From: a virus
Lineage: Duplodnaviria; Heunggongvirae; Uroviricota; Caudoviricetes
Strand: one strand, 5' to 3'
DNA length: 64,000 nucleotides
Virus record (IMG/VR): IMGVR_UViG_3300032225_001769
Coordinates: 76,612 to 140,611 of that record
Shown: positions 1-64,000 of the stretch, piece by piece
How positions within the stretch are numbered: position 1 is the first letter of the stretch
How the letters are laid out: each line of letters opens with the position of its first letter
The notes under the pieces: generated by a model
Seen by the model: the letters and a program-made list of their open reading frames with translations, nothing else
Databases searched by the model: none
Told to the model about the DNA's origin: nothing
Program-made: the position numbers and the translations under genes

Positions 1-3000
1 ACCTGTACCACTTTCATATAAGTAAGTATCAACTATACCTCCTTTAACGACAGGAGTTGCCGTAATGCTAGTATAATCACTAGAACTTTCTCTAGAATAT
101 GTTATTGAAACTGAAATATTGGGGTAACTGAAATATTGATATCCAGATCCTTTTGATGCAAACTTAATATAATTTTTTCTATTATAATTTGATAAATCTG
201 TACCTCCAATTCCAGCACTAATTAATCTAAATGAATTATCATCTATTTTTGAAACATAATATTGATACGCAGAAGAAAGTCCTACAATACTTGAGGTCTC
301 ATAATTATACTCAATAAGATCTGCCTCATTAAATCTATGATTATCAAAATTAATACTATGATTTGTAGTAGATACTCCTACTGGTTTTACAATCAACTTT
401 TTATTTTGATATCCTTCACCACCGTCAATTACTTTAATTTCCGATATTGTTTTTTTATCAGATAATGTTGTAAATTTGTGAATACCAGAATTATTTACAT
501 TAGTAAATCCTATGGTATTAATTCCTAAGGAATAATCTGAAAATGACGGATATAATTTTATAGTACTATTATTTTCCTTTTTTACATAATATTGTGAATT
601 ATTAGACAAAGTTCTTGACTGATCATTATTTGATCCAGCAAAAGTTCCAATACCAATTTCACCATTTCCGTTAGAATTATAGGTTACTTCATCTCCAGTA
701 TTTAAGTTATGATTTGTCAAAAATGTTAAAGTGTCATTTGTATAATCTATTCCACCAGAATTTGTAGATAGTCTTCCATCAAAATAAATTTCACGATATC
801 TTGTATTCAAAATCGGTTCTAAAACTGCTCCTTTACCATTGCCACCAGTTACTGTAATTGATACAATAGTATTGATATCAAAATCCTGAGAATCTACAAA
901 TACACTTTTAATACTACCACTCATAACTGGTTGAACTAAAGCAGTTACTCCCAATCCAGTAGAAATTTCAATTAGTGGTGGGTTTATAACATCATAATTA
1001 CTTCCACCATTTAAAACATTGACAGACTTTAGTGGGCCATAATAAATGTGATCATTTGATTTATAATTCTGAATCTCAACTCCATTTATCAACATTCCAA
1101 TTGAACCTGGATGAGTTAATTCACCAGTTCCATTTTGAATATTTTGATTTAGTGGAAATTTTTTGAGTACTTTTTGTCCACCAATAGTTTCTGATTTTTG
1201 TGAGTATAATAAAAATTTATGAGTATTTTGTGAATCAAAAGTCGAATCTAGATAAGTTAAATAATTTCCAGTGCCAATAAATGATCTTGAATCATATAGT
1301 TTGATTTTTTTATTATCTAACTGAACTTCAACATAATAAGTTCCAGTTTCCAATCCGGAAATAACTGATGAACTTGGTTTATAGTAAACCTTATCTCCAG
1401 TAATGAATGGTACTGCATCATTGAAATTGATTGTACTATAATAATTTTCATCAATTTTATCAGTTAATCCAATACTTGTTGAAGATTTTAAATCGGCAGT
1501 TATCTGATAATTATAAGATTTTGGTAAATTTGCACTATTATTTCTTATGTCATTTGATGGTAAAGAATTTGAAGCAATATATGCATACTCATTATTCTCA
1601 TCGTATAAATTTAATACATCAGATAAAATGACATCGTTTCCATATTGAATTGGAACTGTGTAACTACTTGCCTTATTAACCTTTCTTCTTAAGTTATATT
1701 CGACCCCATCTTCATACCACCCATCCAATGAAAAATCATTTAGTTCAATTGTTTTTAGATCATTATCAATAGATTTTACATATGGTATATTTGAACTTGT
1801 AATTGGAAATCTTACTATATTACTATATTTCTCTACAATTTCAACTATATCACCAACTTTCAAACTTGATTTATTAGCAATACTTTTAAGTGTTGGTTTA
1901 GATCCGACAAAAGTTTCTATTTCATAACTACAACTCGTGTTATAGATCCATGAATTTGCAAAAATTTCTTTATATGAACTATTATTATCTTCAATTAACT
2001 CACCTAAACCTTTTATTGAAACTTCATCCCCAACCGAAACTTTAAAATAATCTGATACTGGTACAAATTCGGACAGTACTCCAGTAATTCTAAAGTATGC
2101 CTTTTTAGTAGTATCACCATTTTCATATCCATAATAAATTTCATCAGATCTTACATTGTCTGTAGAATTAATTTCTTCAGTTACACCTGTGCAACCAAAA
2201 AATTGATTAATTGATTTATTTGCATAATTTATAGTATTATTTCCGGATATAATGGTTCCAGACTCTTTAAATCCGATTGTAGAATCAACTGAAATAACCG
2301 AAGATCCTACAGAGACATCTTCTAAACATTTTGTATTTTGCGTAATAGTAAAGTTTCCTTCAATTGCAGATCTTTCATCATATCCAACAAAGAGTGAAAT
2401 CTTATAATACCTTACATTGTCTTTAGTGAATATTTCTACCTCAGATACTGATGCATTAGTAGTTTCATCAGTAGATTTGAAAATAGTTTGTCCAATTAAT
2501 TTGGAAGGATCTCCAGAAATTCTTTCTGCGGATACAACGTTTCTTCTTGTATATTGTGCTGAAGAAGGTTTAATTAAAAAATCTTCTAGATTTACTACTT
2601 TAGGAGTTACTCCATAAAGAACATTAAATAAAATTCTAAATGATTCATCAGTACCTTTAGATTGATAAAAAGATCTTGCATTTTTGATAAAGTTTCCTAC
2701 GTTTAAATCAGAAACAAAATCTACATCTTCTAATCCTGGTGTTAGAGAAAATTTTAATTTTTTATAAAACTCTTTTAAAAATAATGAACTTAAATTTTGT
2801 ACAGGGGATTCTGAATTATGTGTCGAAGATATAGAAGTCGAAAATACTAATTCGTCCTGATTAGAAACTGAATGATATGATGAAATACCACTAAATCCAC
2901 GAATACATCCGGTAAATGTATTTGTAGTTAATCCAGTATATGTGATAATTTCATCATCAATCTTAATCAAACCATATTTTTGAGGAAATCCCTTTGTACT

Positions 3001-3268
3001 TGTTACGGTAATAATTCCTACAGTAGAGTCAATACTGTTGATAAGACTAGTATTATCAACAACAACTTCTGGAATTAAATTGTCAAGTTTCAAATATTGA
3101 TCTAAATTTTCTGCAATATCTACAGAACCACCCTGATACTCCTGAGAAATATAATATTGCTTCAGAAATTCTGAAGCTTTGGGACTTTCATCCAATATAA
3201 ATTCTGGAAGTTGATTATCAATTATTTGCTGTATTTTAACTCTAGATTCAAATCCCGTCTGTATCATA
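1..3268 (-). CDS. Large virion structural protein, probably baseplate wedge (gp7-like by synteny); 5' part of gene, continues past window start
   Basis: ATG at 3266-3268, 4 nt after the gp6-like stop; minus frame open to position 1 (>1089 codons; begins MIQTGFESRVKIQQIIDNQLPEF...); absent from ORF track because unbounded. Confidence 0.45.
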
Positions 3269-3271
3269 TTA

Positions 3272-5164
3272 TTATCTTGTTAGGTTTCCGTTTGAATAAC
3301 TTGATGTATAATAATCTCTGGCAAACACTGTTCCAGATATCTCATCTCCAGATGCAACTACATCTCTAACCATATTTATTGAACTTTTTGAAATATTAAA
3401 ATTCAAATATAAATCCTTTAATCCTAAGATATCATTTGATTCTGGATATGCTTGAATTTCTATAATACCATTTTCAATCTCAGTAGAAGTGATATTAATC
3501 GTTGTTAATTTAATTTCACCCTTTACATAATCAACAGTTCCTGCTGATTGTGCAACAATTTGAATTTTACCATCGGCCGTTGGATTTTTCTTTACAATTG
3601 ATATAATTCCAGATAATCCATCTGAGTTTGGAGTATCTGTCAAGTATACCGTTTCAGTTTCTGTTGGAATTTTAAATCCTGTGGATTTAAAATTGTATCC
3701 TTTAGAGTTTGCATGTAATTTATTACCAAAGCATAACTCATATTGTGAATATTGATTTATTAGTGCTTTAAGATCTCTTCTAATTCTAACTTTTGTAATA
3801 TTGGATGTAATTGAAACATCTGTATTATCAATAATTTGTAAAATTTTACTATATTTGAATCTTCCTCCAAATTTATTTAAATCGGTTGATTTGGAGTATT
3901 CTGTAAGTGAACCTATTACTTTTGTTTTTAAAGATTCTTCTGTTGATACTTGATTCGAATTATAGTAGACTGAACTATCAATCTCAACATAAAGTATTTT
4001 GAGATCAATAATTTTTTGATTAATTCCAGAAATACTATATTGCTTTAATTTATTTTTAATTTGTTCTTTATTAAACGATGAAACATATGTACCATTCTTA
4101 GGTTTAATACTAATATTGACTGTACCATACTCTGGTGGATCCAATTCTTCTCCACCAACAATCGCCACAGATTCTGTATCTGGATAAATTTTCTTAATGA
4201 TTGCCTCATAATCACGGGCAGTGACTGCTCTATACTGTGATGAATAGATTCTTGGTGCAAAATACTTAATTGAATTGATCTCTTCTATTTCTGCACCATT
4301 TTGAGATGACTGACTTGTGGTGACAGTAGATCCTGTTAATACGATTGGATTTCCAGAAGAAGATTTTAATGTGGATTGAAGTGAAAATTGAGAACATCCG
4401 TTTCCTTCGGATCCGTTAGTAACGATATAATGAACCGTTATAATCGCATTATTTTCTAATTTTTTTCCAAATCGATTATCACCAAAAAGAAGTTCGTATT
4501 TTTCATCCTGAACTTCTTGTATTAAATAGATTTCTGATGTTGAATTAATATTTAAAATATTATCGACTAAGGAATATTTTACTCCTAACCCACTATCATT
4601 AATTCCTTTAATATAGACAGAAATTGTTGAAGTGTCAATATATGAATTTTCTAAGATAAATCTTTGGTCAAGAGATCCATCAACTTTAAATTGTTTTGTT
4701 AAGAATATTCCTTGATAGACATCAATTGCCTCAAAGGTTGCCGATCCATTAATTACTTTTGTTGAAATATTTTCTGGAGTACAAAATGTATATGAAGTGT
4801 CATTTGCATTTCCAACACAAACTAAACCTGCCGGAAGTGTTAATGTCGAATCATTAGTGCTTACAGATCCAGTAATTGTTACTTGCGCCTTAGAACAAGT
4901 TCTGGATCTTGGTATGTATCCAATATTTCTTGCTAGTGAGACTACATTTTCTCTGAGTGTTGCAGAATCCAAAAATGATTCATTCACAATCATATTTGAG
5001 TTGAATGCGGTAATATAGGTATTATATGCTAAAGTATCGATTAGTACTGAAAAATTAGATCCTTCAAAGTCAAAATCCGTGAATGTGGAGTTAGCACGGA
5101 GATAATCTTTGATTGATGTCTTTATTTGGTCAAAGTCTAGGTTTGTAAATTTAGTAAAAGGCAT
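3272..5164 (-). CDS. gp6: Baseplate wedge subunit gp6-like
   Basis: 630 aa; N-terminus (MPFTKFTNLDFDQIKTSIKDYL...ASLRENV..LARNIGYIPRSR) matches the T4 gp6 family; immediately downstream of gp25-like gene as in T4-like cyanophages. Confidence 0.7.
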   Translation of the reverse strand: MPFTKFTNLDFDQIKTSIKDYLRANSTFTDFDFEGSNFSVLIDTLAYNTYITAFNSNMIVNESFLDSATLRENVVSLARNIGYIPRSRTCSKAQVTITGSVSTNDSTLTLPAGLVCVGNANDTSYTFCTPENISTKVINGSATFEAIDVYQGIFLTKQFKVDGSLDQRFILENSYIDTSTISVYIKGINDSGLGVKYSLVDNILNINSTSEIYLIQEVQDEKYELLFGDNRFGKKLENNAIITVHYIVTNGSEGNGCSQFSLQSTLKSSSGNPIVLTGSTVTTSQSSQNGAEIEEINSIKYFAPRIYSSQYRAVTARDYEAIIKKIYPDTESVAIVGGEELDPPEYGTVNISIKPKNGTYVSSFNKEQIKNKLKQYSISGINQKIIDLKILYVEIDSSVYYNSNQVSTEESLKTKVIGSLTEYSKSTDLNKFGGRFKYSKILQIIDNTDVSITSNITKVRIRRDLKALINQYSQYELCFGNKLHANSKGYNFKSTGFKIPTETETVYLTDTPNSDGLSGIISIVKKNPTADGKIQIVAQSAGTVDYVKGEIKLTTINITSTEIENGIIEIQAYPESNDILGLKDLYLNFNISKSSINMVRDVVASGDEISGTVFARDYYTSSYSNGNLTR

Positions 5165-5165
5165 T

Positions 5166-5567
5166 TTATCTTGTTGCCTCTAGTAGAAATGTAAATTGTT
5201 GTGTGGGAATTTCTTGTCCAATAATATCAAATATCACAGTAACTTCAAATGAATTATTATCCGGTTGAGGATCTACCTCCACTTTTACATTATTTACTCT
5301 TGGTTCATAGTTTTCAATTATGATTTCAATTTGATTTTGCACTACAGATGCAGTACCATAGTCTACAAATTCAAATAAACTTGAACGAACATTAGATCCG
5401 AGTAATGAATTGAAAAATCTTTCAGTCGGAATTGTTTCTACCAGATTACGAATTGATCTGATAATTGCACGTTCATTCTTAAGTATTGGTAGATCCTTCG
5501 TCACCGGATGGGGTTCAAAGGATAAACTAATATCTTTAAATGATCTAGATATCCTTTGAACTGCCAT
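5166..5567 (-). CDS. gp25: Baseplate wedge subunit gp25-like (lysozyme-like fold)
   Basis: 133 aa; gp25/GPW family pattern (ISLSFEPHP..KD...I.SIRNLV.T..GER); 1-nt gap to gp6-like; NATAAATA-type motif upstream (5586-5593). Confidence 0.75.
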   Translation of the reverse strand: MAVQRISRSFKDISLSFEPHPVTKDLPILKNERAIIRSIRNLVETIPTERFFNSLLGSNVRSSLFEFVDYGTASVVQNQIEIIIENYEPRVNNVKVEVDPQPDNNSFEVTVIFDIIGQEIPTQQFTFLLEATR

Positions 5568-5605
5568 TGGATAATAAAATTGCTATATTTTATTTATGTT
5601 GATTT

Positions 5606-5833
5606 TTAGAAACAATGGTAAGTTGGTTCTGTTCCATATTCCCAATCATCATAATCCTCATCATTACGAATCTTCTCATGTAATTCAGTTTGCTTTTTGA
5701 AATTATGCTTCGGTGCATAATCGTACATAACTTCCTGAATTACTCTTTCTGTCTTAATTTTTGGATAATCAGTGATTAGTTGATTAGTTCCCCACATTTC
5801 TCTCATGTAATTTGTGTCTCTATCGGGTTGCAT
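5606..5833 (-). CDS. hypothetical protein (75 aa)
   Basis: ORF track; GGAG SD 8 nt upstream; co-oriented operon. Confidence 0.4.
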   Translation of the reverse strand: MQPDRDTNYMREMWGTNQLITDYPKIKTERVIQEVMYDYAPKHNFKKQTELHEKIRNDEDYDDWEYGTEPTYHCF

Positions 5834-5898
5834 TTTAGCTCCTGTTTTTGGTAAAACAGAACTTTTTTGGAAGGAGGTTGCTATCTCCCTATTCCTAT

Positions 5899-6255
5899 TT
5901 AACGATCTATCTCTTTCAGTGTAAAATTATTTGAATCAAAATATTTTAACATCTCTAGAGCAATTAATTTTGGATTCCCTTCCCCACAGGTATAAACATC
6001 AATTGCAATGGCACCCTCTTCAGGCCATGTATGACAAGAAACATGACTTTCTGAAAGTGCAATGACGATTGTGACTCCTTGCGGAACAAAACAGTGCTGA
6101 AAAATATTCAGAATTGTCATTCCTGCACGTTCAATTCCACGTTTCATTACATTCTGAATCGAAGTTCCGTCATTCAACAATTCATATTTTACATCGTACA
6201 CCTCTAGTAAAAGGTGCTTACCCATTGAGAATCTTTCCAAGGCATAAAATCTCAC
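5899..6255 (-). CDS. speD: S-adenosylmethionine decarboxylase proenzyme (pyruvoyl-dependent, class 1b)
   Basis: 118 aa; self-cleavage/active-site motif LSESHVSCHTWPEEG; known cyanophage auxiliary metabolic gene; AATAAATA motif upstream (6265-6272). Confidence 0.8.
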   Translation of the reverse strand: MRFYALERFSMGKHLLLEVYDVKYELLNDGTSIQNVMKRGIERAGMTILNIFQHCFVPQGVTIVIALSESHVSCHTWPEEGAIAIDVYTCGEGNPKLIALEMLKYFDSNNFTLKEIDR

Positions 6256-6266
6256 TAAAAAGTTAT

Positions 6267-6476
6267 TTATTTACGAGGAAAATCTGCGTTTAATCTATTC
6301 AGAGTATAATTCTTTTGTATACGAATTTCAGAATTCTTAAATGTCCAACATTCTCCATTCTCATCGAGAAAAACGACCCATTCTAAGTCGTGCTCTTGAG
6401 AACGATCAACACAAAAAAATGCCCAGCCTTTACCTTTCGGTGTAGTGACTGGGATTGTAGGATTCAATTGAATCAT
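6267..6476 (-). CDS. hypothetical protein (69 aa)
   Basis: ORF track; start directly abuts upstream stop. Confidence 0.4.
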   Translation of the reverse strand: MIQLNPTIPVTTPKGKGWAFFCVDRSQEHDLEWVVFLDENGECWTFKNSEIRIQKNYTLNRLNADFPRK

Positions 6477-6617
6477 TTAGTTGCCTTGTCCTCTATATTT
6501 CTTATGAGGTTTGTTACGAGACGTAGCGGCATACTTAGTATGAGCACCAGCACCCTGACGAGTCTTTTTGGGTTTTGACTCAACAACGTTGCCGGATGAT
6601 GAAAGTCTTTTAGACAT
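6477..6617 (-). CDS. small basic protein (46 aa; MSKRLSSSGNVVESKPKKTRQGAGAHTKYAATSRNKPHKKYRGQGN)
   Basis: ATG 6615-6617, TAA 6477-6479 abutting next ATG; below ORF-track cutoff. Confidence 0.3.
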   Translation of the reverse strand: MSKRLSSSGNVVESKPKKTRQGAGAHTKYAATSRNKPHKKYRGQGN

Positions 6618-6620
6618 TGT

Positions 6621-6779
6621 TTAATCTCCTATAATTTCAGTTTCAATTTCATGAGGATTTGGAGAACCTGACTGATAAAAATCATTTGCCAGATCCTCCA
6701 TAACATTGAAGTACTCTTCTTCTGTGAGTGAGGAGTATATTTTACGTCCTTTACAGAGTATGTTGTACTTGTCTGCCAT
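6621..6779 (-). CDS. small hypothetical protein (52 aa)
   Basis: ATG 6777-6779, TAA 6621-6623; fills gap in tightly packed operon. Confidence 0.3.
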   Translation of the reverse strand: MADKYNILCKGRKIYSSLTEEEYFNVMEDLANDFYQSGSPNPHEIETEIIGD

Positions 6780-6783
6780 CGTA

Positions 6784-7542
6784 TCAAATTACTCTTGTTT
6801 TTTCGTGACCGACTCTAATGCGAGGGTCGCACCAGATTTCAAATCCTGCTTCCTTTGCATCCAGGCAGAAACTTACATCCTCTCCACACATATCCTGAAC
6901 CTCTCCTGATTCAAAGACTTGCATCTTTGGTGCAAACCATGGATACTTCATCTCCGAATGTTCAAAGACTCCTTTTTTGATGAGCAACCATCCAAATCCA
7001 GTATAGTCTACTGTAAATGGTTTGCGGCGCTTTGAGATACTTTCTACAGTTTCGTGATTCATGACTCCACCATTATTGCGGAAATCATCTTCTTCAAGCC
7101 AATGTGCTACTGATGTAGTCACACCATCTTCGGTTGCATACCAACCGGCGGCGAGATCTTTGTCCATCAGAACCAATTGCCAAAAACTATTTGAATTAAA
7201 AACAATGTCAGAATCAATCCAAAGTTGCCAATCATAATTTAGTTTGCCGTCCCAGGGAATCTGATCCGGTCCTCTCAGTACATTCGCTCCTAAACATTTG
7301 CATCTTGCAAAGTTTACCATGGATGAATAGTCTTGCGAGATCTGAATGCTTGCTCCCGATTGTACAAGATCAAAACAGAGTTGTACAAAATTTTTCAAGT
7401 AAGTATAGGAAACTCCTCTGCCGGGAAGACAAAATACGATTGATTTTCCTTTTACCATTTCTCTTGCGAGATTGTAATCCCATTCTTCCTGAGATTGCCC
7501 CGTGATGGGTGCCTTTGCTTTTACGGTGAATCCCTTTGCCAT
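6784..7542 (-). CDS. putative glycosyltransferase (GT-A fold-like)
   Basis: 252 aa; DxD-like IDSDIVF and C-terminal CGEDVSFCLDAKEAGFEIWCDPRIRVGHE resembling GT2/GT25 ED..F...G...P.V.H signature. Confidence 0.45.
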   Translation of the reverse strand: MAKGFTVKAKAPITGQSQEEWDYNLAREMVKGKSIVFCLPGRGVSYTYLKNFVQLCFDLVQSGASIQISQDYSSMVNFARCKCLGANVLRGPDQIPWDGKLNYDWQLWIDSDIVFNSNSFWQLVLMDKDLAAGWYATEDGVTTSVAHWLEEDDFRNNGGVMNHETVESISKRRKPFTVDYTGFGWLLIKKGVFEHSEMKYPWFAPKMQVFESGEVQDMCGEDVSFCLDAKEAGFEIWCDPRIRVGHEKTRVI

Positions 7543-7592
7543 AAAATTTTAAGTAATTACTTCAGTATCATAACTCATTATATAGTATTTGT

Positions 7593-7765
7593 CAATCTTG
7601 GTGTTCTGTGAGAATGACTTCGTTTCCTTCGACTTTAAATGCAATTTCGGTATATTCATACCATGAGAGTTCGGTGGCGATACTCTCTGGAATTATCAAA
7701 TAATAATTTCCAGTAATCGGATCGATCTGTACGGACTCAAAAATTTCCTCGGAATTTTTTTTCAT
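7593..7765 (-). CDS. small protein, possible AbrB/MazE-like swapped-hairpin DNA binder (57 aa)
   Basis: ATG 7763-7765; sequence MKKNSEEIFESVQIDPITGNYYLIIPESIATELSWYEYTEIAFKVEGNEVILTEHQD; TATAAT-like hexamer upstream. Confidence 0.3.
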
Positions 7766-8003
7766 TTTTTTGTATATAAGTTTACAATTTCAAATTATAT
7801 AGTGTTTTTGATTTTTATGTATGCGGGGGGGTTTTGAGTGTTTTTGTGGGACGCGGAATTTTTTTGTTTAGAGTGATATATAGAGGTCGATCTGGGTCGT
7901 TTATAGATTATATAGTACCTATGGGCTTAAGGGGCGCGGCGCAAAATATAACAAACAACTGCGATTCACGCACGAACGAATATAACGAACAACGAACGAA
8001 TAG

Positions 8004-8032
8004 GGGGCACAGAGTATAACGAACTGTGCCCC
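8004..8032 (-). terminator. hairpin GGGGCACAG-N11-CTGTGCCCC (second of two tandem terminators after 8080..8735)
   Basis: perfect 9-bp inverted repeat read directly. Confidence 0.4.
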
Positions 8033-8053
8033 ACGAACGTATACTGAATGGGA

Positions 8054-8071
8054 GGGGGAGTTGCCTCCCCC
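8054..8071 (-). terminator. intrinsic-terminator-like hairpin GGGGGAG-TTGC-CTCCCCC (GGAGGC-loop-GCCTCC family)
   Basis: 7-bp GC stem + tetraloop 9 nt after the stop of 8080..8735. Confidence 0.5.
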
Positions 8072-8079
8072 GATGTAAC

Positions 8080-8735
8080 TCACCAACCGAACTTGGTGGC
8101 GCAGACAGGACCGATGCCCCGCTCGATTGACTCTTTAACGGTTAACTCTCTGCCGCAACATGAGCAGGAACCGCTAACCTTACCGTAGCGAATCGCTGCG
8201 GTGAGAGGATCACTGGCGGCGCCCAAGATCACCTCCTTGACTGTATCGGAAAGGCGCGAATCGAGCGCGGTACGTGTTACCTTTCCAAGGTATTTTGGTT
8301 TCATACCATAATCACCTTCCTCAGATTCGGTCTGAGAAGTAATCCAAAGCGCGGTAAGATCCCGATTCGGTTTAACGTTAACACCCTCGAATCGTAGGGT
8401 CAGGCGCTTAGCACCTTTGTTTTTTGCTGCCTCAAAGGCATTAAACAATGCCTCAAATTGCGAGGGTTCGTTAGAATCAACCGCCGCAGACTGCGCTGCA
8501 AAATCGACCGCCAACTTATGCACCCACGCTAACTGTTTGTCAGACAACTTGTCTGCATTATACAATGAACGGGCGAAACTGCCGGGGACAAACTGTAGCA
8601 AATCCCATGCAGTGTCGTCCATGAAATTAGATTCAAAGGTGATAGACTCACCCTTGCAAACTACACTAAACTGGCGGGCGGGAAGCACGGCGCGGGCGAT
8701 CAGGGCGGCGGCGGTGGTGGTAGGGAAGGTCATCG
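8080..8735 (-). CDS. hypothetical protein with C-terminal Cys cluster (zinc-ribbon-like; ~218 aa from MTFPTTTAAALIA...)
   Basis: ORF track 8080..8763 but the first 9 codons are cassette leader; real ATG 8733-8735; ~58% GC versus AT-rich surroundings; ...SGSCSCCGRELT..GIGPVC. Confidence 0.5.
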
Positions 8736-8800
8736 GGTCAGTGGTGGTTGACTTCCTAATCATACATCATCGGCACCGGCACCGTGAGAGGCAAACGGTA
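8736..8800 (-). promoter_or_regulatory. cassette promoter element (subfamily I variant): TATGAT -10, leader ..AAGTCAACCACC.., preceded by terminator hairpin GGGCAGG-ATTACG-CCTGCCC
   Basis: aligned with other cassettes by AAGTCAACC anchor. Confidence 0.45.
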
Positions 8801-8867
8801 GCAACGGATACCTTTTGCCTAATTGGAAAGAATGGGGCAGGATTACGCCTGCCCTGATTGTAACTAA

Positions 8868-9135
8868 TCAGCGGCATCCGTCATGCCATGCTATGCCACA
8901 TGAATTATGGGCAAGCATCTCCTCATCGGAGGGTTCCCATTCACTAGCAATATGGTTAGCAATATCGGCAGGAGTTTTGCGCTCCAGAATACCCTCGATT
9001 GCCAACTCCGTTGCCCATTCATTGTCGCCACACTGGGTATATTCATCATTGAATATAAACCCGTCAATCTGAAACAAACAATCATCAATGATTGCCAAGA
9101 TGTCATCAATGAGAATGACGGGGGCGGAAGTCATG
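8868..9135 (-). CDS. small acidic hypothetical protein (89 aa from MTSAPVILIDD...)
   Basis: track 8868..9230 trimmed to ATG 9133-9135 after cassette leader (..KSTTTDRP are leader codons). Confidence 0.45.
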
Positions 9136-9232
9136 GGTCGGTCGGTGGTGGTGGACTTGCTAATCCTACAGCATCGGAAGCGGTCCCGGTCGGATCGGTG
9201 ACAGAATCGGGACGGTTCCAGAATTGGCACAA
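9136..9232 (-). promoter_or_regulatory. cassette element: dyad box (GTGCCAATTCTGGAAC) + hairpin GTCCCG..CGGGAC + TAGGAT -10 + leader GCAAGTCCACCACCACCGACCGACCC
   Basis: subfamily I consensus. Confidence 0.5.
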
Positions 9233-9239
9233 TGGCGCC

Positions 9240-9430
9240 GCCGGGATGGCAGTTAGCATAAACAATAAAGAATCAATCAGGATTGCAAAGTATAAGAAAT
9301 AACTGTCCTTTGAGGATTGATTGTGATTCGATTAACCACACCACTGACCATAAAGAATCACAATCAATCCTGAAAAGATAGTATAAAGAATAAAGAATTA
9401 CTTTGATTCATTCTCTATTCTTTATATCTT
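9240..9430. repeat. AT-rich non-coding region with 17-bp perfect inverted repeat AGGATTGATTGTGATTC/GAATCACAATCAATCCT (25-nt spacer) and 5 copies of ATAAAGAAT
   Basis: read directly; no plausible ORF. Confidence 0.6.
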
Positions 9431-9435
9431 ATACC

Positions 9436-9594
9436 TCACACTTCATCTTGATTCATTACACTATACGTGTGCATCTTTTCAATGATTGCATAACACGCAT
9501 TATACGATTCCTCATCATCTGTGCATCCCATGTGTGCAAACATCGCATCATAGATTACATCGAGTTCGCGTGAATTGAAGGTGTGAATGTTCAT
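9436..9594 (-). CDS. hypothetical protein (52 aa from MNIHTFNSREL...)
   Basis: track 9436..9651; first ATG at 9592-9594. Confidence 0.35.
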   Translation of the reverse strand: MNIHTFNSRELDVIYDAMFAHMGCTDDEESYNACYAIIEKMHTYSVMNQDEV

Positions 9595-9791
9595 GACTTT
9601 TCTCAATCTTGGTGAGTAGTGTACTATGAAAGATGTGCAGGAGATCCACAAGAATGATAGAAATTAATAATTTTTATCATTCTTTGTGCCTCTTCCATTG
9701 TAGAGAATGATTGAGTTCTCCAGGATTGAGTATAGGGAGCGAAGAAGCGAATCGTGATCATGTGAATTGGGGAGTGAGAGGGTAAAGAATT

Positions 9792-9813
9792 GGGGGGAGG
9801 ATTGTGCCTCCCC
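9792..9813 (-). terminator. terminator hairpin GGGGAGG-CACAAT-CCTCCCC followed by T-rich tract
   Basis: GGAGGC-family hairpin downstream of 9827..9985. Confidence 0.45.
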
Positions 9814-9826
9814 AGAGTATAGACAA

Positions 9827-9985
9827 TCAGTCGTTTTTGTACCTCTCAGCATACACGCGGGAGATGTTTGCCGAGGAAGATGTAAGAATCTCCCCGGCAA
9901 TCACGATCTGTTTATCTTTGCTATTCTTTGCTACCCATACCAATTCTTTAGTCTGAAGATCGCTTGCGACGTTGAAACTTGCCAT
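9827..9985 (-). CDS. small hypothetical protein (52 aa, MASFNVASDLQTKELVWVAKNSKDKQIVIAGEILTSSSANISRVYAERYKND)
   Basis: ATG immediately after cassette 9986-10071; ends before terminator; track ORFs 9664..9900(-) and 9767..10018(+) span the hairpin and look spurious. Confidence 0.35.
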   Translation of the reverse strand: MASFNVASDLQTKELVWVAKNSKDKQIVIAGEILTSSSANISRVYAERYKND

Positions 9986-10071
9986 GAGTCGGTGGTGTGG
10001 TTGACTTCTACAGTATAAAGGCAGGAAAGGGGGAACCGTGATCCCCCTTGTGACACTTATCAGACTGTCAC
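9986..10071 (-). promoter_or_regulatory. cassette element subfamily I: box GTGACAGTCTGATAAGTGTCAC (contains upstream TGA stop) + G5..C5 hairpin + TATACT -10 + leader AAGTCAACCACACCACCGAC
   Basis: near-identical to 10407-10498. Confidence 0.6.
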
Positions 10072-10406
10072 TCTACATACATTCCGCTGGTGAAAGGTAC
10101 AATTTTATATTCTATCTTGAACGCTTCACAGATACTAATCATCCAAACTCCCGCTTTCTGATATACCCTTTCATGACCGCAACCGTGCGCGGAGAGTAGA
10201 GCATTCAACCTCGATTTTGTGGTGGCAGACTGTTTGCCACCATCCCACAAACGAATCCAGGATTCTCCAATCTCGGCAATCTTGTTGCCGTAAAGGTATA
10301 CGCGGGAAACGCAATTCCCCTCTTCATACTCTACACGAGTATTGGAATTCTGCCAGTTGATCCGCTCAATAATGGCAGAATTCATCTCAGATTCGATCTT
10401 ACGCAT
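10068..10406 (-). CDS. hypothetical protein (112 aa)
   Basis: ORF track; stop TGA lies inside dyad box. Confidence 0.5.
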   Translation of the reverse strand: MRKIESEMNSAIIERINWQNSNTRVEYEEGNCVSRVYLYGNKIAEIGESWIRLWDGGKQSATTKSRLNALLSAHGCGHERVYQKAGVWMISICEAFKIEYKIVPFTSGMYVE

Positions 10407-10498
10407 GGGTCGGTCGGTGGTGTGGTTGACTTCTACAGTATAAAGGCAGGAAAGGGGGAACCGTGATCCCCCTTGTGCCAGTTGTCAGACTGTCACAG
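10407..10498 (-). promoter_or_regulatory. cassette element subfamily I (box GTGACAGTCTGACAACTGGCACA + GGGGGATCACGGTTCCCCC hairpin + TATACT + leader)
   Basis: read directly. Confidence 0.6.
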
Positions 10499-10738
10499 CA
10501 TCTCAACCACTCGCAGAATTGTGGTGATCTGCGCGGGAGTCTGATAGTATAGTGGATCTTCCAACATGTTGCCGTTGGGAGTAAACACGGCAACCTCAAA
10601 GGTATCCTGTCCAGTGATACCGTACACGCCGAATCCTTCCGGACCGGCAACAACGGAAACCTGCCAATCGTTGGCAAACGTTACCATTGCCCGCGTCAGG
10701 GGATCAAAGGTAGAAAAAGTGAGATCGGAGAAGATCAT
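10493..10738 (-). CDS. hypothetical protein (81 aa from MIFSDLTF...)
   Basis: track 10493..10801 trimmed; ..NKSTTPDRP are leader codons. Confidence 0.5.
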   Translation of the reverse strand: MIFSDLTFSTFDPLTRAMVTFANDWQVSVVAGPEGFGVYGITGQDTFEVAVFTPNGNMLEDPLYYQTPAQITTILRVVEML

Positions 10739-10800
10739 CGGTCGGTCTGGTGTGGTTGACTTGTTTATTCTACAGGATCGGAACCGGTTCGGAGGGTTCA
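10739..10800 (-). promoter_or_regulatory. cassette element subfamily I variant (palindromic hairpin CCGAACCGGTTCCG, TAGAAT -10, leader AACAAGTCAACCACACCAGACCGACCG)
   Basis: read directly. Confidence 0.5.
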
Positions 10801-10923
10801 AACCTTAAGAAAATCGGGATTGATTGATCAGCAATCCTGATGGGTCAGGGTCTTGACCTAGGGTGCGGGTGCCGTGCTAGGATGGTGAATAGAACCTAAA
10901 TAAATTGAAACTCAATTAGTTAT
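10801..10923 (+). promoter_or_regulatory. upstream region of plus-strand HNH gene with inverted repeat GGGATTGATTGATCAGCAATCC and 16-bp perfect palindrome GGTCAGGGTCTTGACC
   Basis: shares AGGATTGATTG motif with the 9240-9430 region. Confidence 0.35.
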
Positions 10924-11361
10924 ATGAAAGAATTAAAGAATCATCCTGGATATTTTATATCAGAAGATGGAAACTTCTACAACTCAAAAGGTAGACAATT
11001 AAAACAATTTCACAGATGCAAAGGATACTTAGGTGTAAGATTATATAAAACTGCATACTATGTGCATAGGTTAATTGCTGAGGAATTTATACCAAACCCC
11101 AACAATCATTCCCAGGTCAATCATATTGACAAAGATAGAAGTAACAATTGCATTGACAATTTAGAATGGTGCAATCCTCAACAAAATGTAGAGCATTCAT
11201 TGGCAAAAGTTTTTATCATTGAAAGTAAAAATGGTGAAAAATTTGAAGTCTTCAATTTAACAAAATGGTGTAGAGAAAATAACTTAAATATGAAAAACTT
11301 GCATGGTACAAAATCACCAAAATGCCGACAGCATTGGTCGCAAGGTTATCGTATTGTATAG
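10924..11361 (+). CDS. HNH homing endonuclease (HNH_3 type)
   Basis: 145 aa; ..GYLGVRL..YYVHRLIAEEFIPNPNNHSQVNHIDKDRSNNCIDNLEWCN.. ; only plus-strand gene in the region, typical free-standing insertion. Confidence 0.8.
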   Translation: MKELKNHPGYFISEDGNFYNSKGRQLKQFHRCKGYLGVRLYKTAYYVHRLIAEEFIPNPNNHSQVNHIDKDRSNNCIDNLEWCNPQQNVEHSLAKVFIIESKNGEKFEVFNLTKWCRENNLNMKNLHGTKSPKCRQHWSQGYRIV

Positions 11362-11372
11362 GTATAAAAAAG

Positions 11373-11390
11373 GGGAGGCGATTGCCTCCC
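11373..11390. terminator. bidirectional hairpin GGGAGGC-GATT-GCCTCCC (A-tract on + side, so T-tract for minus gene 11408..11664)
   Basis: GGAGGC-family hairpin. Confidence 0.45.
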
Positions 11391-11407
11391 GAGTTGATTA
11401 TACTCAA

Positions 11408-11664
11408 TCACCCAATCAGGGCGGCAATCACTCTATCACGCTTGCGAATCTGGTTTGTTTTAATGAACCAAAGGTCGCGCCGCTTGCCTTTCACTGTGGC
11501 GCCCAGAATCCCGGCGGTTTCCATATCAACCATCACGGCGTGAATGGTGCCCTTGTGGCGCCGGGGATCGAGACCCATGCCCCGCACAAGGTCGGAGCAC
11601 GTTTGCGGTCCGACCTTGATCAGGGAAGCGCGGATGGTGGCGCGGATGATGGTGGGGAAGATCA
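11408..11664 (-). CDS. hypothetical basic protein (85 aa from MIFPTIIRATIRAS...)
   Basis: track 11408..11764 trimmed at cassette leader; GC-rich. Confidence 0.45.
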
Positions 11665-11769
11665 TCGGTCGGTCTGGTGTGGTTGACTTGCTAATCCTAC
11701 AGGATCGGGAACCGGTTAGGGTGCCATTGTGCCACCTTGCAAACCGTCCACCGAACCGTCTCATGGGGG

Positions 11770-11870
11770 GATCGGTGCCTGTAGACTATGAGGACAATCA
11801 GCACCAACGGCAGTAGGGTAACTGCCTGACCAATCCATCGCCACCGAACCTGCAATAAAATAATGGGGTA
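11770..11870. repeat. ~90-bp direct repeat copy R1 (second copy 13740-13830): ..CAGCACCAACGG..N..ATCGCCAC(C/G)GAACCTGCAATAAAATAAT
   Basis: two copies conserved at nucleotide level in different reading frames, so non-coding. Confidence 0.5.
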
Positions 11871-11884
11871 AAAAGTATAAAAAA

Positions 11885-11903
11885 AGGAGGCAGAATTGCC
11901 CCC
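11885..11903 (-). terminator. terminator GGGGGCAATTCTGCCTCC + T7
   Basis: downstream of 11919..12218. Confidence 0.45.
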
Positions 11904-11918
11904 TTTTAATGATAAGTT

Positions 11919-12218
11919 TCAATTCTGCTGGAAGTTGTAAACCATTCGGCGCGATCTGATAGAAACAACTCGCCGCAGATCAAAGGATCTCCAAGCACCG
12001 AAACCTTCCTCCCTGGCGATGTTAAGATCGCGGATGCGGAAAATGTAAGGATCACTAGTAGGATTGCCGGTTCCTTTGACCTCATTACGATCACGGGGAT
12101 TGAAACTAATCCGGCGCATTGTTCCATCTTTCTTCATAAACTGAACGGAAACAATCGTAGAACCTTCACTATAAAGGAAACTACGGACAATCTCAGGATT
12201 GGCGGTGGTGGTGCTCAT
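11919..12218 (-). CDS. hypothetical protein (99 aa)
   Basis: ORF track; cassette 12219-12303 upstream. Confidence 0.5.
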   Translation of the reverse strand: MSTTTANPEIVRSFLYSEGSTIVSVQFMKKDGTMRRISFNPRDRNEVKGTGNPTSDPYIFRIRDLNIAREEGFGAWRSFDLRRVVSIRSRRMVYNFQQN

Positions 12219-12291
12219 TGTCTGGTGTGGTTGATTGCTTGCTAATCCTAGGCGCAGTATGGGGGGATCGAATCCCCCCGTGTGCCAGTTA

Positions 12292-13044
12292 TCAGACTGT
12301 CACAGTCTTTTTCTTACTGTAACCGCTGAACTGTTTGTTAGAACGACGGGCACGGATTGCAGCACCCCAGGATGAACCTTTCGGTTGCGTATTGTGTACA
12401 AGCAAACCGAACGGTTTATCACCGAAACAATGTGAATCATCATGGTCAATCTCCAGACCCTCAGCATTAGCATCCTCTTCAGTCTTGAAGACTTTAGCAT
12501 AACGAGGAAACAAACCCTGCTCGATCATGATATCAAACACGCCACCATAAGATGCGGTAAGATAGAAGTTATCGAGCAGATTCTCTACACCAAACTCTTG
12601 GAAAATATGAAGAGATTTACTATAGCAATAGAACTTCAGATCAGGATTAGACTTTGCAACCTTATTCCATGCTTGAAGATACAACGGATTGAAAAAGTCT
12701 CCGCTCTCATGAATACGAACCAATTCCGTATTGCGTGTGCGAAAGTGTTGCAAAGCAGTGTTAGTCTGATCGGCAGTATAATCCACACCGAGGCGCAGAT
12801 AGTCAACAATAGTCCCAAGATTCTCGGCGCGACTATTGAATGCGCCACTATACTGCACCTCTCCACTAGCAGCAAAGCAGCGGAATTGAGTGTGCTCGCC
12901 ATCACGAATGGTGCGCTTGCCATTGTTATCAACAACTGCCCAAGACTTACACTCTAATGCACCGGGGCAAGTCTTTCCAGCGGGAAGATTGAAGATCAGG
13001 GTTTGCTTGCCAAGTTTGGCGTTACCCTTGGTGAAATTAAGCAT
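12292..13044 (-). CDS. hypothetical Cys/His-rich protein (250 aa), enzyme-sized
   Basis: ORF track; GC-rich; cassette 13045-13134 upstream; function not recognised. Confidence 0.5.
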   Translation of the reverse strand: MLNFTKGNAKLGKQTLIFNLPAGKTCPGALECKSWAVVDNNGKRTIRDGEHTQFRCFAASGEVQYSGAFNSRAENLGTIVDYLRLGVDYTADQTNTALQHFRTRNTELVRIHESGDFFNPLYLQAWNKVAKSNPDLKFYCYSKSLHIFQEFGVENLLDNFYLTASYGGVFDIMIEQGLFPRYAKVFKTEEDANAEGLEIDHDDSHCFGDKPFGLLVHNTQPKGSSWGAAIRARRSNKQFSGYSKKKTVTV

Positions 13045-13136
13045 CGGTCGGTCGGTGGTGGTGGACTTGTTTATCCTACAGGCAGGAAGGGGGGAACCGT
13101 GATCCCCCCTGTGACACTTAACAAACTGTCACATTA

Positions 13137-13607
13137 TCACTTCCAGAGTTTTTCTGCAATGAGACGATCTACCAAAACCTGAGCAAGTTTGCCACAATGA
13201 TCACATGCTTTTGCATACTTAATCTCAGACTTGAGACTATACTTACTAGACCGCAGATCATACACACCAAACTTATAGCGATAAACTGCACTTACTGCCT
13301 TTAGAAGTTGGCGCTTGTGAAGATCACCTTTTGCCAACTTATAGGCAGGAATAAGATAAACAAAGTTGTTGCACTTAAGAGACAGTTTCAGTTTGTCAAC
13401 AATAAATGTTGCACCTTTTGCACCAAAGTAAGGTGTAAGTTCAACCTCCAGAAAAGCATTGAATGGTGCCAATTCTACCGGTTCGTTAGAAACAACCGGA
13501 GCAACTGGTTGTGCCAGAGTGTTAGAAACCATGCCCAAGATCTGAGCAATTTGATCAATTTGTCCCTCAACTTGGTTGCCGTTGATAACAAGTTGGATGG
13601 TGTTCAT
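13137..13607 (-). CDS. hypothetical protein (~156 aa from MNTIQLVINGNQVEG...)
   Basis: track 13137..13793 trimmed; degenerate cassette 13608-13712. Confidence 0.45.
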   Translation of the reverse strand: MNTIQLVINGNQVEGQIDQIAQILGMVSNTLAQPVAPVVSNEPVELAPFNAFLEVELTPYFGAKGATFIVDKLKLSLKCNNFVYLIPAYKLAKGDLHKRQLLKAVSAVYRYKFGVYDLRSSKYSLKSEIKYAKACDHCGKLAQVLVDRLIAEKLWK

Positions 13608-13739
13608 TGGTCTGGGGTGGTGGTCGGCAGCGGTGGTGTGCCGATGGCGTAATGATGCCACACCAGAACCGACCAGATCCAGCGGTCTTGTGCCATTGCT
13701 CCAACTGTCACAGCAGCACGGTTTCTGATCGGTTTCATG

Positions 13740-13830
13740 GTATTTTAATTGGACAACCAGCACCAACGGGGGAAAGGTATCCCTACTGAACAATACATCG
13801 CCACGGAACCTGCAATAAAATAATTATCAC
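13740..13830. repeat. direct repeat copy R2 (see 11770-11870)
   Basis: shared 30-mer CATCGCCAC(G/C)GAACCTGCAATAAAATAAT. Confidence 0.5.
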
Positions 13831-13961
13831 AGAATGTTAAAAAAATGGATCAGGCACCACCCCGATCCACATTAACCACTCACCTATGCTATAATTATCT
13901 GTTATCTTTCGCGCTGGGTAACTTTAACATTCAGCGATGGCAAACCCCTTCCATCTTTATC

Positions 13962-14153
13962 TTACAATTCTACCATCCAGTCCGTGTCTTTGTCAAGATG
14001 TACCCAGAAGTGATTGCGTCCGTTCATGGATGTAAGGAACACGCGATTACCCAGGTGTTGCTCAATGATACACTCGCTGTCTGCGTCCATGATGTTAGCA
14101 AACCTGTTCTTTGCCTTGCGGGAGAGTGGTGTGACAAATGCGGTGTTGTTCAT
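13962..14153 (-). CDS. hypothetical protein (63 aa)
   Basis: ORF track; co-oriented; overlapping + ORF 13845..14195 considered less likely. Confidence 0.4.
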   Translation of the reverse strand: MNNTAFVTPLSRKAKNRFANIMDADSECIIEQHLGNRVFLTSMNGRNHFWVHLDKDTDWMVEL

Positions 14154-14196
14154 GCGATTGCCTGCGAATGCCTGTATTGTACTGTGAATGTGTGAG

Positions 14197-14247
14197 TCTC
14201 GTCGAGATGTAGTGTGCCACTTGTGCGACTGTCACATCTCGACGAGA
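14197..14247. repeat. 13-bp perfect inverted repeat TCTCGTCGAGATG / CATCTCGACGAGA flanking a dyad-box copy; same CTCG(A/T)CGAGAT motif as iterons at 20.8 kb
   Basis: read directly. Confidence 0.55.
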
Positions 14248-14265
14248 GTATAATCTCGACTAGAG

Positions 14266-14391
14266 TTATTTCCTCAGGGGAGAATTAAAGTAACGGCGAA
14301 AAGAAGTAAGAACAATGATGCCCGTCGAAACAATACCAACCATACCAAGGAAGGTAACAGCATCACCAGTGAAGTTAAGAGTGTCAGGCAT
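14266..14391 (-). CDS. small membrane peptide (41 aa, MPDTLNFTGDAVTFLGMVGIVSTGIIVLTSFRRYFNSPLRK)
   Basis: ATG overlaps upstream stop (ATGCCTGA); hydrophobic; shorter form of track ORF 14266..14472. Confidence 0.3.
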   Translation of the reverse strand: MPDTLNFTGDAVTFLGMVGIVSTGIIVLTSFRRYFNSPLRK

Positions 14392-14533
14392 TTTCAAAAA
14401 GCGAGTGAATTTTGTTGCGAATGGAGTAAACTTGGTCAGAATCTTCTTCATCATCATCCAGACCATGACCAACTAGATTGTAGATCATGTCCCATTCTTC
14501 ATTGGTGAAGAACTCTATGATGGTGTCGGGCAT
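14384..14533 (-). CDS. small acidic protein (49 aa from MPDTIIEFF...)
   Basis: track 14384..14566 trimmed; ITKSTKRTPS are leader codons. Confidence 0.4.
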   Translation of the reverse strand: MPDTIIEFFTNEEWDMIYNLVGHGLDDDEEDSDQVYSIRNKIHSLFENA

Positions 14534-14620
14534 TGAAGGTGTCCGTTTGGTTGACTTTGTAATCATAGGGCACCTAGAGGGGATTCTAGGTGCCTCTGGG
14601 ACAGTTCTCAGACTGGCACA
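14534..14620 (-). promoter_or_regulatory. cassette element subfamily II: box + hairpin GGCACCTAGA-ATCCCC-TCTAGGTGCC + CCCTATGAT -10 + leader TACAAAGTCAACCAAA
   Basis: the same ~85-bp unit recurs at 15040-15125, 15633-15717, 16115-16201, 16606-16696, 18672-18753 and 19534-19623. Confidence 0.6.
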
Positions 14621-15039
14621 GTGTTCAGATTCTGAAGAGTAAAGTATGCTTCAATCAGATTCTCCACACTGAGAATTGTTCCATCTTTGCTATAAAAAGT
14701 CACACCAGATTCCATACCAGTTCTGCTACTGTAGTTTGCACTATCAATACGCATCACTTTGCTGGTCATAATAGGAAGAAACTGATCGAGCAACCAATCC
14801 CATACATCAGTATTACTATTGCATTCTTCAGTATCAATCTCAACTATAATCTTATCAGCAACTTGACGAACATAAGCATTGAAATCTAGGTCCAGTTCCC
14901 CATCAACTTCACCAAACTCATCAAAGATGAAGTTCGGTTCGCTGATACAACGCTTTGCAAGACCATCAAGAAAAGACTCAAGATTGAAGTTTTCCACTAC
15001 AGCACATGTAGCAGTTGAAGTGAAATGAGTGTAAGACAT
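14608..15039 (-). CDS. acidic hypothetical protein (143 aa from MSYTHFTST...)
   Basis: track 14608..15081 trimmed (MPYDYKVNQRTPQP is leader). Confidence 0.5.
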   Translation of the reverse strand: MSYTHFTSTATCAVVENFNLESFLDGLAKRCISEPNFIFDEFGEVDGELDLDFNAYVRQVADKIIVEIDTEECNSNTDVWDWLLDQFLPIMTSKVMRIDSANYSSRTGMESGVTFYSKDGTILSVENLIEAYFTLQNLNTVPV

Positions 15040-15116
15040 TGGTTGGGGGGTCCTTTGGTTGACTTTGTAATCATAGGGCACCTAGAGGGGATTCTAGGTG
15101 CCGCTGTGCCAGTTGT

Positions 15117-15632
15117 TCAGGTGTCTAACAATGCCTTAAGGGACTTAATTGTATCTTTATATTTCTTCAATTCTTCCTCAAGTTCTTTAATCTTGAGGTC
15201 TTTATCATCTTGAGGTTCTTCTTTTTTCTCAAGAATGGTTCCAATTAAGTTAGTATCCAGAAGGTTAGCACCCTCAAGGTTAGCACCCTCAAGGTTAGCA
15301 CCCTCAAGGATAGCACGCCAAAGGTTAGCACCCCAAAGGTTAGCACCCCAAAGGTTAGCACCCCGAAGGTCAGCATTCATAAGGTTAGCATCCTGAAGGT
15401 CAGCACCCCGAAGGTCAGCATCCTCAAGGTTAGCACCCTCAAGGTTAGCACCCCGAAGGTAAGCACCCCGAAGGTAAGCATTCACAAGGTCAGCATCCTC
15501 AAGGTTAGCACCCACAAGGTTAGCACCCCGAAGGTTAGCACCCCGAAGGTTAGCACCCACAAGGTTAGCACCCCAAAGGTTAGCACCCCAAAGGTAAGCA
15601 CCCGGTTCGATTTTGTATCCGTTGACGATCAT
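15117..15632 (-). CDS. pentapeptide-repeat protein with C-terminal charged coiled-coil tail
   Basis: 171 aa from [13 protein letters not shown]; >25 tandem A(N/D)LxG pentapeptides ([15 protein letters not shown]..), DNA-level 15-nt repeats 15240-15600. Confidence 0.8.
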
Positions 15633-15715
15633 GGTGAGATTCCTTTGGTTGACTTTGTAATCATAAGGCACCTAGAGGGGATTCTAGGTGCCGCTGTGCC
15701 AGTTGTCAGAGTGTC

Positions 15716-15982
15716 CTACCAGGTATAGTCTTTGAACAGTTCTTCTGCATTAGCATCAGGATCAAACATTACATAATCAACATCAGGAAATTGAGTATGA
15801 ACCAATCTCAGTAAATCTACCAAACAGTGCATACCTTCGTTCAAATATGTGTCCCACATTCCAGAGTCAGCAATTACCAAAGAAAGTGTATCACTGGAAA
15901 GATAAGAAATCTTATCAATCTTTGCGGCCTCCAAGGTGTGCAAATGAATGGTGGAGAGTGTAAGAACCTTAGAAAATTCCAT
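15716..15982 (-). CDS. hypothetical protein (88 aa)
   Basis: ORF track. Confidence 0.45.
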   Translation of the reverse strand: MEFSKVLTLSTIHLHTLEAAKIDKISYLSSDTLSLVIADSGMWDTYLNEGMHCLVDLLRLVHTQFPDVDYVMFDPDANAEELFKDYTW

Positions 15983-15985
15983 GAT

Positions 15986-16114
15986 TCAGAAGTCGATGTT
16001 GGAGTTGAGTTTGGCATTGAAAATAGATTCATCTTCTTCATCTTCCCACAATTCGGGAATGTCAAAGATTTCACCGGGAGCATCAGCGATTTCGATCCAG
16101 AGAGTGTCTTCCAT
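15986..16114 (-). CDS. small acidic protein (42 aa, MEDTLWIEIADAPGEIFDIPELWEDEEDESIFNAKLNSNIDF)
   Basis: ATG after cassette 16115-16201; stop TGA 1 nt before next ATG; track ORFs 15874..16155(-) and 15827..16144(+) are other frames. Confidence 0.3.
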   Translation of the reverse strand: MEDTLWIEIADAPGEIFDIPELWEDEEDESIFNAKLNSNIDF

Positions 16115-16197
16115 GTGGTTGGGGGTGTGTGGTTGACTTTGTAATCATAGGGCACCTAGAGGGGATTCTAGGTGCCGCTGTGACAGTTCTTAAAGTG

Positions 16198-16605
16198 TCA
16201 CCTTAGGTAAAGATAAGAACCTGCCCAGTCTGCACGTTGATACATCTCAGTGCGAGACGCATCATTCATTAGATTGTAGCGGATTCCCTTTGCCGGTGCC
16301 TGCCATGATGCAGGTTTGAATACATCACCCGTCTTCAGATCCACAAAAGCATGAACACTTTTACTACCATAAGAGGTAATGTGAGTAATCTTGGCATACT
16401 TCTTGCCATTAGTGTAAACGAATTGGTCTACACCTTCACCCTCGGAGAGTTTCTCAATGCACTCTCGGTGATACTGTACACTCTCACCTTTCTCAATAGA
16501 ATGGCGGTGATGCTGAATTGAATAAGACTGATAGTTTGTGCGAAGAACCTCACACATCTCTTCAATCTTCTCAATCACTGGAGAAACCGTGGCAGTGGCA
16601 GTCAT
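16198..16605 (-). CDS. hypothetical protein (135 aa from MTATATVSPV...)
   Basis: track trimmed at leader. Confidence 0.5.
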   Translation of the reverse strand: MTATATVSPVIEKIEEMCEVLRTNYQSYSIQHHRHSIEKGESVQYHRECIEKLSEGEGVDQFVYTNGKKYAKITHITSYGSKSVHAFVDLKTGDVFKPASWQAPAKGIRYNLMNDASRTEMYQRADWAGSYLYLR

Positions 16606-16691
16606 CGGTTGAATGGTGTCTTTGGTTGACTTTGTAATCATAGACGCACCTAGAGGGGATTCTAGGTGCCTCTGGGACAGTTCTTAAAGTG

Positions 16692-16818
16692 TCACGGTAG
16701 GCAGTGATAGTCTGGAGTGATCATGTTAGCAGTGCTTCTCATGAATGATGCTGTACCTTCTCTAACTGATGAATTCGCCAGAAAGAAGATTACAAAAACC
16801 AGAAGAATGAGTTTCATT
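16692..16818 (-). CDS. small secreted/membrane peptide (41 aa, MKLILLVFVIFFLANSSVREG...)
   Basis: signal-peptide-like N-terminus; stop TGA inside dyad box. Confidence 0.3.
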
Positions 16819-16883
16819 GGTTGACAGAATGCTGAAAGTACAGTAGACTAGGTTTGTCGCTTTTGAGATCAGGTTGTAGAAGC

Positions 16884-17273
16884 TTAGAGAGTCACAGGAA
16901 CAGGAATTGCAACAATCTCTGGAGTAGTACCGTGAAGATCATAACAAACCCATTCATCATTCCTAAAGATATAAGCATACTCTTCACCATCCATGAGATA
17001 ACCAATCACAGATGAATTTGTACGAGGTTCACAAACCTGTCCACGTTCAGAATAGTATAGAGGACGATACTCCATAGTTTCCTGATCCCAATTGCGATCT
17101 GTCCAAAGAGAACTAATGTCACCACCAGCAATCAGTTCTGATGCTTTCTCATAAGAATTGAAATGTTCTTGAAGTACTACACCATTGAACTCAGGATAAT
17201 TATCCCAATGACAATAGACGGAAAGAACACTATCATCGGGAAGTAAAATTCCGATTCTTCCTCTTGTCGCCAT
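16884..17273 (-). CDS. hypothetical protein (129 aa)
   Basis: ORF track; cassette 17274-17365. Confidence 0.5.
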   Translation of the reverse strand: MATRGRIGILLPDDSVLSVYCHWDNYPEFNGVVLQEHFNSYEKASELIAGGDISSLWTDRNWDQETMEYRPLYYSERGQVCEPRTNSSVIGYLMDGEEYAYIFRNDEWVCYDLHGTTPEIVAIPVPVTL

Positions 17274-17316
17274 GATGTTGTGGATGTGTGGTTGACTCTC
17301 TTAAGATACAGGAGTT

Positions 17317-17895
17317 TCAGTGAGGTGTGGGTGAGTCTTGTGTCACTTCTTCAACTGTCACAAGGTCTTTGTATCGTTTCCATTTTCCATAGGCTATATT
17401 TTTAATTCCCGATGTGGAGTATCCATTGTCAACTGCCCATCTTTGTAGTCCACCTATAATAATTTCTTTACCATTACTATAAACTATTCTCCAAATTTTT
17501 GCTCTTGGATTATTTGCACCTTTATATTGTTTATTTCTTTCTATTGCCATTTTTCTTTGAATTTCTACTTGATGTGGAGGGCAAATTCCTTTCCTACCTT
17601 TATTCCAAGCGGGAACACCTTTCATACCTTCTCCGCCATCACTCATATTTCTCAAAATACCAGTTCCTAAATCTTTTCTACCAAAAACATTAATCATATA
17701 AATTTCATGTTTATATGCCTCCTCTTCTGTTAAGTTTTGTTTGAGGATAAGGATTCTATCTTTCTCTGGAGGAGTAAAGTATCCTCCTTTACTTTTACTT
17801 CTCCAGTGTTTCACATATGCCCGATATCCTTTTCCCTTACCAATATAATAAGGTGTCTTATCTTCACGCAAGTAAGCGTAAGTGTAGTATTCCAT
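17317..17895 (-). CDS. GIY-YIG homing endonuclease (Seg-like)
   Basis: 192 aa; N-terminal YYTYAYLREDKTPYYIGKGKG GIY-YIG motif; paralog of 21213..21812. Confidence 0.8.
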   Translation of the reverse strand: MEYYTYAYLREDKTPYYIGKGKGYRAYVKHWRSKSKGGYFTPPEKDRILILKQNLTEEEAYKHEIYMINVFGRKDLGTGILRNMSDGGEGMKGVPAWNKGRKGICPPHQVEIQRKMAIERNKQYKGANNPRAKIWRIVYSNGKEIIIGGLQRWAVDNGYSTSGIKNIAYGKWKRYKDLVTVEEVTQDSPTPH

Positions 17896-17932
17896 CTACT
17901 TTGTTTGTTTGGCAGAAATATTTATACAAGAA

Positions 17933-17952
17933 AGGAGGCATTTCTGCCTCCT
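17933..17952 (-). terminator. hairpin GGAGGCA-TTTC-TGCCTCC
   Basis: GGAGGC family; lies upstream of the GIY-YIG gene on the transcribed strand, so downstream of 17993..18232. Confidence 0.4.
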
Positions 17953-17992
17953 ATTCTTTGCTCGCAGTCGCCAAACAAACAAGCATTAATAT

Positions 17993-18232
17993 TTAGAGTG
18001 GCACACAGGCACCGATACGAATCTGCTCTCGACTTGTTTCAGCAGGATAATTATTGATACTATGAATTCCCCAGTAATACCTGCGAACAGTACGCTCACT
18101 GAGATTCATTGTTTCGGCAATCTGTTCGTAGGCCATACCAACGTACCTGCAAAGATTGACGTATTTAATATTCTCTAGTGCTTCGTGAGTTGCATGAACA
18201 GTGGAGAATTCTGAAACTGTTGGGATTTTCAT
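17993..18232 (-). CDS. small HTH DNA-binding protein (sigma-70 region-4-like helix-turn-helix)
   Basis: 79 aa; ..YEQIAETMNLSERTVRRYYWGIH..; paralog of 19611..19853 (shared C-terminus IR(I/L)GACV(P/T)L). Confidence 0.5.
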   Translation of the reverse strand: MKIPTVSEFSTVHATHEALENIKYVNLCRYVGMAYEQIAETMNLSERTVRRYYWGIHSINNYPAETSREQIRIGACVPL

Positions 18233-18255
18233 GATGTGGGGAGTTTCTTTGTGAA

Positions 18256-18432
18256 TCAGAAATGAATGATAGGGTAATCAACATCAACTACATCATATCT
18301 GGCGCCATTAATAAACTCTAAACCTACCTGATAATATTCATCATGATTTTCACGATCATAAACACAAACATCAGTGTTCAGTTGTTCTTCTGTGAGTTGC
18401 TGTAACTGTTGCAGGAGTTCTTTGTAAATCAT
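18256..18432 (-). CDS. hypothetical protein (58 aa from MIYKELLQQ...)
   Basis: track trimmed; 23 nt upstream of HTH gene. Confidence 0.4.
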   Translation of the reverse strand: MIYKELLQQLQQLTEEQLNTDVCVYDRENHDEYYQVGLEFINGARYDVVDVDYPIIHF

Positions 18433-18509
18433 GAGGTGTCTCAGGAACAAATGTAATGTAGCAGGGCACCAGCATCAGATCCAGTGCCGCTGTGACAGTT
18501 CTTATGGTG

Positions 18510-18671
18510 TCACCTGATCAGATCAACAGAAACATTCTTCAGATTCAATCCTTGTAGTTGAGTAGTCACACGATTGCAAATAAGAGTCGGTGCAGTCTTT
18601 GCTTTGGACTTCTCATACCAGATCGTTGTGCATCCATCATTAGTCTCAACTCGGATTCTGTATTCTTTCAT
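18510..18671 (-). CDS. hypothetical protein (53 aa from MKEYRIRVETNDG...)
   Basis: track 18510..18707 trimmed at leader. Confidence 0.4.
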   Translation of the reverse strand: MKEYRIRVETNDGCTTIWYEKSKAKTAPTLICNRVTTQLQGLNLKNVSVDLIR

Positions 18672-18741
18672 GAGGTGTCTTTGGTTGACTTTGTAATCAT
18701 AAGGCACCTAGAGGGGATTCTAGGTGCCTCTGGGACAGTTC

Positions 18742-19209
18742 TCAGAGTGTCACAAGATGACTGTAATCTGGAGCATTTTGATGCTTTACAATGACTTTTT
18801 CACCACCATAAGTTTCACCCCAGACTTCACCCCCTTCACCTTTCCATACAATGTAACCTTTAGAGAGTGTAGAGATTGCCTTCAGAAAGAGTTCCTCCTG
18901 ACCAGTCTTGGAATCATAACCATGAATGTGAAGATTTCCATTCTCAACAATCATAGTATCAAAACCTAATTGGTTTAGAATCTCTTCGGCAGTCTTACAC
19001 TCTTCATGATAGTTCCATGCCATCCAAGAGAACCAGCAATTCTTATCGGGTCCAAGATTAGGTGCATTATCTTTACCAGGCCAAGAACCTCCACGCTTTG
19101 TACTGTTCGGAACAGTGAAGTTCAGTTGACACATTGCTTCATAAGCAGCAGGAAGATTCTCGGCAGGAATCGTAAAGGTGCTTTCTTCAATGTAAACGTT
19201 GTAACCCAT
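18742..19209 (-). CDS. hypothetical protein (155 aa from MGYNVYIEEST...)
   Basis: track trimmed. Confidence 0.5.
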   Translation of the reverse strand: MGYNVYIEESTFTIPAENLPAAYEAMCQLNFTVPNSTKRGGSWPGKDNAPNLGPDKNCWFSWMAWNYHEECKTAEEILNQLGFDTMIVENGNLHIHGYDSKTGQEELFLKAISTLSKGYIVWKGEGGEVWGETYGGEKVIVKHQNAPDYSHLVTL

Positions 19210-19290
19210 GATGTGTTTGTGGTTTCGTTTGGTTGACTTGTTAAGTATGGCAGGGATCTTATGAGAACACAAGACCCCTTGTGTCAGTTG

Positions 19291-19533
19291 TTAGACTGTC
19301 ACACTCTCCAGGAGTTCTTCGATAGTTTCATCATCATAACAACAGGAGATTTGCTCCAGAATGTCATTGGGAGATTGAATCCCCAGATTCTCCACAATAG
19401 TATCATAAGCAAATTGCATCAGACATTTAGTATCCATGTCATCCACCATTCGTTCAGCATAGTTCTCAATGAACTGCTGAATCTGATCGCTGGTGAAAGA
19501 ATTGAACTTAGCGGTGAGTTGATCGGTGTTCAT
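19291..19533 (-). CDS. acidic hypothetical protein (80 aa)
   Basis: ORF track. Confidence 0.45.
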   Translation of the reverse strand: MNTDQLTAKFNSFTSDQIQQFIENYAERMVDDMDTKCLMQFAYDTIVENLGIQSPNDILEQISCCYDDETIEELLESVTV

Positions 19534-19610
19534 TGGTTGAGTGGTGCTTTGATTGACTTTGTAATCATAAGGGCACTGGAGGCGATCCTAGTGCCCTCTG
19601 GTGCCAGTTC

Positions 19611-19853
19611 TCAGAGTGTCACACAGGCACCCAGACGAATCTGAGTATAAGAGTCGTGTGGTGCATTATTCATATGATGAATTCCATAGTAATAGCGGCG
19701 AACATTCGTCTCACTCATATCAAAGTGTTCTGCGATTCTGTTAAAGGAATGAGTGGGATATTCCTTCCTATAAAGATTAATCATCTCACACCAGAACTTT
19801 GCATTCTTGGTGCAATTGATGCTTTTCTCGGAATGAACCTTAACTTGTCGCAT
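19611..19853 (-). CDS. small HTH DNA-binding protein, paralog of 17993..18232
   Basis: ..FNRIAEHFDMSETNVRRYYYGIHH..IRLGACVTL. Confidence 0.5.
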   Translation of the reverse strand: MRQVKVHSEKSINCTKNAKFWCEMINLYRKEYPTHSFNRIAEHFDMSETNVRRYYYGIHHMNNAPHDSYTQIRLGACVTL

Positions 19854-19934
19854 GGTGGTGTCGTGTGGTTGACTTGTTCAGTATTGCAGGGATCTCATGA
19901 GAACACAAGATCCCCGGTGACGGTTTCTAGAGTG

Positions 19935-20174
19935 TCACATCAGGTCTTCATACTCTCCAGAATCCATTGCGTCTTCCAGTGCGGTCACCAGACCATCGAA
20001 GTCTTCGGATGCAGGAAGAACACCAGTGAGAATGTTGACCAGATCACCATACTCTTCGCGGAGTTCATTCAAATACTCTTTGCGGTTGGCGTAACCATTG
20101 TCGGTGTAGATGCTCATGATCGGTTCGGGGTGGTGAACGAGTCCAACATAAGGCATGAGAACCGGATGAGTCAA
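19935..20174 (-). CDS. acidic hypothetical protein (79 aa)
   Basis: ORF track; TATAAT hexamer upstream. Confidence 0.45.
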   Translation of the reverse strand: MTHPVLMPYVGLVHHPEPIMSIYTDNGYANRKEYLNELREEYGDLVNILTGVLPASEDFDGLVTALEDAMDSGEYEDLM

Positions 20175-20639
20175 TAGGCAGCGACCAGTTGCAGAATTGG
20201 CACATTATATCCAGATACTAAAATATGACTCCTAAGTGATAAGAATTGAAAAAGCAATTCTATCAGGAATCTTCCCGTCTTTTTGATTTGATTGTATCAC
20301 TAAGTTATTGTTTCCTGTTTTATTATGCCAGAGTCAGGACTAAACTCTCTCCTTTATAATATAAGTTAAAAGCACTTATTTCTTATATCTGTCAGATTGT
20401 TACCTCTTGATCCTGAAGGAGAGTTCAAGTGCTGCTCTGTGATATAATAATCTAAGTGCTATTATTTATACAAGATTAGTACAAATCTGCATAATCCTTT
20501 ACACTGGCATGAACATCTTCGTCTCCTTGAAGATCTAGAATGTCCTTCCAGTTCATGTCTTCCACGTTTAGATCATCATAACACTCAATATCAAGTGTAA
20601 CTCGTACCAGGCGCTTCTGTGCTAACATGATTCATGTGC

Positions 20640-21210
20640 GATGTGTGGTAATTATATCATGCATAGTGTCGATATGCAAGCGATTCGTAGTCCTGTGCAT
20701 CTCGTGCGTACTCCTCTTCAAGATCCTGCGAATAATCATCAGAATCCTGCGAATAATCGTTGCTTGCGTAGTCGAAGTCGTAGTCGTCGTACATAACTCG
20801 TCGAGATCCTGTGGGGTACTGTGTGATTATAGCATGATTCTCGACGAGATGCAAGCACTTTGGGCGTGTCTCGACGAGATTCATGTGGTATATATGCACT
20901 ATCGTCGAGATTTTATAAGATTTTGTAATATAAAGAGTCCTTATGGGGGTTTTTGGGCGGTTCGCGGGGGGTGGGCTTGACAAATGTGCGCGTCTTATGG
21001 TAAACTGCCTAAACTTGCATAAGGATCGAAGGGAATAGAAGGTTTATAAGAAATTATAATCGAAGGGAATAGAAGGTTTATAAGACATTAAACCCTATAA
21101 TACTCATAGGTTTTCCACAGATAACAATAGTTTTCCACACTTTTTCCACAACCAAACAAATTCACAACATACATTTTTTAATACATTTAATTAATAAAAC
21201 AAATTAATTA
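20640..21210. promoter_or_regulatory. non-coding, origin-like/regulatory region: 4 iteron copies CTCG(A/T)CGAGAT (20798-20911), sigma70 promoter, two 27-bp direct repeats (21025-21051, 21059-21085), three TTTTCCACA DnaA-box-like repeats (21111-21150), AT-rich tract 21160-21210
   Basis: all repeats read directly; track ORFs 20657..20983(-) and 20627..20980(+) overlap the iterons and are of doubtful coding value. Confidence 0.5.
20977..21006 (+). promoter_or_regulatory. strong sigma70-type promoter TTGACA-18-TAAACT (TGG extended -10) pointing rightwards
   Basis: consensus -35 and near-consensus -10 with TGn. Confidence 0.55.
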
Positions 21211-21212
21211 AA

Positions 21213-21812
21213 TTAAAACAATCTCACTCTATTTGATTTATCAATACCTTTTGCTTTTTGATATGTAGAAAGACCACCAGCATTAGAAATAAATCCAGTC
21301 ACAGTACATTGAAACTTTTGATTTGCTCCTTTTTTTGCCCTCTCAATTCGTTCATCTAGAGATGAACTTAAATACCCCTTTCTTGACCGCTCGCTTCTTT
21401 GTTCTGGAGTTAAGGATGCATGTCCCTTTATAACTGATTCCCTTCTTTGCTCTGGTGTTCTACTTGCCTGTGCCTTTATTCCCCATTCTCTTCTTTGTTC
21501 TGGAGTTAGACTTGCACTTATTTTTTTTCTATGTTCTTCGGTAACGATAAGTCCAGATGCTCCGTCACCACCATCAGTTTTATTGCGAAGAATACCAGTC
21601 CCATTATCTTTTCTACCAAAGACTTTTATCATATATTCTTCGTGCTTAAATGATTCTTCTTCAGTTAGATTCTGTTTGAGAAAGATTATTCTTGATTTGT
21701 CTTTTGGTGGTTTATATATTCTGTTTTTAGAATGAATCCTGCTTCCTTTTCCTTTACCAATATAATAAGGTGTTTTATCTACTCTCAAATAAGCATAAGT
21801 ATAATAATTCAT
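21213..21812 (-). CDS. GIY-YIG homing endonuclease, paralog of 17317..17895
   Basis: 199 aa; N-terminal ~100 aa nearly identical to other copy (YYTYAYLRVDKTPYYIGKGKG). Confidence 0.8.
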   Translation of the reverse strand: MNYYTYAYLRVDKTPYYIGKGKGSRIHSKNRIYKPPKDKSRIIFLKQNLTEEESFKHEEYMIKVFGRKDNGTGILRNKTDGGDGASGLIVTEEHRKKISASLTPEQRREWGIKAQASRTPEQRRESVIKGHASLTPEQRSERSRKGYLSSSLDERIERAKKGANQKFQCTVTGFISNAGGLSTYQKAKGIDKSNRVRLF

Positions 21813-21813
21813 A

Positions 21814-22167
21814 CTACCTCAACTTACTCTTGATTTGTGTGAGACAATCATTAAATCCTTCTACACTACACTCTACATAAGCATTTTGACTTCCTGCTGC
21901 CGATTGTTCTTTCGGCAACCATTTCTCAACCGCACCCAAAACATCATCAATAAACATAGGTCTGTCAAGTTTACGAAGAGCATCATAAAGTGTCGTTGGT
22001 TCTGGTGATTTATGCTTTTCCATTTCTTTGAGAAGTTCTAATTTTGCTTGAAGGACTTTGATTTTTGCTTCTGTTTTTTCAATTTCCGTCATTGGTGGTT
22101 CCTTGGTTGAAGTTGTTATTTTACGGGATGGTGTGGTTCTATGTAATAGATGATCTTTGAGATTCAT
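21814..22167 (-). CDS. hypothetical protein (117 aa)
   Basis: ORF track; 1-nt gap to GIY-YIG start. Confidence 0.45.
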   Translation of the reverse strand: MNLKDHLLHRTTPSRKITTSTKEPPMTEIEKTEAKIKVLQAKLELLKEMEKHKSPEPTTLYDALRKLDRPMFIDDVLGAVEKWLPKEQSAAGSQNAYVECSVEGFNDCLTQIKSKLR

Positions 22168-22173
22168 TTGTAA

Positions 22174-22389
22174 TTAACAACTACCAAATCTGAACGACTT
22201 GAATAGACTGTGACCATAATCATTACTCACAAAGAACCCAAGTAGTTCCAGTTTCTGTTTGTCTTCCTCGGATACATCATCAGGACGAATTTCTGGAGTA
22301 ATTGTGAGTTCATCATGCTCACAATGAGTTGGAAATTCGGGATTTCCATACTTGGAAAGAATTTGCAGTGCTTGAATCAAGTCGTTCAT
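22174..22389 (-). CDS. hypothetical protein (71 aa)
   Basis: ORF track. Confidence 0.4.
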   Translation of the reverse strand: MNDLIQALQILSKYGNPEFPTHCEHDELTITPEIRPDDVSEEDKQKLELLGFFVSNDYGHSLFKSFRFGSC

Positions 22390-22391
22390 AA

Positions 22392-23123
22392 TTAGTGCTT
22401 CAGAGTGGGCATGAGACGCAAACCATCACGAAAGATGGCATTTTTCATGTTGCAACGAACAGTGCTCAGAGTTTCCATAGTGGCAACAGTGTTCACAAGA
22501 AACATTTTTTCAAGTTCTTCACGAATACGCTCAACTGAAACCTTGCTCAGCATTTCAGCAGCAAAGTCACTGTTGACCGCATCCCAGGTATCTGCATCAA
22601 TGTCGAATCCTTTGGTAATATGAAACCTCAGTGCTCGCATGACTCTCAACCCATCTTCTGCGATTCGGTCAGTAGGATTGCCCACAAACTTCAGCAGATT
22701 ATCTTGTAGATCTTGGCGACCACCAAAAGGATCAATCAATTCATTATCCAACCTTGCCATTGCATTGACGGTGAAATCCCGGCGCTCCAGATCGTCCATG
22801 AGAGTACCGGCCAGTACAAAATCAGGCCGCCTGCCGTCGCTGCTAGGACCGTCCTTGCGGGCAAGTACGAAGTCAGCAACGTTTGTGCGATGCTTCAGAG
22901 GATGCCCATCAGGAACCTGTGCCCGAACAGTGAAGAATTCAGGAGTTTCCAAAAATACTTTGAAACCACACCATTTTAGATGTGCTACAAGATTTTTAAA
23001 GGCATCATTGGCATCTCGATGAAACTCTAGAGAACGTGGAATTGCAACGAAATCAACATCCTTGGATTTTACACCGAGAAAAGAATCTCGAACTGCTCCA
23101 CCCACTTCTGCGAATTGAAACAC
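22392..23123 (-). CDS. cca: tRNA nucleotidyltransferase (CCA-adding enzyme), minimal head-domain form
   Basis: 243 aa; class-II polbeta-NTase motifs GGAVRDSFLG..DVD, ERRDFTVNAMA, DPFGG..DL....L..VG.P..R..EDGLRVMRALRF; GTG start with GGAGA SD. Confidence 0.8.
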   Translation of the reverse strand: MFQFAEVGGAVRDSFLGVKSKDVDFVAIPRSLEFHRDANDAFKNLVAHLKWCGFKVFLETPEFFTVRAQVPDGHPLKHRTNVADFVLARKDGPSSDGRRPDFVLAGTLMDDLERRDFTVNAMARLDNELIDPFGGRQDLQDNLLKFVGNPTDRIAEDGLRVMRALRFHITKGFDIDADTWDAVNSDFAAEMLSKVSVERIREELEKMFLVNTVATMETLSTVRCNMKNAIFRDGLRLMPTLKH

Positions 23124-23207
23124 TTTCAGTCTCCGTTGTGTACGAATGTATTATAAGGAATCACAGGGACTTTATGAGTGTCCCTGTGCCAGTTGTTAAA
23201 GTGTCCT
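23124..23207 (-). promoter_or_regulatory. cassette element subfamily III: box GGACACTTTAACAACTGGCACAG + hairpin GGGAC-N9-GTCCC + CCTTATAAT -10; near-identical copy at 23700-23774
   Basis: read directly. Confidence 0.6.
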
Positions 23208-23693
23208 CAAGTATTGATAAAGATGATGTGCATAAATGGATTTGTTGATATAAAGAATTTCACCAGTTTCTTTATTAAGTTTTACTCCATAATCAAGAGA
23301 AGGATTTTCAATACTATTCATAATGACAATATCATCTTTTGTGAATATTGGATTGATATTAAATTTATCCATTTCAACAAGTTTATGAAACTCCTGAAGT
23401 TCCTCTTCGGTCAAATCACTTACATAGTTACTATAGTCAACCGGAATTTGAATTCTATCATTTTCAAACTTTTCATATTGATATTTTTTTTCTTTGCCGT
23501 ATTTGAACGACATATTATCAGTATCAATGTTATCTCTCAGGTCATCTTCAAATGCTTCAATTACATACCTTTTATAACCTTTTTGAGATGGAATATTCTC
23601 AGTATCCACACACCATTCAAGATAATCTTCAACAGAAAACTTAGAGGTATGAGTAAAGGTAATTGTGATTGATTGAAGAGTGATAGTATCCAT
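23196..23693 (-). CDS. hypothetical protein (165 aa)
   Basis: ORF track. Confidence 0.5.
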   Translation of the reverse strand: MDTITLQSITITFTHTSKFSVEDYLEWCVDTENIPSQKGYKRYVIEAFEDDLRDNIDTDNMSFKYGKEKKYQYEKFENDRIQIPVDYSNYVSDLTEEELQEFHKLVEMDKFNINPIFTKDDIVIMNSIENPSLDYGVKLNKETGEILYINKSIYAHHLYQYLRTL

Positions 23694-23773
23694 CAGGTTT
23701 CTTTGTCTAAGAATGTATCATAAGGAATCACAGGGACTTTATGAGTGTCCCCGTGCCAGTTGTTAAAGTGTCC

Positions 23774-24316
23774 TCAACTCTTATGATTTTTATCAAATGG
23801 TGCCTTGAAATAATGATTTGCAGCAGAATGGAAAATCATTACACCTTCAGGATTATAAAAATTAGGAGAGACGACAGATCCATAAAACCAAAGATGTTCC
23901 ATTACATCATCAAGTGCATTTGTACTAAACTCTCCAGTATAAAGAGTCGGAACAACATGGCAACAAGCAGGAAGATTTTCTTCATTCCAGATACTTACAT
24001 TAAACAGTGAGAATCGTTTCTCGCCCTTTGGAAGATTATAACCTCGTTGAATACCAGAACCCCACCATTCTCCGTGATGATGACCAGCACCAAGTTTCAT
24101 CAATTCGCTCTTATTTTCAGATGCCCAGCGATGAAATCCAAAATTGTCAGATTCTGCACTCAACCAACGATTACGACTTCCAATAAACATATCTCCATCA
24201 TCAGTGATGTAGATAAGACCATTAGTTCCGTCAATCTTTTCAGTGACCACGCATTCTTTATGAAGACGGGGAATTTTGGGAAAGGGAATAAATTCGGGAT
24301 AGTCAGTTTGATTCAT
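23774..24316 (-). CDS. putative RNA ligase, Rnl2-like nucleotidyltransferase domain (PF09414-like)
   Basis: 180 aa; ligase motif I TEKIDGTNG (KxDG); acidic motif-III/IV-like stretches. Confidence 0.55.
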   Translation of the reverse strand: MNQTDYPEFIPFPKIPRLHKECVVTEKIDGTNGLIYITDDGDMFIGSRNRWLSAESDNFGFHRWASENKSELMKLGAGHHHGEWWGSGIQRGYNLPKGEKRFSLFNVSIWNEENLPACCHVVPTLYTGEFSTNALDDVMEHLWFYGSVVSPNFYNPEGVMIFHSAANHYFKAPFDKNHKS

Positions 24317-24376
24317 TAGTTTTGTCTCCTTAATGTGTAAAATAATAACAACCTTTCTGTATGAATACTGGCATGA

Positions 24377-24733
24377 TCAAGAAGCAATTTTTACATATTC
24401 AGAACTAAAACCACCAATCCATTCTTGATTTTGATACAAGAACGCAATTGCATCATCAGTACAAGAAGTTACATCACCAGGAAATGCAATGTATTGAGTC
24501 TGCTCATCGGTAAAGTCTGGAAATCCAATATCTTTCATTTCCAGTTCTGATAGGCAAAACTCTTCATCATCATATGCTTTTTCATTCATAGCATCAAACT
24601 CACTCTTACTCATCACCAGTTCTTCATAGACAACACGGCGACGAACAAGTGTAACTTTTTCAGAGTCATTCATTTCTTGAATATCCCAACCCATATTTGC
24701 TGCAATGGCGGGATGAACTAAAGTAGGATTCAT
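24377..24733 (-). CDS. acidic hypothetical protein (118 aa from MNPTLVHPAI...)
   Basis: track trimmed at leader (..NKSTKRKRSL). Confidence 0.45.
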   Translation of the reverse strand: MNPTLVHPAIAANMGWDIQEMNDSEKVTLVRRRVVYEELVMSKSEFDAMNEKAYDDEEFCLSELEMKDIGFPDFTDEQTQYIAFPGDVTSCTDDAIAFLYQNQEWIGGFSSEYVKIAS

Positions 24734-24893
24734 GAGAGATCGTTTGCGTTTGGTTGACTTGTTCATTATAAGGCACAAGAAGGTGAATCAGTGACTACCT
24801 TGTGCCAGTTGATCAAGTGGTCTCAATCTTCGTAATCATCCTCATTATCTCTACAATATACATTTGCCTTTGTCTTTCTAGGATCTAATGGTT

Positions 24894-25619
24894 TCAATCT
24901 TCCCATTCATTACCATAATCAGGACCAATTCCAGTTTTAGTATCACCGGACATGGGTTTTAATCTTTTCTTACCTTTTGCCTTTTGCTTAGGTGATGGTT
25001 CTCTACCTACACTTGCATATTGATCTCCTGATTGACCTACTGGACCAAAACCTGCTCTTTGATACAATTTTGACCTTGTATTCTTTTCTGGATTTTCATC
25101 TGTTGGATTAGAAAGTGGATAATTAGTTAGCACTGACCCATGAGGAAGACGATGTTGAACATGTGTATCCCAGACATTCTTTGCATCTCTTGCAATTTGT
25201 TTTTTATTAGCATCATCAGATTTATCACGACCAGCACTATACCACATTATATCATGAACTGGTTTACCATCTTTCGTTTTGTTTCCGGTATTTTTCACAA
25301 GATAATTGATTCCCTTAGAACGCACTCTCAATAATTTATCTCTATCAGTAAAAACCTCTGCATCTGGATGAGAACTTGAATTAAAGTTAGGATTATCTGC
25401 ACCGTGTCTAACCTTATCATTTGATCTTGTAATTTGCTTTAGACTTCTTCCCAAATGTCTCATTCTTTCTTCGTGTTCTGAAGAATCTTTATATTTTCTC
25501 TTATTTCTAAAATATGAAGATCTAGACTTTCCATATGGCGTTTTTCCAGATGGCAACTTCTCATCTGGGGCATAATACCTTTCTTGAAGATCGCATATGA
25601 ATTGAGAATATGTCTTCAT
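24894..25619 (-). CDS. highly basic, low-complexity hypothetical protein (241 aa from MKTYSQFICDLQERYY...)
   Basis: track 24894..25682 trimmed to first plausible ATG. Confidence 0.45.
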   Translation of the reverse strand: MKTYSQFICDLQERYYAPDEKLPSGKTPYGKSRSSYFRNKRKYKDSSEHEERMRHLGRSLKQITRSNDKVRHGADNPNFNSSSHPDAEVFTDRDKLLRVRSKGINYLVKNTGNKTKDGKPVHDIMWYSAGRDKSDDANKKQIARDAKNVWDTHVQHRLPHGSVLTNYPLSNPTDENPEKNTRSKLYQRAGFGPVGQSGDQYASVGREPSPKQKAKGKKRLKPMSGDTKTGIGPDYGNEWED

Positions 25620-25635
25620 CTTTGTCCTTTTTATT

Positions 25636-26043
25636 TTATTTATCAATAAGTTCGTCAAGTAAGGACTCAAACTCAGGATCAATCAGAGGTTCTTCATATT
25701 TTTCACAATAAACATAGATAATCTCCGGAACACTGCCAAAATATCCTTGTAACCATGGACACAACCACAGTTTCATTGAACTCAGTTTATCTGTATAATA
25801 TGAACCAGATTTATCAGTCTCAATCAATTTGATTTCGGTAATTGCACGATCAAATGAATCAGTATCGAGATAGAAATTGATCTTATCACCCGATACTGGT
25901 TTAATGTTATTCAATACTTCAAAATACCAATCAATCACAGTTTCAGTACCATTATATAATGCTTCTGCGACTGTATTCTGGTGTTCATGATCGAATGCCC
26001 AAATGCCATATTCAGTTTTATATGCAGTGATTTTAAGTTTCAT
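25636..26043 (-). CDS. hypothetical protein (135 aa)
   Basis: ORF track. Confidence 0.5.
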   Translation of the reverse strand: MKLKITAYKTEYGIWAFDHEHQNTVAEALYNGTETVIDWYFEVLNNIKPVSGDKINFYLDTDSFDRAITEIKLIETDKSGSYYTDKLSSMKLWLCPWLQGYFGSVPEIIYVYCEKYEEPLIDPEFESLLDELIDK

Positions 26044-26134
26044 AAGATTATAAAGTTTATCTTTGTATTATACAAGAAGTAACGACCACATGAAGGGGTC
26101 TTGTGCCAGTTCGTCAAGTGTCCTTTAGGATGTT

Positions 26135-26599
26135 TTAAAAATTCCCTTTACCCTGACCCACATCGAAGACCCAGATGCCTCGATTGATCCACATATCAAC
26201 CACTCGCTTTCGATCATCGAAAACCATTAGAATGTTATGAGTCTTTTCAATTTCATCTGCAATCTCACCTTTGACGATTGAATCATCACGTTTGTCATGC
26301 TCCTTTCTCATAAGAAGAGAATGATATTCAAAACAGTGCTTTGCCAACCATTCTTCAGTTTTTTCACGATAATCATTAGACCTACCAGACACAAAAATAA
26401 GGTCAGTTTCCTTATCAATGTAGTAAGTTAGTGCTCGGAATACAAATTCCACAGCAGCATTCGGCGTATCATTCATCATGCCCTCATTCCATGCCCTCCA
26501 GTTTTTCGGTTTGTTGGCAACAAAGTGACGACGATGAAGAACATCACACAGAGTTCCATCCAAATCGAAACAAATCGCATTTCTTTTAATCATAATCAA
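26135..26599 (-). CDS. pseT: polynucleotide 3'-phosphatase (HAD family), Pnk C-terminal domain as separate ORF
   Basis: 154 aa; HAD motif I FDLDGTL at N-terminus; ATGA overlap with kinase ORF. Confidence 0.7.
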   Translation of the reverse strand: MIMIKRNAICFDLDGTLCDVLHRRHFVANKPKNWRAWNEGMMNDTPNAAVEFVFRALTYYIDKETDLIFVSGRSNDYREKTEEWLAKHCFEYHSLLMRKEHDKRDDSIVKGEIADEIEKTHNILMVFDDRKRVVDMWINRGIWVFDVGQGKGNF

Positions 26600-27108
26600 T
26601 TACCTCGCTCAATGGTTTCAAAGTTTTCGGTGTTGTTGGGAATCTGAAATGAATAGTACATGGACTTCAAAACACTTTCAGGAATGATCTTTCCTTCACG
26701 ATGCCTATTCCGTTCTAGTGCTTCTTCCAGAGTGATTTCAAAATAAACTGCTTTCTTGTGATAATGTTTTGGAACACGGGAAGTCTTAGTCTTGCGGGTC
26801 TTGGGTGTGAGATTCGTTTGATCCCAGATAATATCACGACCCTCATGAACTGCAAACTTCAATTGTTTCCACATAAACTCGGTTGCTGCGGAAATATGAT
26901 CTTGGAAGACCTCATTATATGTTTTACCCTGCTCTTCCGCAACTTTTTGAATGTAATTGTCCGTAGAAAGAACAACTGCATTTTGCCAGTATGGTTGAGA
27001 AAGTAGAGTTTTGACATAAGTGGACTTTCCGGAAGTAGGAATGCCACAAAGAAGAATCAGTTCCATGTGATTGGTGTGTATGTGAATACTATAGGGCATC
27101 AGAATCAA
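26596..27108 (-). CDS. pseT: polynucleotide 5'-kinase (P-loop), Pnk N-terminal domain as separate ORF
   Basis: 170 aa; Walker A LLCGIPTSGKST; T4 Pnk kinase-domain-like. Confidence 0.7.
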   Translation of the reverse strand: MILMPYSIHIHTNHMELILLCGIPTSGKSTYVKTLLSQPYWQNAVVLSTDNYIQKVAEEQGKTYNEVFQDHISAATEFMWKQLKFAVHEGRDIIWDQTNLTPKTRKTKTSRVPKHYHKKAVYFEITLEEALERNRHREGKIIPESVLKSMYYSFQIPNNTENFETIERGN

Positions 27109-27135
27109 AAGTCATCATGCCCTTGTGCCAGTTGA

Positions 27136-28329
27136 TCAGGTGGCATTCCAGTTCAGATTACCAAACATCCATTTGACACTATTAACTTTTGTTTGCGTAC
27201 TCACAGACTTACGAATCTGATCCACCAGAAGATGCTTTACGGGAACTTTACGACGCAAACCGAACATAAAGTTTTGCAGATGTTTTGGAGTTTCCTTCAT
27301 AACAAGAATAGCAAACTCCTTCTGATCCTGACCTTGATCCAAAGAAACATACTGATCGTGAATGGTCGTTCCAACGTCCTCCACTGCCATCCAGAATGCC
27401 TTTTGAAACGCTCGGAGACGATCTGCGTCTTCTGGGGTCAGCAACGGCACAACGTCGTCCACAGCATCTTCTACAATCGTCTCAATGACGTTCTTTTCCT
27501 GACTGATGGCATCCTTTGACCTATGACGAAGAACATAATCATCTGCCTTGATTTTCAACATATACCCACTATCAAAGCGAATCACTACACCTTCAGAATC
27601 TTCCCACTTGCGAATGTGCTCTACAATATCAGTAATGTTTGCAGTTCCATCACTAGCAATTGCTTTCACAAAAGGAATATTATAAGATTCTGCATACATC
27701 TTCATAGACTTATAAGCAACATACTGTCCAGAATTATTGTAACGAATTGCAGTCAGAATCAGATTGTCTTCGGGATAGTCCACAACAATACGATTGATAC
27801 GAGAGCACCATTCAAAAATAGGAGTGGTTCCTTTTTGAATCCATTTCTTGATGAAAGTGGAATATTGTGGTTTGTCGGCAATAAAGGTTTCGGCATTCAT
27901 TGCCACATCAGTCACTCCTGCTTTGGTAGCAAGACGAAATCCACCATCAGGAAGAGGAATCGGACGAATCATAGATCCATCCAGTTTCTCTAGAATCACA
28001 TGAGGTTCATCAAGATTCACCTTATTCAGATGAGTCTCATGTTTCTCACCAATGTTAAAGAACTTATGATAAGGACGAGAGATCAGATTGCCTTGCAGAT
28101 CGAAGATCAGACCACGGCATTCACGGCGAACAGCACTCTCAAGAGCACGGGCAGCTCGCATCTTGGCAGAACCACCAGCAACACTCACGGAAGGGAATGT
28201 ATCTTCAAGATTTACCATGTAATTGACTACGGAATACCATTCCTTGTCAAAGACACGAAACTCCTCACGACCTTCAATGTGAGGAAGAACATCATCAATT
28301 TTAGAGATAGCAGGAAAAGTGTATTTCAT
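27136..28329 (-). CDS. rnlA: RNA ligase 1 (T4 RnlA-like)
   Basis: 397 aa; motif I ILEKLDGSM (KxDGS); size and architecture like T4 Rnl1 (374 aa). Confidence 0.7.
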   Translation of the reverse strand: MKYTFPAISKIDDVLPHIEGREEFRVFDKEWYSVVNYMVNLEDTFPSVSVAGGSAKMRAARALESAVRRECRGLIFDLQGNLISRPYHKFFNIGEKHETHLNKVNLDEPHVILEKLDGSMIRPIPLPDGGFRLATKAGVTDVAMNAETFIADKPQYSTFIKKWIQKGTTPIFEWCSRINRIVVDYPEDNLILTAIRYNNSGQYVAYKSMKMYAESYNIPFVKAIASDGTANITDIVEHIRKWEDSEGVVIRFDSGYMLKIKADDYVLRHRSKDAISQEKNVIETIVEDAVDDVVPLLTPEDADRLRAFQKAFWMAVEDVGTTIHDQYVSLDQGQDQKEFAILVMKETPKHLQNFMFGLRRKVPVKHLLVDQIRKSVSTQTKVNSVKWMFGNLNWNAT

Positions 28330-28562
28330 TTGAATTTCAAGTGATTGTCAAGTTCATATCTATATCTTTCAAAGCAACCCATCGCAGTTCCGAATGCCCA
28401 GTTATCATAATCTTCCTGAATTGGTTCTGTATCATTACCATCTTCCCATTCCTCAAAGAAGTCTTCAATAGGGCAATCAAATTCAATGTATGCAGTTTTT
28501 GGTTTGACATTGTTGCTCCAACTCGGCGGCGATGGCGAGGAGTTGACTTTGCGCTTGAACAT
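28326..28562 (-). CDS. acidic hypothetical protein (78 aa); N-terminal 27 codons overlap 28483..28722
   Basis: ORF track; no in-frame ATG downstream of the overlap, so the start is unresolved. Confidence 0.3.
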   Translation of the reverse strand: MFKRKVNSSPSPPSWSNNVKPKTAYIEFDCPIEDFFEEWEDGNDTEPIQEDYDNWAFGTAMGCFERYRYELDNHLKFK

Positions 28563-28722
28563 GTCCTCCGTAAGCGTTTAATCCAAGTTGGTTATGAAAC
28601 CGAACCTGATCCGCAGCGGCGCGGAGGGCGGCGGCGATGCCGTGCTGGTTGCTTTGGGAGCAGTTCCACCAGGCGTCCATGACTGCTTTTGCGGTAGGAG
28701 ATAGAGATTGATTGGTGGTCAT
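28483..28722 (-). CDS. GC-rich hypothetical protein (79 aa from MTTNQSLSPTAKAVMDAWW...), paralog of 30517..30741
   Basis: shared AAALRAAADQ / LLAIAAELE segments and shared DNA GATCCGCAGCRGCGCGGAGGGCGGCGGC; ~60% GC island. Confidence 0.45.
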   Translation of the reverse strand: MTTNQSLSPTAKAVMDAWWNCSQSNQHGIAAALRAAADQVRFHNQLGLNAYGGHVQAQSQLLAIAAELEQQCQTKNCIH

Positions 28723-28803
28723 TTGTTTTTTTGTTGACCTACCTATCATAAGGCATCAGACTTCACTATGATAAGGTGAGTGTGCCAGTTGTTCAGGTGT
28801 CCT

Positions 28804-29175
28804 TTATTTCTTTTTTGGATGCCTAATATGAGTATCTCTAGTACTAAAGTCTCTGTACTTTCCGCGATTTGCTACAAATTCTTGATTTTTATAAAACTTG
28901 GCGAGTGCCGCTTTCTTTCCTTTGTCAGGTTCTTGACTCAGTGTAATTGTACTTCCAGTTCTATCCGCATATTTTCTCAGTCCTTTAAACATTCTTCCAC
29001 CAATTCCTTGACCTTGCAGATGTGGTGGTAACCATACTTGATTCACTCTGATACTATTAGTTTTTGAATTATATGAAGCATCAAGATTTGCACCTCGATG
29101 CTTTTTTCCGTATGCTTTTGAAATCTTATCCAGAACTTCTTGTGATTCTGTAATAAACTCTTTATATGATTTCAT
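28804..29175 (-). CDS. GNAT-family N-acetyltransferase (short form)
   Basis: 123 aa; acetyl-CoA-binding motif A V.QVWLPPHLQGQGIGGRMFKGL. Confidence 0.55.
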   Translation of the reverse strand: MKSYKEFITESQEVLDKISKAYGKKHRGANLDASYNSKTNSIRVNQVWLPPHLQGQGIGGRMFKGLRKYADRTGSTITLSQEPDKGKKAALAKFYKNQEFVANRGKYRDFSTRDTHIRHPKKK

Positions 29176-29266
29176 CTGAACTGAGTTGTTTTCAGTTATT
29201 TATTTCATGAATCAGAAATATAATGAAACATTATTTTGAGTGAATGATGGAGGATTACCTATTTTC

Positions 29267-29671
29267 TTATTGCCTTGCCCCTAGTTTACCTAGAAAATGC
29301 TCCTCAAGAAGTCTAGTCTCTTCTTCATCCAGAGATTCAATCAGTGACTGAATCTTATTGCTTCTTTCGCATTCTTCGTCTTTCCGTTTATTATACTCTA
29401 CAGTAGTATAATACTCACAAGTATATTGTCCACCCAATTCATCACCGTGAGGATGATAATTTCGCAAAGGTGAATCTTCTGGGAGTTCTTGAATATCCTT
29501 ATGCCTGTGAATTTGAACTACATTCTTATCATTACGGAACATACTATCAACAATGTCGCCATAAGATTCTTTCACAATTCGCTCTGCATCAGCATGATCT
29601 GATGCAGCAACAACTACATTGATGCTGGTGTGAACTTCAATCAAAGAGAGTTCGTCGGAATGGTTAGGCAT
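29267..29671 (-). CDS. hypothetical protein (134 aa)
   Basis: ORF track. Confidence 0.45.
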   Translation of the reverse strand: MPNHSDELSLIEVHTSINVVVAASDHADAERIVKESYGDIVDSMFRNDKNVVQIHRHKDIQELPEDSPLRNYHPHGDELGGQYTCEYYTTVEYNKRKDEECERSNKIQSLIESLDEEETRLLEEHFLGKLGARQ

Positions 29672-29825
29672 TGTTTTTAAGAATACTACGGGCGCGTTTT
29701 ACAAGGGTAATCGAATAAGTAAATTCAAGTAAATATGAACTAGGTTGACCGTCACAATCTAACCAAGCATCTAAATCATCTACAAGTTCTTTGCAGAGTT
29801 CTATCAATTCGTCATTTTCAGTCAT
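29663..29825 (-). CDS. small hypothetical protein (53 aa, MTENDELIELCKELVDDLDAWLDCDGQ...)
   Basis: ATG 29823-29825; TAA overlaps next ATG (ATGCCTAA). Confidence 0.3.
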
Positions 29826-30039
29826 TTTGGATACCCTCACAATTTACATCAAGGTATTCGACTTTAGGGGCGATAGCATCACGAAGAGCTTTGTTTGCAT
29901 CCTCATAAGAAAGAAATCCCACATAGATAGGGTTATAACTAAACATATCAACCCAAAACAAACCTAAAACTTTTCTTTGCGGGTAATAAAAAGGAAGCCA
30001 ACCGGGTTCAATTACTTTTTTAATTCGGTAGTTTTTCAT
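29818..30039 (-). CDS. hypothetical protein (73 aa from MKNYRIKKVIEPGW...), paralog of 46773..47087
   Basis: shared M(K/N)NYRIKKV....Y(Y/H)PQ(R/K)K.L..FWVD. Confidence 0.4.
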   Translation of the reverse strand: MKNYRIKKVIEPGWLPFYYPQRKVLGLFWVDMFSYNPIYVGFLSYEDANKALRDAIAPKVEYLDVNCEGIQND

Positions 30040-30040
30040 T

Positions 30041-30247
30041 TTAGTTCCATCCAAGTTGAATAGTGATTTTTTGAAGTGTATCTCTGGTGATGATGTCCTC
30101 TTCCAGTTCTTCTGGTGTTGCAATACTTAAGAACAAATCATATGCCTCATCCCAGAAGTCTTGAGATGGAATACGACCTAGATAAGACTTGCGCTTTTTG
30201 AGTTTTTCCATAAGGAGGTCTTCGTATTCTTGAAGGTCGTCAGGCAT
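30041..30247 (-). CDS. hypothetical protein (68 aa from MPDDLQEYEDLL...)
   Basis: track 30041..30334 trimmed; ATG 2 nt after upstream TGA. Confidence 0.4.
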   Translation of the reverse strand: MPDDLQEYEDLLMEKLKKRKSYLGRIPSQDFWDEAYDLFLSIATPEELEEDIITRDTLQKITIQLGWN

Positions 30248-30248
30248 T

Positions 30249-30443
30249 TCAGTTGTTAAGAGAAAATCCAACAGTTGCACCAGCACAGAATGCGTCGGTA
30301 AGTGCTTTTTTAATTGCCCAGACAGAAACATCATGAAAGTCTAAACTGTCACTGTTGCGAGTTTCCAGGGTTTCTAACCCCGGAAAATGTTTTTGAGCAA
30401 TCATTTCAAGCACTTCATTGAATTGATCCGGAAGCGTGGTCAT
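30249..30443 (-). CDS. hypothetical protein (64 aa)
   Basis: ORF track. Confidence 0.4.
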   Translation of the reverse strand: MTTLPDQFNEVLEMIAQKHFPGLETLETRNSDSLDFHDVSVWAIKKALTDAFCAGATVGFSLNN

Positions 30444-30516
30444 TGAGTTTCCTTGTGGTGATGAGAGTATTGTAGCATCAGGGCGAGTTCATTAAGGAGT
30501 ATGAGGTGCCAATTTC

Positions 30517-30741
30517 TTAACTGGCACCTTCCAGTTCGTCGGCGATGGCGAGGAGTTCGGCGCGAACATCTTGTCTTGTGGAGCCTGGTATGCCGGTGAG
30601 ATGCCACGGTTTCTGTTCCGGCACCAGCTGATCCGCAGCAGCGCGGAGGGCGGCGGCTACCCAAACGCTACGTGGTTTCCCGCATGGCGCATTGATGTAG
30701 GCATCCAACACTGCTTGGGCGGCGGGTGATAGTTCAGACAT
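30517..30741 (-). CDS. GC-rich hypothetical protein (74 aa from MSELSPAAQAVLDAYINAP...), paralog of 28483..28722
   Basis: see 28483..28722; track ORF 30440..30664 is an alternative frame of the same GC-rich DNA. Confidence 0.45.
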   Translation of the reverse strand: MSELSPAAQAVLDAYINAPCGKPRSVWVAAALRAAADQLVPEQKPWHLTGIPGSTRQDVRAELLAIADELEGAS

Positions 30742-30969
30742 TTCGTTTTTCCTCCCGAATTTTGTCATAGGCAGATTCTGCTTGTTCTTTAGTAGTATCA
30801 ATTCCTTCAATATTTTGAAGAAACTGAATTACACCAACCATCAACTCCTTACGTTGCTCTGGATTTTGAAGAATTTCTTTGATGTTTACTCTTTTTTTCA
30901 TCGGGTGACTGTGTGTACGAGATCATTCTAGCAGGAAGTAACCCATATCAGGTGATGTAGTGTGCCAGT

Positions 30970-31329
30970 TCAGAAAGTGTCCCATTTATCAACACAATCA
31001 TCATAAATTCCCATAAGAATATCTGCAACCTCATCTATCTTTTCTACAGTAATTCCATTATATTCACATTCTCTTGGAAAGTTGGGATTATATTTCTTTC
31101 CGTAAGGCAACAAACCACGATTGAAGATTTTTTCCAGATATGCAATATGTTCTTCATCAGTCAGTGTAAAATAATGACCCGACAAATAATGAAGAGCATC
31201 ATGTTCTGCATATACTTTGAGTAATCTTTCCGGTTTAAAAGGAAGATTAAAAATCTTAATTTCTCTTACAACTCTACTACGAGTAATCTTGTCGGGAACA
31301 GTATCTGCAAAGCATTGAAGGTCAATCAT
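30970..31329 (-). CDS. hypothetical protein (119 aa)
   Basis: ORF track. Confidence 0.5.
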   Translation of the reverse strand: MIDLQCFADTVPDKITRSRVVREIKIFNLPFKPERLLKVYAEHDALHYLSGHYFTLTDEEHIAYLEKIFNRGLLPYGKKYNPNFPRECEYNGITVEKIDEVADILMGIYDDCVDKWDTF

Positions 31330-31405
31330 TTTTAGTATGTATATGGTAGCATCATAGCAGGAAACACGCCACCCCCGAAGGAGTAGTGTGCCAGTTCAGA
31401 AAGTG

Positions 31406-31642
31406 TCAGTCGTAAGTCTTGACTACTTCTTCTTTAAGTGGGTCTTTTTTCTTGAATTGGAAGTTCACCCATTTTTCCACTACTTTCAATTCCAAATCAT
31501 AGGAATCGTATGTATTAACAAAAGGATTAAGATGACAATCAACCCAAGTGCCAAGTACATTCATTTGAGCATAATAGTACAGAGAATAGCAAGGTTCACC
31601 ATCAGGAAGTCTGTTGCGTGAGACAATACGGTACTTCATCAT
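31406..31642 (-). CDS. hypothetical protein (78 aa)
   Basis: ORF track. Confidence 0.45.
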   Translation of the reverse strand: MMKYRIVSRNRLPDGEPCYSLYYYAQMNVLGTWVDCHLNPFVNTYDSYDLELKVVEKWVNFQFKKKDPLKEEVVKTYD

Positions 31643-32448
31643 TTATCAGTTGGGAAGAATTGCAGAGGAGTTCCGTTCACAATCAGAATTTTCTGAATAG
31701 AACCGTTCTCAAATGCAGCCTTGAGAATTTCGTTCCTTTGATATTCAAGTGATTGAGAAGATACCGTAGAAGCAAGTGCCTTGTTTTCTTCTGCTTTCAA
31801 CTGTGCAGTCTGCGTCCTGACTTGTTGTTCTTTATTCGCAGATTGTGCGGCAACCACACGATTTACGGAAGCAACTAAATCATCAGGAAGGTCTGCCTTA
31901 CCAACGATAATGGAATCAATGGTAATCTTACCTTCAAGACCGTTTTTCTTCAGAGCATCAGAAAGATTAGTTTTAATCGTGTCCTGAATTTGCTCCAAAC
32001 TTGAGTTCACAGCAAGTGCAGAGAACTCGTCTACAGATTGATTGACGGCAGAAGTAATCAGGCGAGCAATGTAACTACTCATAAGTTGAACTTGGTTACC
32101 ATCACTAATCGCGTGATTGGTCATATCATAACCAGTATAGAACTCATAGAGAGAAGTAGGATTGATACTGTAGGTTACAGTAACATCCATTTCCTTCATA
32201 ATTGTGTTATCTTTAGTCTTGGGGCGAAGGTCATTTGCCGTTACCGTAATCTTACGAGTATTGAAGACTTTAATACTACCAAAGCCATCATACTTAATTC
32301 CAGGAGTAAGAACTTCATTCTTTACCTGACCATCAAAACCTACGAATAGACCATTTTCACCAGTGCTAATTGTGGTGAATTGTCCTGCCGTAAGCACAAG
32401 AGCAAGAGCACCAACACCAACACCGATACCGACTTTTGCGAGAGACAT
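31639..32448 (-). CDS. SPFH/band-7 (prohibitin/HflC-like) membrane protein
   Basis: ~269 aa from MSLAKVGIGVG (track start 32475 is TTG); N-terminal TM helix then PHB-domain pattern (..ITVTANDLRPKTKDNTIMKEMDVTV..., ..DSIIVGKADLPDDLVASVNRVVAAQ..) and C-terminal coiled coil. Confidence 0.65.
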   Translation of the reverse strand: MSLAKVGIGVGVGALALVLTAGQFTTISTGENGLFVGFDGQVKNEVLTPGIKYDGFGSIKVFNTRKITVTANDLRPKTKDNTIMKEMDVTVTYSINPTSLYEFYTGYDMTNHAISDGNQVQLMSSYIARLITSAVNQSVDEFSALAVNSSLEQIQDTIKTNLSDALKKNGLEGKITIDSIIVGKADLPDDLVASVNRVVAAQSANKEQQVRTQTAQLKAEENKALASTVSSQSLEYQRNEILKAAFENGSIQKILIVNGTPLQFFPTDK

Positions 32449-32475
32449 AATTAAAAGGGGGGGGATAAGGAACAA

Positions 32476-32637
32476 TCAATCAGAAGTTACGCCTGCGTAT
32501 ATAAACGCAATCGCAACAAAGAGTAGAAAAGCGAGAGGAATCATCTTAAGAAAGAACAACACTGGAAGTCCTCTCAAAAGAAGAATGTAGAGAATAGATG
32601 CTACTCCAATAGTAACACCTAGAATTCTTACTATCAT
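32476..32637 (-). CDS. small two-TM membrane protein (53 aa, MIVRILGVTIGVASILYILLLRGLPVLFFLKMIPLAFLLFVAIAFIYAGVTSD)
   Basis: ATG 32635-32637, TGA 32476-32478; below track cutoff. Confidence 0.35.
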   Translation of the reverse strand: MIVRILGVTIGVASILYILLLRGLPVLFFLKMIPLAFLLFVAIAFIYAGVTSD

Positions 32638-32639
32638 AT

Positions 32640-32837
32640 TTAATTGTAAGTGCAGAGTTGAGTCATATGTCCACGTTCATAACCTTCAGTCCATTTGCCT
32701 CCTTGTGAGAGACAAGATTGCTTTGAAGGAAGAACGGAGTTTCCATTGATTACATTAAAAGCGACGGAAACAAGAATGCCCCCAATAGCACAACAAATCA
32801 AAAGTTCAATGAGAGTAAATCCTTTGTTCATTTCCAA
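32640..32837 (-). CDS. prepilin-like protein with type IV pilin N-terminal cleavage/methylation motif
   Basis: 65 aa; MEMNKG|FTLIELLICCAIGGILVSVAF = class III signal peptide (G-FTLIE) plus hydrophobic helix. Confidence 0.55.
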   Translation of the reverse strand: MEMNKGFTLIELLICCAIGGILVSVAFNVINGNSVLPSKQSCLSQGGKWTEGYERGHMTQLCTYN

Positions 32838-33037
32838 ACATCAGCGACAATGGCAATAACTACGACAATAGCAAGAATGAAAAGTGCAATCAGAATACTA
32901 ATCCAAAGAGGAGACAATACCCATACCCAAGGCCAGGTAATATGACCAGTCAGTTTGAGTCCGATAAACAGAATAGTCAACCAACCAGAGAATCCCATAC
33001 CAGAAGAGATGGTTGTGGAAGAAGATTTGCTAGACAT
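32828..33037 (-). CDS. small membrane protein (70 aa from MSSKSSSTTISSGMGFSGW...)
   Basis: track trimmed (MPYNNQVNNET is leader containing the TATAAT hexamer); Trp-rich, 2 TM. Confidence 0.45.
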   Translation of the reverse strand: MSSKSSSTTISSGMGFSGWLTILFIGLKLTGHITWPWVWVLSPLWISILIALFILAIVVVIAIVADVWK

Positions 33038-33108
33038 TGAGGTTTCGTTGTTTACTTGATTATTATAAGGCATCAGAGGGCATCTGTGAAGTGCCCCTGT
33101 GCCAGTTG

Positions 33109-33651
33109 TCAGATTGCCTCGGTCAACACTTTGGCGCCTTTGAACTTGGAACGAGCACTCTTGTTCTTGGTATCCACACCAGTCACCACAGCGATCTGAG
33201 GGGAGGAAGAACCAGTATAGAGTAGAATATCACCTTTGTTCACGGCACCAGGAGTTCCAACATAATGATTTTCACTAGTGCCCATCTTCGCACTGAAGGT
33301 ATAAGGTAGAACTTCTTCCAAGTCTTTCTTATCAAAAACATGAATTGTTCCAGTACCCTTTTCTTCAATCAAGTATTGGTTAGAACTGTTGGTGCCGATA
33401 TGAGTACCATAAGCGGTCTTACCATCAACAGTAAAAGAATAAAGAGTTTTAGTTTCGGTTGCCATTTCGTCAGTTTCTCCTTCGTAAATTTTTAGTTCGT
33501 TTCCATAAGCAGAGAATGTTTGATCAGAATGTAGATATCTACAACTGTAATTTCCTCCATTATAACCACCAGAATATCTGTAAGTAATCTTGGCAGGCTT
33601 CTTGCCGTATAGTTTGGTGACAATATCACCAACTTGAAGTTCTTGTGTCAT
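33109..33651 (-). CDS. hypothetical protein (180 aa)
   Basis: ORF track; cassette 33652-33731. Confidence 0.5.
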   Translation of the reverse strand: MTQELQVGDIVTKLYGKKPAKITYRYSGGYNGGNYSCRYLHSDQTFSAYGNELKIYEGETDEMATETKTLYSFTVDGKTAYGTHIGTNSSNQYLIEEKGTGTIHVFDKKDLEEVLPYTFSAKMGTSENHYVGTPGAVNKGDILLYTGSSSPQIAVVTGVDTKNKSARSKFKGAKVLTEAI

Positions 33652-33733
33652 GTCCTTTGATGTTTACTCGTATAGTATAAGGGGTATTGGTGGCAAAGTC
33701 AAGAGTCTTGTGCCAGTTCGTCAGGTGTCTTCT

Positions 33734-33946
33734 TTATTCTAACGATTCAATTTCGGATGCAAGATTCATAAGATCATTTTTATCCAGAACAACCAAATCA
33801 TTTTGAGCATTATAATGTACAATGCTCTCAGATACAATACGAAGTGCAGAAGAAATGAGTTTATTCTCGGTGTCTGCACCACCATGGTTACGGGATTCCC
33901 AAATAGAATCCATGATTTTTTGTGCTCGTTCTGACATGAGACTCAA
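33734..33946 (-). CDS. hypothetical protein (70 aa)
   Basis: ORF track. Confidence 0.4.
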   Translation of the reverse strand: MSLMSERAQKIMDSIWESRNHGGADTENKLISSALRIVSESIVHYNAQNDLVVLDKNDLMNLASEIESLE

Positions 33947-34212
33947 AGTTTTTCAATTTCCGATAGAACGGATTCAATCTGTTCTTCGCTTTGAAATCCA
34001 AGAACATCGTCGGTGATTTCGCTCTCATAGTAAAGAGTGTAATTTCCTTTTTCTCCTTTGAGAACCGCGGCCTCATAAAGGCCTTTAGAACCACCATAGG
34101 AGTACTGGGATCGAATCACGCTAATTCCATATCCATTATTGAAGAAGTGCCTTGCCTGGACTCCATCGGACCAGGATGGATGAGGTTGAAAATTGAGATC
34201 AGAAAATTTCAT
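33943..34212 (-). CDS. hypothetical protein (89 aa)
   Basis: ORF track; ATGA overlap. Confidence 0.45.
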   Translation of the reverse strand: MKFSDLNFQPHPSWSDGVQARHFFNNGYGISVIRSQYSYGGSKGLYEAAVLKGEKGNYTLYYESEITDDVLGFQSEEQIESVLSEIEKL

Positions 34213-34278
34213 GTGTTTGTTGAATATCTTGTGATTATAGGACAGTTGAGGCGAATTTGGAGTGTGAGTTGTGCCAGA

Positions 34279-34722
34279 TCACCAACTGGCACAATAGTAG
34301 AACTCCCAATCTTCAGGTGCATCTTTGATGATCTTTGTCAAAACCTCCTGAGTATTCTCCAGGCCTTTAAAATACCATTCATCGTACTCAGTAGAACCGA
34401 AGAAGAACCCACCCTGAGCAGGAAGAAGTTCCTTTGCTTTCTCTACATCTTTGCTCTCAAGAATGGTGTTGCCTCGCTCAACATAAATTTCTTGCTGATT
34501 ATCTTCACCACCAGCAAGATCTACAAAGAACTTGTGAACTGCATTTGCCTTACGCCAGTATGCAACTTGGACTTCAACTTTTGCAAAACGAAGATCATCT
34601 TCATTCACAAAATCTTCTGCATTCATGAGCGTTGTAATTGTGTTGAAAGTTTTGGTTTCATCTTCACCATTATACTTACTACATAAAAACTTTGAAGCAT
34701 AAAGATACATGTCAAGACCCAT
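34279..34722 (-). CDS. hypothetical protein (147 aa)
   Basis: ORF track. Confidence 0.5.
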   Translation of the reverse strand: MGLDMYLYASKFLCSKYNGEDETKTFNTITTLMNAEDFVNEDDLRFAKVEVQVAYWRKANAVHKFFVDLAGGEDNQQEIYVERGNTILESKDVEKAKELLPAQGGFFFGSTEYDEWYFKGLENTQEVLTKIIKDAPEDWEFYYCASW

Positions 34723-34796
34723 GAGATTTCTCCTTTGTGTGGTACGAATGTAGTATAACGTGAATTTAGAAGCGTCTGGGAGGTCAGTGTGCCAGT

Positions 34797-35093
34797 TCAG
34801 AAAGGGGACAGGAATTTCAGAAAATCCAAAATCACATCCATCATAGACATTTTCTTTTCAGGTGGTGCCAATTCCCATCCAATCGCATCAGGCCCACACT
34901 TTCCTTCAAATTTTCTTAAATCTATGCAATTGTGAAAATTAATAAATTCTCTGCCCTCCACATAATCAATTGTCTTAAATGTGAACTTAGAACAATAGGG
35001 GTATCCATTATGATCTTCATAATGGGCACAGGAAATGCAGGATTTAATTTCAGTCATGGTGTTCACAAGAGTTCGTGGTTTTTGTGCGCTCAA
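34797..35093 (-). CDS. Cys-rich hypothetical protein (98 aa)
   Basis: ORF track; TGTTATACT extended -10 upstream. Confidence 0.45.
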   Translation of the reverse strand: MSAQKPRTLVNTMTEIKSCISCAHYEDHNGYPYCSKFTFKTIDYVEGREFINFHNCIDLRKFEGKCGPDAIGWELAPPEKKMSMMDVILDFLKFLSPF

Positions 35094-35110
35094 GTCAGTA
35101 TAACAATAAT

Positions 35111-35347
35111 TCAGGAAGAGGAGGAGGTATTCTGTGCCGGTTCAAGAAGCGTCACATCATAATCCTGCCAGTGAGAACTGAAGTAATCATATGCAATGTT
35201 TGCATCATCTTGACTAATCTCAAGAGTTTGCAACACGCAAGAATCATTACCCCCTATTTCAGTAATCCATTTGCTGTTTTCATCAATCAGAAACTTGGAG
35301 GATACTCCAATACAAATATCCAGAACTTTGAATGATTGATTAATCAT
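35111..35347 (-). CDS. acidic hypothetical protein (78 aa); C-terminal 12 codons read through a dyad-box copy
   Basis: ORF track. Confidence 0.4.
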   Translation of the reverse strand: MINQSFKVLDICIGVSSKFLIDENSKWITEIGGNDSCVLQTLEISQDDANIAYDYFSSHWQDYDVTLLEPAQNTSSSS

Positions 35348-35547
35348 AGTGCAGGGTCAATGTCGTTATCAAGGAAAACATAGTCATACCTCTCACCATA
35401 TTCTTCACAGAGAGACTTCACATTATACTTTCTCATAAACCTACGAGACATTGCTTCTTCGGCAAGTTTGTAGATTTCATCGTAGTCTAGGTCTTTGCAA
35501 ACTTCTTGTGAAAGAAACTTTGCGAGTTTAAGAGATACTTCAATACT
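35344..35547 (-). CDS. hypothetical protein (67 aa from MSIEVSLKLAKF...)
   Basis: AAGGAGG SD 7 nt upstream; track 35344..35655 trimmed. Confidence 0.4.
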   Translation of the reverse strand, partial: SIEVSLKLAKFLSQEVCKDLDYDEIYKLAEEAMSRRFMRKYNVKSLCEEYGERYDYVFLDNDIDPAL

Positions 35548-35677
35548 CATTCCAAACCTCCTTATACCTTTTAACTTCGTGATTACATTTACTACAGTGA
35601 AGAACTCCATCCCAGTCATCGTGAATACTGGTTTCTTTATAAGACCCTTTACCACATTTTTCGCATTCTTTATTCAT
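35539..35677 (-). CDS. small zinc-ribbon protein (46 aa, MNKECEKCGKGSYKETSIHDDWDGVLHCSKCNHEVKRYKEVWNEY)
   Basis: CxxC..CxxC; stop overlaps next ATG (ATGAGTATTGA). Confidence 0.35.
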
Positions 35678-35786
35678 ACGGTCAATGTGAGTATAAAGAG
35701 TGAGTTGATTGAACATAAGGTATCTTTGGGGTTACGAAGTCATAATAGCATCAGGTACACCGAGACTCAAGAGACAATGTGCCAGT

Positions 35787-36041
35787 TCATAAAGTGTCTT
35801 CAATATACAAATATCTTTCAGGAATAACTTGAGTAGCAGTACACCTATCATATTCATTTGATGGTTTTGTTTTTGAGTCCACTGCTTCAATTAAATTTTC
35901 TCTAGTATATTTTTCAGATTTGTACTTGTAATTTCCATCTTTAAATTTTCCATAGAAAGTGATTGCACTTCCACCCCAACAACATCTTCCAGCAGGGCTA
36001 GAATAGATTTCACCAATAAAATCAAGATTAAGTTTTTTCAT
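35787..36041 (-). CDS. hypothetical protein (84 aa)
   Basis: ORF track; stop TGA inside dyad box 35778-35800. Confidence 0.45.
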   Translation of the reverse strand: MKKLNLDFIGEIYSSPAGRCCWGGSAITFYGKFKDGNYKYKSEKYTRENLIEAVDSKTKPSNEYDRCTATQVIPERYLYIEDTL

Positions 36042-36064
36042 CTTCTCAATTAGTACATCATAAT

Positions 36065-36331
36065 TCAGTGAGTAAAATAAAGAGCATAGTCTAGAACATC
36101 TTGAATGCCTTGTTCGGTGGTAATCAAGTTTGCGGGGACTTTAGATTCAAGATGAGTATTTGGAGTTTGCATCCAATGCCTCATTAAAATTTTATCACCG
36201 CCACAATTTGAGTGAAGTGTCATAAAGATTTGAAGAAACTTTACATCATCATACCATTCAATTACCCCAAGAACATCTGATGCTTTTCCAGCAGATTTTT
36301 GAAGAACTTGTGTGTGAGTATCAATAGTCAT
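36065..36331 (-). CDS. hypothetical protein (88 aa)
   Basis: ORF track. Confidence 0.45.
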   Translation of the reverse strand: MTIDTHTQVLQKSAGKASDVLGVIEWYDDVKFLQIFMTLHSNCGGDKILMRHWMQTPNTHLESKVPANLITTEQGIQDVLDYALYFTH

Positions 36332-36546
36332 ACTTGAACTTCCTCATCATCAAACCGATCCACCCAAAGTTCTTGAAATTTGGTGCGGAGAAGAGCAATT
36401 TCAGTCATTTTATCACGCATCTCAAAATTGTAAGATTCGGTATAACTATAAACTACATCAAAACAATTTTGAAGTTGCAGTAGTGCTTCATTCAGAAGTT
36501 CGTGTTCGGTTGTAGTAAGAGTTACAATGATGTCTTCTTGATTCAT
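36328..36546 (-). CDS. hypothetical protein (72 aa)
   Basis: ORF track; ATGA overlap. Confidence 0.4.
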   Translation of the reverse strand: MNQEDIIVTLTTTEHELLNEALLQLQNCFDVVYSYTESYNFEMRDKMTEIALLRTKFQELWVDRFDDEEVQV

Positions 36547-36617
36547 TTTGTAAGTACCTCAATAGTATGATAACCGGCACACAATCTCATAAGAAACTAT
36601 GTGCCGGTTGCTAGGCA

Positions 36618-36911
36618 TCAGGCATCAACATCCACAATGTCACCATGGGCACGAGCACGGTTCACCAGACTGCCCCAGGAGGTCACAGAACAGACTTCAG
36701 GATCACTCATGATGCCATACCACAGTTCAGCGGTCGAGTCGTCCTCAACCTCAAAGCGGTAGACCTTATCAGAACTCTGATAGGAAATCAGAACGTCATA
36801 GGAGTCATTTCCATCAGCAGAAGGAAGCAATTCAACCATACTCACTGCAGAAGATTCTTCTTTAGTGAACGTGCGAGCGATGGTGAAAGGGTGGCGAGTT
36901 GCAGTAATCAT
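36618..36911 (-). CDS. hypothetical protein (97 aa from MITATRHPFT...)
   Basis: track 36618..37022 trimmed (N-terminus spans dyad box). Confidence 0.45.
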   Translation of the reverse strand: MITATRHPFTIARTFTKEESSAVSMVELLPSADGNDSYDVLISYQSSDKVYRFEVEDDSTAELWYGIMSDPEVCSVTSWGSLVNRARAHGDIVDVDA

Positions 36912-37145
36912 AATTTGAATTTCGGGGGATAGTGCGGATTTGTTCCGCTTGGGATCAGTATGAACGATTATGGGGGGATTTCTACTTCTCTTGTGCCACT
37001 TAAAGAATTGGCACAATCTCAATCTCTTTGCATCCTTGATTTCTTACGATCTGTTCCCAAAATCCGGCATCGTCTATTGAAAGAAAGGTTGCCACTTGTT
37101 TTGAATAGTTTTTCTTTTTCGGTTTCAGATAAATCACTTGATACT

Positions 37146-37331
37146 TCATTTTTCAGATTCCTTTATCAATTGTACATCTTTCCATTCATTTCGATACACT
37201 AGTAGACATACATCTTTAGATTTATGTTCAAGTTTGTTTATACAAACAGTAATGTAGTTTTCACATATAAAATCAACAAATCCCTCATTATTTTTGTATC
37301 GAACCCCTAAACCACTATAAAAAGAAGTCAT
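37146..37331 (-). CDS. hypothetical protein (61 aa)
   Basis: ORF track; followed by overlapping 49-aa ORF ~37000-37149. Confidence 0.4.
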   Translation of the reverse strand: MTSFYSGLGVRYKNNEGFVDFICENYITVCINKLEHKSKDVCLLVYRNEWKDVQLIKESEK

Positions 37332-37609
37332 AAAAATGCTCTTTCAAGTGGCGATGCTTCAATTTGCATTGCGGAATATGGAGTTGTATTTTTTATATTT
37401 ACTTCCTTGCCAATTGTCTTCATATTGATTGGAGCATAATATATTTTTTTCTTTGAATTAAAAAACCCCCATGTTGTGGAGGTACTGGCACCAAGATTAT
37501 AATCAAATTTCAAATGACAAAGAAGAATAATCCGAATAGTGCGAGCATTGAATTGCTCATATTCATAACTATAATTTTTTGGAGCCTTATGAGGAAATTC
37601 GGAAATCAT
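37328..37609 (-). CDS. hypothetical protein (93 aa)
   Basis: ORF track. Confidence 0.4.
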   Translation of the reverse strand: MISEFPHKAPKNYSYEYEQFNARTIRIILLCHLKFDYNLGASTSTTWGFFNSKKKIYYAPINMKTIGKEVNIKNTTPYSAMQIEASPLERAFL

Positions 37610-37848
37610 CAGGTCAGAAATGCTTCAATAACTGAACTTTCGTATTCATCCTTTAAGGCAAATTTTTGTGATGTAATAATATTTTCACGAAGTTTAACGT
37701 AATATCCAGTATTAAATTCATTATCTTCTTTTACAATCAATTCAAAACATTCATTATCATCCTTTGCAATTACATTCCACAATCCAGAACATTCTGAAAT
37801 TGGAAATGGCAGAAAATGTTCTACGATATACAAATACTTTTGTGCCAT
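37609..37848 (-). CDS. hypothetical protein (79 aa)
   Basis: ORF track. Confidence 0.4.
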   Translation of the reverse strand: MAQKYLYIVEHFLPFPISECSGLWNVIAKDDNECFELIVKEDNEFNTGYYVKLRENIITSQKFALKDEYESSVIEAFLT

Positions 37849-37912
37849 TTATTCCTTTTAATTACTCCATTATTTTAGGTGATTGTGTTAGATTTGTCAA
37901 CTGTTGATTAAG

Positions 37913-38116
37913 TCACATGAACTCTGCAATATAATAATCACAGGTAATTTCCAGGCGACTCGCTTCCTTTTCAATATAATTTGCTTGAATCTTCTGTGCT
38001 TCGGCGCGATGATTCTCGCAAACCTTACGACCTTCATAGTAAAGTTCTTCGACTTCATAATGTTCCATAAAATCTCCAACTGCCTTGATGAGTGATTTAA
38101 GATCTTCGTTATTCAT
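37913..38116 (-). CDS. hypothetical protein (67 aa)
   Basis: ORF track. Confidence 0.4.
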   Translation of the reverse strand: MNNEDLKSLIKAVGDFMEHYEVEELYYEGRKVCENHRAEAQKIQANYIEKEASRLEITCDYYIAEFM

Positions 38117-38319
38117 ACATTAACTCCAAATTCATTAGTGGGGGGAGTAGACTGAACCTCATATGCAGGTTCCACATAATTTAACTTAACATACTTAAAC
38201 ATTGCATTCAGAATCTGATCACATTCCGAGTAGTGTTTACTATTGACTGGTACGGAATTGATTTGATGATACCTTACGGCATTGTAAATGATCTTTAGTT
38301 GTTCAGGTGTAAAGTTCAT
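38113..38319 (-). CDS. hypothetical protein (68 aa)
   Basis: ORF track; ATGA overlap. Confidence 0.4.
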   Translation of the reverse strand: MNFTPEQLKIIYNAVRYHQINSVPVNSKHYSECDQILNAMFKYVKLNYVEPAYEVQSTPPTNEFGVNV

Positions 38320-38322
38320 AAT

Positions 38323-38544
38323 TCAAAACGATGGAGTGAAATCATAACGCAATTCAGTGTGTGCCCTATCCATTTGTTCATAGACTGAATACAATTTGTT
38401 ATACAGTGCCGGAGAACTTCCGTAATCTTTGGCAATGAATTTTTCATCACTTGCACTCAAATTTTGCAATGCAGAAAGAATGATACCGATTTCGTGTACG
38501 TTCAAATTCACTTCAGTTTCCGTCATTTGTGATTCATTGGACAT
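38323..38544 (-). CDS. hypothetical protein (73 aa)
   Basis: ORF track. Confidence 0.4.
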   Translation of the reverse strand: MSNESQMTETEVNLNVHEIGIILSALQNLSASDEKFIAKDYGSSPALYNKLYSVYEQMDRAHTELRYDFTPSF

Positions 38545-38549
38545 TTTAA

Positions 38550-39026
38550 TTATATTTCCCCCATTAAGCGATTTGGAAATGAGTGTGCCACTTCTGATTT
38601 TGTCACAGCGGTTTTGTAATCTAAGTATTCCAGATATAATTTGAATTCTTGTTCTCGTGCTTCAATTTCATGAGGACGATTCTCATACTCAAGTTCTTCT
38701 ACACTAGTGGAATCATAATACATTTTTCCATGTTTTGCACGAAGACTACCAGTCACCCATTGACGCAAATGCACCATTTCGTGCAACAAAGTCTTTATGT
38801 ACATTTCTCGATTCATATGAGTATCAAGTTCAATCAGAAACTCACGAGGACGATAAGATTGTCCAGTATAGCCACAATAACCATATGCAAATTCACGTTT
38901 CAAACCACGATGAAGTATCTCAACATGTATTTTGTGTCGTGGTAGGAACTTATTTAAAAACCAAGTAGTAACATCTTCACAGACTTTTTTACTATAACCA
39001 TATCCAGAATGTATAATACAACTCAT
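38550..39026 (-). CDS. putative SprT-like zinc metalloprotease
   Basis: ~158 aa from MSCIIHSGYG; HExxH motif LLHEMVHLRQW in SprT-like context; track 38550..39068 trimmed. Confidence 0.5.
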   Translation of the reverse strand: MSCIIHSGYGYSKKVCEDVTTWFLNKFLPRHKIHVEILHRGLKREFAYGYCGYTGQSYRPREFLIELDTHMNREMYIKTLLHEMVHLRQWVTGSLRAKHGKMYYDSTSVEELEYENRPHEIEAREQEFKLYLEYLDYKTAVTKSEVAHSFPNRLMGEI

Positions 39027-39186
39027 AGAAAATGGCTCAAAGTAGAATAGATAACTCGATATCCCCAATTCATAAAAATAAAAAAGGAAGAGATAAAAAT
39101 GAGTTTGTCAGTGGATGTCATAATTTACATGTAAAAATAACTAGTGCAATATTATAATTCTGTTTTTGGTAGTTCAAAAACTGTCC

Positions 39187-39399
39187 TCAGTCTTCATAAA
39201 CTCTACATTCACGCGCCGCAGGATTCATTTCACAATATAATTCTAGAGAAGTTGGATCATGAGAATCTTGTGGATGATTTGCTTTATATAATTCCAATGC
39301 TTTCAATTCTTCTTCTATATGGCGTCTTGATTGTGAGGATGTTCTTGGGTCATTCAAAATCCGAATGTCATTTTGAATGTGTTGGTCGATGTTGCTCAT
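39187..39399 (-). CDS. hypothetical protein (70 aa)
   Basis: ORF track. Confidence 0.4.
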   Translation of the reverse strand: MSNIDQHIQNDIRILNDPRTSSQSRRHIEEELKALELYKANHPQDSHDPTSLELYCEMNPAARECRVYED

Positions 39400-39431
39400 A
39401 AAATAGATTATAAATGAGTGTAATATTTATT

Positions 39432-39692
39432 TTAGCAATTATTGAGTTCAGTACATACTGATAGAGAATCACCTTTCCCTTCAATAGATCTTACAAAAAG
39501 TTCAGTAAACTTTTCCATTTTTTCTGGTGAAACTGAATGTGGATTGTAATTAATTGCACACTTTAGAGCAAACAATTCATTTCGTTCTTCTTCTGTGAGG
39601 TTTTCTGTACTTGTTTTGGGTAAAGACATGTGTTTTGAAATACTGACAATATGTATATTATTTACCAAAGTCGGTAAGTTGATTCCAATCAT
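39432..39692 (-). CDS. hypothetical protein (86 aa)
   Basis: ORF track. Confidence 0.4.
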   Translation of the reverse strand: MIGINLPTLVNNIHIVSISKHMSLPKTSTENLTEEERNELFALKCAINYNPHSVSPEKMEKFTELFVRSIEGKGDSLSVCTELNNC

Positions 39693-39874
39693 CGACCACG
39701 TAAAAGATCAAGAAGATCTTTTGCCTGATTTGCTGATTTAGTATAAACCAGATAATTTTCCTCAACAACACCTCTAATCACATCATAGATTTCTTCTGCT
39801 GTAGCCTCAGTATTCATAGCATCGTGCAGAAAGTTCTCAAGTTGTTCAAGAGAGTATTTCTTGTAATCAGTCAT
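39689..39874 (-). CDS. hypothetical protein (61 aa from MTDYKKYSLEQ...)
   Basis: track start 39886 is TTG; ATG at 39872-39874. Confidence 0.4.
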   Translation of the reverse strand: MTDYKKYSLEQLENFLHDAMNTEATAEEIYDVIRGVVEENYLVYTKSANQAKDLLDLLRGR

Positions 39875-40031
39875 CCTTTTCCTCAATTGCTCTTAAAATT
39901 GACTCCTGTATGATAGCATTAACCTGTTCCTCTGTCAACCCACCCAGGAATTTGTATCTTGGATCGTCAGGATGCCACTCCACCACCAGTCCACCGTTAG
40001 AACTTTCTGTAACCTTCAAACTATCTTCCAT
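39867..40031 (-). CDS. small hypothetical protein (54 aa, MEDSLKVTESSNGGLVVEWHPDDPRYKFLGG...)
   Basis: TAATG overlap with upstream gene, ATGACTGA overlap with downstream; below cutoff. Confidence 0.3.
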   Translation of the reverse strand: MEDSLKVTESSNGGLVVEWHPDDPRYKFLGGLTEEQVNAIIQESILRAIEEKDD

Positions 40032-40216
40032 TATTCCTCCCATGTTTGTTTTTCAAGTTTGCGAAGTGCCTTTAGTTCTTTATATTGTTCTTTAATCATC
40101 TGATATGCTTGTTCTGGAGTAATCTTATCAGATACTTCCATCGCAGCAATAAGACCCACTTTATCACCGAAACGCGCAAGGCATCTCTCAAATTCGGAAA
40201 GATTTTCGTAAACCAT
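40031..40216 (-). CDS. hypothetical protein (61 aa)
   Basis: ORF track. Confidence 0.4.
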   Translation of the reverse strand: MVYENLSEFERCLARFGDKVGLIAAMEVSDKITPEQAYQMIKEQYKELKALRKLEKQTWEE

Positions 40217-40268
40217 GTTATTTTTTAAGAATGTAACTTTTTAATTATAAGTCATTGGATGAATATTG

Positions 40269-40502
40269 TCAATCATTAATTACCCCAATTTCTCTCAAAT
40301 AGTTTTGATATCTAATAAAACTTCCAATTTTTATTGGTCTATCTAAACTTCTACAACATTCACAGTACGATAGAAATTCGTAATAAGGTGTTGTTGGATC
40401 TAGTGCAGGAAACTCTGAACTAGATCGACCTATAATTTTTCTAAAGTCAACCATACTTATATCCAATTTTGATATCTTTCTTTTTGAGATTGTATCGTGC
40501 AA
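40269..40502 (-). CDS. hypothetical protein (77 aa)
   Basis: ORF track. Confidence 0.4.
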   Translation of the reverse strand: MHDTISKRKISKLDISMVDFRKIIGRSSSEFPALDPTTPYYEFLSYCECCRSLDRPIKIGSFIRYQNYLREIGVIND

Positions 40503-40629
40503 TGTGTTTATTCATATGTTCTTCATTTTGAAAATAGCACTTACGAATTTCTTTACCATCTTTGCCTTCCTTATGTGTGAGTTTCCAAGGGAATTGATCA
40601 AAGGGGAATTCTTCTTCTTTAGTCATCAA
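40447..40629 (-). CDS. hypothetical protein (60 aa)
   Basis: ORF track; overlaps neighbours by short out-of-frame segments. Confidence 0.3.
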   Translation of the reverse strand: MMTKEEEFPFDQFPWKLTHKEGKDGKEIRKCYFQNEEHMNKHIARYNLKKKDIKIGYKYG

Positions 40630-40801
40630 TCTTATCCTCGGTAGTAATGCTCATAATCGTATAATCACCTGTCATAATCAATAAATTTGCAACAGCGATT
40701 GCCATTGGCATAGTTTTCTGATACTGCCACCTACGCTCTAAATCATTTTTGTAATAATAATCAATACGATATTTAGTAGTGATTTTCTCTGAATTAGTCA
40801 T
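40619..40801 (-). CDS. hypothetical protein (60 aa)
   Basis: ORF track. Confidence 0.35.
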   Translation of the reverse strand: MTNSEKITTKYRIDYYYKNDLERRWQYQKTMPMAIAVANLLIMTGDYTIMSITTEDKIDD

Positions 40802-40804
40802 TAA

Positions 40805-40999
40805 TCAATCCTCCAAAATTATAAGATGATGAAACTTTGCTAATGCTCTGGAGAAAATAATTTCATCTTCTGTTAAGGAAGTAACCCCTACCGCAGGTTT
40901 AAAAACAACGCGAACACTGTTTCCGTAGTGTTCTCTTATACATTTTATTGAGTCATATAAATGCTCGTCAGATAATGCCACCCAATCGAAATTATGCAT
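40805..40999 (-). CDS. hypothetical protein (64 aa), member of C-terminal 'A(L/Y)(A/E)K(F/Y)xHL' paralog family
   Basis: ..EDEIIFSRALAKFHHLIILED. Confidence 0.4.
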   Translation of the reverse strand: MHNFDWVALSDEHLYDSIKCIREHYGNSVRVVFKPAVGVTSLTEDEIIFSRALAKFHHLIILED

Positions 41000-41007
41000 A
41001 TTTACTC

Positions 41008-41172
41008 CTATAAAATTATAAGGTGCTGGTACTTTTCTAGTGCTTTGGAGAAGATAATTTGTTCTTCTGTGCCATACAAATCAGAACAATACCGAGGTAG
41101 ATTATCTTTATAATTATTCAGAACCCAACGATAACCATTTTCGTCTCTTACAATAATATTAAATGTACTCAT
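41008..41172 (-). CDS. small hypothetical protein (54 aa, MSTFNIIVRDENGYRWVLNNYKDNLPRYCSDLYGTEEQIIFSKALEKYQHLIIL), paralog of 40805..40999
   Basis: ATGA overlap with ClpS stop; below cutoff. Confidence 0.35.
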   Translation of the reverse strand: MSTFNIIVRDENGYRWVLNNYKDNLPRYCSDLYGTEEQIIFSKALEKYQHLIIL

Positions 41173-41462
41173 TCTTCCGGTTCCATTGACGAAGGAACAC
41201 CTTTAGATTTCAGACCATCAACATAAAACTCTGCCATCTCCACATCACAAATCTTAATTAGACCAATTCCAGTAGTATGGGCAGTCAGCATAACTTCTAC
41301 TGCACTAGTTTGAGATAACTGGCAGACTTCCATCAAACTCATACACACCAGTTCCGCAGAAACTCCATCATCATTATGAAGCAGCACACGATACTTTGGT
41401 GCGTGTTTGGGTGTAGTTTGATTTTCTACGACTGTGGGTTTTTCAAGAGTTTGGGAAGGCAT
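41169..41462 (-). CDS. clpS: ATP-dependent Clp protease adaptor ClpS homologue
   Basis: 97 aa; ClpS core pattern KYRVLLHNDDGVSAELVCMSLMEVCQLSQTSAVEVMLTAHTTGIGLI (cf. bacterial Y(K/R)V.L.NDDYTPMEFV..VL..F.........M..VH..G). Confidence 0.7.
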   Translation of the reverse strand: MPSQTLEKPTVVENQTTPKHAPKYRVLLHNDDGVSAELVCMSLMEVCQLSQTSAVEVMLTAHTTGIGLIKICDVEMAEFYVDGLKSKGVPSSMEPEE

Positions 41463-41509
41463 TGTGGTTCTCCGTGTGTATGAACATAGTATAACAGGGT
41501 ATGAGAAGG

Positions 41510-42079
41510 TCAGGTGCTGCTATTGTGACAGTTCACCAAGTGTCCGTATTTCTCATATGCCATAACCATTAAGCAAATTTCTTCGGTTGCATTTGGATGT
41601 TCAGCAACCCAATAGCGAACATTAAAATCCTCATCAGTTGCAAGAAGTTCTAGAGTTTCTGGTGGTGTATTAGGATTATAAGCAACCCCACAGCGAACAC
41701 TAGAATCCTCATCAGTTGCAAGAAGTTCTAGAGTTTCTGGTGGTGTATTGGGATTTTTAGCAACCCCCCAGCGAACACTAGAATCCTCATCAGTTGCAAG
41801 AAGTTCTAGAGTTTCTGGTGGTGTATTGGGATTTTTAGCAACCCGCCAGCGAACATTAAAATCCTCATCAGTTGCAAGAAGTTCTAGAGTTTCTGGTGGT
41901 GTATTAGGATTATAAGCAACACCCATACGAATATACCAATGTTCATCATTCGCAAGATATTCAAGAATTTCAATTGGTATACTATCAATGGGGGATCTTA
42001 CGGTACTACATCTTACATCAAAACTTTCGTGTTTTGCATAAGTCCACCATTCATCTAGAGTGAGTTCAGTTTGCGTCAT
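41510..42079 (-). CDS. HEAT-repeat protein (PBS-lyase HEAT-like repeats)
   Basis: 189 aa; five tandem ~30-aa repeats NPNTPPETLELLATDEDxxVRxxVAx encoded by 90-nt DNA repeats 41640-41930. Confidence 0.7.
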   Translation of the reverse strand: MTQTELTLDEWWTYAKHESFDVRCSTVRSPIDSIPIEILEYLANDEHWYIRMGVAYNPNTPPETLELLATDEDFNVRWRVAKNPNTPPETLELLATDEDSSVRWGVAKNPNTPPETLELLATDEDSSVRCGVAYNPNTPPETLELLATDEDFNVRYWVAEHPNATEEICLMVMAYEKYGHLVNCHNSST

Positions 42080-42270
42080 TTTAATATAAGGTGTTCAAAT
42101 TTTTCATATGCTTTAACAAACAAATATGCTTCTTCTGGAATATCTGAACCATACTCTAGATAAAGAGACAATTTTCCAGAAATAAACCCAATATAACAGG
42201 GGAAGTATTCTGGATACTTTTTGTTTATTATATCAACAAGATGTGAGTTAGTAATGAAGTCCATAATCAA
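42076..42270 (-). CDS. hypothetical protein (64 aa), AYEKFEHL family
   Basis: ORF track; C-terminus FVKAYEKFEHLILK. Confidence 0.4.
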   Translation of the reverse strand: MIMDFITNSHLVDIINKKYPEYFPCYIGFISGKLSLYLEYGSDIPEEAYLFVKAYEKFEHLILK

Positions 42271-42271
42271 T

Positions 42272-42580
42272 CTACGCCAGTTTCAGATATGGTTTTTTAA
42301 GATACCATTTCTCTGCATTCCACTGTATTAACAGTTCTTCTGGAGCATTTGGATGTATAAAAATCCTTGAACGTATCAAAAAATCATCAGAATTACAATT
42401 CCCAAGATTATAAAGTTTCCATAGGGTTTCTTTTGAGGTGTGTTTATTACTTGTAAGAAATCTTTTTACATCCATATAAGGGGAATATGAAAGAGCATCA
42501 AGAACGTCCGAAGAGGTATCACGTATTGCTAGTATCTCTTGTTCTCGTTGGGAAAGTGATAGAATTTCTTCTTTAGTCAT
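42272..42580 (-). CDS. hypothetical protein (102 aa)
   Basis: ORF track. Confidence 0.4.
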   Translation of the reverse strand: MTKEEILSLSQREQEILAIRDTSSDVLDALSYSPYMDVKRFLTSNKHTSKETLWKLYNLGNCNSDDFLIRSRIFIHPNAPEELLIQWNAEKWYLKKPYLKLA

Positions 42581-42891
42581 TTTGTTAATTTCCCAAACTT
42601 TTCATAGGCGCACAACAATAATAGCACATCTTCTGAAGAATGTAGATTTCTTTTTACAAATGCACGAACAGTAGGAAATTCTGAAGTTGCAAGTTCCTTT
42701 AATTTGCTAGTTGATGTTGATGTTGATGTTGCTGCAAGTCTACACATTACATTGAACTCATTCCACCAAATCCAATCTTCAAAGTTAAAGAAACTATTCT
42801 CATTTTCTCTTTGTTCTGCAATTTCAGTCATATCTTCATAATTAAGGTTAGTCATTTTAGTTCTTCCCCTCCCCATTTTAACAATAATCAA
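42577..42891 (-). CDS. hypothetical protein (104 aa), AYEKFGKL family
   Basis: ORF track. Confidence 0.4.
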   Translation of the reverse strand: MIIVKMGRGRTKMTNLNYEDMTEIAEQRENENSFFNFEDWIWWNEFNVMCRLAATSTSTSTSKLKELATSEFPTVRAFVKRNLHSSEDVLLLLCAYEKFGKLTK

Positions 42892-43096
42892 CTCTAATTA
42901 CATCAAGACCTGGATATTGCTTTTTGGCAATGTCCTCTGCTTCTTGATGATTGCACTTTTCATTAACACCGTGTTCAACCTTAACATACACAAAAATTTC
43001 CTTACCTGTTACGAAACGAACACGGTATTCTTCATTGAAATAAAGTTCACGGTCTCGTTTTACTTTTACTGCATTTTGGTGTTTTTTGCTACTCAT
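42878..43096 (-). CDS. hypothetical protein (73 aa from MSSKKHQNAVKVKR...)
   Basis: track 42878..43147 trimmed to ATG 43094-43096. Confidence 0.4.
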   Translation of the reverse strand: MSSKKHQNAVKVKRDRELYFNEEYRVRFVTGKEIFVYVKVEHGVNEKCNHQEAEDIAKKQYPGLDVIRVDYC

Positions 43097-43097
43097 T

Positions 43098-43259
43098 TTA
43101 TTGTTTCTCCTCAAGAACAAGGTCTTTAATGTCCTTATAGACAACACCTAGCAAAGTCCCTCGCATTTCACTTTCACGATGTTGAAGATGCATATACAAC
43201 TCGTGTAGTTGTTCCGAGGTGAATGTGATTTTATAAGTTTTTTCAATTTCAATTGTCAT
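43098..43259 (-). CDS. small hypothetical protein (53 aa, MTIEIEKTYKITFTSEQLHELYMHLQHRESEMRG...)
   Basis: ATG 2 nt after upstream stop; below cutoff. Confidence 0.3.
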   Translation of the reverse strand: MTIEIEKTYKITFTSEQLHELYMHLQHRESEMRGTLLGVVYKDIKDLVLEEKQ

Positions 43260-43270
43260 TTCAGTTTACC

Positions 43271-44068
43271 TCATTCAGGAATACTCTTCAGAGCATTCTC
43301 AATAGTATCAAGAATTTCAGGAAGCAAATCACTATGTTTCCTCACAGTCTCAAAATCTTTCAATGCCTGTGATTTGAGAGTTGGTTTTGGGCGACGAATA
43401 GCACGAAGAACATTCCCAGATACGCATTCTTCATTCAATTCCACAACAACACAACACGATTCCAGTTCCCCATCAGCAGCAATTTGCATATGAAAATCAA
43501 ACAGTTCTTGGAGACAATCTACAACTTTCTCTGGGGTTGGAGTAATGCCTTTCCATTCCCAAAGAGCAGGACTATCACCTCCAAGTTCATCAATGAACTT
43601 TGAGAGTGCTGTTGCCCACTGCTTTGATACTTCTTTCTCTGCAACATTGTAGCAAGTTTTATCACCTGGGGTCAGATTATCATAAAACTCTGGTTTGGTA
43701 ATAGTCATTTCAGGTTCCTCTGTAGTGTTTACGAATACCTTGAGAGTTTTTCCTTCATCTTGTAGTGAAGTGGTGATACGATTATCTTTCTCCCAATTCA
43801 CATACACTCTGCCTTCATCGTGAGTGATTATCTCTACTCTGTTGATTACGGGTTCTGGGTCTTCATCTGCAAGTACAATGTATACAATATCGTATGAATG
43901 TTCCTTACCAATAACGACTTTCCCTTCATTAGAGTAGTTCCTACCATCAATAGAATAGGGATAAAAACAATATTCTTCAGCGGAGGATAGAGTACCCGTA
44001 AACATCAAAAAATTACGGAAAAATACTGTTACAGGTTTGTTTGCGTAGTCTTTGAGATTGATAGTCAT
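43271..44068 (-). CDS. hypothetical protein (265 aa) sharing an internal module with 44065..44682
   Basis: shared EPVINRVEIITHDEGRVYVNWEKDN(R/K)ITTSLQDEG(K/R)TLKVFVNT; 59-nt identical DNA core 43802-43860 = 44395-44453. Confidence 0.5.
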   Translation of the reverse strand: MTINLKDYANKPVTVFFRNFLMFTGTLSSAEEYCFYPYSIDGRNYSNEGKVVIGKEHSYDIVYIVLADEDPEPVINRVEIITHDEGRVYVNWEKDNRITTSLQDEGKTLKVFVNTTEEPEMTITKPEFYDNLTPGDKTCYNVAEKEVSKQWATALSKFIDELGGDSPALWEWKGITPTPEKVVDCLQELFDFHMQIAADGELESCCVVVELNEECVSGNVLRAIRRPKPTLKSQALKDFETVRKHSDLLPEILDTIENALKSIPE

Positions 44069-44682
44069 TTCAAATTCTCCTTCAGATGATTAAGAGCATC
44101 GGTATATCCATCCAAATATTCATTACAAACCACCCAATCACAAGAATACTGTGAAATCCATTCTTCTACAATCTTGCAAATCTTCTCACATCCCCGGCGA
44201 GGCACTTGTGTTTTTGTGAGAAGATTACTATTAAGTGTCCGTGGTTTGGGTTCTTCTACTCTTTGATACTTTACACCATTAATCTCAATAATGTCTGGTT
44301 CCTCCGTGTTTGTGTTTGTATTGACAAATACCTTGAGCGTTCTCCCCTCGTCTTGTAGGGATGTGGTGATTTTATTGTCTTTCTCCCAGTTGACATACAC
44401 TCTGCCTTCATCGTGAGTGATTATCTCTACTCTGTTGATTACGGGTTCTGGGTTCCTACAAGATTCTTCATATCGTTCAAGAATTGCATCAATGCGAACC
44501 TTTGTTGCGTCACCAAAATAAACGAGGTTTCCATTACCGTCATCTATAACTCGTCGTATATGTTGAAGAACCTCCACTAGTTCTTTTGTGATTTCAGTCA
44601 TTTCAGTTTCTTCAGTGGTCATAAGGGGGTCTTCATCAATCCAACCAATCAATTTCAAATTTAGTGGAGAATTGCTCTTCAA
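44065..44682 (-). CDS. hypothetical protein (205 aa), paralogous module with 43271..44068
   Basis: ATGA overlap with downstream paralog. Confidence 0.5.
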   Translation of the reverse strand: MKSNSPLNLKLIGWIDEDPLMTTEETEMTEITKELVEVLQHIRRVIDDGNGNLVYFGDATKVRIDAILERYEESCRNPEPVINRVEIITHDEGRVYVNWEKDNKITTSLQDEGRTLKVFVNTNTNTEEPDIIEINGVKYQRVEEPKPRTLNSNLLTKTQVPRRGCEKICKIVEEWISQYSCDWVVCNEYLDGYTDALNHLKENLK

Positions 44683-44977
44683 ACATCTTCATCAAGAGTT
44701 CTTCAAACTGTTCGTAATCATCTTCCATATTCAGTTTTTCCATCAATTCATAAAAATTGGACCAGTAAAGTTGAACAGTAGTCATCAGAGTTCTCCTTGT
44801 GTGTGTGTATTATAAGGCATTATGGACGGTTGTGGGGTTCCCTTGTGACGGTTCAAAGAGTGTCTCCTCACCTCACATCTTTTTCTATTTCTCTATCATA
44901 ATGCATTCCACCAATATCTCTAACCACGTCCATATCTTCTGGAAATTCTTTTAATTTTTCTATCAGGTCTTTGATTT

Positions 44978-45178
44978 TCATTTTAATACCTCACGAATTG
45001 CTGCGATACACTCGGGGCACGGAACTTGTCGTGCTTCACTCATTGTAGCATAAATCGCATGGTCTATATCTTGGAAAACCCAATCAAAAGAATAAATTGA
45101 TTTACCACACCACGATGTTTTCTTACGGTCGGCGTGTGTATGTTGAATGCAGCGAATGTATTCTGGTCTATTAGTCAT
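44978..45178 (-). CDS. Cys/His-rich hypothetical protein (66 aa)
   Basis: ORF track. Confidence 0.4.
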   Translation of the reverse strand: MTNRPEYIRCIQHTHADRKKTSWCGKSIYSFDWVFQDIDHAIYATMSEARQVPCPECIAAIREVLK

Positions 45179-45303
45179 TCTTAAATCCTTTGTGTTTGGT
45201 TTCTGTTTTTAGTGTGTGGTGCATTCTTAACTTTGACCGCCGTTCTATTTCTTTTCTTATATTATCAAGTATTTCTTTTGCTGTTTGGGGTTCCCAACTC
45301 CGG

Positions 45304-45774
45304 TTATTCATAACCAGTTGCCTCGCCATTCAAAATCTCCCAGAAGTCCCATTCTTCACCTCTCATATGCCCTCGCCAGTTTCTAAAGTTATCACGACAA
45401 TCATCAAAACCCCACTTAATTTTCTGTAAGAATTTTTGAGCGGCATTTTGATTTTTGTAGTCTTCAATTAGTTTAGCAATGTCTGGGTGCATTATGATGG
45501 AATTCGCACTATCATCATATAAGTCCCAAAGATTATCATAAAGAATTTTCTCAAAGTCTTTATCTAACTTTTCTTTACCCTCATTTACAATGCTATCCCA
45601 AATGAGTTGTTGTAAATCCACATCACTATAAAGTTCTTGAAGTTGTTCTGCTGTGATTGGAGGTTCTTCCATTGCCAAACGGTGCAGACATTCCACATTC
45701 TCATCATAAAGACGTTCTAATGCAGCAAAGGCATTCTCTTTTGCTTCTATCTTATCGTCTAAAGGGTTAGTCAT
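45304..45774 (-). CDS. hypothetical protein (156 aa)
   Basis: ORF track. Confidence 0.5.
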   Translation of the reverse strand: MTNPLDDKIEAKENAFAALERLYDENVECLHRLAMEEPPITAEQLQELYSDVDLQQLIWDSIVNEGKEKLDKDFEKILYDNLWDLYDDSANSIIMHPDIAKLIEDYKNQNAAQKFLQKIKWGFDDCRDNFRNWRGHMRGEEWDFWEILNGEATGYE

Positions 45775-45775
45775 T

Positions 45776-45985
45776 TCAGTTTCCTACAAAATATGGTAAA
45801 TCGTTTTCTTTAGGTACTGATTGAGTTGCTCCAGGAAAGAGTTTTCGGAGTTCTTGTAATACGGGGATAAGTTCGTGGTCATACTTTATATCTCCACTAT
45901 TGTTTAGTCTCAATAAAAGGTTGTAGAGTTGCCTCAATTGCTCTTCAGTCAAAGACAATTTATAGTTTTTTTGAATTTCAATCAT
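45776..45985 (-). CDS. hypothetical protein (69 aa)
   Basis: ORF track; operon 45776-50007 with serial ATGA/short overlaps. Confidence 0.4.
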   Translation of the reverse strand: MIEIQKNYKLSLTEEQLRQLYNLLLRLNNSGDIKYDHELIPVLQELRKLFPGATQSVPKENDLPYFVGN

Positions 45986-46238
45986 TTTTTAGTTCCTTAT
46001 ACTTAAGTGCAAAGTGTTCGTAAATGCTCATAACAATATGTTCCATATACTCTGTGTGAAGATGCATAGGAATTTTAAGATTAGAACAGAATGCCTGTGC
46101 GTTTGACCTCAAAAGACAATCTCCAATCTGCCCTTCTCTTTTCCATTCTTTATAGTTATCAATCATATCCCACAAAGTTTCTTCGTTTCCGTTGTCTGCG
46201 AAGTAGTTTACAAATTGGTCAATCGTGTAATATTTCAT
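45978..46238 (-). CDS. hypothetical protein (86 aa)
   Basis: ORF track. Confidence 0.4.
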   Translation of the reverse strand: MKYYTIDQFVNYFADNGNEETLWDMIDNYKEWKREGQIGDCLLRSNAQAFCSNLKIPMHLHTEYMEHIVMSIYEHFALKYKELKND

Positions 46239-46477
46239 TATGGTCTGTTTAGTCGGTTGATAGGTTGTTCATAGGGTGTTCCTTTTCGGGTTGGTTGAGA
46301 AACAATAAGAGAGTCTTTTCTCCATGTTTGTAGAATTTCTCCACTTTCTTTATTCATAAGATGCGCCCAGTCAGTTGCTACTATTCCGCAACAATCAATA
46401 AATTTTCCATAAGTGGATACTTCCATTACTGTGGGAAGATGATTATAATGGGAATGAAAGATTGCTACAAGGGTCAT
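46238..46477 (-). CDS. hypothetical protein (79 aa)
   Basis: ORF track. Confidence 0.4.
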   Translation of the reverse strand: MTLVAIFHSHYNHLPTVMEVSTYGKFIDCCGIVATDWAHLMNKESGEILQTWRKDSLIVSQPTRKGTPYEQPINRLNRP

Positions 46478-46749
46478 TTGGTTTCCTCACAAATCATACA
46501 GTATTTACATTGAAAACTAAAGTGGTCTTTATGATGAGAATATTTCTCACCTCTTAGTTCCCACGAATAATAAATCTCATACCAGTGCTCATCTTCATGG
46601 TCTGATGCTGGATAGATTTTAATCTCATCAATCGTTACGACACGATTAGCACCATCAGAAGGAACCCAACGAGTTCCAACTTTAAGTTCTTCTCTGGGAA
46701 AAAGGTGACGGAAAATTACTTTATGTCCGTTAATGATTTCAGTTTCCAT
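46474..46749 (-). CDS. hypothetical protein (91 aa)
   Basis: ORF track. Confidence 0.4.
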   Translation of the reverse strand: METEIINGHKVIFRHLFPREELKVGTRWVPSDGANRVVTIDEIKIYPASDHEDEHWYEIYYSWELRGEKYSHHKDHFSFQCKYCMICEETK

Positions 46750-46772
46750 TGGTTTGGTTGCTTATGCGAGTA

Positions 46773-47087
46773 TTATAGCACCTTTGGGGGTGGGTTGGGG
46801 TCTGAAGGGACAGTTTGTGAAGTGTCTGGTTCAATATATTCAATTTTATCTTTTTGAGATTTTTGGAAATCCTCAATAATAATATCATTTGCCCAGTGTT
46901 TGTTTGAAAAGGAATCCATGTTGGAAATGTCTACCCAGAAAAACCACAGGAATTTCTTTTGGGGATGATACCAAACTTTTCCGTCTCCTTTGGTGACTTT
47001 TTTAATGCGATAATTATTCATTGTGTCTTGTTCTGGTAAGAAATCTTCTCGTATTAATTGTGCTTTAGGAAATTCTGGTTTCTTCAT
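46773..47087 (-). CDS. hypothetical protein (104 aa), paralog of 29818..30039
   Basis: MNNYRIKKVTKGDGKVWYHPQKKFLWFFWVD core. Confidence 0.4.
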   Translation of the reverse strand: MKKPEFPKAQLIREDFLPEQDTMNNYRIKKVTKGDGKVWYHPQKKFLWFFWVDISNMDSFSNKHWANDIIIEDFQKSQKDKIEYIEPDTSQTVPSDPNPPPKVL

Positions 47088-47090
47088 TTT

Positions 47091-47474
47091 TCAGTCCCAA
47101 TGAGTAACAAGTTCAGGGCGAGGTTCAATGTATGTTTCAGATGCTGCTAAAATAGAAAAAGTTTCTTTCATTTCTGTAGTAGTATATGTTCTATCCATAT
47201 AAAACATCCTAAAATATTGACTTTTCCACCATTCGGACGGTATGCGATTTAAATATGGTTTAACATTCCACATCTCTTCAGAAATCTGGGTGCCTTTATA
47301 TCTGTTTCCATCAGGTCCTTCTAATAGTAAAATATCAGCCATTTTCATCATCAAATCTAAAAGGATAAAGTTTTTGAACACCACCGTATTTGTAAGTGAT
47401 TTCGTGTTCCAACTGACGAATATACACATAGACGGGTTCTGGAACAGCAAAGTGTTCCAGTTCTTTCTTTTCAT
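47091..47474 (-). CDS. hypothetical protein (127 aa)
   Basis: ORF track. Confidence 0.4.
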   Translation of the reverse strand: MKRKNWNTLLFQNPSMCIFVSWNTKSLTNTVVFKNFILLDLMMKMADILLLEGPDGNRYKGTQISEEMWNVKPYLNRIPSEWWKSQYFRMFYMDRTYTTTEMKETFSILAASETYIEPRPELVTHWD

Positions 47475-47495
47475 TATAGCAGGAAATATAATCAG

Positions 47496-47699
47496 TCATT
47501 CTTCAACCCCCATTAGATTGTATTCGTCATCACAAGAATACCCGCAATTTTTACATTTGTAAACATCAATCATAATCATAGTTTCAGAATTCACTAAAGG
47601 AGCAGATAACATATATCTAGCACCATACTCTGTTTCTGGATTAATTGCAATACCCAATCCAATTTCACCTTTACATTCAGGGCATACTAGGTTAGTCAT
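47496..47699 (-). CDS. zinc-ribbon hypothetical protein (67 aa; CPEC..CKNCGYSC)
   Basis: ORF track. Confidence 0.4.
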   Translation of the reverse strand: MTNLVCPECKGEIGLGIAINPETEYGARYMLSAPLVNSETMIMIDVYKCKNCGYSCDDEYNLMGVEE

Positions 47700-47943
47700 T
47701 CTTCAACCAATCTTTTTCTACTTCCCACGCCCAATTTATCACAACCCAGTCCATAATGCAATCATCCTTTGTGTAGTGTTTATCCACATATTCCTTTCCA
47801 AACTTTCTATGCATCTCTTCAAACCAAAAAGGTGCATACTCAACTAAAATCTGCTCTTCACTTAAAGTTCTTGTAATGTCTAATCCCATCGGAGAAGGAG
47901 AAACATACGCATAGTATTTCATACGTTCGCAACCTCCGTCCAT
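47692..47943 (-). CDS. hypothetical protein (83 aa)
   Basis: ORF track. Confidence 0.4.
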   Translation of the reverse strand: MDGGCERMKYYAYVSPSPMGLDITRTLSEEQILVEYAPFWFEEMHRKFGKEYVDKHYTKDDCIMDWVVINWAWEVEKDWLKND

Positions 47944-48152
47944 TTTCCATCAACAGTAGCATAAAATTTTGGATACTCTCTCAACTTAAGAATACACGAC
48001 AATGCTTCATTCCAATCATCAAAGATTGGTTGCTCAAAATCAAGATTTTCTTCAATTGGTTGTTTGATTACTTGATACTTAATTTTCCAGGTTTTTTTAT
48101 CAAGAAACTCGGTGATTGAGTAGTCTTTTAGAATTTCAGGTTGTTCAGTCAT
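47919..48152 (-). CDS. hypothetical protein (77 aa)
   Basis: ORF track. Confidence 0.4.
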   Translation of the reverse strand: MTEQPEILKDYSITEFLDKKTWKIKYQVIKQPIEENLDFEQPIFDDWNEALSCILKLREYPKFYATVDGKWTEVANV

Positions 48153-48433
48153 TTAGTTTCTCCGTCATAAGTTGCTTTTGGGCCATTAACCTCACACCAA
48201 ATATTTGGAATATAAGGTGTAGTCTTTGGTGGAATTGGTTTAGAATATGGAGTTATTTTATCGAGAGTATTAGACAAAATGTTTGGATACTCGTGTAGAT
48301 ATTTCTCTATAATATCATACTGCCATCCACTTTCACGACCATAAGTTTGAACTCCATAATCTTCTGCACTATTCCTATCGGGGAAACAAGCAATAAACTT
48401 ATTTTCTTTATTGTAAATTGCGTAAACTTTCAT
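48149..48433 (-). CDS. hypothetical protein (94 aa)
   Basis: ORF track. Confidence 0.4.
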   Translation of the reverse strand: MKVYAIYNKENKFIACFPDRNSAEDYGVQTYGRESGWQYDIIEKYLHEYPNILSNTLDKITPYSKPIPPKTTPYIPNIWCEVNGPKATYDGETK

Positions 48434-48627
48434 TTTGTTTCTCCCAATTTAATGAAGTCATATTTAATCTTGCATTTTGCCTGCTGTTCAATACAATATT
48501 TGATTGTATCACTCTCTGCGTCTTGTGAACCTACATCGTAACCCAACGCAAATGTAATACCAAGTATAATAGTTGCAAAAATAACAAGAGGAAAAGATAA
48601 ATCATCGTCCATTTTCAAGTTCCTCAC
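48430..48627 (-). CDS. small membrane protein (65 aa)
   Basis: ORF track; hydrophobic core IFATIILGITFALGY. Confidence 0.4.
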   Translation of the reverse strand: MRNLKMDDDLSFPLVIFATIILGITFALGYDVGSQDAESDTIKYCIEQQAKCKIKYDFIKLGETK

Positions 48628-48820
48628 AAAGTTCTAAAATATCAGCACACATAATCACGGGACCAACAGTAGTTCCTTGCTGCAGTTGATTTATAAGTTC
48701 TTTGAAGGCAGCAACAAGAGCACGATGTTCGTGAAATGGATTATATCCGTTTACAACAAACTCTTGCTCCCAAGCATCATAGATTTTTTGTGTTTGTTCA
48801 GTAATTATTTCTTTAGTCAT
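48602..48820 (-). CDS. hypothetical protein (72 aa)
   Basis: ORF track. Confidence 0.4.
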   Translation of the reverse strand: MTKEIITEQTQKIYDAWEQEFVVNGYNPFHEHRALVAAFKELINQLQQGTTVGPVIMCADILELCEELENGR

Positions 48821-49020
48821 TGTAGATTTATTTGGTGAGTTTTAACTACTACCATATGATTTTTCTTAATGATATTCAGAGCATCCTCGTAAATTTCACA
48901 AACGCTTCCCCGCAATTCTGGATACTCTTCAAAATATCCAAATTTACCAGATTTAAGTGGTTTGAAATAAATTTCAGGTCCATTCCCAAATCTAATTTCT
49001 TCAATACGATAATCCATCAA
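48817..49020 (-). CDS. hypothetical protein (67 aa)
   Basis: ORF track. Confidence 0.4.
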   Translation of the reverse strand: MMDYRIEEIRFGNGPEIYFKPLKSGKFGYFEEYPELRGSVCEIYEDALNIIKKNHMVVVKTHQINLQ

Positions 49021-49292
49021 AATTCCTCCGCAATTAGAACACCATTTAGATAGGCAATACCCGTTTTATCAAGTTCTTCTTTTACTCTTCGTTTTTCTTC
49101 CAGTTCATCAATTTTCCCTGCGGCAAAGGCACCGAAGTCAATATCATCACATTCAGATTGGACATAAGAAGGTAGTTCATCTATAAGATAATCATCAAAG
49201 GCAAGAAAGACTTGAATTGCTCGTTGCTTATCGTTTGTAGGTGATGCAATGATTTTCGTGATGGTTTCAAATAGGTCTTCCATTGTGTTCAT
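49017..49292 (-). CDS. acidic hypothetical protein (91 aa)
   Basis: ORF track. Confidence 0.4.
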   Translation of the reverse strand: MNTMEDLFETITKIIASPTNDKQRAIQVFLAFDDYLIDELPSYVQSECDDIDFGAFAAGKIDELEEKRRVKEELDKTGIAYLNGVLIAEEF

Positions 49293-49594
49293 TTTTGATT
49301 TTGTTGTGTTTTCAAGTATTGCATATAATCATATTCGTATTTACATTCTTTTGGTTTTTCATTACAAAATTTAATTCCTTCGGTTCGTCCAAGTTCTATG
49401 TGTTCTGGTTTTGAAAATGTTTTACCCATACCAACACAACTTGCAACTATTACAAACACAAAACCCATAAAGAATATACAACTAAGGCATCCAAGGCATC
49501 CAGAGGGGTCGTTATCAATCATTTCAGTTTCTTTGAGTGTCTTTACATCATAGCACAAGGCACACTGCTCGCAAAGAACAGTGTGCCGGTTCAA
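49289..49594 (-). CDS. membrane hypothetical protein (101 aa)
   Basis: ORF track; TM segment LSCIFFMGFVFVIVASCVG. Confidence 0.4.
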   Translation of the reverse strand: MNRHTVLCEQCALCYDVKTLKETEMIDNDPSGCLGCLSCIFFMGFVFVIVASCVGMGKTFSKPEHIELGRTEGIKFCNEKPKECKYEYDYMQYLKTQQNQK

Positions 49595-50007
49595 GGAGTG
49601 TCACATACTTGAACAGAGAATGTTACAGTTCTTATACTTGAACTATGATCAAAAGTTACTTCCATACTTATCACTTGTGCTTTATTCGTTTTTATTTTAT
49701 CGGCAGTTTGAAGAAAAGAGTCATTGACAGAATCTAAGTCATAACATGAGAATTTTCTTGGTAATTTTGAACTAATTGAAGTGACACCATGTGTTGCTGC
49801 AGTAATATAAGGGTAACTTGCTGAAACTGAAGCAGTGCCACTTGTGACACTGGATGTAGTCATATACTTATCAAGCGCAAGTGGTGAATCTGATATAGTC
49901 AGTACAGTTGCCCCAGTCACCTTTGGTTCTTCTTTCTTCGGTTCTTCTTTCTTCGGTTCTTCTTTCTTTCCGTGAAGTTCTTCGTATTTTTCTAAAAGTG
50001 GATTCAT
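49591..50007 (-). CDS. hypothetical protein (138 aa) with N-terminal KKEEPK x3 repeat and Ser/Thr-rich middle
   Basis: ORF track. Confidence 0.4.
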   Translation of the reverse strand: MNPLLEKYEELHGKKEEPKKEEPKKEEPKVTGATVLTISDSPLALDKYMTTSSVTSGTASVSASYPYITAATHGVTSISSKLPRKFSCYDLDSVNDSFLQTADKIKTNKAQVISMEVTFDHSSSIRTVTFSVQVCDTP

Positions 50008-50008
50008 A

Positions 50009-50593
50009 TTAGTATTGTATAGATTTCATAAGGTTAATAGTATCTTCTAGTTTCTTTTGACGATTAAGAAGATGAAAATAGAATCGTAGAGTATTCAGTG
50101 CATCTACATCGGCCCGATGACTTTCTCCAATAAATGGACACTTATAACGATTCATTGATTTACGAAGGCCTCCACTGGGACTTCTACCATTCACTTGCTC
50201 CAGAAAAACATAAGTTGTCTTTACATCAATGATACGACGACCAAAGAAAGGAAAATCTATATTTCTATCATGAAATTCTTGAAGTAATTCAGACGCATCT
50301 CCTTGTCCCCATGTAATAGGATTTACAAAAACATTATTTGTCGTAAGAAGTGCTCCAAGTTCTTCTGCAAGAGTTTCATGAGTGACTGATTGGTTCTGCA
50401 CCATATCATCTGTGATACCAGTCAATTGAGTAATAAAGGGAGTAATTTCTTCTTGAGGATTTAGATACCAACTGAACGTCTTAATGTTTTCTTGGTCATC
50501 AATAGAACCAATAGCGATTCCAACCTGAATAATTTTTGGTACTGAACCATCACGTTTTGAATTTAGTTCCAGATCTAGGGAAAAATAGTTCAT
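50009..50593 (-). CDS. DEDDh 3'-5' exonuclease (T4 DexA-like)
   Basis: 194 aa; Exo I FSLDLELNS (DxE), Exo III HRADVDALNT (H-x4-D). Confidence 0.6.
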   Translation of the reverse strand: MNYFSLDLELNSKRDGSVPKIIQVGIAIGSIDDQENIKTFSWYLNPQEEITPFITQLTGITDDMVQNQSVTHETLAEELGALLTTNNVFVNPITWGQGDASELLQEFHDRNIDFPFFGRRIIDVKTTYVFLEQVNGRSPSGGLRKSMNRYKCPFIGESHRADVDALNTLRFYFHLLNRQKKLEDTINLMKSIQY

Positions 50594-50595
50594 TA

Positions 50596-51174
50596 TTACT
50601 CTGAAAGTTTGACAATACCTTTTTTAAGAAATCCATAGTCTCTTACTTCAGTTACAGACTTAGTTTCTCCACAAACATCACACTCTGCCACCCAACGTGA
50701 AGAACAAGAAACTGAGTACTGTCCATACTCAGTTCCACACTCATTACAAACTTGATATGCATTATAAAGAGTTTCTTTAGTTATAGAGGGTTTCCCATAT
50801 GTCTCTGGAAGAATCTCACCAAGTTTTGCTTTCAGTTCACGAATTTCTGCTTTCAGATTCTTTGTTTCTTCATCAAGTTTTTTTTGATAATCTTCTTCCA
50901 TAATGAGATCATACTCATTTGCAAGATTCTTCATATCTTCAGGGGAACGCATATCATTAAAGGCAAGACGACAAGCACCTGAAGCAATGCTATTTTCAGC
51001 ATATCCCATTGCAAACATAAACTTCTTAAAGAGTTCAAAGAGTTGAGTTGTATCCAGGTCTTCTGCGGGTGCCTCAATAGTAATATGTTCTTCAGGTGGA
51101 AGTTCATTAAAGACCCAACTACTACCAGACCAGGTGCTATCAAATTTGAGAGTAACTTTTGCGTTGTATGTCAT
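50596..51174 (-). CDS. hypothetical protein (192 aa) with C-terminal zinc ribbon (CNECG...CDVCG)
   Basis: ORF track. Confidence 0.45.
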   Translation of the reverse strand: MTYNAKVTLKFDSTWSGSSWVFNELPPEEHITIEAPAEDLDTTQLFELFKKFMFAMGYAENSIASGACRLAFNDMRSPEDMKNLANEYDLIMEEDYQKKLDEETKNLKAEIRELKAKLGEILPETYGKPSITKETLYNAYQVCNECGTEYGQYSVSCSSRWVAECDVCGETKSVTEVRDYGFLKKGIVKLSE

Positions 51175-51255
51175 AATGTAGTTTGATTACTCACATACTA
51201 TAAGATTTCTCAGTGCAAAAGTCAAGTCTTTTGGGACAGTTTCAGATTCTGATAC

Positions 51256-51480
51256 TCATACCTTATAATCTTCCTGGCGATATCCACTGACAACGTTATC
51301 GTCCCATGCGGTTGGTAGATTATTTTCTCTTGCTTTTAGATGATTCAAACCTGAAACTGGAAGACCCTCCAAGTCCTCTTCGTGTAAGATTCCATCTAAT
51401 TGAGAAATTTCATTAAATGTTTTAGGAAATCTAAGTGCTCCACTGTGCATCCATTCAATATTTCGGTTTGTTCTTGACAT
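51256..51480 (-). CDS. hypothetical protein (74 aa)
   Basis: ORF track. Confidence 0.4.
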   Translation of the reverse strand: MSRTNRNIEWMHSGALRFPKTFNEISQLDGILHEEDLEGLPVSGLNHLKARENNLPTAWDDNVVSGYRQEDYKV

Positions 51481-51516
51481 TTTACAAGTCCTCAGATATG
51501 AACATTGGTAATTATA

Positions 51517-51747
51517 TCACTTATTCAATTGCTTTTCAAGTTCCTTTGCTATTCTCAGAGAACGACGCCACATTAAGTATTTTGCCCATGGCATTTGAGG
51601 ATTATTCCATAACCACCACTTAGTCTTTTCATATTGAAATCTCAATATTTTAAAGGATGAGATAATGGCATAAGCAATACTAGCATCAGTATAAATTAAC
51701 CAAAGAAAAAAGCAAAATATTAAAATCAAGTAATATTCAAAGTTCAT
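51517..51747 (-). CDS. small membrane protein (76 aa)
   Basis: ORF track; N-terminal TM helix. Confidence 0.4.
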   Translation of the reverse strand: MNFEYYLILIFCFFLWLIYTDASIAYAIISSFKILRFQYEKTKWWLWNNPQMPWAKYLMWRRSLRIAKELEKQLNK

Positions 51748-51791
51748 TTTTTAACTTTCTACATCTATCTATTCTATTATTTAACAAAGTT

Positions 51792-52031
51792 TTATAGGAA
51801 TGCATCCAGAGATGATGAACTCAATTTAACTTTATTTGTGACTTTAATCTGCTTATTGATATAAGATTTAGCACTCACAAGATTTGTAGTGACATGAACC
51901 TGTTGACCATTATGAATGATCATAAACTGCTTACCAAAAGGAACTGCCGCCCACATTCCATCCTTAGTCACATAACCAGCTGGGCCAGAAGGTTTGGGAT
52001 TCAATAGTCCATAATTTGGAATGTTTGTCAA
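51792..52031 (-). CDS. hypothetical protein (79 aa)
   Basis: ORF track. Confidence 0.4.
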   Translation of the reverse strand: MTNIPNYGLLNPKPSGPAGYVTKDGMWAAVPFGKQFMIIHNGQQVHVTTNLVSAKSYINKQIKVTNKVKLSSSSLDAFL

Positions 52032-52170
52032 AATACTGCAGTCACATTCATGATTCGTGCATTCGGATACTGCGATTTTGCAACTCGTTTTGCATCTTCA
52101 TAATCACGGGCATAGCATTCCACATAGAACACATTGCCTTGAACGTAGCATTGTACACGGTGCTTCATAA

Positions 52171-53421
52171 TTACCTCTGGATTGTAGAAATTGCAGGTTG
52201 GCCTTGAACAAAAATGGTATCGACAACTGCCTGCATTTTTTTGGCGGTTGTGAGACCAGTGTTACTATAGACGGGAACATGAACGAATCCATATGCCTTG
52301 TGATAGTTCTCAAACTGTCCAGGAATCAGAGTCCCTTCTGAGAGGCGCCTAGCATCGTCTGTATGGAGTCTAATCACCCGACCGATGGTCTGCGCCATGG
52401 CAATCGTGTCCATGTTCCTCATGAGGACGCAGGAGGTCAATCCTGGGCAGTTGATTCCCTCACTGAGAATGGAGTAGTGAAGAAGAATGAATTTCTTCTC
52501 AGAATCCTTACCCCACTGAGTCAAAGTGTCGAAGAACACTTCACGACTGACCTTTTGATTGTTAATGAATGCACCATACTTTGCAGTAATCCACAATACA
52601 TCATAACCATTTGACTTCACTTCAGTCATAAACTCAGTTTCTGCCAACATGCGAATGAGAACTTTAGTATTTGGTGCTGCCACCAACACCTTTTGCATGT
52701 TATCCTCATTCAAGATTGTATCAAGCAATGTGATACAATCACGTTCTGCGGCATGATCTTTGTTACGATCAGTTTTCATAGAATGTACTTGAACTTGAGG
52801 AGATAGAATGAATCCACCATCAACCAATTCAGGTGCAGATACATTACAGATGATGTTACCGTAGATCTCAGCATCATTCATTCCGGGTTTATGAATTGTA
52901 TTGCTATATTTTGGAGTAGCAGTAAAGAAGAAAGTTCTATCTGCTTCCGTAGAAAAATACTCTACGGCAGAGAAGAAATGGCGTTTAATAGAATTATGTG
53001 CCTCATCAAACAAAATCGTATTCACTTTAACTCCAGAACTTTGTAGTTTCTCCAGAGAATTATAAGTGGTAAAGATGATTTTATGACCTGAAGTTGCTTC
53101 TACCCAACCACGAATCACGGTAGGACGAGTGCTACTGAAGTGCCTAGTTTCTCCAGAGTGAACATGAAGAACAGAAGCATTAGTAATATGCTCTAAAAAT
53201 TCAGCAGACAATTGTTCACTCAAAAGAATCCTAGGAGCAACCACTACAACAGTCTGAGGAACGCTATTGGAAAACTCTCTGACAGCATCAAAGATCATCG
53301 TAGGAGTCTTCCCTGCTCCAGTAGGCATCACAAGGATTCCCTTACTATGGTTTGCCATGGCATCAAGACCACGTTGCTGATGAGGACGAAGAATCATGAG
53401 TTGCGTTGTGTATGAAGTCAT
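52171..53421 (-). CDS. SF2 DEAD/DEAH-box helicase (ResIII-like; possible UvsW-type recombination helicase)
   Basis: 416 aa; motif I PTGAGKT, motif II DEAH, motif III TAT, motif VI QTIGRVIR. Confidence 0.7.
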   Translation of the reverse strand: MTSYTTQLMILRPHQQRGLDAMANHSKGILVMPTGAGKTPTMIFDAVREFSNSVPQTVVVVAPRILLSEQLSAEFLEHITNASVLHVHSGETRHFSSTRPTVIRGWVEATSGHKIIFTTYNSLEKLQSSGVKVNTILFDEAHNSIKRHFFSAVEYFSTEADRTFFFTATPKYSNTIHKPGMNDAEIYGNIICNVSAPELVDGGFILSPQVQVHSMKTDRNKDHAAERDCITLLDTILNEDNMQKVLVAAPNTKVLIRMLAETEFMTEVKSNGYDVLWITAKYGAFINNQKVSREVFFDTLTQWGKDSEKKFILLHYSILSEGINCPGLTSCVLMRNMDTIAMAQTIGRVIRLHTDDARRLSEGTLIPGQFENYHKAYGFVHVPVYSNTGLTTAKKMQAVVDTIFVQGQPAISTIQR

Positions 53422-53430
53422 TATAGCATT

Positions 53431-53451
53431 AAAAACCCCCTATGACGGGGG
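53431..53451 (-). terminator. rho-independent terminator CCCCCGTCATAGGGGG + T5 ending the late fibre operon
   Basis: GC hairpin + U-tract on transcribed strand. Confidence 0.6.
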
Positions 53452-53521
53452 TGTGGTGGACGGTTCTTAAAGTGTCTTAAAGCCTCATCTTCAAACCCAA
53501 CAAAGGTACTCTAGCAGTATT

Positions 53522-55018
53522 TTAGAATAGTGTCAAGCTTGTAGATCCAACACCAGGAACAATAAATGTTAATTGATTACCTACTGTTGTAATCTTTACT
53601 GCGGTTCCAATACCACTTGAAAATCCATTAGTTGCAGTAACAATTCCTGAAAAACTTGCATTAATAGAACTTATTCTAGTAGTGGCAGTTACTGTATTGG
53701 CAGATATTGAACTTGATGCTATAATATTACCAGTAGATCCTATTCCAACTCCATTTGTTAATGTCGGATTTCCACCAACCTGAAGACTATATGCTGCAGT
53801 ATTTGTAGAAATACTAACATTTCCAGATAAGATTGAATTGCCACTTACCGAAATGCTAGGTAATGTAGATATTCCACCAACTGTTAGATTTCCGGTGACT
53901 GTCGCCACACCACTAATTAGTGTATTACCGACAACTGATAGCGTAGATGTAGGTGAATCTGAATTGATTCCAAGATTACCTGAACTAGTCAGGGTCATAA
54001 TCCTACCTAAAGACGATTTAAACCAATTATATGAACCAGTTCCGGATCCGCCAGGATTTAGATAGAAATTTAAATTTCCAGTATCATAGTTAATAATATC
54101 TAATGATTGTTCTGTACTATACGGATAAATTCCATTTGTGTTACCAAATCTAAATTGTGCATTACTAGATCCGACACTCACACTCACATTTCTACCAAAA
54201 GTAATAGTCGATGAATTTGAGGAGTCACTGGTGAGTTGAATAGATGAAATTCCAGACTGTCTTAAATGTAATTGAGCACTTGGTGATAACGTTCCTACAC
54301 CAATGTTTCCTGGAACATGCAATGTACTATAAACAGTTGAAATTCCTGTTGTTGAAAATCCACTATTAATTGAATTTACTGTGATATTTGCTGTGGTAGT
54401 AATACTGGATGCAGTTGAAGCAATTCCTGTTAAATTACCAACAAACCCAGAAGACGCAGTTATAATTCCAGAAACATTGATATTAGATGGCAATCTTGAA
54501 TTATTAATAGTTCCTGTCAAATCTGTTGCTGATAGGGAAGCACTAATCGAACCAGCAGTTATAATTCCAGTAGTCTTTACATTTCCAGATGTTGCATCAA
54601 CAGAAAATCCATTTCCAGTAGAAGGATTTTGCCCAATCTGAAGAGAATATTGTGGATTTGTAGTTCCAATTCCAACCTTGAATGAAGTGTATATGCCCGA
54701 GTTTACACTATTAATATACCACCCATCAGTGGCAACAGCATATATTCCAGTAAGACCAGAAGCATTTCCATAAAAATTTCCATAGAAAGTATTGGCAGTC
54801 ATACTTCCAATGGCAACTGCCTTAGCAAAAGTCGCAATTCCAGCATATAATGTAGTTGATGTTACCAGTCCAGTAACTTTTGCAGTACCATAAACATCTA
54901 GAACTTCAGTAGGAATTGATGTTCCAATTCCCACCAATCCATTAGCATTTACAATAAAATTGTCATTATCAACTTGTACACCATTTCTAAAATTAAATGA
55001 CTTATTATAGTTTGCCAT
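53522..55018 (-). CDS. tail-fibre-like structural protein (Gly/Ser/Thr/Asn-rich beta-rich repeats)
   Basis: 498 aa; low-complexity fibre composition; AATAAATA motif upstream (55039-55046). Confidence 0.55.
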   Translation of the reverse strand: MANYNKSFNFRNGVQVDNDNFIVNANGLVGIGTSIPTEVLDVYGTAKVTGLVTSTTLYAGIATFAKAVAIGSMTANTFYGNFYGNASGLTGIYAVATDGWYINSVNSGIYTSFKVGIGTTNPQYSLQIGQNPSTGNGFSVDATSGNVKTTGIITAGSISASLSATDLTGTINNSRLPSNINVSGIITASSGFVGNLTGIASTASSITTTANITVNSINSGFSTTGISTVYSTLHVPGNIGVGTLSPSAQLHLRQSGISSIQLTSDSSNSSTITFGRNVSVSVGSSNAQFRFGNTNGIYPYSTEQSLDIINYDTGNLNFYLNPGGSGTGSYNWFKSSLGRIMTLTSSGNLGINSDSPTSTLSVVGNTLISGVATVTGNLTVGGISTLPSISVSGNSILSGNVSISTNTAAYSLQVGGNPTLTNGVGIGSTGNIIASSSISANTVTATTRISSINASFSGIVTATNGFSSGIGTAVKITTVGNQLTFIVPGVGSTSLTLF

Positions 55019-55041
55019 CTGATAGATACATTTTTAGTTAT

Positions 55042-58000
55042 TTATTGAATTTTGATTAAGTAAATGAGTGCAAAGTATGGAGGTCTATTTTCATGTGCCC
55101 CATCACCTTCGGTAGTATTATTAGTGCCAACAATGCCGGTTCCATTTGCATTAATGGTAATTCCAGTTAGAGCAGTAGTTGTATCAGATTTGATTTGACT
55201 GCCAGCATTTGTCTTTACTTGGCTAATTCCTGATGCAGCACTGGAATTAATTTCCCAAAATCCGTGATTATGTCCATTATCGGTAATGTTATGAGCGTGG
55301 CCATTATCAGTGATAGTGTGAGAATGTTTTGGAGTTTGTGCCAATGTAAGAGTTACACTGTCTGATCCACCAGTATTTCCAACGGAATATGCACTTCCAG
55401 CACCAGCAATAAATCTGTCTCTTAGATCTGGAAGATTGAAAGATACTCCAGCACTTCCACCATAAGTTGTTCCAATTATATTATACAGATTCGCATAAGT
55501 TGTGGCAGATAATGATGCACCATTACAAACTGCCCAACCAGTCGGGAAGTTTAAGATTGTACCAGGCCACATAATAATACTTCCAACTGGAGTTATATTT
55601 GGAGCATCAATATAATTCGCAGTGATTCTTCCGGAACCAGAAGTTGCATCAAGATTTCCATTAATAGTTACACTGGTGGTAATTGCAACTTTAGATCCAG
55701 TTAATGCAGTTAATTTTAGATTTCCAGATGTTGTATTGATTGTATTAGCATCAGTCTGTGCTAAAGTAATATTTCCAAACGAAAGACTTGAACCGGATAA
55801 AGTTCCGTTGAAACCAATATTGCCACCAACATTAATACTACCATCAACATTTAAATTTTTACTAATCCCAACACCACCACTTACAACCAATGCACCAGTT
55901 TTGGAATTAGATGAATTTGTTGTATCGGTAATTTTTAATGGCGCATTGATATTCGTTGCATCATTAAGACTGACACCTTTGTTAAAGGTGACTGGGCCAT
56001 CAAATTGCGAAAGAACTGTACGAGAATTTCCTCCTTCAACAACCAATCTTTCTTTAATTGTAACTTCATCATAAACCACACTCAATCTTGAAGGATCCTC
56101 ACCAGTTACAGTTGGTTTTGGAATATCATAAGAAACAACCTCTCCACTTGATGCAGTTGTTTTGGTATTTCCATTGAATACGTCACCATTATTGTTCATT
56201 CCAGTATAAACAACCAGACCACAAGATCTTTCTTGTGATTGAACAAGGAAATCTTCTCTTTCTGTTAAACTTTTAACTTGTACTTGAGGAAGAGCAGTTG
56301 AATAATTTCCTGGGCCATATCCAAGATATTCAAATGTATGTCCTGATGCACGAAGAATTGCTGGTCTACGGAATTCTACAGGAATTGGTTTAATTTTTTT
56401 AATCAAAGATCCAACATTATGAGTTTCTACAACTGTGCCAAAAATACCACGCTCAACATTGATTGCATCATTGGAACCACCCACACCATACTTACTGATG
56501 GTTCTCATAATTTCTTCATCAATTTGAATATAAGATCCTAATGGGAATCTCTTTGCAATTCCAGATGCAGAAATTGGACTACTTACTCTAATTTGATTAT
56601 TAGAAGTAAATGAAACTACAGTCAAAATTTCATCATCAAATAAAGAAATAGATCTTGCACCAAGATTTTCTAATGTTGAATCTGAAGTTTTATCATTTGT
56701 AGAAAGTCCGTGCTTTAAAATGTATCCATTATTTGCAGATAAAGAAGAATTTGTAACTGCAGTAAAGGTATTAATTCCAACTTTTGCATTTACAATAAAG
56801 TCTCCAAGATTATTATTACTTGAATCAGTAACTTTAAATTTATTTCCTACAGATAATCCATGAGGAGTAGAACAGTTGAATGTAGTAATACCAGTTACAG
56901 AACTATATGAAGATGATAGAATTTGAACCGAAGGCCCAACTATAAATGCATATTGATTTGTAGTAATAACCGGATCTCCTGCAGTTCTGGCAATTCCAAT
57001 GGTGGTTGCCGAAGGAATTGATGTGATTCTATGATATGTGTCTGTTGCTATTCCAGATCCAGTAAATTGAACAACATTGCCAATTGCACTTGAGATACCA
57101 GAAATAGAAATAGTAAATCTAGCATTACCATTACCAGATCCTATTGTTGCAGAATCAAAGAATAAATCTCCTGCGGAATATCCAGAACCAGAAGAAACAA
57201 TATCTGCAGAAATTACTGCTCCACCAGATACAACAACTTTTGCCGTTGCACCCTGCCATGTACCAGTCTGAGAAGTATTTAAAAGTTTGACATTCTGATA
57301 TGTACCGGAAGTATATGCAGCACCACCAGGAAGACTGCTATAAGTTACAACCCCGGCAAGTCCATGATTTCTTGCAAAAGTAATTGTAGGATTAGAGACC
57401 GAAGATACGTCTAGTCCCACACCAAAAGATGTAAGTAATGAATCTAATGATTCTCTGGTAATACTTTTTCTTAAATCATTTGTTACAACCTGACCCAGTG
57501 GTGATCTTGTTGCAAAAGATTTTGCTGATGATGGATTATCATTAGTATTATCTCTATCCAACTGTGGATACAGATCTACAACATTTTGACTGTACTTGAG
57601 ATTTGTGAATTCTTGATCAATTACATTATTCGCATTTAAGACATAAAGATGATAGATGCCATCTTGAACTCCCTCAATGTAAGGTTTAATAACTTCATTT
57701 CTGTAAATATAAAGATTTGATTGTAAATCATTTCTTTCGAATCTGGGCGATGATATCTTTCTAAGAGTTGTATCATTCGTAAATACAGTTCCTGGAGATG
57801 TGGTTATTATGTATGTAAATGACATATCATCAACAACTGATGCAACAGTGAATGTACCATTGTATCCAAGGTCATCGGTTCCAGTAGTATTTGTACTGTC
57901 AGTTACATTTCTAATAATGACAGTATCATTAACTTGAAGATTGTGTGGTAATTCGGAAATAATCGTTACAGTACTACTACTTCTAGTACATTTTGCAATG

Positions 58001-60555
58001 AGTCTGAGATTTTTATTATAATCATAATCACTGCGAATGAGAGAGGAAAGATTAATATCAGTATCGAATCTAATTCCAGTAGTGCTAGATTCTTGAATTA
58101 CGAATCCATTTTCTGGTTTTTTACTATTTGCATATTCTTTTGGAATAACAACTCTAATCTTATAAAGTTTTTCGTCCAAACTTCTAGAATCAGAATATCT
58201 TTTGATGTATGATGGTTCTGTTCTTTGGCCTAGGGCAACTTGGTTTGTATTGATAGTATTCCAAATAGCACTATTTGCATTTGTATTAATATACCACCCA
58301 TTTGTAGTATCATATTGAACCGGATGACCAAGTTCCCCGGCAATTTTATCAGATACTCGACTTAAAATTCTAAGATTCGTTCCTTTATATACTGTAATTG
58401 GAGTACCACTAATAGCATTTGTGTAAGAAGACGCTAATTGAATTTCTGTGGAGAATAATGTTACGCTATCAGTTCTTGTGGAGTTTACTGAATCTGTAAT
58501 TGCATAATAGACAGTATTTTCTACAGTATTTTCTGGTAGGTCTCCATCATCACTTATAATAATAACCTTTTCTCCGGTATTGAGATTATGTGCTCCGATT
58601 GAAAACTTACTTGATGATGGTACTGCGGATACATATTCCTTTACACTACTTGTAGTGCCATCAGACATTAAAGTATTTGCAGAATATTCGGTGCCACTTA
58701 CATTAAGATAGATTTTTCCATTTGTTCTTGCACCAACACGATATCCTTGAGTAAGAGTTGGGGGAACATCATCGAGAGAATTAAATCCATAAAGATATAG
58801 ACGATTTTTACTTGGATTTATTGATAATGATATAGTTTTAGCAACATCAAATGGAATCCAATCAATAGCATTTTCGGTGGAGACAATTGCTCTTGGTGTG
58901 ATAATCGAAGTGATAAATGCCTTATTGTCCTTTGCAAATGCTTCTTTTTTAAATCCTGATGCACTTAAAGAAATTTGTCCAAAGTTTGAGTTTGAGTTTG
59001 TAATACTCAAATCTGAACCAGATTGAGAATCGAAATGTTTGTTATACCCAATCGCAAACACCGATACAATCTGAATAAATGCATCATTAGTTGCTTTAAT
59101 GTGACTTGATTCCCAACCATTTCTATAAATTGCCTGAGAATCTAGGTGATATACTTTACCAATATCTGTGGATGATGCTCCATTAGATAAACTTGAACCG
59201 GCAACTCTACTGATAGAAATATTATCCGAATAATCTCTATTTACTGAATTATATTTTACAAATGCACGGTCATCTTTTTGTAAGGATACTCCAGTAAATT
59301 GAGCAACAACCATACTTCTGAATCCAGATGCTTTGGATCCATCAGAGTGCATTCCATTCATACCCCAGATTGATCTCATTGAACAATTGAAGATATATGG
59401 TGATGCACCAGATACCGTATCAGTTTCAATTGTTACTGTTGCTCCAGATGAACCTGGATTTGTTGGTAAATTATTTCTTACTGATGCTAAAAGATATTTA
59501 AACTTTGTTGGGTCACTAGGATCTACGTAGGATACTTTTGTGGAAACATTATAATCACTTACCGAAACACCACGAATTTTGATTGGTGTTCCAACATTTA
59601 ATTTATGAGCAACAGTAGTTGAAACTGAAATTTCTGGAGTTGCTGTTCCACCACTACCAGATTCTATAGTTAGAATTGAAATTGGATCCGATGCAAATGC
59701 TCCAACAATTTCCCATTCTGGACGAAGTTTTGCAAATCCATCAATATTAGCAGGATATTTATCAATATCTTTAATTTCTCTACCAGATGCTAAATTGAAA
59801 GCATTTGATAGTTTACTATAGTACATATCAAGATCTGTAATATCATATGTACTTCCTTTTTTGGATACTTTATTCTTACCGTCAGCATATTCAAATATTG
59901 TTAATTTGTGATGAGAGAATGTTGGTTTTGATTGATTATTAACACTATAATCTTCTGGATCAGTGTAAACTAATCCAGATTCATCACCATCAAAAACAGA
60001 AAATTGCCAGAAATAACATGCACCAGTAACTCTAAAAATTGCAGATTTATCTACATTTGGGTCTGTTGGATTTGGTACATATTTTGGACGCAATTTAGTC
60101 TTTCTTAGATCAAGACCAACAATTGAAGTTCCTCTAGGTACAACAACTCCACCGTTTACACTATTGAACTTATAAAGAATATTATCAGACTGTGTTAAAT
60201 CAAAGTTTGATGTAAGTGTAAGTGAAAGAGTAGATTGGGCAGAAGTTATTGGACTTCCAGACAATGGTTTTGTCTTAGCACCACCATCATTATAAACAAC
60301 ATACCCAGGTCTATTGTCAACTATATGCTCACCAGGCATTAGTAGAATGGTAGTCTTTTCTACAATGTCATTATTATTTCCGAGTTGATATGAGAATCTT
60401 GCTGCTTCTAGAAGTGCTCTTTGAAGTGTTTTGAAGGGCTGAGCGAGTGAATTTCCTTGATTTGTGATTGCATCAGTTGCATCAAGATCACTCGGACTTA
60501 CATAAAGAATGCGACCTTCAGTATTCTTAATGAAATTATCTAATTTATTTAACAC
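55042..60555 (-). CDS. giant (1837 aa) tail fibre protein with C-terminal phage tail-collar domain
   Basis: C-terminus ..GSIIMWPGTILNFPTGWAVCNGASLSATTYANLYNIIGTTYGG..FNLPDLRDRFIAGAG..TPKHSHTITDNGHAHN = Phage_tail_collar pattern; AATAAATA upstream (60593-60600). Confidence 0.7.
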   Translation of the reverse strand: MLNKLDNFIKNTEGRILYVSPSDLDATDAITNQGNSLAQPFKTLQRALLEAARFSYQLGNNNDIVEKTTILLMPGEHIVDNRPGYVVYNDGGAKTKPLSGSPITSAQSTLSLTLTSNFDLTQSDNILYKFNSVNGGVVVPRGTSIVGLDLRKTKLRPKYVPNPTDPNVDKSAIFRVTGACYFWQFSVFDGDESGLVYTDPEDYSVNNQSKPTFSHHKLTIFEYADGKNKVSKKGSTYDITDLDMYYSKLSNAFNLASGREIKDIDKYPANIDGFAKLRPEWEIVGAFASDPISILTIESGSGGTATPEISVSTTVAHKLNVGTPIKIRGVSVSDYNVSTKVSYVDPSDPTKFKYLLASVRNNLPTNPGSSGATVTIETDTVSGASPYIFNCSMRSIWGMNGMHSDGSKASGFRSMVVAQFTGVSLQKDDRAFVKYNSVNRDYSDNISISRVAGSSLSNGASSTDIGKVYHLDSQAIYRNGWESSHIKATNDAFIQIVSVFAIGYNKHFDSQSGSDLSITNSNSNFGQISLSASGFKKEAFAKDNKAFITSIITPRAIVSTENAIDWIPFDVAKTISLSINPSKNRLYLYGFNSLDDVPPTLTQGYRVGARTNGKIYLNVSGTEYSANTLMSDGTTSSVKEYVSAVPSSSKFSIGAHNLNTGEKVIIISDDGDLPENTVENTVYYAITDSVNSTRTDSVTLFSTEIQLASSYTNAISGTPITVYKGTNLRILSRVSDKIAGELGHPVQYDTTNGWYINTNANSAIWNTINTNQVALGQRTEPSYIKRYSDSRSLDEKLYKIRVVIPKEYANSKKPENGFVIQESSTTGIRFDTDINLSSLIRSDYDYNKNLRLIAKCTRSSSTVTIISELPHNLQVNDTVIIRNVTDSTNTTGTDDLGYNGTFTVASVVDDMSFTYIITTSPGTVFTNDTTLRKISSPRFERNDLQSNLYIYRNEVIKPYIEGVQDGIYHLYVLNANNVIDQEFTNLKYSQNVVDLYPQLDRDNTNDNPSSAKSFATRSPLGQVVTNDLRKSITRESLDSLLTSFGVGLDVSSVSNPTITFARNHGLAGVVTYSSLPGGAAYTSGTYQNVKLLNTSQTGTWQGATAKVVVSGGAVISADIVSSGSGYSAGDLFFDSATIGSGNGNARFTISISGISSAIGNVVQFTGSGIATDTYHRITSIPSATTIGIARTAGDPVITTNQYAFIVGPSVQILSSSYSSVTGITTFNCSTPHGLSVGNKFKVTDSSNNNLGDFIVNAKVGINTFTAVTNSSLSANNGYILKHGLSTNDKTSDSTLENLGARSISLFDDEILTVVSFTSNNQIRVSSPISASGIAKRFPLGSYIQIDEEIMRTISKYGVGGSNDAINVERGIFGTVVETHNVGSLIKKIKPIPVEFRRPAILRASGHTFEYLGYGPGNYSTALPQVQVKSLTEREDFLVQSQERSCGLVVYTGMNNNGDVFNGNTKTTASSGEVVSYDIPKPTVTGEDPSRLSVVYDEVTIKERLVVEGGNSRTVLSQFDGPVTFNKGVSLNDATNINAPLKITDTTNSSNSKTGALVVSGGVGISKNLNVDGSINVGGNIGFNGTLSGSSLSFGNITLAQTDANTINTTSGNLKLTALTGSKVAITTSVTINGNLDATSGSGRITANYIDAPNITPVGSIIMWPGTILNFPTGWAVCNGASLSATTYANLYNIIGTTYGGSAGVSFNLPDLRDRFIAGAGSAYSVGNTGGSDSVTLTLAQTPKHSHTITDNGHAHNITDNGHNHGFWEINSSAASGISQVKTNAGSQIKSDTTTALTGITINANGTGIVGTNNTTEGDGAHENRPPYFALIYLIKIQ

Positions 60556-60597
60556 AGGATTCTTACCCCTACAAATATCTGTCTTATCTTTTATTTA

Positions 60598-60897
60598 TTA
60601 CACTAAATCCTCAACATCAAATTCTAATATATCTTCTGGCAAATCTTCTGGATTCTCCAAATCCATTGGGAAAAGTAGGGGGTGTGCTTTTTCCTCCATC
60701 AAATAAAATGAATTCTTATATAAGTCGTCTGGTTCAAATCTTCTTTGCTTGTCTGCTAATTCTTTTAGATCCTTATCGTACAAATGACCGTCTGGTAGTT
60801 CGTCGAAGGTGAATGGGATTTCTGATATAAAATACATTTTAACTATTTGAGAACCTTCATTATACCAGCAGTATGCTTGACTGATTTTATAAGACAT
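60598..60897 (-). CDS. acidic hypothetical protein (99 aa)
   Basis: ORF track. Confidence 0.45.
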   Translation of the reverse strand: MSYKISQAYCWYNEGSQIVKMYFISEIPFTFDELPDGHLYDKDLKELADKQRRFEPDDLYKNSFYLMEEKAHPLLFPMDLENPEDLPEDILEFDVEDLV

Positions 60898-60920
60898 TTG
60901 AGTATCTCAATATCTTATAT

Positions 60921-61394
60921 TTATTTTTTGTTTTTGCCCCTATAAGTATCAGTCTGTGCGTGGCAGTTGGGGCACAGGATACGAAGGTTTTCTAAACTAT
61001 TATCGTGATGGTTGCCGTTTATGTGGTCAAGTTCAATCGGTGCTGGTTTTCCGTTCCATTCTATTATACCACAACATTCACACTTATGTTGTTTGAAACC
61101 TTCTGCAATTAATCTTTTCCTTAAACTATTTGATGTGACTATAAATTCACAATTTAATTTTAGATATTCTTGAATGTCTCTTTTTGGTCCAAATGCTTTT
61201 CCTTTATTCCACACTTTAGGATCAATAAAATGATCTATTGATATATTAAGTTCCTTTATTCTATCGTGAAAACATTTATAATTTCCGCCTGCTGCCTTTA
61301 AATTTAATTTTAATAGAACTTCTCTGATTGATTGGGACGTTTTAATTGCTTCAACAAATTCTTCATTTGTTGATTTATATCCGTTTTTTAACAT
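60921..61394 (-). CDS. HNH homing endonuclease
   Basis: 157 aa; ..CECCGIIEWNGKPAPIELDHINGNHHDNSLENLRILCPNCHAQTD HNH/zinc motif; adjacent to tRNA genes. Confidence 0.8.
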   Translation of the reverse strand: MLKNGYKSTNEEFVEAIKTSQSIREVLLKLNLKAAGGNYKCFHDRIKELNISIDHFIDPKVWNKGKAFGPKRDIQEYLKLNCEFIVTSNSLRKRLIAEGFKQHKCECCGIIEWNGKPAPIELDHINGNHHDNSLENLRILCPNCHAQTDTYRGKNKK

Positions 61395-61416
61395 TTAAGT
61401 AAACATAACTATTATT

Positions 61417-61424
61417 ATTTATAA
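61417..61424 (-). promoter_or_regulatory. T4-type late promoter motif TATAAATA 33 nt upstream of HNH ATG
   Basis: exact octamer on minus strand. Confidence 0.4.
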
Positions 61425-61439
61425 TATGTTTACTTTTTA

Positions 61440-61514
61440 TAGCGGTGATGGGATTCGAACCCATACTGTCGAAATTTTAAGTTTCGTGCCTGCTGCCAGT
61501 TGGGCTACACCGCC
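61440..61514 (-). tRNA. tRNA, anticodon UAA (Leu by anticodon) but type-I short variable arm; no encoded CCA
   Basis: manual cloverleaf: acceptor GGCGGTG/CACCGCT, anticodon stem CGAAA/TTTCG loop CTTAAAA, variable ACAGT, T-arm ATGGG-TTCGAAT-CCCAT, D-loop with GG. Confidence 0.7.
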
Positions 61515-61553
61515 GATAAGACTATCATAACTGAAAGAATCATAATAGTCAAG

Positions 61554-61625
61554 TGCTCCTTGTCGGTTCTGCCCCGACCTTCTATCTGTTATGAGCAGAT
61601 TGCATTCCTAGATTGCTAAAGGAGC
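61554..61625 (-). tRNA. tRNA-like element, anticodon CAU (Met/Ile2-type), atypical T-loop GGCAGAA; no encoded CCA
   Basis: manual fold: acceptor GCTCCTT/AAGGAGC (7 bp), D-arm GCA-ATCTAGGAA-TGC with G18G19, anticodon stem ATCTG/CAGAT loop CTCATAA, T-stem GTCGG/CCGAC; track ORF 61582..61764 overlaps it. Confidence 0.45.
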
Positions 61626-61757
61626 AAATACTCGCCCAGGGTAACGATCCCTGCCAAAGGCCCTGATCTGGGGCAAAGGATTTATAAGATCCCCCTGAAC
61701 ACCTGTTCTGACGAGCATAAATCTCTAAATCCATTCTAACAGATTTGGAGTGATTTG

Positions 61758-61940
61758 TCAACAACCTTCTTCGTGATCTGTGTGTATTCGGATCAGGTCG
61801 TCAACTTCTTCATATTTAGCATAGGGAATCATTACGGCATTACCATATTCACTGCTAATAATGAATGACTCCCCATTTTCGACTCGATCTAAAAGATCAT
61901 CGAAGTTCTCCTGAAATTCTTCTATAGTGTACTTTTGCAT
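61758..61940 (-). CDS. acidic hypothetical protein (60 aa)
   Basis: ORF track. Confidence 0.4.
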   Translation of the reverse strand: MQKYTIEEFQENFDDLLDRVENGESFIISSEYGNAVMIPYAKYEEVDDLIRIHTDHEEGC

Positions 61941-61942
61941 CT

Positions 61943-62134
61943 TTAGAGTGGATTGGAATATGCAACACGATCTTCGCTTATTTGAGTACGAACTACTTCT
62001 AGAACATTCATAAATTGATCAATAGTATCACATTCTACAAATTTTTCATTACCCTGATTGGAGTATAGATAAAATTTCCGCGCTTGAGGATCCACAACAC
62101 ACTTCGTGAGGAACTCTTCAACATTAGGGGTCAT
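61943..62134 (-). CDS. hypothetical protein (63 aa)
   Basis: ORF track; cassette-type early promoter (CCCTATGAT) upstream 62135-62210. Confidence 0.4.
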   Translation of the reverse strand: MTPNVEEFLTKCVVDPQARKFYLYSNQGNEKFVECDTIDQFMNVLEVVRTQISEDRVAYSNPL

Positions 62135-62184
62135 CTGGTATTGTCTTGATTACCTAGGTATCATAGGGCATCCTGGAGCGTCTG

Positions 62185-62661
62185 TCAAGTGGTCGGTTCC
62201 ACTGGCCAAACCGGGTTTTTTGGATCACTAGTATTTTTGGGCAAATCCCTAAGTTGCTGGCGATACATTTTCCAAGCAGTTTTTTGTTCTACTGTTAATG
62301 GTGAATCGGAAACTTGCGTCCAATCACAATCAAAAAGTTTCTGATCTCTTAAGATTCTTAATTCTGCCCAGTAATCTCTTGCTGCTTCTTTTGCTTCTTC
62401 TTCAGCAATCCTCTCATCTTTAAGTCTTTGCTTTTCATTATTAAAAATATCTATTGCTTGTTCATAAATTCCAAGTTCTGTGATATATTCCATATAGAGA
62501 TGTTGATTCTCATTATCAATATAGTGAATTTGCCCTTCGGATTCATACCATGTGACATTAACTACATTTGATGGGATCCAAGAAAGATCTTGAGATTCAA
62601 CATTAAGTTGTCCGTAGTCGAGTGTAATAATTTTACGCAAAACATCAATAATTAAAATCAC
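62185..62661 (-). CDS. tail fibre assembly chaperone (Tfa family)
   Basis: 158 aa; C-terminal Tfa signature ..RDQKLFDCDWTQVSDSPLTVEQKTAWKMYRQQLRDLP. Confidence 0.6.
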   Translation of the reverse strand: MILIIDVLRKIITLDYGQLNVESQDLSWIPSNVVNVTWYESEGQIHYIDNENQHLYMEYITELGIYEQAIDIFNNEKQRLKDERIAEEEAKEAARDYWAELRILRDQKLFDCDWTQVSDSPLTVEQKTAWKMYRQQLRDLPKNTSDPKNPVWPVEPTT

Positions 62662-62663
62662 TA

Positions 62664-63044
62664 TTATTTTCCTTCCTCTAAAATATTTGCTGGTGAATTG
62701 TGTGGTGTAATTTGTGTGGGAATAATTCCTTGTTGAAGTGTTTGGATATATAGTTGTTGGTTTTCGTGATTTCCCCTCACAACTTCATTCCTAAAAGAAT
62801 CCACAGCAGCACCAGTTTGCCTAGATTTTTGTGCAATTTCTACTGCCATTATAGGCATCCAGGTGACTGCACATCCCCATTCATCTATTGGTTCACCTGT
62901 ATTTGGATTAGTTCCTCGCATTTGTGTGTACCACGAACACTTAATTCCCATACAGTCTTTTTTAATAAGAGGACAAAAATCCCCCGGTTTCATTTTTGCC
63001 ATAGTTAAAAATAATATTATAACATATTTAGTTCTTAGAAGCAA
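62664..63044 (-). CDS. hypothetical protein (126 aa; likely starts MAKMKPGDF...)
   Basis: ORF track; overlaps upstream fibre gene end by 17 nt. Confidence 0.4.
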   Translation of the reverse strand: MLLRTKYVIILFLTMAKMKPGDFCPLIKKDCMGIKCSWYTQMRGTNPNTGEPIDEWGCAVTWMPIMAVEIAQKSRQTGAAVDSFRNEVVRGNHENQQLYIQTLQQGIIPTQITPHNSPANILEEGK

Positions 63045-64000
63045 TAATCACATCCACATACTGGACTGAAAATTCCATTGTGTTTCCAGTTGCTTGATTC
63101 ACACTAGCATAATGAATTTGAATATTAGTACCAGCATATCTAACATCAAAAGCAGATCCGCCAGGACTGTAAAAACCTATTCCACCATCTGCTGGATCTA
63201 AATATTCGATTTGTTTTTCAAAAGGGCCACCATTTATATTATCACTCACAACACCTGTCGCTGACGGGTGAGTATGCCCAGGATCATAAGGAAGGTGATT
63301 GTGATTCACAAGCGGTACTGTCCTATTGGTAAATACGCTCGTAAAATCATAAGTACCACCAGAACCGCCACCAGTTCCCGATACAACTCTCAGTGCTTTA
63401 TTGTTATGATCAGTTACCTGCGTCCACCCCACTGGAGCAGATGCTTGGCAGAAGAGCATTCTAGTTCCCGATGGTATTACTGAATTATAGGTGCCACTAA
63501 TAGTACCATTTACAGTCAAATTACCATTGACAGTTAATCCCGCTGCTGTAAATAGTGCCCAAGTGGTATAAGGATTGGGCGATTGTATATAAAGCCCCCC
63601 ACCAATAGTTGGAACTCTAACTGCCGAATTTGTACCATCACCGTAAAATCCGGTAGTAACCCCGTAACCAAGATTTACTCCATTTACTGTTATTGCATTA
63701 CTTCCGTCAAAGGTAAAATTTGGAGAAGTAGTGGCAACATTTGATGAGTTCTTATAAAGAACTCCATTGGCAGATCCAGTATTATTCAATACTGCTGTTC
63801 CTGCTGCTGTTCCCGCTGTTGCACCCGCTGTTGCACCCGCTGTTGCACCCGCTGTTGCTGCATTTGCTGCAGATGCTGATGCTGCGGAAGCAGAGTTTGC
63901 TGCATTTGTTGCAGAAGTTCCTGCTTGACCGGCAGAAGTTCCTGCTGCGGAAGCAGAGTTTGCTGCATTTGTTGCAGAAATTCCTGCTGCGGAAGCAGAG
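63028..64000 (-). CDS. fibre protein with phage tail-collar domain preceded by Ala/Ser/Thr/Gly-rich linker; 3' part of a gene that continues past window end
   Basis: frame of track ORF 63028..63789 (TTG 'start') stays open upstream to 64000 (...SASAAGISATNAANSASAAGTSAGQAGTSATNAANSASAA..ATAGATAGATAGATAGTAAGTAVLNNTGSANG...); collar pattern ..GWTQVTDHNNKALRVVSGTGGGSGGTYDF..HNHLPYDPGHTHP. Confidence 0.6.
   Translation of the reverse strand, partial: SASAAGISATNAANSASAAGTSAGQAGTSATNAANSASAASASAANAATAGATAGATAGATAGTAAGTAVLNNTGSANGVLYKNSSNVATTSPNFTFDGSNAITVNGVNLGYGVTTGFYGDGTNSAVRVPTIGGGLYIQSPNPYTTWALFTAAGLTVNGNLTVNGTISGTYNSVIPSGTRMLFCQASAPVGWTQVTDHNNKALRVVSGTGGGSGGTYDFTSVFTNRTVPLVNHNHLPYDPGHTHPSATGVVSDNINGGPFEKQIEYLDPADGGIGFYSPGGSAFDVRYAGTNIQIHYASVNQATGNTMEFSVQYVDVIIASKN
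63880..64000. repeat. 42-nt tandem repeat (TGCGGAAGCAGAGTTTGCTGCATTTGTTGCAGAARTTCCTGC) encoding AGTSATNAANSASA units
   Basis: ~2.5 copies visible before window end. Confidence 0.6.

Follow-up and report, generated by a model that had tools for sequence, protein, structure and literature searches.

Type IV pili of picocyanobacteria affect buoyancy and grazing. According to a 2025 preprint (bioRxiv 10.1101/2025.09.20.677514), they also affect cyanophage encounter: cyanomyophages attach along Synechococcus pili, and in mixed populations the piliated cells disappear more quickly. Phage-encoded proteins that mimic pilins have been demonstrated by experiment in Pseudomonas, in which F10-like prophages carry P-FimU and lytic phages carry truncated PilA-like proteins of ~60 residues (Sztanko et al., Cell Rep 2026, PMC12952977), and the phage FimU mimics enter the pilus and block pilus-tip phages (PMC12952977). 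In Aeromonas T4-like phages, a 72-aa mini-pilin appears as an uncommented Pfam match in a list from 2006 (PMC1524935). Phage pilin mimics, as well as mini-pilins beside SPFH genes in Aeromonas T4-like phages, are therefore already known. The initial annotation of the locus described here regarded a prepilin-like peptide in a tailed phage as unusual, a view at odds with the Aeromonas and lytic Pseudomonas proteins and with at least six PHROG families that match through the prepilin motif.

Membrane-protein island of a freshwater cyanomyovirus

The window, by which we mean the whole 64-kb stretch of DNA analysed, belongs to a Kyanoviridae-like cyanomyovirus whose relatives include S-CREM1, B3, and B23. 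An island of membrane-protein genes is located in the plastic region of this T4-like cyanophage, which is dense with small, mostly uncharacterised genes. The features of the island and its flanks, in the direction of transcription, are:

33062..33090, minus strand: candidate sigma70-type promoter (TTCACA-17-TATAAT), 11 of 12 consensus matches, in the gap after a 180-aa gene
32828..33073, minus strand: Trp-rich small membrane protein, longest ORF 81 aa, two hydrophobic segments, TM-like segment
32640..32837, minus strand: mini-pilin, with ATG 32831 (63 aa) a likelier start than TTG 32837 (65 aa)
32476..32637, minus strand: 53-aa two-TM hairpin (by hydropathy) with a very short LRG loop
32449..32475, minus strand: pyrimidine-rich spacer TTGTTCCTTATCCCCCCCCTTTTAATT, including a C8 run, which separates the stop of the hairpin gene from the SPFH ATG
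31639..32448, minus strand: SPFH/Band 7 protein, 269 aa, N-terminal signal-anchor TM, without lipobox Cys
31406..31642, minus strand: 78-aa soluble protein, its ATG overlapping the SPFH stop (ATGA)
31369..31386, minus strand: terminator-like hairpin after the 78-aa gene, a pattern match only, with a weak T-tail

The four co-directional membrane genes reported initially are all present as ORFs at this place on the minus strand, in the transcription order Trp-rich protein, prepilin-like protein, 53-aa hairpin, and SPFH protein, and hydropathy places TM segments in all four products. A TM-like segment was found in 11 of the 141 minus-strand ORFs of the window, and the four-gene cluster is the sole run among these 11 (P(run >=4)=0.0027, permutation). 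The island comprises two separable modules, the mini-pilin (module A) and the hairpin with the SPFH protein (module B), and the Trp-rich protein is a further small membrane protein independent of both. A 4-kb megablast query found no match among 50,697 phage records, PADLOC found none for any of the six proteins, and Pfam searches of eight neighbouring window ORFs found DUF6900 alone. Pfam and PHROG searches yielded no endolysin or holin call beside the cluster, and no peptidase-like multi-TM gene was found in the 64-kb window.

The promoter candidate at 33062..33090 is a consensus match only, the total of sigma70-type sites in the window being not above that of shuffles. Identical hexamers precede the mini-pilin by 50-58 nt in two related loci (L022 and L023), and conservation across loci is inconsistent; early expression of the cluster might be suggested by this one consensus match, which is absent from most related loci. 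The Trp-rich product probably comprises 69 aa, including six Trp, from ATG 33037, a start preferred because the sigma70-like promoter overlaps the first codons of the longer ORF. This protein matches phrog_1374 (E=2.9e-16), and none of the Pfam families reached its cut-off. Assignment to DUF7736 was rejected, since Pfam gave no DUF7736 match and, in the related locus L006, the Trp-rich homologue (4888-5025) differs from the DUF7736-annotated gene (5308-5547). Homologues lie upstream of the mini-pilin in some loci only, and that of S-CREM1 lies 9 kb away from the SPFH gene. At the other end, the start of the 78-aa gene overlaps the SPFH stop, so it probably shares the SPFH transcript; its homologues lie immediately 3' of the SPFH gene in many related loci, with zero family matches in Pfam, PHROG, and NCBIfam. 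The hairpin at 31369..31386 is a possible end of the transcription unit.

The mini-pilin and its putative role

The prepilin-type signal noted initially was confirmed, with matches to both Pfam N_methyl PF07963 (34.9 bits, cut-off 21.2) and TIGR02532 (29.6 bits, cut-off 16.3) above the curated cut-offs, whereas the accompanying length of 65 aa was revised. The likely start is ATG 32831, giving MNKG/FTLIELL (slash, predicted cleavage site) and 63 aa; it overlaps the upstream stop as ATGA, and gene callers chose this start for a protein 97% identical to the window mini-pilin (P0001). The TTG starts of both the pilin and SPFH genes were rejected on the basis of the family alignment and conservation in related loci. 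The protein, M(E)MNKG/FTLIELLICCAIGGILVSVAF, shows the arrangement of a pilin, namely a short basic leader, G-1, F+1, and E+5, followed by a hydrophobic stretch of about 20 residues, and contains the only class-III-type motif across the six frames of the 64-kb window. Predicted cleavage at G/FTLIELL leaves an alpha1N helix followed by a 35-residue head. G-1 and E+5 are conserved at >=90% in 34 sequences with 52-97% identity to the window copy, and likewise over 28 distinct mini-pilin gene sequences, and a charged residue within a TM helix is not expected of a plain membrane anchor. If the ATG is used, the MNKG leader would be short, which counts against the decoy reading described below; that of Aeromonas phage 44RR is also short (MKG).

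Searches recovered 57 homologous clusters of the mini-pilin, and about 14 cluster representatives among 1.84 billion reached E<=1e-10. The family is confined to viral or metagenomic contigs, and all contigs inspected look like phage. No relatives were found in 185,579 species genomes, and a host origin of the head was not traced; tblastn against the 50,697 phage records also returned zero matches, and hence no isolate with the family. Short ORFs and the weak profile matches that hydrophobic sequences yield might raise the suspicion of chance open frames or a fortuitous motif match, to which we assign next to no probability, given that the curated cut-offs are exceeded, synteny is conserved, and the homologous clusters show dN/dS values well below 1.

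The AF2 model of the mini-pilin (pLDDT 76) consists of a helix at 9-30, a helix at 39-44, and a beta-hairpin at 48-63, and the four-stranded antiparallel sheet is absent from the head, which has a short helix and one beta-hairpin in the model. With only 35 residues after alpha1N and no four-stranded head, the protein is therefore termed a truncated "mini" pilin. A PDB profile search retrieved pilin alpha1N helices alone, including the 61-69-aa Geobacter PilA-N, and Foldseek of the model against PDB and BFVD gave none below E=0.5, the head having zero structural matches in either. The pilin and pseudopilin equivalogs of NCBIfam cover residues 1-40 only, below their cut-offs, and likeness to a host pilus subunit was not found beyond alpha1N. 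Cys42 and Cys62 of the head are invariant in the 34 sequences (family alignment A1), and a disulfide between them would form a D-region-like C-terminal loop. The head is under purifying selection (dN/dS 0.20, compared with 0.44 for alpha1N), and, together with the invariant cysteines, this value would fit a functional, oxidised head in the periplasm or outside the cell.

By analogy with the described phage mimics, we tentatively favour, with somewhat less than even confidence, a role for the mini-pilin as a decoy or poison subunit of the type IV pilus pathway, following cleavage by the prepilin peptidase of the host (PilD). This enzyme would cut the membrane-inserted protein at G/F, and the mature 59-residue protein would enter the host type IV pilus assembly platform via Glu5 and alpha1N. 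There it could cap, thin, or re-surface the pilus, or titrate PilD. The infected cell would then stop reeling in further pilus-binding cyanophages, resulting in superinfection exclusion that would spare progeny from waste on already infected cells. Dependence on the host prepilin peptidase and superinfection exclusion were both raised in the initial annotation. This reading has a cyanobacterial rationale in the attachment of cyanomyophages along Synechococcus pili; for the host of the window phage, PilD and pili are assumed from the hosts of the relatives (Synechococcus).

The conserved head would imply one specific periplasmic or pilus contact. It is needless for a pure poison or PilD-titrating subunit, which counts against the decoy reading, as does the lack of any PDB or BFVD structural match for the head, and a head more conserved than the helix is also what would be expected if the prepilin signal were an export and anchoring device only, with the head of a membrane-tethered periplasmic effector binding a non-pilus envelope target. 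Such targets may be peptidoglycan-associated or lysis-timing components, and the effector may act together with the SPFH cage. Several gene neighbourhoods point in this direction: distant members of the mini-pilin family adjoin RlpA-like DPBB_1 and SLH-domain genes, the hairpin and SPFH genes of Vi01 adjoin a LysM protein (annotated endolysin), a superinfection-exclusion-annotated gene, and a spanin, and the Aeromonas SPFH/mini-pilin pair lies near rI. However, G-1, F+1, and E+5 are conserved, for which an anchor has no need, and an endolysin or holin call is absent beside the window cluster, so we consider the effector a rather unlikely alternative to the decoy. If the decoy reading is true, no viral gene acting on picocyanobacterial pili would have been known before this one, which is carried by abundant freshwater cyanomyophages, and phage pilin mimicry, a principle established in Pseudomonas prophages, would extend to lytic phages that infect primary producers. 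The mini-pilin is easy to test, with 59 mature residues and G-1, E5, and the two cysteines as mutational handles.

The hairpin-SPFH pair and its relation to the mini-pilin

The Band 7 assignment of the initial annotation is borne out by a match of the SPFH protein to Pfam Band_7 PF01145 above the cut-off (E=8e-19, 68.8 bits, cut-off 23.6), and the protein also matches phrog_200 (E=7e-28). Its start is ATG 32448, which is kept in about 45 related loci, and not TTG 32475, and it is 72% identical to SCREM1_131 of S-CREM1. For the SPFH locus search and structure prediction, the closer sets A3 and A4 were used, as the diverse alignment A2 was too divergent. The AF2 model, with a pLDDT of only 67, contains an N-terminal TM helix (4-18) and long C-terminal helices (189-247). 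Foldseek matched it to full-length HflK/C, prohibitin, erlin, and stomatin with E down to 7e-11 and probability 1.00, the best being HflK/C (9cz2, 7vhq, and 7wi3) and prohibitin (8rrh); phmmer against PDB sequences gave zero matches, so that the fold search alone worked, and neither HflK, HflC, nor any other NCBIfam family was found at E<=1. As for HflK/C, a periplasmic orientation is predicted for the SPFH domain and the coiled-coil helices. The phrog_200 label of lipoprotein was ruled out for the window protein, in which the lipobox Cys is absent; the homologues of Vi01, BUCT-ZZ01, and BCSR5 carry lipoboxes and are thus exported.

The 53-aa hairpin, with zero matches in Pfam, PHROG, NCBIfam, and PADLOC, lies directly upstream of the SPFH gene in 37 of 45 loci by tblastn and in six more by eye, and the two form a near-obligate pair (at least 43/45 loci). 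The arrangement in S-CREM1 and B23 is that of the window, and the spacer core ttgttc(c/t)tta is kept in many related loci, with a C-run of varying length. In BUCT-ZZ01, BCSR5, and Vi01, analogous hairpins of 58-69 aa are encoded directly upstream of the phrog_200 SPFH gene. The pair is thus widespread in large phages, and is shown here as a conserved two-gene unit with HflK/C-like topology. By comparison with bacterial NfeD-SPFH pairs, the SPFH protein would oligomerise on the periplasmic side of the inner membrane into a cage that encloses its hairpin partner. A small two-TM protein whose Vi01 counterpart lies in a lysis-gene neighbourhood could also be a class II-type holin or antiholin, with the SPFH protein regulating lysis timing and the mini-pilin incidental. 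We judge this very unlikely: the hairpin shares the two TMs of class II holins, but its C-terminus (GVTSD) lacks their charged tail, its loop has three residues, an endolysin is adjacent neither in the window nor in the cyanophage loci, and the strict pairing with SPFH is closer to NfeD-SPFH operons.

The initial annotation raised the possibility that the pilin scaffolds a membrane microdomain with the SPFH protein; joint action of the four genes, with the pilin scaffolded by the SPFH protein, is not borne out by their co-occurrence. The mini-pilin was found in 12 of 45 SPFH-anchored loci, and an SPFH gene was nearby in 15 of 39 mini-pilin-anchored loci, the other 24 having none within 6-kb flanks. 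The mini-pilin is an accessory gene, and only the hairpin and SPFH genes are fixed. Loci with both genes always have the mini-pilin 0-1.6 kb upstream in the same orientation, an arrangement that, like the non-random run of TM genes, would favour a single machine: a membrane microdomain in which the SPFH protein and its hairpin, as a cage, confine either the mini-pilin or the pilus/PilD platform of the host. A further point in its favour is the SPFH/mini-pilin adjacency in Aeromonas Straboviridae, in two genera and with unrelated pilin heads; such adjacency in two distant phage families could reflect a functional link, which counts against the modular reading. However, in addition to the low co-occurrence, one contig has about 7.7 kb between the two genes (L046 and L092), and in Aeh1 they are 24 ORFs apart. 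Moreover, the mini-pilin was not detected in S-CREM1, B3, and B23, which have the hairpin and SPFH genes, nor in Vi01, BUCT-ZZ01, and BCSR5, which have SPFH, and the single machine is unlikely.

A bolder proposal, to which we give slightly less credence still, is that the recurrent placing of a mini-pilin next to a phrog_200 SPFH gene marks a two-part phage system not described before. In such a system, a periplasm-facing SPFH cage would enclose the host pilus/T2SS platform or PilD, and the mini-pilin would target or plug it; if true, the infected cell would lose every type IV filament function at once.

Comparison with known systems

Like P-FimU and the PilA-like mimics, the mini-pilin is encoded by a phage gene with a prepilin signal and a pilin alpha1N; the truncated PilA-like class matches it in size and has members in virulent phages too, and the proposed outcome is likewise exclusion of pilus-dependent phages, for the mini-pilin by analogy. 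However, sequence likeness is limited to the N-terminal helix, and the mini-pilin carries a mini-head with a predicted disulfide staple, whereas the mimics have a full FimU fold or are headless. The mimics come from Pseudomonas phages, whereas the host of the window phage is, from its relatives, a cyanobacterium.

The Aeromonas family phrog_11263 (44RR2.8t ORF097c; phages 31 and 25), with 72 aa, the leader MKG/FTLIELM, and two head cysteines, also adjoins a phrog_200 SPFH gene in a T4-like genome. Its head is unrelated in sequence to that of the window protein, the SPFH gene comes before rather than after the mini-pilin gene, and no TM hairpin lies upstream of that SPFH gene (ORF099c being soluble). 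These phages are Straboviridae, differing from the window phage in both family and host. The adjacency thus occurs in T4-like phages of two distant lineages, the Aeromonas Straboviridae and the Kyanoviridae-like phages of fresh water, with unrelated pilin heads. Among cellular proteins, Geobacter PilA-N (61-residue truncated pilin; PDB 2m7g, 6vk9) has a mature length of ~60 residues, as has the mini-pilin, and its alpha1N helices are the best PDB profile matches; however, PilA-N is almost all helix, pairs with PilA-C, and is a cellular structural pilin rather than a phage gene product.

HflK/C share with the window SPFH protein a single N-terminal TM and an SPFH domain on the trans side; identity to HflK/C, prohibitin, and other cage-forming SPFH proteins is only 15-18%, and the likeness lies in topology and fold, outside the HflK/HflC equivalogs. 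In NfeD-SPFH operons (QmcA-YbbJ, PDB 8z5g), a small membrane partner is often immediately upstream, as in the window, but the window hairpin is too short, lacks the OB-fold (PF01957), and has zero Pfam matches at E<=1, so that it is analogous to NfeD solely in gene order and TM hairpin. The SPFH protein also has counterparts in Vi01-like, Aeromonas, and other large phages, whose SPFH proteins belong, as does the window protein, to phrog_200, a family labelled "lipoprotein". In Vi01, BUCT-ZZ01, and BCSR5, a two-TM hairpin gene lies directly upstream, as in the window; those proteins carry a lipobox Cys, whereas an uncleaved TM anchor takes its place in the window SPFH protein and in close relatives from cyanophages.

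Phage identity and layout of the membrane genes

The window derives from a T4-like myovirus and encodes a gp6-like baseplate wedge, an RNA ligase, a Dda-type helicase and long tail fibres; a very large fibre gene is followed by genes for a 498-aa tail protein and the helicase. A megablast search of 50,697 phage records with a 4 kb query recovered no close DNA match. The SPFH protein (269 aa) shares 72% identity with SCREM1_131 of Synechococcus phage S-CREM1 and 68% with its homologues in B3 and B23; all three phages are Kyanoviridae. Relative to S-CREM1, the segment from ~33734 to 32640 is extra, flanked by the SCREM1_129 homologue (33943-34212) on one side and by the hairpin gene on the other.

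Features of the window
55042-60555, minus: tail fibre protein, 1837 aa (phrog_529)
33109-33651, minus: 180-aa protein (phrog_36463; no Pfam match)
33062-33090, minus: candidate sigma70-type promoter, near-consensus TTCACA-17-TATAAT, just upstream of the cluster
33073 (or 33037) to 32828, minus: Trp-rich small membrane protein (phrog_1374)
32837 (or 32831) to 32640, minus: prepilin-type protein, the mini-pilin (N_methyl, TIGR02532)
32637 to 32476, minus: two-TM hairpin, 53 aa (no PHROG match)
32449-32475, minus: pyrimidine-rich spacer before the SPFH ATG, with a C8 run and no purine-rich ribosome-binding site
32448 to 31639, minus: SPFH protein (Band_7, phrog_200)
31642 to 31406, minus: soluble protein, 78 aa, its ATG overlapping the SPFH stop
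30249-30443, minus: 64-aa protein (DUF6900, E=2.4e-23)

The four membrane genes are real, correctly annotated and located where the initial annotation placed them. They are tightly packed on the minus strand and form the sole run among the 11 of 141 minus-strand ORFs (non-overlapping set) with a TM-like segment (permutation P = 0.0027). Both profile checks that the initial annotation suggested came out positive: the SPFH protein matches Band_7 (PF01145; 68.8 bits, cut-off 23.6, E=8e-19) and phrog_200 ('lipoprotein', E=7e-28), and the mini-pilin carries the proposed prepilin signal (N_methyl PF07963, 34.9 bits against 21.2; TIGR02532, 29.6 against 16.3), its class III motif being the only one across all frames of the window. 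In PHROGs, the Trp-rich protein matches phrog_1374 (function not assigned, E=3e-16), and the hairpin has no match.

The mini-pilin start was corrected to the ATG at 32831, giving MNKG|FTLIELL and 63 aa: this codon and the upstream stop overlap in an ATGA, and the 97% identical homologue P0001 was called with the equivalent start. The promoter-like site overlaps the first codons of the longer, 81-aa Trp-rich ORF, which favours the originally chosen ATG 33037; TTCACA/TATAAT hexamers also precede the mini-pilin gene in two other loci (L022, L023) and are missing from most. The SPFH start was likewise corrected, to the ATG at 32448, which is kept in ~45 related loci behind the pyrimidine-rich spacer. 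The spacer core ttgttc(c/t)tta is shared by many loci, and the C-run varies in length (C8 plus C7 in L065, C6 in L006).

The 180-aa gene lies directly upstream of the mini-pilin gene in many loci, with stop/start overlap in L009-L012, and is linked to it about as frequently as the SPFH gene; S-CRM01 encodes a 33%-identical homologue. Xre_MbcA_ParS_C antitoxin-like genes 1.5-3 kb upstream of the mini-pilin gene in two contigs (L005 3379-3639, L006 2034-2312) recall the S-CREM1 antitoxin genes highlighted in the title of PMC9964418.

A phage-only family of prepilin-type proteins

A search of 5.8 billion proteins yielded 57 mini-pilin clusters (54-106 aa). When 1.84 billion representatives were scanned in full with an HMM, only ~14 reached E<=1e-10, the weaker matches being generic pilins aligned via the N-terminus only. 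The family is restricted to phages: it has no member in 185,579 bacterial and archaeal species genomes, and all inspected contigs carrying it are phage-like, as are those of distant relatives sharing the C-x2-GG-x-W-(T/S)-E-G...C head; tblastn did not find it in sequenced phage isolates.

Across the alignment, a basic leader of variable length precedes positions G-1, T+2, E+5 and L+6, each at least 90% conserved, and a glycine near +13/+14, the site matching Gly14 of canonical type IVa pilins. The head is almost invariant (LPSKQSC-x2-GGKW(T/S)EG-x3-G-x-(M/I)TQLCTYN, both cysteines invariant), and dN/dS (Nei-Gojobori, 28 distinct genes) is 0.44 in alpha1N and 0.20 in the head. The AlphaFold2 model (pLDDT 76) comprises helices 9-30 and 39-44 and a beta-hairpin 48-63. 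A PDB profile search returned pilin alpha1N helices only, the best being the 61-69-aa Geobacter PilA-N, and Foldseek searches of PDB and BFVD matched nothing. The mini-pilin therefore has all the sequence features of a prepilin and lacks a normal pilin head. Judged from sequence, its prepilin signal is bona fide and under selection, and its head is exported and constrained.

Two homologues depart from this plan. P0002 (L019 6001-6228) has an 11-residue internal tandem duplication in alpha1N (FTLIELLICCAIGG-IELLICCAIGG). P0062 (130 aa) carries the conserved head after an unrelated 90-residue N-terminal region without a prepilin signal, which could reflect either a gene fusion or an artefact of gene calling or a frameshift.

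The hairpin-SPFH pair and its linkage to the mini-pilin

In the AlphaFold2 model of the SPFH protein (pLDDT 67), the SPFH domain is accompanied by a TM helix and by long helices at the C-terminus, and Foldseek aligns the model over nearly its full length with HflK/C (9cz2, 7vhq, 7wi3), prohibitin, erlin, stomatin and QmcA (E 7e-11 to 2e-6, identity 15-18%); neither HflK/HflC nor any other NCBIfam model matched. A similar gene pair occurs in three unrelated large phages, whose phrog_200 proteins carry lipoboxes and are thus exported. In the window protein, the uncleaved anchor, preceded by one Lys, predicts a periplasmic SPFH domain. The arrangement resembles that of NfeD-SPFH operons, from which it differs in that the hairpin has no NfeD domain (Pfam). 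In Vi01, the pair abuts two genes whose products are annotated as endolysin (a LysM protein) and as superinfection exclusion, and a gene for an Rz-like spanin. Searches of PMC and bioRxiv full text found no paper that gives any phage SPFH protein a function.

Related loci in other phages and contigs
L062 3684-4684 (Vi01), L060 3733-4741 (BUCT-ZZ01), L061 3521-4729 (BCSR5): 58-69-aa two-TM hairpin gene, then phrog_200 SPFH gene
L057 9385-11472 (Aeromonas phage 44RR2.8t), L058, L059: ORF099c, SPFH 'lipoprotein' (phrog_200), 72-aa mini-pilin (phrog_11263), ORF096c, between tk and rI
L126 4515-6317, L016/L017 ~3880-4740, L009-L011 ~520-1730: DPBB_1 / SLH neighbours of mini-pilin relatives

The four genes do not make up one unit: the mini-pilin occurs in 12 of 45 SPFH-anchored loci, and an SPFH gene lies 0-1.6 kb downstream in 15 of 39 mini-pilin loci (non-identical, with enough downstream sequence). 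The hairpin gene, by contrast, directly precedes the SPFH gene in 37 of the 45 (tblastn), plus six divergent copies recognised by eye. S-CREM1 and B23 have hairpin and SPFH genes and no mini-pilin, and the Trp-rich homologue of S-CREM1 lies 9 kb from its SPFH gene. Hairpin and SPFH thus form a fixed pair, whereas the mini-pilin and Trp-rich genes are accessory, often landing in a variable slot just upstream of it. Mini-pilin and SPFH genes can also be ~7.7 kb apart on one contig (L046 and L092). Pilin and SPFH constitute independent modules.

A functional link is supported chiefly by SPFH/mini-pilin adjacency recurring in Aeromonas phages, where the order SPFH, mini-pilin, ORF096c is preserved across two genera of Straboviridae, close to tk and rI. 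Against this recurrence stand the loose cyanophage linkage and phage Aeh1, whose two genes are 24 ORFs apart; we consider a single machine built from the cluster genes very improbable. ORF096c has a lipobox-like LSGC and a Ser/Gly-rich tail.

Possible action on host pili and precedents

Host PilD would process the mini-pilin, which could join the pilus assembly pathway via Glu5 and alpha1N and serve as a decoy, cap or poison subunit, or compete for PilD; the proposed gain is that pili would be changed or lost on the infected cell. We advance this whole scheme tentatively. Such a benefit is plausible because cyanomyophages attach along Synechococcus pili, piliated cells being depleted faster in mixed populations (10.1101/2025.09.20.677514), and because phage FimU mimics enter the pilus and block pilus-tip phages (PMC12952977). 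As the main rival, the prepilin signal would only export and anchor a small periplasmic effector acting on another envelope target. RlpA-like DPBB_1 (lytic transglycosylase fold) and SLH-domain genes adjoining or near some mini-pilin relatives hint at an envelope-directed neighbourhood; we nevertheless regard this rival as unlikely. The mini-pilin cluster, with its putative pilus-directed protein, is a good lead for experiments.

Full-text searching turned up no publication that deals with prepilin-like genes of cyanophages. Nolan et al. (2006) listed two 44RR2.8t genes as uncommented Pfam hits, ORF097c for an N-terminal methylation motif and ORF098c for SPFH (PMC1524935). ORF098c belongs to phrog_200; ORF097c (phrog_11263) begins MKG|FTLIELM and has 72 aa and two cysteines, its head being unrelated to that of the window mini-pilin. 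Several PHROG families match through the prepilin motif, lytic Pseudomonas phages encode ~60-residue PilA-like proteins, and in 2026 experiments demonstrated phage pilin mimics (PMC12952977). Given the 2006 listing, these PHROG families and the 2026 mimics, a phage prepilin-type gene is already known as a kind. The cluster is not a four-gene system.

Follow-up and report, generated by a model that had tools for sequence, protein, structure and literature searches.

The stretch of viral DNA analysed here (64,000 nucleotides, hereafter the window) carries a homologue of the Clp adaptor ClpS, encoded on the minus strand at 41169..41462 (97 amino acids plus stop codon, ATG start) and maintained under purifying selection; a chance open reading frame is excluded. 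We consider it fairly probable that the product is a functional, phage-adapted ClpS that docks on the ClpC of its host and alters which protein N-termini reach the ClpC-ClpP3/R protease and, as part of this same explanation, that the gene arose from a ClpS1-type gene of cyanobacteria and has long belonged to the genomes of a T4-like cyanomyovirus lineage. Such an adaptor would bind ClpC and deliver substrates with a changed specificity, to the benefit of the phage.

Family, fold and viral context

A preliminary description of this DNA had proposed a phage-encoded ClpS homologue and a profile check of it, and the proposal is borne out by a match to Pfam PF02617 (ClpS; residues 20-86, E=1.9e-15) that, at 56.8 bits, lies well above the gathering cut-off of 23 bits, and by the retention of the anchoring residues N30, D31 and H62; the strings KYRVLLHNDDG and VMLTAHTTG are both present in the translation. 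With the NCBIfam model NF000671, a cyanobacterial ClpS1-type equivalog, the protein scored 101.9 bits, i.e., under the curated equivalog cut-off of 107 bits. Four further phage-type sequences (P0020, P0036, P0053 and L093) scored 97-105 bits, three cellular ClpS1 sequences 151-169 bits, and all phage sequences tested (clades A and B and the outliers P0053 and L093) fell under the cut-off. The closest sequence match in the PDB is Arabidopsis ClpS1 (7d34, E=3e-9). The AF2 model (core pLDDT ~90) has the compact alpha/beta fold of the ClpS core domain, which occupies residues 23-97 (41172..41396, minus strand) in the order beta1-alpha1-alpha2-beta2-alpha3-beta3, with strands at residues 23-29, 66-73 and 91-95 and helices at 36-47, 51-64 and 74-86. 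The first 38 Foldseek matches in the PDB were ClpS structures without exception, the best being 7d34_A (rmsd 0.9 Å over 77 columns, target-normalised TM-score 0.92).

Kyanoviridae markers among the window ORFs identify the source as a T4-like cyanomyovirus. Its gp6 baseplate wedge is 67% identical to that of Synechococcus phages S-SKS1 and S-SRM01, and the same window encodes other viral genes, i.e., a T4 Rnl1, a UvsW-like helicase, a tail fibre and Kyanoviridae Gp96. A Shine-Dalgarno motif (GGAG, 41470..41473, minus strand, read from the sequence) precedes the clpS ATG by 7 nt, and scans for sigma-70 promoters and terminators around the gene scored no higher than shuffled sequences, revealing no specific promoter. 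Pfam scans of a subset of the window ORFs, short of many small ones, turned up neither a Clp unfoldase gene nor a Clp peptidase gene. A megablast search of the 36-48 kb part of the window against GenBank phages gave no match, tblastn with the window ClpS against 50,697 GenBank phage records gave none at E<1e-3, and a literature search found no paper on a cyanophage ClpS. Since clpS is absent from cultured cyanophages, isolate-based studies would miss the gene.

Metagenomes yielded 46 homologues. Phage contigs of 108-249 kb carry such homologues, and on many independent contigs phage genes lie on either flank. The ORF is intact, its start and length being conserved in more than 40 homologues, and pairwise dN/dS within the phage clade is 0.06-0.14 (0.12 for one unsaturated pair with a dS of 0.34). 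The GC3 of clpS (0.31) equals that of the phage (mean 0.315) rather than that of freshwater picocyanobacterial clpS (0.74-0.90). The closest cellular relatives are of the cyanobacterial ClpS1 type at ~50% identity (as are all of the best 80 matches of a genome scan), and in a neighbour-joining tree of ~78 columns the phage sequences fall into a clade of their own, with no cellular member, adjoining the picocyanobacteria, with modest bootstrap values (69% for clade A, 34% for A+B).

Docking surface, N-terminal extension and substrate pocket

Residue conservation was assessed by column counts over 121 sequences (35 of phage clade A, 12 of phage clade B and 74 cellular ClpS1), the cellular part being ClpS1-type only. 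Eight residues, i.e., N30, D31, V39, H62, E75, E78, F79 and Y80, are invariant in all three groups. Half of them lie at the start of alpha3 (D73-V-E-M-A-E-F-Y80; 41223..41246, minus strand), where A77 is invariant in the three groups as well. The acidic pair E75/E78 in this helix corresponds to E79/E82 of E. coli ClpS, the two glutamates that dock on the N-domain of the unfoldase (bioRxiv 10.1101/2024.06.12.598358). At the other end of the protein, residues 1-22 (41397..41462, minus strand) form an N-terminal extension that is predicted to be disordered (pLDDT <50 over residues 1-17 in the AF2 model) and that ends in a junction with two conserved prolines, P18 and P22. Its length and sequence are conserved across the phage clade, with an insertion of 3-4 residues relative to cellular ClpS1. 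The extension of E. coli ClpS enters the ClpA pore, which it engages as a pseudo-substrate, and is required for substrate hand-over; other (non-N-degron) classes of substrates are inhibited by ClpS (PMC9663308). We postulate that the acidic alpha3 surface (E75, E78, F79 and Y80) docks on the N-domain of host ClpC and that the disordered 22-residue extension would thread into the ClpC pore, analogous to E. coli ClpS in ClpA. To our knowledge, ClpA itself is absent from cyanobacteria. The partner named in the preliminary description, ClpAP, had to be abandoned, as in cyanobacteria the unfoldase served by both ClpS1 and ClpS2 is ClpC, in combination with a ClpP3/R core, and not ClpA (PMC7966870).

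For the substrate pocket we used the residue list of PMC12493166 and an alignment to C. crescentus ClpS and AtClpS1. The alpha-amino anchors N30, D31 and H62 correspond to N34, D35 and H66 in E. coli and to N47, D48 and H79 in C. crescentus. The alpha2 wall of the pocket, M58-L-T-A-H62 (41277..41291, minus strand; M62...H66 in E. coli), is likewise retained, M58 being Met in 31 of 35 clade-A phage sequences and in 74/74 cellular ones. It is in the beta1-alpha1 segment (L28-H-N-D-D-G-V-S-A-E-L-V39; 41346..41381, minus strand) that phage and cell part ways, the loop NDDGVSAELV departing from the cellular pattern N-D-[DP]-x-N-x-M-E-[YHF]-V. The gatekeeper position 36 (M40 in E. coli, M53 in C. 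crescentus) is occupied by Ala in the window protein; all 35 clade-A phage sequences have Ala or Gly there, whereas Met is universal among the 74 cellular ClpS1. Position 34 (T38 in E. coli, T51 in C. crescentus) has lost its polar Thr/Asn to Val, a residue found in 34/35 clade-A sequences (Ile in the remaining 1/35), against Asn in all 74 cellular sequences and in 125 of 142 subfamily representatives among the matches listed. Position 38 is Leu in 33/35 clade-A sequences and Tyr, His or Phe in 74/74 cellular ones. In all, six fixed differences separate the phage sequences from the 74 cellular ClpS1, of which three, the gatekeeper among them, lie in the pocket loop, and the V..A pair recurs in just one of the 142 other representatives of the subfamily (clustered at 50% identity) among the matches listed. 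The pocket is thus conserved in part: the anchors are kept, and the gatekeeper Met and the Thr/Asn have given way to Ala and Val.

In E. coli ClpS, the gatekeeper Met40 keeps out beta-branched residues (bioRxiv 10.1101/2024.06.12.598358; PMC12493166). AtClpS1 has a gatekeeper Arg, and the identity of this residue tunes specificity (PMC7966870). The absence of Met does not disqualify the phage protein, as Arg (plants) and Tyr (Leptospira ClpS1) occur at this position in genuine ClpS proteins (PMC7966870; PMC12493166). With V34 and A36 both fixed in the phage clade, its specificity is probably unlike that of host ClpS1. The replacements by Ala and Val suggest a pocket mouth that is wider and more hydrophobic, and free protein N-termini captured in this pocket, anchored by N30, D31 and H62, would probably include residues that host ClpS1 refuses, e.g., Val or Ile. 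In this way ClpC-ClpP3/R would be re-programmed by the delivery of a different set of proteins, and the host adaptors ClpS1, ClpS2 and NblA would be out-competed for ClpC. The roles imagined in the preliminary description, destruction of defence proteins or stabilisation of phage proteins, are speculative, the present results pointing neither to nor away from any given target. The loss of a polar side chain near the bound N-terminus at V34 could also act in the opposite direction, i.e., weaken N-degron binding and not broaden it. Moreover, as cyanobacterial ClpS2 is reported to bind Leu, Phe, Tyr, Val and Ile (PMC7966870), acceptance of Val and Ile may already be present in the cell via ClpS2 and so may not be novel there.

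Neighbouring genes and alternative explanations

Directly upstream of clpS lies a gene for an LRV-repeat protein of 189 amino acids (41510..42079, minus strand; Pfam LRV PF01816 E=2e-37, PDB 1lrv E=5.5e-10), separated from it by 47 nt that contain no terminator-like site. LRV-like ORFs adjoin clpS in 7 of 11 distinct phage contexts, at 42-74 nt upstream in the window and in loci L001/2, L005, L089, L091 and L092, and within 1.2 kb in locus L087. This adjacency persists where ClpS is only 51-59% identical and the remaining neighbourhood differs. The family is expanded in two of these loci, with at least seven distinct LRV paralogues around clpS in L091 and about five in L092. On the other side, a 54-aa ORF (41008..41172, minus strand) begins with an ATG that overlaps the clpS stop codon (ATGA) and ends in ALEKYQHL, a tail common to the LRV family; homologues that are 45-49% identical occupy the same overlapping position in L001-L004, and tail-bearing ORFs likewise overlap the clpS stop in L005 and L089. 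No LRV-like gene was found in the examined flanks of the phage clpS loci L129/130, L131/132, L133 and L093/94, no LRV-like ORF at the 80 cellular clpS1 loci (best 80 matches), and neither family in GenBank cyanophages. A query of IMG/VR with the LRV protein returned two loci only (L127 and L128), both without ClpS. A universal LRV-ClpS pairing is not upheld, as four of the 11 contexts have no LRV-like gene in the examined flanks, leaving LRV as a frequent neighbour and its product as a candidate partner of ClpS.

Whether the two act as a two-part module, with the LRV-repeat proteins serving as target-binding co-adaptors or as substrates, is a question on which the same loci speak both ways. 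The association outlasts the divergence of ClpS and of its surroundings, the paralogues are multiplied in L091 and L092, both families are missing from GenBank cyanophages, and ClpF, which acts with plant ClpS1, provides a precedent (PMC7966870). Nevertheless, each gene also occurs without the other (clpS with no LRV-like gene in the examined flanks of L129/130, L131/132, L133 and L093/94, LRV without ClpS in L127 and L128), and adjacency may merely reflect a shared hyperplastic region, so we regard such a module as quite unlikely. A bolder extension of the pocket argument, which we put forward tentatively and hold to be doubtful, is that the open gatekeeper turns N-terminal residues that are normally stabilising into degrons (for example the Val exposed by methionine aminopeptidase on many mature proteins), thereby switching ClpC-ClpP3/R, while the host is infected, to turnover of the proteome that is wholesale or newly targeted; the expanded, fast-diversifying LRV paralogues might then select targets as co-adaptors.

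The phage protein might instead be an anti-adaptor, which would occupy the N-domain of ClpC and shut off other substrate classes, delivery being unimportant, with the outcome that phage proteins are protected or that host ClpS1, ClpS2 and NblA are kept off ClpC. This would agree with conservation being strictest at the ClpC-docking residues, with the loss of two canonical pocket residues and with the known inhibition by ClpS of non-N-degron substrates of the unfoldase, e.g., ssrA-tagged ones in E. coli (PMC9663308). A mere blocker, however, would not readily account for a pocket in which N30, D31, V39 and H62 are still invariant and M58 is kept in 31/35 phage sequences, nor for V34 and A36, which are themselves fixed under purifying selection and not drifting, nor for the conserved N-terminal extension that E. 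coli ClpS needs for hand-over, and we judge this explanation to be unlikely. We give little credence to the phage gene being simply a dosage copy that has the specificity of host ClpS1 and adds capacity to the N-degron pathway during infection: the fold, anchoring residues, docking surface and ClpS1 descent are what such a copy would have, but the six fixed differences from 74 cellular ClpS1, gatekeeper among them, and the gap between phage (97-105 bits) and cellular (151-169 bits) scores with NF000671 argue against it. Finally, a host-derived remnant that is decaying or without function, or a chimera with host DNA created by assembly, to which the score slightly below the equivalog cut-off could point, is hardly credible; it is effectively refuted by the phage genes on both sides of clpS on many independent contigs, dN/dS of ~0.1 and phage-like GC3, alongside an intact ORF whose start and length are conserved in more than 40 homologues. 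A functional, phage-adapted ClpS that works through host ClpC is the reading that we prefer.

Comparison with known adaptors

Phage-encoded ClpS is already known from proteobacterial jumbo phages, and what is new here is a cyanophage lineage with a distinctive pocket. With two pocket-mouth residues fixed in a rare combination under purifying selection, this lineage amounts to a natural experiment on what determines N-degron specificity, and it raises the question of whether the N-end rule of bacteria has here been rewritten by a virus. Its closest cellular relative, at ~50% identity, is the ClpS1 of cyanobacteria and plastids, with Arabidopsis ClpS1 (7d34) as the best structural match at 0.9 Å. 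The two share the LLHND and A-H-x-x-G motifs, the E-x-A-E-F-Y docking helix, the C-terminal S-x-E-P-E tail and an N-terminal extension of similar length, which in the phage contains the insertion of 3-4 residues. Unlike ClpS1, the phage protein is virus-encoded, scores below the equivalog cut-off and has a gatekeeper Ala in place of Met (Arg in plants), Val34 in place of Asn, Leu38 in place of Tyr/His and I69/K70 in place of V/I.

Gatekeeper-Ala mutants of ClpS reportedly gain recognition of Val and Ile (a finding ascribed to Wang et al. 2008). The E. coli M40A and C. crescentus M53A mutants (PDB 3g1b, 3g3p) likewise combine an Ala gatekeeper with an otherwise intact pocket, whereas in the phage the Ala is natural, fixed and paired with a second change, Asn to Val.

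The ClpS of proteobacterial jumbo phages is annotated in GenBank (PHROG 27368) in the Pseudomonas PA5oct group, Agrobacterium Atu_ph07, Sinorhizobium Phosso, Salicola SCTP-2 and Vibrio 2.275.O, and has been discussed as an adaptor bringing targets to host Clp (Iyer et al. 2021; Atu_ph07 paper), while our literature search found no functional study of any phage ClpS. It was found with a different viral query and not by tblastn from the window ClpS (E<1e-3), to which PHROG 27368 matches weakly (E=1.1e-5, 26 bits). These proteins form a separate lineage with other hosts, a T-T/P-x loop of the proteobacterial type and an E-T/E-K helix of the ClpA type. Their gatekeepers deviate in some cases (Leu in Atu_ph07, Phe in SCTP-2 and the Vibrio phage), but a loss of the gatekeeper Met in all phage ClpS was rejected, as PA5oct and Phosso retain it. 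Some jumbo phages also encode their own ClpA/ClpP (Atu_ph07 paper), whereas none was seen among the window ORFs scanned.

A functional parallel from cyanophages themselves is NblA, also a small host-derived adaptor that acts via host ClpC and the Clp protease (PMC12695635; PMC7966870). Viral NblA has been shown to benefit infection, and its hijacking of host proteolysis has measurable effects on ocean photosynthesis (PMC12695635). NblA is a four-helix-bundle dimer, related to ClpS neither in sequence nor in fold, and recognises phycobiliproteins, not free N-termini. Should the phage ClpS prove to be another ClpC adaptor with a mechanism of its own, the control that viruses exert over protein turnover in the host would exceed the removal of phycobilisomes.

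The clpS gene and its viral carrier

The gene occupies 41169..41462 on the minus strand as a complete ORF of 97 codons with an ATG start, and a GGAG is present at 41470-41473, 7 nt 5' of the ATG. Only 47 nt lie between clpS and the stop of the preceding gene, and the ATG of the following gene overlaps the clpS stop (ATGA), so clpS is part of a closely packed co-directional array. The preliminary description had read this ORF as a ClpS homologue from the sequence alone, and the assignment is confirmed: the strings it quoted are present, the Pfam ClpS profile it named matches (PF02617, E=1.9e-15, 56.8 bits, gathering cut-off 23), among NCBIfam models the ClpS equivalog NF000671 scores best (101.9 bits, cut-off 107), and a PDB sequence search returned four solved ClpS structures headed by Arabidopsis chloroplast ClpS1 (7d34, E=3e-9). 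An AlphaFold2 model, with 44 homologues in the input alignment, has a core (residues 21-97) at pLDDT ~90 and a disordered N-terminus (residues 1-17, pLDDT <50), and with this model Foldseek recovered 38 ClpS chains from the PDB at E<=1e-3, the top match being 7d34_A (rmsd 0.9 Å, 77 columns, target-normalised TM-score 0.92). The ORF thus encodes a genuine member of the ClpS family, well beyond chance.

Judged by its gene content, the window comes from a T4-like cyanomyovirus. Its gp6 baseplate wedge (PHROG 219, E=3e-205) has 67% identity to those of Synechococcus phages S-SKS1 and S-SRM01, it also encodes T4 RNA ligase 1, a UvsW-like helicase, a 1837-aa tail fibre and the Kyanoviridae proteins Gp96 and GP88, and the minus strand holds 122 of its 146 non-overlapping ORFs. 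The GC3 of clpS (0.31) cannot be distinguished from the phage mean (0.315, sd 0.11), unlike that of freshwater picocyanobacterial clpS (0.74-0.90), and the gene has thus long resided in phage genomes.

Elsewhere in the window we observed an SPFH/Band-7 protein (31639-32475, minus strand; PF01145 E=8e-19, PHROG 200), a tRNA-Leu(TAA) gene (61440-61514, minus strand) and a block of higher GC (8000-16000, 0.44-0.47 vs ~0.36 in the rest) with a pentapeptide-repeat protein (15117-15671), an HNH endonuclease on the opposite strand (10924-11361), DUF6011, Gp96 and GP88. A group of RNA-repair-type genes on the minus strand (22392-28329) comprises a CCA-adding/poly(A)-polymerase-like nucleotidyltransferase (22392-23123), an RNA ligase (23774-24316), a PNKP-type phosphatase (26135-26599), an AAA_33 kinase (26596-27108) and T4 Rnl1 (27136-28329); at L129, another phage clpS locus, an AAA_33 kinase immediately follows clpS.

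Genes around clpS

Immediately upstream of clpS is the gene of an LRV-repeat protein (41510-42079, minus strand; PF01816 E=2e-37, PDB 1lrv E=5.5e-10), in which near-identical tandem DNA repeats at 41.6-41.9 kb code for the LRV units. In the window and in the related loci L001/L002, L005, L089, L091 and L092, clpS is preceded at a distance of 42-74 nt by an LRV-like ORF, and in L087 such an ORF is <=1.2 kb away. Two of these, L091 and L092, keep LRV next to clpS though they have almost nothing else in common with the window, and carry further LRV paralogues around it (at least seven distinct ORFs at 1.4-11.8 kb of the locus in L091, about five at 0.6-7.8 kb in L092). No LRV homologue occurs in 80 cellular clpS1 loci or in any GenBank cyanophage, the sole GenBank phage match being Moorella phage MTATph1. 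Given that the gene was not found in the flanks examined of four phage ClpS contexts (L129/130, L131/132, L133 and L093/94), the association, seen in 7 of 11 contexts, is frequent but not obligatory, and we regard a functional link between ClpS and LRV as a minority hypothesis.

The LRV protein is also one of five minus-strand ORFs around clpS with a common C-terminal tail, A-[LY]-x-K-[FY]-x-[HK]-L-(I/V/T), the others being located at 40805-40999, 41008-41172 (54 aa, overlapping the clpS stop), 42076-42270 and 42577-42891. The motif is found again on 2-4 small ORFs beside clpS in L001-L003, L005 and L089/L090; the small ORFs have no Pfam match, and together they look like one paralogous family that has its C-terminal cap in common with the LRV protein. 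Two adjoining minus-strand ORFs farther upstream (43271-44068 and 44065-44682) have a near-identical internal stretch, PEPVINRVEIITHDEGRVYVNWEKDN[RK]ITTSLQDEG[KR]TLKVFVNT, which suggests a recent partial tandem duplication, and both have homologues beside clpS in L001-L004.

Phage-type ClpS sequences and their substrate pocket

A search of 5.8 billion proteins yielded 46 homologues of the phage ClpS, and more copies were found in IMG/VR. Clade A (64-94% identity) is carried by metagenomic contigs reaching 183, 249 and 108 kb, where its neighbours are small genes without Pfam match and cyanophage-typical genes, e.g., transaldolase, and clade B (51-59% identity) is also located, at least in part, on viral contigs (L091, 89 kb; L092, 125 kb; L131, with GP88). 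The nearest cellular sequences among the best 80 matches (one genome per species) are cyanobacterial ClpS with 46-57% identity, from Prochlorococcus, Synechococcus/Cyanobium, Pseudanabaena, Nostoc and others, which cluster with plant ClpS1 and are thus of ClpS1 type. In a neighbour-joining tree of the ClpS core (~78 columns) clade A is monophyletic (bootstrap 69%), and clades A and B plus L091 include no cellular sequence and adjoin picocyanobacteria, A+B having a support of only 34%. Between members of clade A, pairwise dN/dS ranges from 0.06 to 0.14 (for the unsaturated pair of window and L001, dN 0.041, dS 0.34, ratio 0.12), which shows that clpS is under purifying selection in phages.

We assigned the pocket residues of the phage ClpS from those defined in C. 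crescentus and E. coli, on the basis of PDB alignments and the residue list of PMC12493166, with column counts covering 35 sequences of clade A, 12 of clade B and 74 cellular ones. Residues N30, D31 and H62, equivalent to E. coli N34, D35 and H66 that grip the substrate alpha-amino group (PMC12493166), are invariant in all three sets, as is V39, and M58 (E. coli M62) is retained in 31/35, 12/12 and 74/74 sequences, respectively. E75 and E78 fall within an invariant E-x-A-E-F-Y segment common to cellular ClpS1, and their E. coli equivalents, E79 and E82, form an acidic pair stabilising the docking of ClpS on the unfoldase N-domain (bioRxiv 10.1101/2024.06.12.598358). The N-terminal extension (NTE) is also kept, predicted to be disordered, with a proline-containing junction (P18, P22) that is described as a ClpS trait (PMC9663308).

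Six differences are fixed between clade A and cellular ClpS1, i.e., V (34/35) vs N (74/74) at position 34, A (33/35) or G (2/35) vs M (74/74) at 36, L (33/35) vs Y/H/F at 38, I vs V at 69, K vs I at 70 and D vs E at 82, and the clade A NTE has a 3-4-residue insertion. Position 34 is the pocket residue T38 of E. coli and T51 of C. crescentus (PMC12493166), and position 36 is the gatekeeper at the pocket mouth (Met40 and Met53, respectively). A gatekeeper Met admits Leu, Phe, Tyr and Trp and excludes beta-branched residues (PMC12493166; bioRxiv 10.1101/2024.06.12.598358), while in Arabidopsis ClpS1 it is an Arg that tunes specificity (PMC7966870). Clade B has Pro or Phe here, never Met. Of the best 142 subfamily cluster representatives (50% identity, from 1.84 billion proteins), 61 have R as gatekeeper, 51 have M and 7 have A, 125 have N as the Thr38 equivalent, and one has the V..A pair. 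The N-degron pocket, which the preliminary description made a test of its reading, is hence conserved in its invariant anchors and not at positions 34 and 36, and we consider this partly canonical pocket the most interesting aspect of the protein.

All phage sequences scored on NF000671 (the window protein, one more of clade A, one of clade B and two outlying phage-type sequences) reach 97-105 bits, slightly below the cut-off, vs 151-169 bits for cellular ClpS1, consistent with the sequence divergence of phage ClpS. Separately, the D36 position of E. coli is Pro in picocyanobacterial ClpS1 (loop NDPVNSMEYV; 33/74 cellular sequences, including L011-L034, L039, L050, L056 and L066), whereas clade A retains the canonical NDD in 34/35, so the phage acidic motif is more canonical than that of its likely hosts.

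Proposed role and known phage adaptors

ClpS sits on the N-domain of its unfoldase and takes the substrate N-terminal residue into a hydrophobic pocket (PMC7966870, PMC9663308), its NTE engaging the pore as a pseudo-substrate for hand-over, and at the same time it blocks other substrate classes (PMC9663308). The preliminary description named ClpAP as the partner protease; in cyanobacteria this should instead be ClpC with ClpP3/R (PMC7966870), where ClpS1 prefers F, Y and W and ClpS2 accepts L, V and I as well (PMC7966870). In the phage protein the alpha-amino anchors are kept, as are the NTE and the docking surface, and at the pocket mouth two small, hydrophobic residues (V34 and A36) are fixed. 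This conservation pattern suggests that the phage protein is most likely still a ClpC adaptor, with a changed N-degron specificity. It would necessarily compete with host ClpS1, ClpS2 and NblA for ClpC.

The specificity may have shifted toward accepting beta-branched residues, as in the M40A and M53A gatekeeper mutants, which Wang et al. reportedly found in 2008 to accept them; the loss of a polar residue at position 34 could weaken binding instead. That the phage ClpS is a pure ClpC blocker is argued against by the pocket anchors, which remain invariant, and by the new pocket residues, which are fixed and not drifting. New N-termini for ClpS could be made by the product of a 172-aa ORF 2.1 kb downstream of clpS (38550-39068, minus strand), if this is an endopeptidase; it has an HEMVH zinc-peptidase motif and a sub-threshold SprT-like Pfam match (23.6 vs 25.6 bits), but the related clpS loci examined contain no homologue of it.

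Phage-encoded ClpS is already known as a category. GenBank annotations exist for several jumbo phages (the Pseudomonas PA5oct group, Agrobacterium Atu_ph07, Sinorhizobium Phosso, Salicola SCTP-2, a Vibrio phage and Acinetobacter phage records), such genes have been read as adaptors delivering targets to host ClpAP (Iyer et al. 2021), and in the Atu_ph07 paper ClpS is one of seven Clp-like genes. Unlike the window protein, the jumbo-phage ClpS is of proteobacterial type and a separate lineage, not recovered by tblastn with the window protein at E<1e-3 (the PHROG match of the latter is only E=1e-5), and its pocket loops vary, with T..M in PA5oct and Phosso and L or F in others. A widespread viral ClpS lineage distinct from that of the window (loop NDDxTTFDFV; L096-L126 from IMG/VR and L134-L138 from GenBank jumbo phages) is carried by contigs as long as 619 kb and has mostly Phe as gatekeeper, and of the GenBank jumbo-phage proteins those of Atu_ph07 and Vibrio 2.275.O are also missing the pocket His.

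No cyanophage homologue of the window ClpS was detectable in 50,697 GenBank phage records, and a full-text literature search found no paper in which a cyanophage genome is connected with ClpS or a Clp adaptor. For specialists, a ClpS of a cyanomyovirus whose gatekeeper is rewritten is noteworthy and easily tested, if not astonishing, and it is its rare, fixed pocket-mouth combination that makes it notable. The nearest functional precedent, though unrelated to the phage ClpS, is cyanophage NblA, a small adaptor that acts via ClpC and has been shown to aid infection (PMC7966870, PMC12695635).

Follow-up and report, generated by a model that had tools for sequence, protein, structure and literature searches.

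The 64-kb window (the whole stretch of 64,000 nucleotides that was analysed) comes from a T4-like cyanomyovirus, an AT-rich cyanophage, and carries on its minus strand three tRNA genes, designated E3, E2 and tRNA-Leu(UAA), followed by an HNH endonuclease gene. The genes and associated features are:

61716..61629, minus strand: E3, tRNA gene of 88 nt with anticodon UAU and a long extra arm (fold and covariation)
61625..61554, minus strand: E2, tRNA gene of 72 nt with anticodon CAU (fold, covariation and strict cloverleaf scan)
61514..61440, minus strand: tRNA-Leu(UAA), 75 nt, no long variable arm (ARAGORN and Rfam)
61394..60921, minus strand: free-standing HNH endonuclease gene, 157 aa (ORF and homology)
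61733..61761, minus strand: candidate sigma-70-type promoter P1, TTGACA-17-TAGAAT, with TG upstream of the -10 (consensus match 11/12)
61524..61552, minus strand: candidate sigma-70-type promoter P2, TTGACT-17-TATGAT (consensus match 10/12)
61397..61435, minus strand: hairpin lying after tRNA-Leu and before the HNH start codon (RNAfold)
61423..61416, minus strand: TATAAATA, T4-type late promoter consensus (motif match)
22392..23123, minus strand: short CCA-adding-type nucleotidyltransferase, 243 aa (PF01743 and PF12627)

E3 sits 3 nt upstream of E2, and CCA is encoded by none of the three genes (3' flanks UAA, CUU and UUU), which bears out what the initial annotation had said of the tRNAs. tRNA-Leu(UAA) is called tRNA-Leu(taa) by ARAGORN and matches Rfam RF00005 with 58 bits (gathering score 29), whereas E2 is rejected by both predictors (no ARAGORN call, and no Rfam tRNA match when 501 nt were searched at E<=10), so that the predictors support only one of the two elements first described. 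E3 likewise received no ARAGORN call, and region 61554..61716 gave no Rfam tRNA match even at E<=10. A strict cloverleaf scan of both strands of the window, which disregards the T-loop sequence and gave no match in five shuffles of the window, returned only two matches, E2 and tRNA-Leu(UAA). In S-SRM01, the closest relative, orthologues of all three genes are present in the same order and are called by ARAGORN as tRNA-Ile(tat), tRNA-Met(cat) and tRNA-Leu(taa), none of them being annotated in the RefSeq record, and the E3-E2 tandem, with a spacer of 3-4 nt, was found again in many viral contigs. E2 and E3 are held to be real tRNA genes rather than chance folds because their homologues in many viral contigs display compensatory changes in every stem that varies; helices kept by compensatory substitution are the mark of a functional tRNA gene, and both genes appear to carry it. 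The initial annotation had described a tandem of a tRNA and a tRNA-like element with non-canonical features. That observation is confirmed, both elements being real tRNA genes on the combined evidence of ARAGORN and Rfam, the cloverleaf scan and covariation, while a third gene, E3, had been overlooked and the interpretation offered is supported only in part.

The 5' half of tRNA-Leu(UAA) reads GGCGGUG / UA / GCC-CAACUGGCAGCA-GGC / A and is followed by the anticodon arm CGAAA-CUUAAAA-UUUCG, the variable loop ACAGU, and a 3' half comprised of the T-arm AUGGG-UUCGAAU-CCCAU with its canonical T-loop, CACCGCU and the discriminator A73. The D-arm is of the leucine type, with a 3-bp stem and a loop carrying A14 A15 .. 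G18 G19 C20 A20a, together with U48. The gene has A73, A14, A15:U48, G18G19 and A20a, a set which is that of the E. coli LeuRS and may not be that of the host enzyme. Its variable region of only 5 nt falls short of the arm of at least 11 nt with a stem that defines bacterial type II tRNA-Leu. The gene shares with the type II tRNA-Leu(UAA) of bacteria and of phage T4 the anticodon, A73, the 3-bp D-stem, the long D-loop (A14 A15..G18 G19 N A20a), U48, the canonical T-loop and the reading of UUA/UUG as leucine, but has the 5-nt loop ACAGU in place of the long arm.

The window gene was aligned with annotated phage tRNA-Leu genes, and isolated phages of Synechococcus, Streptomyces and Myxococcus already have arm-less genes that carry a tRNA-Leu annotation. 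Of the 52 distinct tRNA-Leu sequences from the phage tRNA arrays examined, 32 have a variable region of 5-6 nt, which makes the arm-less form the commonest there; each of the five Leu anticodons is represented, A73 is present in 51 of the 52, and A15:U48 in 25 of the 32 with a short variable region. In the same arrays the long arm is kept by the Ser tRNAs (21/21 ARAGORN calls) and the Tyr tRNAs (8/9), and arm loss is therefore largely confined to the isotype whose synthetase can dispense with the arm. Bacterial LeuRS requires neither the long arm nor the anticodon, and a minimal arm-less tRNA-Leu is still charged, according to a 2023 review which also states that the long arm is kept in the tRNA-Leu of all organisms except animal mitochondria (PMC9976931). 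The minimalist E. coli tRNA-Leu and the human mitochondrial tRNA-Leu(UUR) are likewise arm-less and are leucylated via A73 and tertiary contacts of the D-loop with the T-loop (PMC9976931), but these are laboratory or organellar molecules, whereas the design found in the window occurs in nature and is widespread, in phages with cyanobacterial, actinobacterial and myxobacterial hosts.

The codons AUA and UUA each occur about 18 times per 1000 codons in the window phage. Their meaning was assessed with the orthologues of one related phage, S-SRM01, on about 90 codons each: where the orthologue has a different codon, window AUA codons (n=87) face Ile in 37%, Val in 19%, Thr in 12% and Leu in 7% of the cases, and window UUA codons (n=91) face Leu in 49%. 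Both profiles resemble those of control codons. AUA and UUA keep their standard meaning, a result that excludes reassignment and is compatible with low-level mischarging; a reading of AUA as Leu was rejected on this alignment.

E2 comprises a 7-bp acceptor stem (GCUCCUU/AAGGAGC), a D-arm with GG, the anticodon arm AUCUG-CUCAUAA-CAGAU, the T-arm GUCGG-GGCAGAA-CCGAC and a discriminator A, and folds into a clean cloverleaf with RNAfold (z = -3.05). In eight homologues 92% of the pair cells are paired and 10 of 21 pairs show compensatory changes, the T-stem being invariant; this covariation lies above that of all 500 shuffles and all slid controls. Initiator tRNA-fMet is marked by a mismatch at 1:72 and, at the base of its anticodon stem, a run of three G-C pairs; E2, with a paired G1-C72 and the anticodon stem AUCUG/CAGAU, is not an initiator. 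It is of the elongator type, for Met or else a lysidine-dependent Ile2. The pairs C4-G69 and C5-G68 are determinants of the E. coli TilS for tRNA-Ile2, which may not hold for cyanobacterial TilS; they are present in the window E2 and in the JNE01 copy (GGCCCUG/CAGGGCC), while the relatives have G5-C68. If E2 were Ile2(CAU), it and the UAU tRNA E3 would be redundant. The T-loop GGCAGAA corresponds to G54 G55 C56 A57 G58. Contacts U54:A58 and G18:U55, which are important for tertiary structure and, in tRNA-Leu, for charging (PMC9976931), are abolished by the G54-G55/G58 configuration. The 18-nt T-arm of E2 is found in identical form at 22 viral loci, and a copy in an E. coli jumbo phage keeps the T-arm with GGCAG[A/C]A even though its acceptor stem has diverged, while the S-SRM01 orthologue, called tRNA-Met by ARAGORN, has a canonical T-loop. 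The odd T-loop that the initial annotation had seen in the CAU element is thus present, but it is a conserved, recurrent phage type and not the oddity of a single gene.

E3 has the anticodon loop CUUAUAA (anticodon UAU, reading AUA), a compact D-arm with a 4-nt loop (GAAC-AGGU-GUUC), an extra hairpin GCCC-CAGAUCA-GGGC with the 6-nt linker CUUUGG after it, a T-arm CAGGG-AUCGUUA-CCCUG in which positions 54 and 58 are swapped to A54/U58, and a discriminator A. Across nine distinct homologues 100% of the pair cells are paired and double changes occur in 17 of 26 pairs, including 54/58, again above all 500 shuffles and all slid controls. The orthologues in S-SRM01 and S-CRM01 have canonical T-loops, are called tRNA-Ile(tat) by ARAGORN and score 28.8 and 38.3 bits with Rfam, and in L017 and L023 the position of E3, 2-4 nt upstream of E2, is taken by a short tRNA-Ile(UAU) of the ordinary kind. 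An independent scan, blind to the sequence of the arm, yielded 22 distinct long-arm phage tRNA(UAU), all with A73 and a 7/5 acceptor/T-stem layout and 17 with an encoded CCA; GAU is found in the loop of the second hairpin in 21 of the 22 versus 8 of 60 other long-arm phage tRNAs. Defined by the 7/5 layout, A73, the loop CUUAUAA, a 4-6-bp second hairpin with GAU in its loop and a linker of 5-7 nt to the T-stem, these tRNAs form a widespread phage family to which E3, which has every one of these characters, belongs. The second loop of the family (consensus YWGAUWW) resembles the anticodon loop of tRNA-Ile(GAU), CUGAUAA, and the second arm is placed, relative to the variable loop and T-arm, like a normal anticodon arm. 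An IleRS of the E. coli type prefers G34 or lysidine-34, and efficient Ile charging of a UAU anticodon is therefore not guaranteed.

E3 resembles other long-arm tRNAs in part, and some readings of it were discarded. An 8/5 (tRNA-Sec-like) or 8/4 (allo-tRNA) fold would need a -1:73 pair, which is not conserved in the homologues, while the pairs of the 7/5 fold all covary. Allo-tRNAs share with E3 the long arm, the D-arm tetraloop and possibly a longer anticodon stem (PMC5389517), and UAU is among their predominant anticodons (Mukai et al., PMC5389517); they have, in contrast, an 8/4 or 9/3 layout and G73 or U73, with Ser identity, where E3 and 22/22 relatives have 7/5 and A73, with the eighth pair -1:73 as an unconserved option. 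The nematode nev-tRNA-Ile(UAU) also combines a long arm with anticodon UAU, but nev-tRNAs are tRNA-Leu-like and leucylated (PMC3333845), whereas in E3 the D-loop is not of the Leu type, the extra hairpin carries the conserved GAU loop ahead of the 5-7-nt linker of the family, and phage AUA behaves as Ile. A kissing interaction between the extra loop of E3 (AGAUU) and the D-loop of E2 (AAUCU) was also considered; the two loops do not covary, phages that lack E2 also conserve the GAU loop, and the complementarity is treated as a coincidence.

The failure of the predictors on E2 and E3 is due largely to their T-loops, because orthologues with canonical T-loops do score with Rfam (46.3, 38.3 and 28.8 bits). 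Both configurations, the A54/U58 swap and G54-G55...G58, are recurrent phage variants: the T-arms of E2 and E3 are kept exactly at 22 and 36 viral loci, respectively, close relatives switch between canonical and swapped T-loops, and in E3 the bases at 54/58 are cleanly exchanged as a pair between the nearly identical genes of L011 and L032. The 17-mer of the A54/U58 T-arm gave 46 matches in 596 Gb, about the chance expectation. Three of the 46 lie inside ARAGORN-called tRNAs; two of these three, and one further match, are located where tRNAs are densely packed, at 14-22 per 8 kb, and the remaining one of the three is a lone tRNA-SeC call; the 17-mer is essentially absent from cellular tRNA genes. 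The idea that the odd T-loops protect the DNA itself from the HNH enzyme encoded nearby was dismissed after comparison of the window, S-SRM01, S-CRM01, JNE01 and contigs, in which T-loop type and HNH adjacency were not consistently associated. In the literature searched there was no account of arm-less phage tRNA-Leu, of A54/U58 or GGCAGAA T-loops, or of long-arm phage tRNA(UAU), an absence that is no proof of novelty.

The HNH protein displays the motif ELDHINGNHHDNSLENLRILCPNCH, with DHINGNHHDN..N..CPNCH visible. It scores 21 bits with Pfam HNH_3, below the cut-off of 24.8, and is 44% identical (E = 2e-32) to g201 of S-CRM01, an annotated HNH endonuclease that passes PF01844 and likewise comes after an arm-less tRNA-Leu. 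Homologues of the window HNH gene are found inside the tRNA clusters of many viral contigs, and presence and position of HNH genes vary among otherwise syntenic relatives: S-SRM01 has an unrelated HNH gene between E3 and E2, and in S-CRM01 the E3-type gene is split by approximately 590 nt holding a homologue of the window HNH gene and an intact tRNA(UAU). Rfam found no intron at E<=0.1 in this split gene, which speaks against a group I intron in the anticodon loop, and the arrangement is therefore read as an insertion or partial replacement. A conserved cassette of tRNA-Leu and HNH gene was also rejected, the HNH gene after the Mx1 tRNA-Leu being unrelated to that of the window. By homology and position, HNH genes of several families seem to move within such phage tRNA clusters.

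As the initial annotation had recorded, the HNH gene lies immediately downstream of the tRNAs behind a late-promoter motif. This motif, TATAAATA, lies within the 5' arm and loop of the hairpin (-11.1 kcal/mol with RNAfold, z = -2.88, 1/200 shuffles as good), whose 3' arm stops 2 nt before the HNH AUG; by analogy with T4 endonuclease genes the hairpin may be regulatory. The likeness to the T4 tRNA region suggested at the same time is apt insofar as the window gene, like segB and other free-standing homing endonucleases (PMC2330249, PMC13096335), lies in a tRNA cluster, is variably present and placed among related phages and is preceded by a T4-type late promoter motif, but segB is a GIY-YIG enzyme, whereas the window gene encodes an HNH protein that is a putative homing endonuclease on sequence grounds. 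Of the two sigma-70-type elements, P1 precedes E3 by about 10 nt and overlaps, with its -35 hexamer, the stop codon of an upstream Phd/YefM antitoxin-like ORF that adjoins the tRNA promoter, and P2 lies directly upstream of tRNA-Leu(UAA), where the CTTGAC motif after E2 is kept in related contigs; both are putative promoters. The CCA-adding-type nucleotidyltransferase (PF01743 with 63.1 bits, PF12627 with 28.4 bits, GGAVRD motif) agrees with the earlier supposition that the phage has its own CCA-adding enzyme and could add CCA to the three tRNAs; with an Rnl1 ligase, a kinase, a phosphatase and a second ligase it makes up a phage tRNA-repair kit.

The sequence data show the three structures and that they are conserved and covary, that AUA and UUA have their standard meaning, and that each design recurs in phages. 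The locus is probably a three-gene phage tRNA cluster with a leucine, a CAU-elongator and an AUA-reading tRNA, joined by a mobile HNH gene. As to expression, charging, CCA addition, and HNH activity and regulation, we infer that the cluster would be transcribed early from the two sigma-70-type promoters and would provide decoders for the A/U-rich codons AUA and UUA. tRNA-Leu(UAA) would be a genuine leucine tRNA that has lost its long variable arm, most likely charged by the host LeuRS via A73 and the Leu-type D-loop and elbow elements, with no involvement of the arm; E2 would be an elongator tRNA(CAU), for Met or, after lysidine formation, Ile2, in which GGCAGAA has replaced the usual T-loop; and E3 would be a tRNA(UAU) that reads AUA and most probably carries Ile, with a second hairpin after the anticodon arm and the swapped 54/58 pair. 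All three would presumably be released from a precursor by RNase P and 3' nucleases, CCA being added afterwards by the CCA-adding enzyme of the phage or the host. The HNH gene would encode a free-standing homing endonuclease whose family is mobile within phage tRNA clusters. The start of the HNH gene is in a hairpin that would be missing from late transcripts starting behind TATAAATA, and its translation is therefore probably delayed until late infection.

Three alternatives deny one or another of these identities. The initial annotation had taken the UAA anticodon with a 5-nt variable loop as a sign that identity or charging may be unusual, which would make it a reassigned, non-leucine tRNA through which UUA would be decoded unusually; the combination is present and the long arm indeed missing, but such a reassignment is extremely unlikely, as the LeuRS identity elements are intact, the bacterial enzyme does without the arm, the design is shared by 32 of the 52 phage tRNA-Leu, occurs with all five Leu anticodons in a set nearly uniform for A73, and UUA aligns with Leu codons in the orthologues. 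The sequence evidence argues that tRNA-Leu(UAA) is not reassigned. It is also very unlikely that E2 and E3 are decaying relics, their T-loops a form of damage, next to a tRNA-Leu that alone is functional: rejection by ARAGORN and Rfam and the canonical T-loops in S-SRM01 would fit, yet compensatory changes maintain all stems, the odd T-arms are exactly conserved at many loci and even retained in the diverged jumbo phage copy, the E3 swap is clean, and a strong candidate promoter lies directly upstream. Somewhat less remote, though improbable, is an E3 that is not an Ile tRNA and is instead Leu-charged like the nev-tRNA, mistranslating AUA, or else a tRNA-like RNA outside translation, a decoy or regulator. 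In favour, E3 combines a long arm with A73, C2-G71 (by the review an anti-SerRS element of tRNA-Leu) occurs in 7/9 members, nev-tRNA-Ile(UAU) is leucylated in vitro (PMC3333845), and a compact D-arm with a swapped T-loop is unusual in a working tRNA. Against this stand the 4-nt D-loop without the A14/A15/A20a arrangement of tRNA-Leu, AUA codons at Ile positions, the ordinary tRNA-Ile(UAU) at the same site in other phages, and a loop CUUAUAA that offers A35, U36, A37 and A38, the bases read by IleRS.

Why such designs exist is a separate matter, and an adaptive origin is compatible with the three-gene cluster proposed above. Arm loss and T-loop change may be a remodelling that evades host tRNA-cleaving nucleases or the requirements of T-loop modification enzymes, so that phage translation would continue while host tRNAs are destroyed; we regard this as possible but on balance doubtful. 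Known defence systems include some that cleave the long variable arm, the phage has its tRNA-repair kit and an antitoxin-like gene beside the tRNA promoter, and the A54/U58 17-mer is essentially missing from cellular tRNA genes; on the other side, no nuclease aimed at the T-loop or the tRNA-Leu arm was identified here, a literature search for T-loop-directed anti-phage nucleases found nothing, and the toggling of close relatives between canonical and swapped T-loops also fits near-neutral compensated drift. To our knowledge no nuclease matches the altered T-loop or tRNA-Leu arm modules. Phage tRNAs that escape anticodon nucleases through loop changes (PMC10264068), and the T5 tRNA-Tyr (PMC13096335), likewise differ from the host module by module and accompany tRNA-repair genes, but there the anticodon loop and the tRNA-Tyr variable loop are altered, and here the T-loop and the tRNA-Leu arm. 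A more far-reaching version, in which phage tRNAs are systematically re-engineered per module, with a two-anticodon-arm E3, an arm-less tRNA-Leu escape form and T-loop escape forms, seems to us rather unlikely. If it held, the first arm of E3 (UAU) would decode AUA and the second serve as an IleRS identity element, through which a U34-averse host IleRS would charge an AUA decoder without lysidine; arm-directed host nucleases could not cleave the arm-less tRNA-Leu, and the A54/U58 and G54-G55/G58 T-loops would go unrecognized by T-loop-directed host nucleases or modification enzymes.

For tRNA biology, the phage arrays constitute a large exception to the statement that the long arm of tRNA-Leu is universally kept (PMC9976931), and the arm-less phage tRNA-Leu would be a natural confirmation that bacterial LeuRS can do without it. 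Standard tRNA finders overlook two of the three tRNAs at this locus, and phage tRNA repertoires, with the analyses of codon usage and defence evasion built on them, are therefore undercounted wherever such T-loops occur. The swap from U54:A58 to A54:U58 provides natural covariation evidence for the T-loop reverse-Hoogsteen pair, and alternatives to the near-universal T-psi-C loop appear to be viable, which bears on tRNA engineering and the design of orthogonal tRNAs. The long-arm tRNA(UAU) family with its GAU loop offers a testable hypothesis of lysidine-free AUA decoding by phages and, together with the tRNA-repair and mobile HNH genes, the locus may serve as a compact test case for a tRNA-centred arms race between phage and host.

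The window belongs to a T4-like cyanomyovirus and includes tail-fibre genes and a gene for the gp6 baseplate protein. The record nearest to it is that of the freshwater phage S-SRM01 of Synechococcus (~72% identical in nucleotides where the two align, which is 37% of a 2-kb query). Its tRNA cluster is laid out as follows:

61761..61733 (-), putative strong sigma-70-type promoter, matching the consensus
61716..61629 (-), E3, an 88-nt structured element
61625..61554 (-), E2, the CAU element of the initial annotation
61552..61524 (-), second promoter-like site
61514..61440 (-), tRNA with anticodon UAA
61435..61397 (-), 39-nt hairpin containing TATAAATA (z = -2.9)
61423..61416 (-), TATAAATA, within the hairpin
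61394..60921 (-), HNH ORF of 157 aa

E3 and E2 are separated by 3 nt. The upstream flank holds a small conserved ORF (61943..62134, -) with a DUF7294 match (73.7 bits) and a 60-aa ORF (61758..61940, -) matching the Phd/YefM antitoxin family at 30.3 bits against a cut-off of 29.8; the latter, orthologous to S-SRM01 gp047, has no neighbouring toxin gene, and its stop codon falls within the tRNA promoter's -35 hexamer. Cyanophage S-CREM1 is also reported to carry a YefM antitoxin gene on its own (PMC9964418). On the 3' side of the HNH gene lies another small conserved ORF, of 99 aa (60598..60897, -), syntenic with S-SRM01 gp049 and giving no Pfam match.

ARAGORN and Rfam called only the UAA tRNA in the cluster (58 bits in Rfam), and neither E2 nor E3 gave a tRNA match in the Rfam search even at E<=10. 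By the predictors, which the initial annotation had named as arbiters of its two tRNAs, the UAA tRNA was therefore accepted and E2 rejected. A strict cloverleaf scan of both strands of the 64-kb window, ignoring T-loop sequence, returned E2 and the tRNA-Leu only, and nothing from five shuffles. In S-SRM01 the three genes recur in unchanged order, their T-loops canonical; ARAGORN called them tRNA-Ile(tat, 90 nt), tRNA-Met(cat) and tRNA-Leu(taa), and Rfam scored the orthologues of E3, E2 and tRNA-Leu at 28.8, 46.3 and 56 bits. None of the three is annotated in the RefSeq record (NC_070963; locus L001, 1716..2449), in which the stop codon of the HNH gene gp048 lies within the 5' end of the tRNA(CAU). 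An exact scan of IMG/VR placed the E2 T-arm GGTCGGGGCAGMACCGAC at 22 viral loci and the E3 T-arm CAGGGATCGTTACCCTG at 36. Many cyanomyovirus-like contigs also have E3 and E2 in tandem, 3-4 nt apart, with CTTGAC and an arm-less tRNA-Leu(UAA) after them. Among nine distinct E3 homologues all pair cells were paired, with both sides changed in 17 of 26 pairs; eight E2 homologues showed compensatory changes in 10 of 21 pairs, the unpaired cells coming mainly from the row of the E. coli jumbo phage JNE01, misaligned by one column, and from position 13:22. Covariation in both was above that in every one of the 500 shuffles and in every slid control. To judge from these sequence comparisons, E2 and E3 are real tRNA genes despite the predictor failure; the presence of tRNAs at the locus is confirmed and extended from two to three.

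The 5-nt variable loop of the tRNA-Leu(UAA), from which the initial annotation had suggested an unusual or reassigned identity, is real, and the remainder is a standard leucine tRNA, with discriminator A73, a 3-bp D-stem, the D-loop C-A14-A15-C-U-G18-G19-C-A20a-G-C-A and a U48 able to pair with A15. E. coli LeuRS relies on A73, A15:U48, G18G19, A20a and D/T-loop contacts, is independent of the anticodon and long arm, and remains active on arm-less variants (PMC9976931). A survey of 61 phage loci yielded 486 ARAGORN tRNAs, including 52 distinct tRNA-Leu sequences; 27 of these have a variable region of 5 nt, 5 have one of 6 nt, and only 18 have one of 11-18 nt. A73 was present in 51 of the 52 and A15:U48 in 25 of the 32 short forms, which occurred with all five Leu anticodons. 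In the same arrays the long arm was kept by Ser tRNAs (21/21 ARAGORN calls) and Tyr tRNAs (8/9), which agrees with SerRS and TyrRS needing the arm and LeuRS not. Annotated 74-75-nt tRNA-Leu genes close to that of the window occur in phages S-SKS1 (Synechococcus), Comrade (Streptomyces) and Mx1 (Myxococcus), and a six-sequence alignment had a mean column identity of 83%. In Mx1 (L111, OR576727, 51..683), a 74-nt arm-less tRNA-Leu(UAA) much like that of the window is followed after 14 nt by an HNH gene, unrelated to the window's (BLASTP E = 0.37).

Codon meaning was assessed from alignments of 41 ORFs of the window to the orthologous S-SRM01 genes, 5519 columns in all, counting positions where the orthologue codon differs. 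UUA codons (n=91) aligned with Leu codons in 49%, and AUA codons (n=87) with Ile in 37%, Val in 19%, Thr in 12% and Leu in 7%, the same profile as AUC. Because UUA aligns with Leu, and AUA with Ile as AUC does, both codons have their standard meaning and reassignment is rejected. With leucine elements present in a common phage form, an unusual identity finds no support; what is unusual is the routine loss of the arm in phages, of which no description was found in the literature searched.

The anticodon loop of E3 is CUUAUAA and its discriminator A73; the D-arm is compact, with 4 bp and a 4-nt loop, and a linker of 6 nt comes after a second hairpin, GCCC-CAGAUCA-GGGC. The first 120 loci matching the arm-blind pattern CTTATAAN{19,40}GGTTCGA included at least 22 distinct long-arm tRNA(UAU) genes that fit a cloverleaf, their acceptor and D-arms differing widely. 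Each of the 22 listed has A73 and the 7/5 layout, and CCA is encoded in 17. GAU lies within the second hairpin region in 21 (in the hairpin loop by RNAfold in 19; loops CAGAUUA, UAGAUUU, CUGAUUA, CAGAUAA and others), against 8 of 60 other long-arm phage tRNAs. With the consensus YWGAUWW, the loop is similar to the anticodon loop of tRNA-Ile(GAU), CUGAUAA, and the following linker (5-7 nt) is as long as an ordinary variable loop, so that the molecule resembles a tRNA with two tandem anticodon arms. In locus L005 the long-arm tRNA(UAU) has the anticodon loop CCUAUAA, with C33 in place of U33.

E3 and these genes make up a distinct phage tRNA family. The 7/5 layout and A73 rule out allo-tRNAs, which have an 8/4 or 9/3 layout and G73 or U73 (PMC5389517), and the family is likewise unlike the nematode nev-tRNA-Ile(UAU), which is Leu-type (PMC3333845). 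E3 is most likely an isoleucine tRNA, since in two loci (L017 and L023) its place upstream of E2 is taken by an ordinary short tRNA-Ile(UAU), AUA behaves as Ile, and A35, U36, A37 and A38 are present in the anticodon loop. We hypothesize that the GAU loop aids IleRS.

The T-loops also depart from the canonical form. That of E3 is AUCGUUA, and those of its family are UUCGAAU, UUCGAUA, AUCGUAA or AUCGUUA, with positions 54/58 either U/A or A/U and never mixed; the near-identical genes of L011 and L032 have T-arms differing solely by this two-base swap. Among 431 distinct ARAGORN tRNAs, a sample of well-formed T-arms enriched by the choice of loci, 54/58 was U/A in 384, A/U in 37, A/A in 5, C/A in 3, and G/G and U/G in one each, the swapped A54/U58 loop occurring with many T-stems and anticodons. 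From general RNA structural knowledge, every combination seen could in principle form the trans Watson-Crick/Hoogsteen pair. In cellular genomes the E3 17-mer had 46 matches in 596 Gb, about the chance expectation; three were inside ARAGORN-called tRNAs, one a lone tRNA-SeC call, and the other two, with one further match, lay in arrays dense in tRNAs (14-22 per 8 kb). The E2 T-loop GGCAGAA (G54 G55 C56 A57 G58) and its invariant T-stem are kept in all cyanophage copies. Related loops occur in phage arrays (UGCGAUU, AGCGUUA, AGCAAAG and GGCGGAA); ARAGORN-called tRNAs of L005, L007, L019, L021, L030 and L058 have UGCGAUU/UGCAAAU (G55), AGCGUUA, AGCAAAG (A54/A58), GGCGGAA and CUCGAAU. The odd T-loops are recurrent phage designs.

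An E2-like tRNA(CAU) is also found, unannotated, in JNE01 (L002, OR670491, 1490..1562), 88% identical over 58 nt to cyanophage E2, with the T-loop GGCAGCA kept and the acceptor stem diverged. Its absence from all related Asteriusvirus records searched and its position directly 3' of a NUMOD4-HNH gene, together with this identity, point to horizontal movement of the E2-type tRNA between phages of very different hosts. A stretch of the window (11056..11247, +) aligned by tblastn with the JNE01 NUMOD4-HNH endonuclease (38% over 64 aa, E = 1e-7) and may be a second homing-endonuclease gene or remnant.

The HNH protein of the cluster scored below threshold for Pfam HNH_3 (21 bits, cut-off 24.8) and is 44% identical (E = 2e-32) to S-CRM01 g201, which passes PF01844 and also lies 3' of an arm-less tRNA-Leu. 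Its homologues, like those of the unrelated S-SRM01 HNH family, sit between tRNA genes at varied positions in many viral contigs. In S-CRM01 (L003, NC_015569, 900..1557) an older E3-type gene is split, its 5' 23 nt at 900..922 and its 3' half, with an ATCGTTA T-loop, at ~1509..1557, by an HNH gene and an intact unannotated 90-nt tRNA(UAU) at 1404..1493; after the 5' fragment comes an inverted repeat of 13 bp (AGGTGTTCAGAAA / TTTCTGAACACCT), and Rfam found no group I intron in the split gene. The window hairpin 61435..61397 ends 2 nt short of the HNH AUG; if the gene behaves like those of T4 endonucleases, late transcripts would begin within the hairpin and leave the HNH start site free. Its behaviour in tRNA clusters makes the gene a candidate free-standing homing endonuclease and is paralleled by T4 segB (PMC2330249; PMC13096335).

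Elsewhere the window carries a tRNA/RNA-repair island (22392..28329, -):

22392..23123 (-), short CCA-adding-type nucleotidyltransferase, 243 aa, without the usual C-terminal body and tail
23774..24316 (-), second RNA ligase (PF09414)
26135..26599 (-), PNKP-type HAD phosphatase
26596..27108 (-), P-loop kinase
27136..28329 (-), T4 Rnl1-type RNA ligase

The kinase and phosphatase ORFs, overlapping by 4 nt, are a split Pnkp. The island fits a phage invested in keeping its tRNAs working under attack, and because the repair genes and the Phd/YefM-like ORF fit a phage protecting its tRNAs, a role of the remodelled tRNA modules in defence evasion is plausible, though not demonstrated by the repair genes. 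Each of the tRNA designs occurs widely in phages, is under-annotated and, within the literature searched, is undescribed. The locus is best read as a cluster of functional phage tRNAs, remodelled in structure and expressed early, that would serve the codons AUA (E3), AUG or AUA (E2) and UUA (tRNA-Leu), with a mobile HNH gene adjoining.
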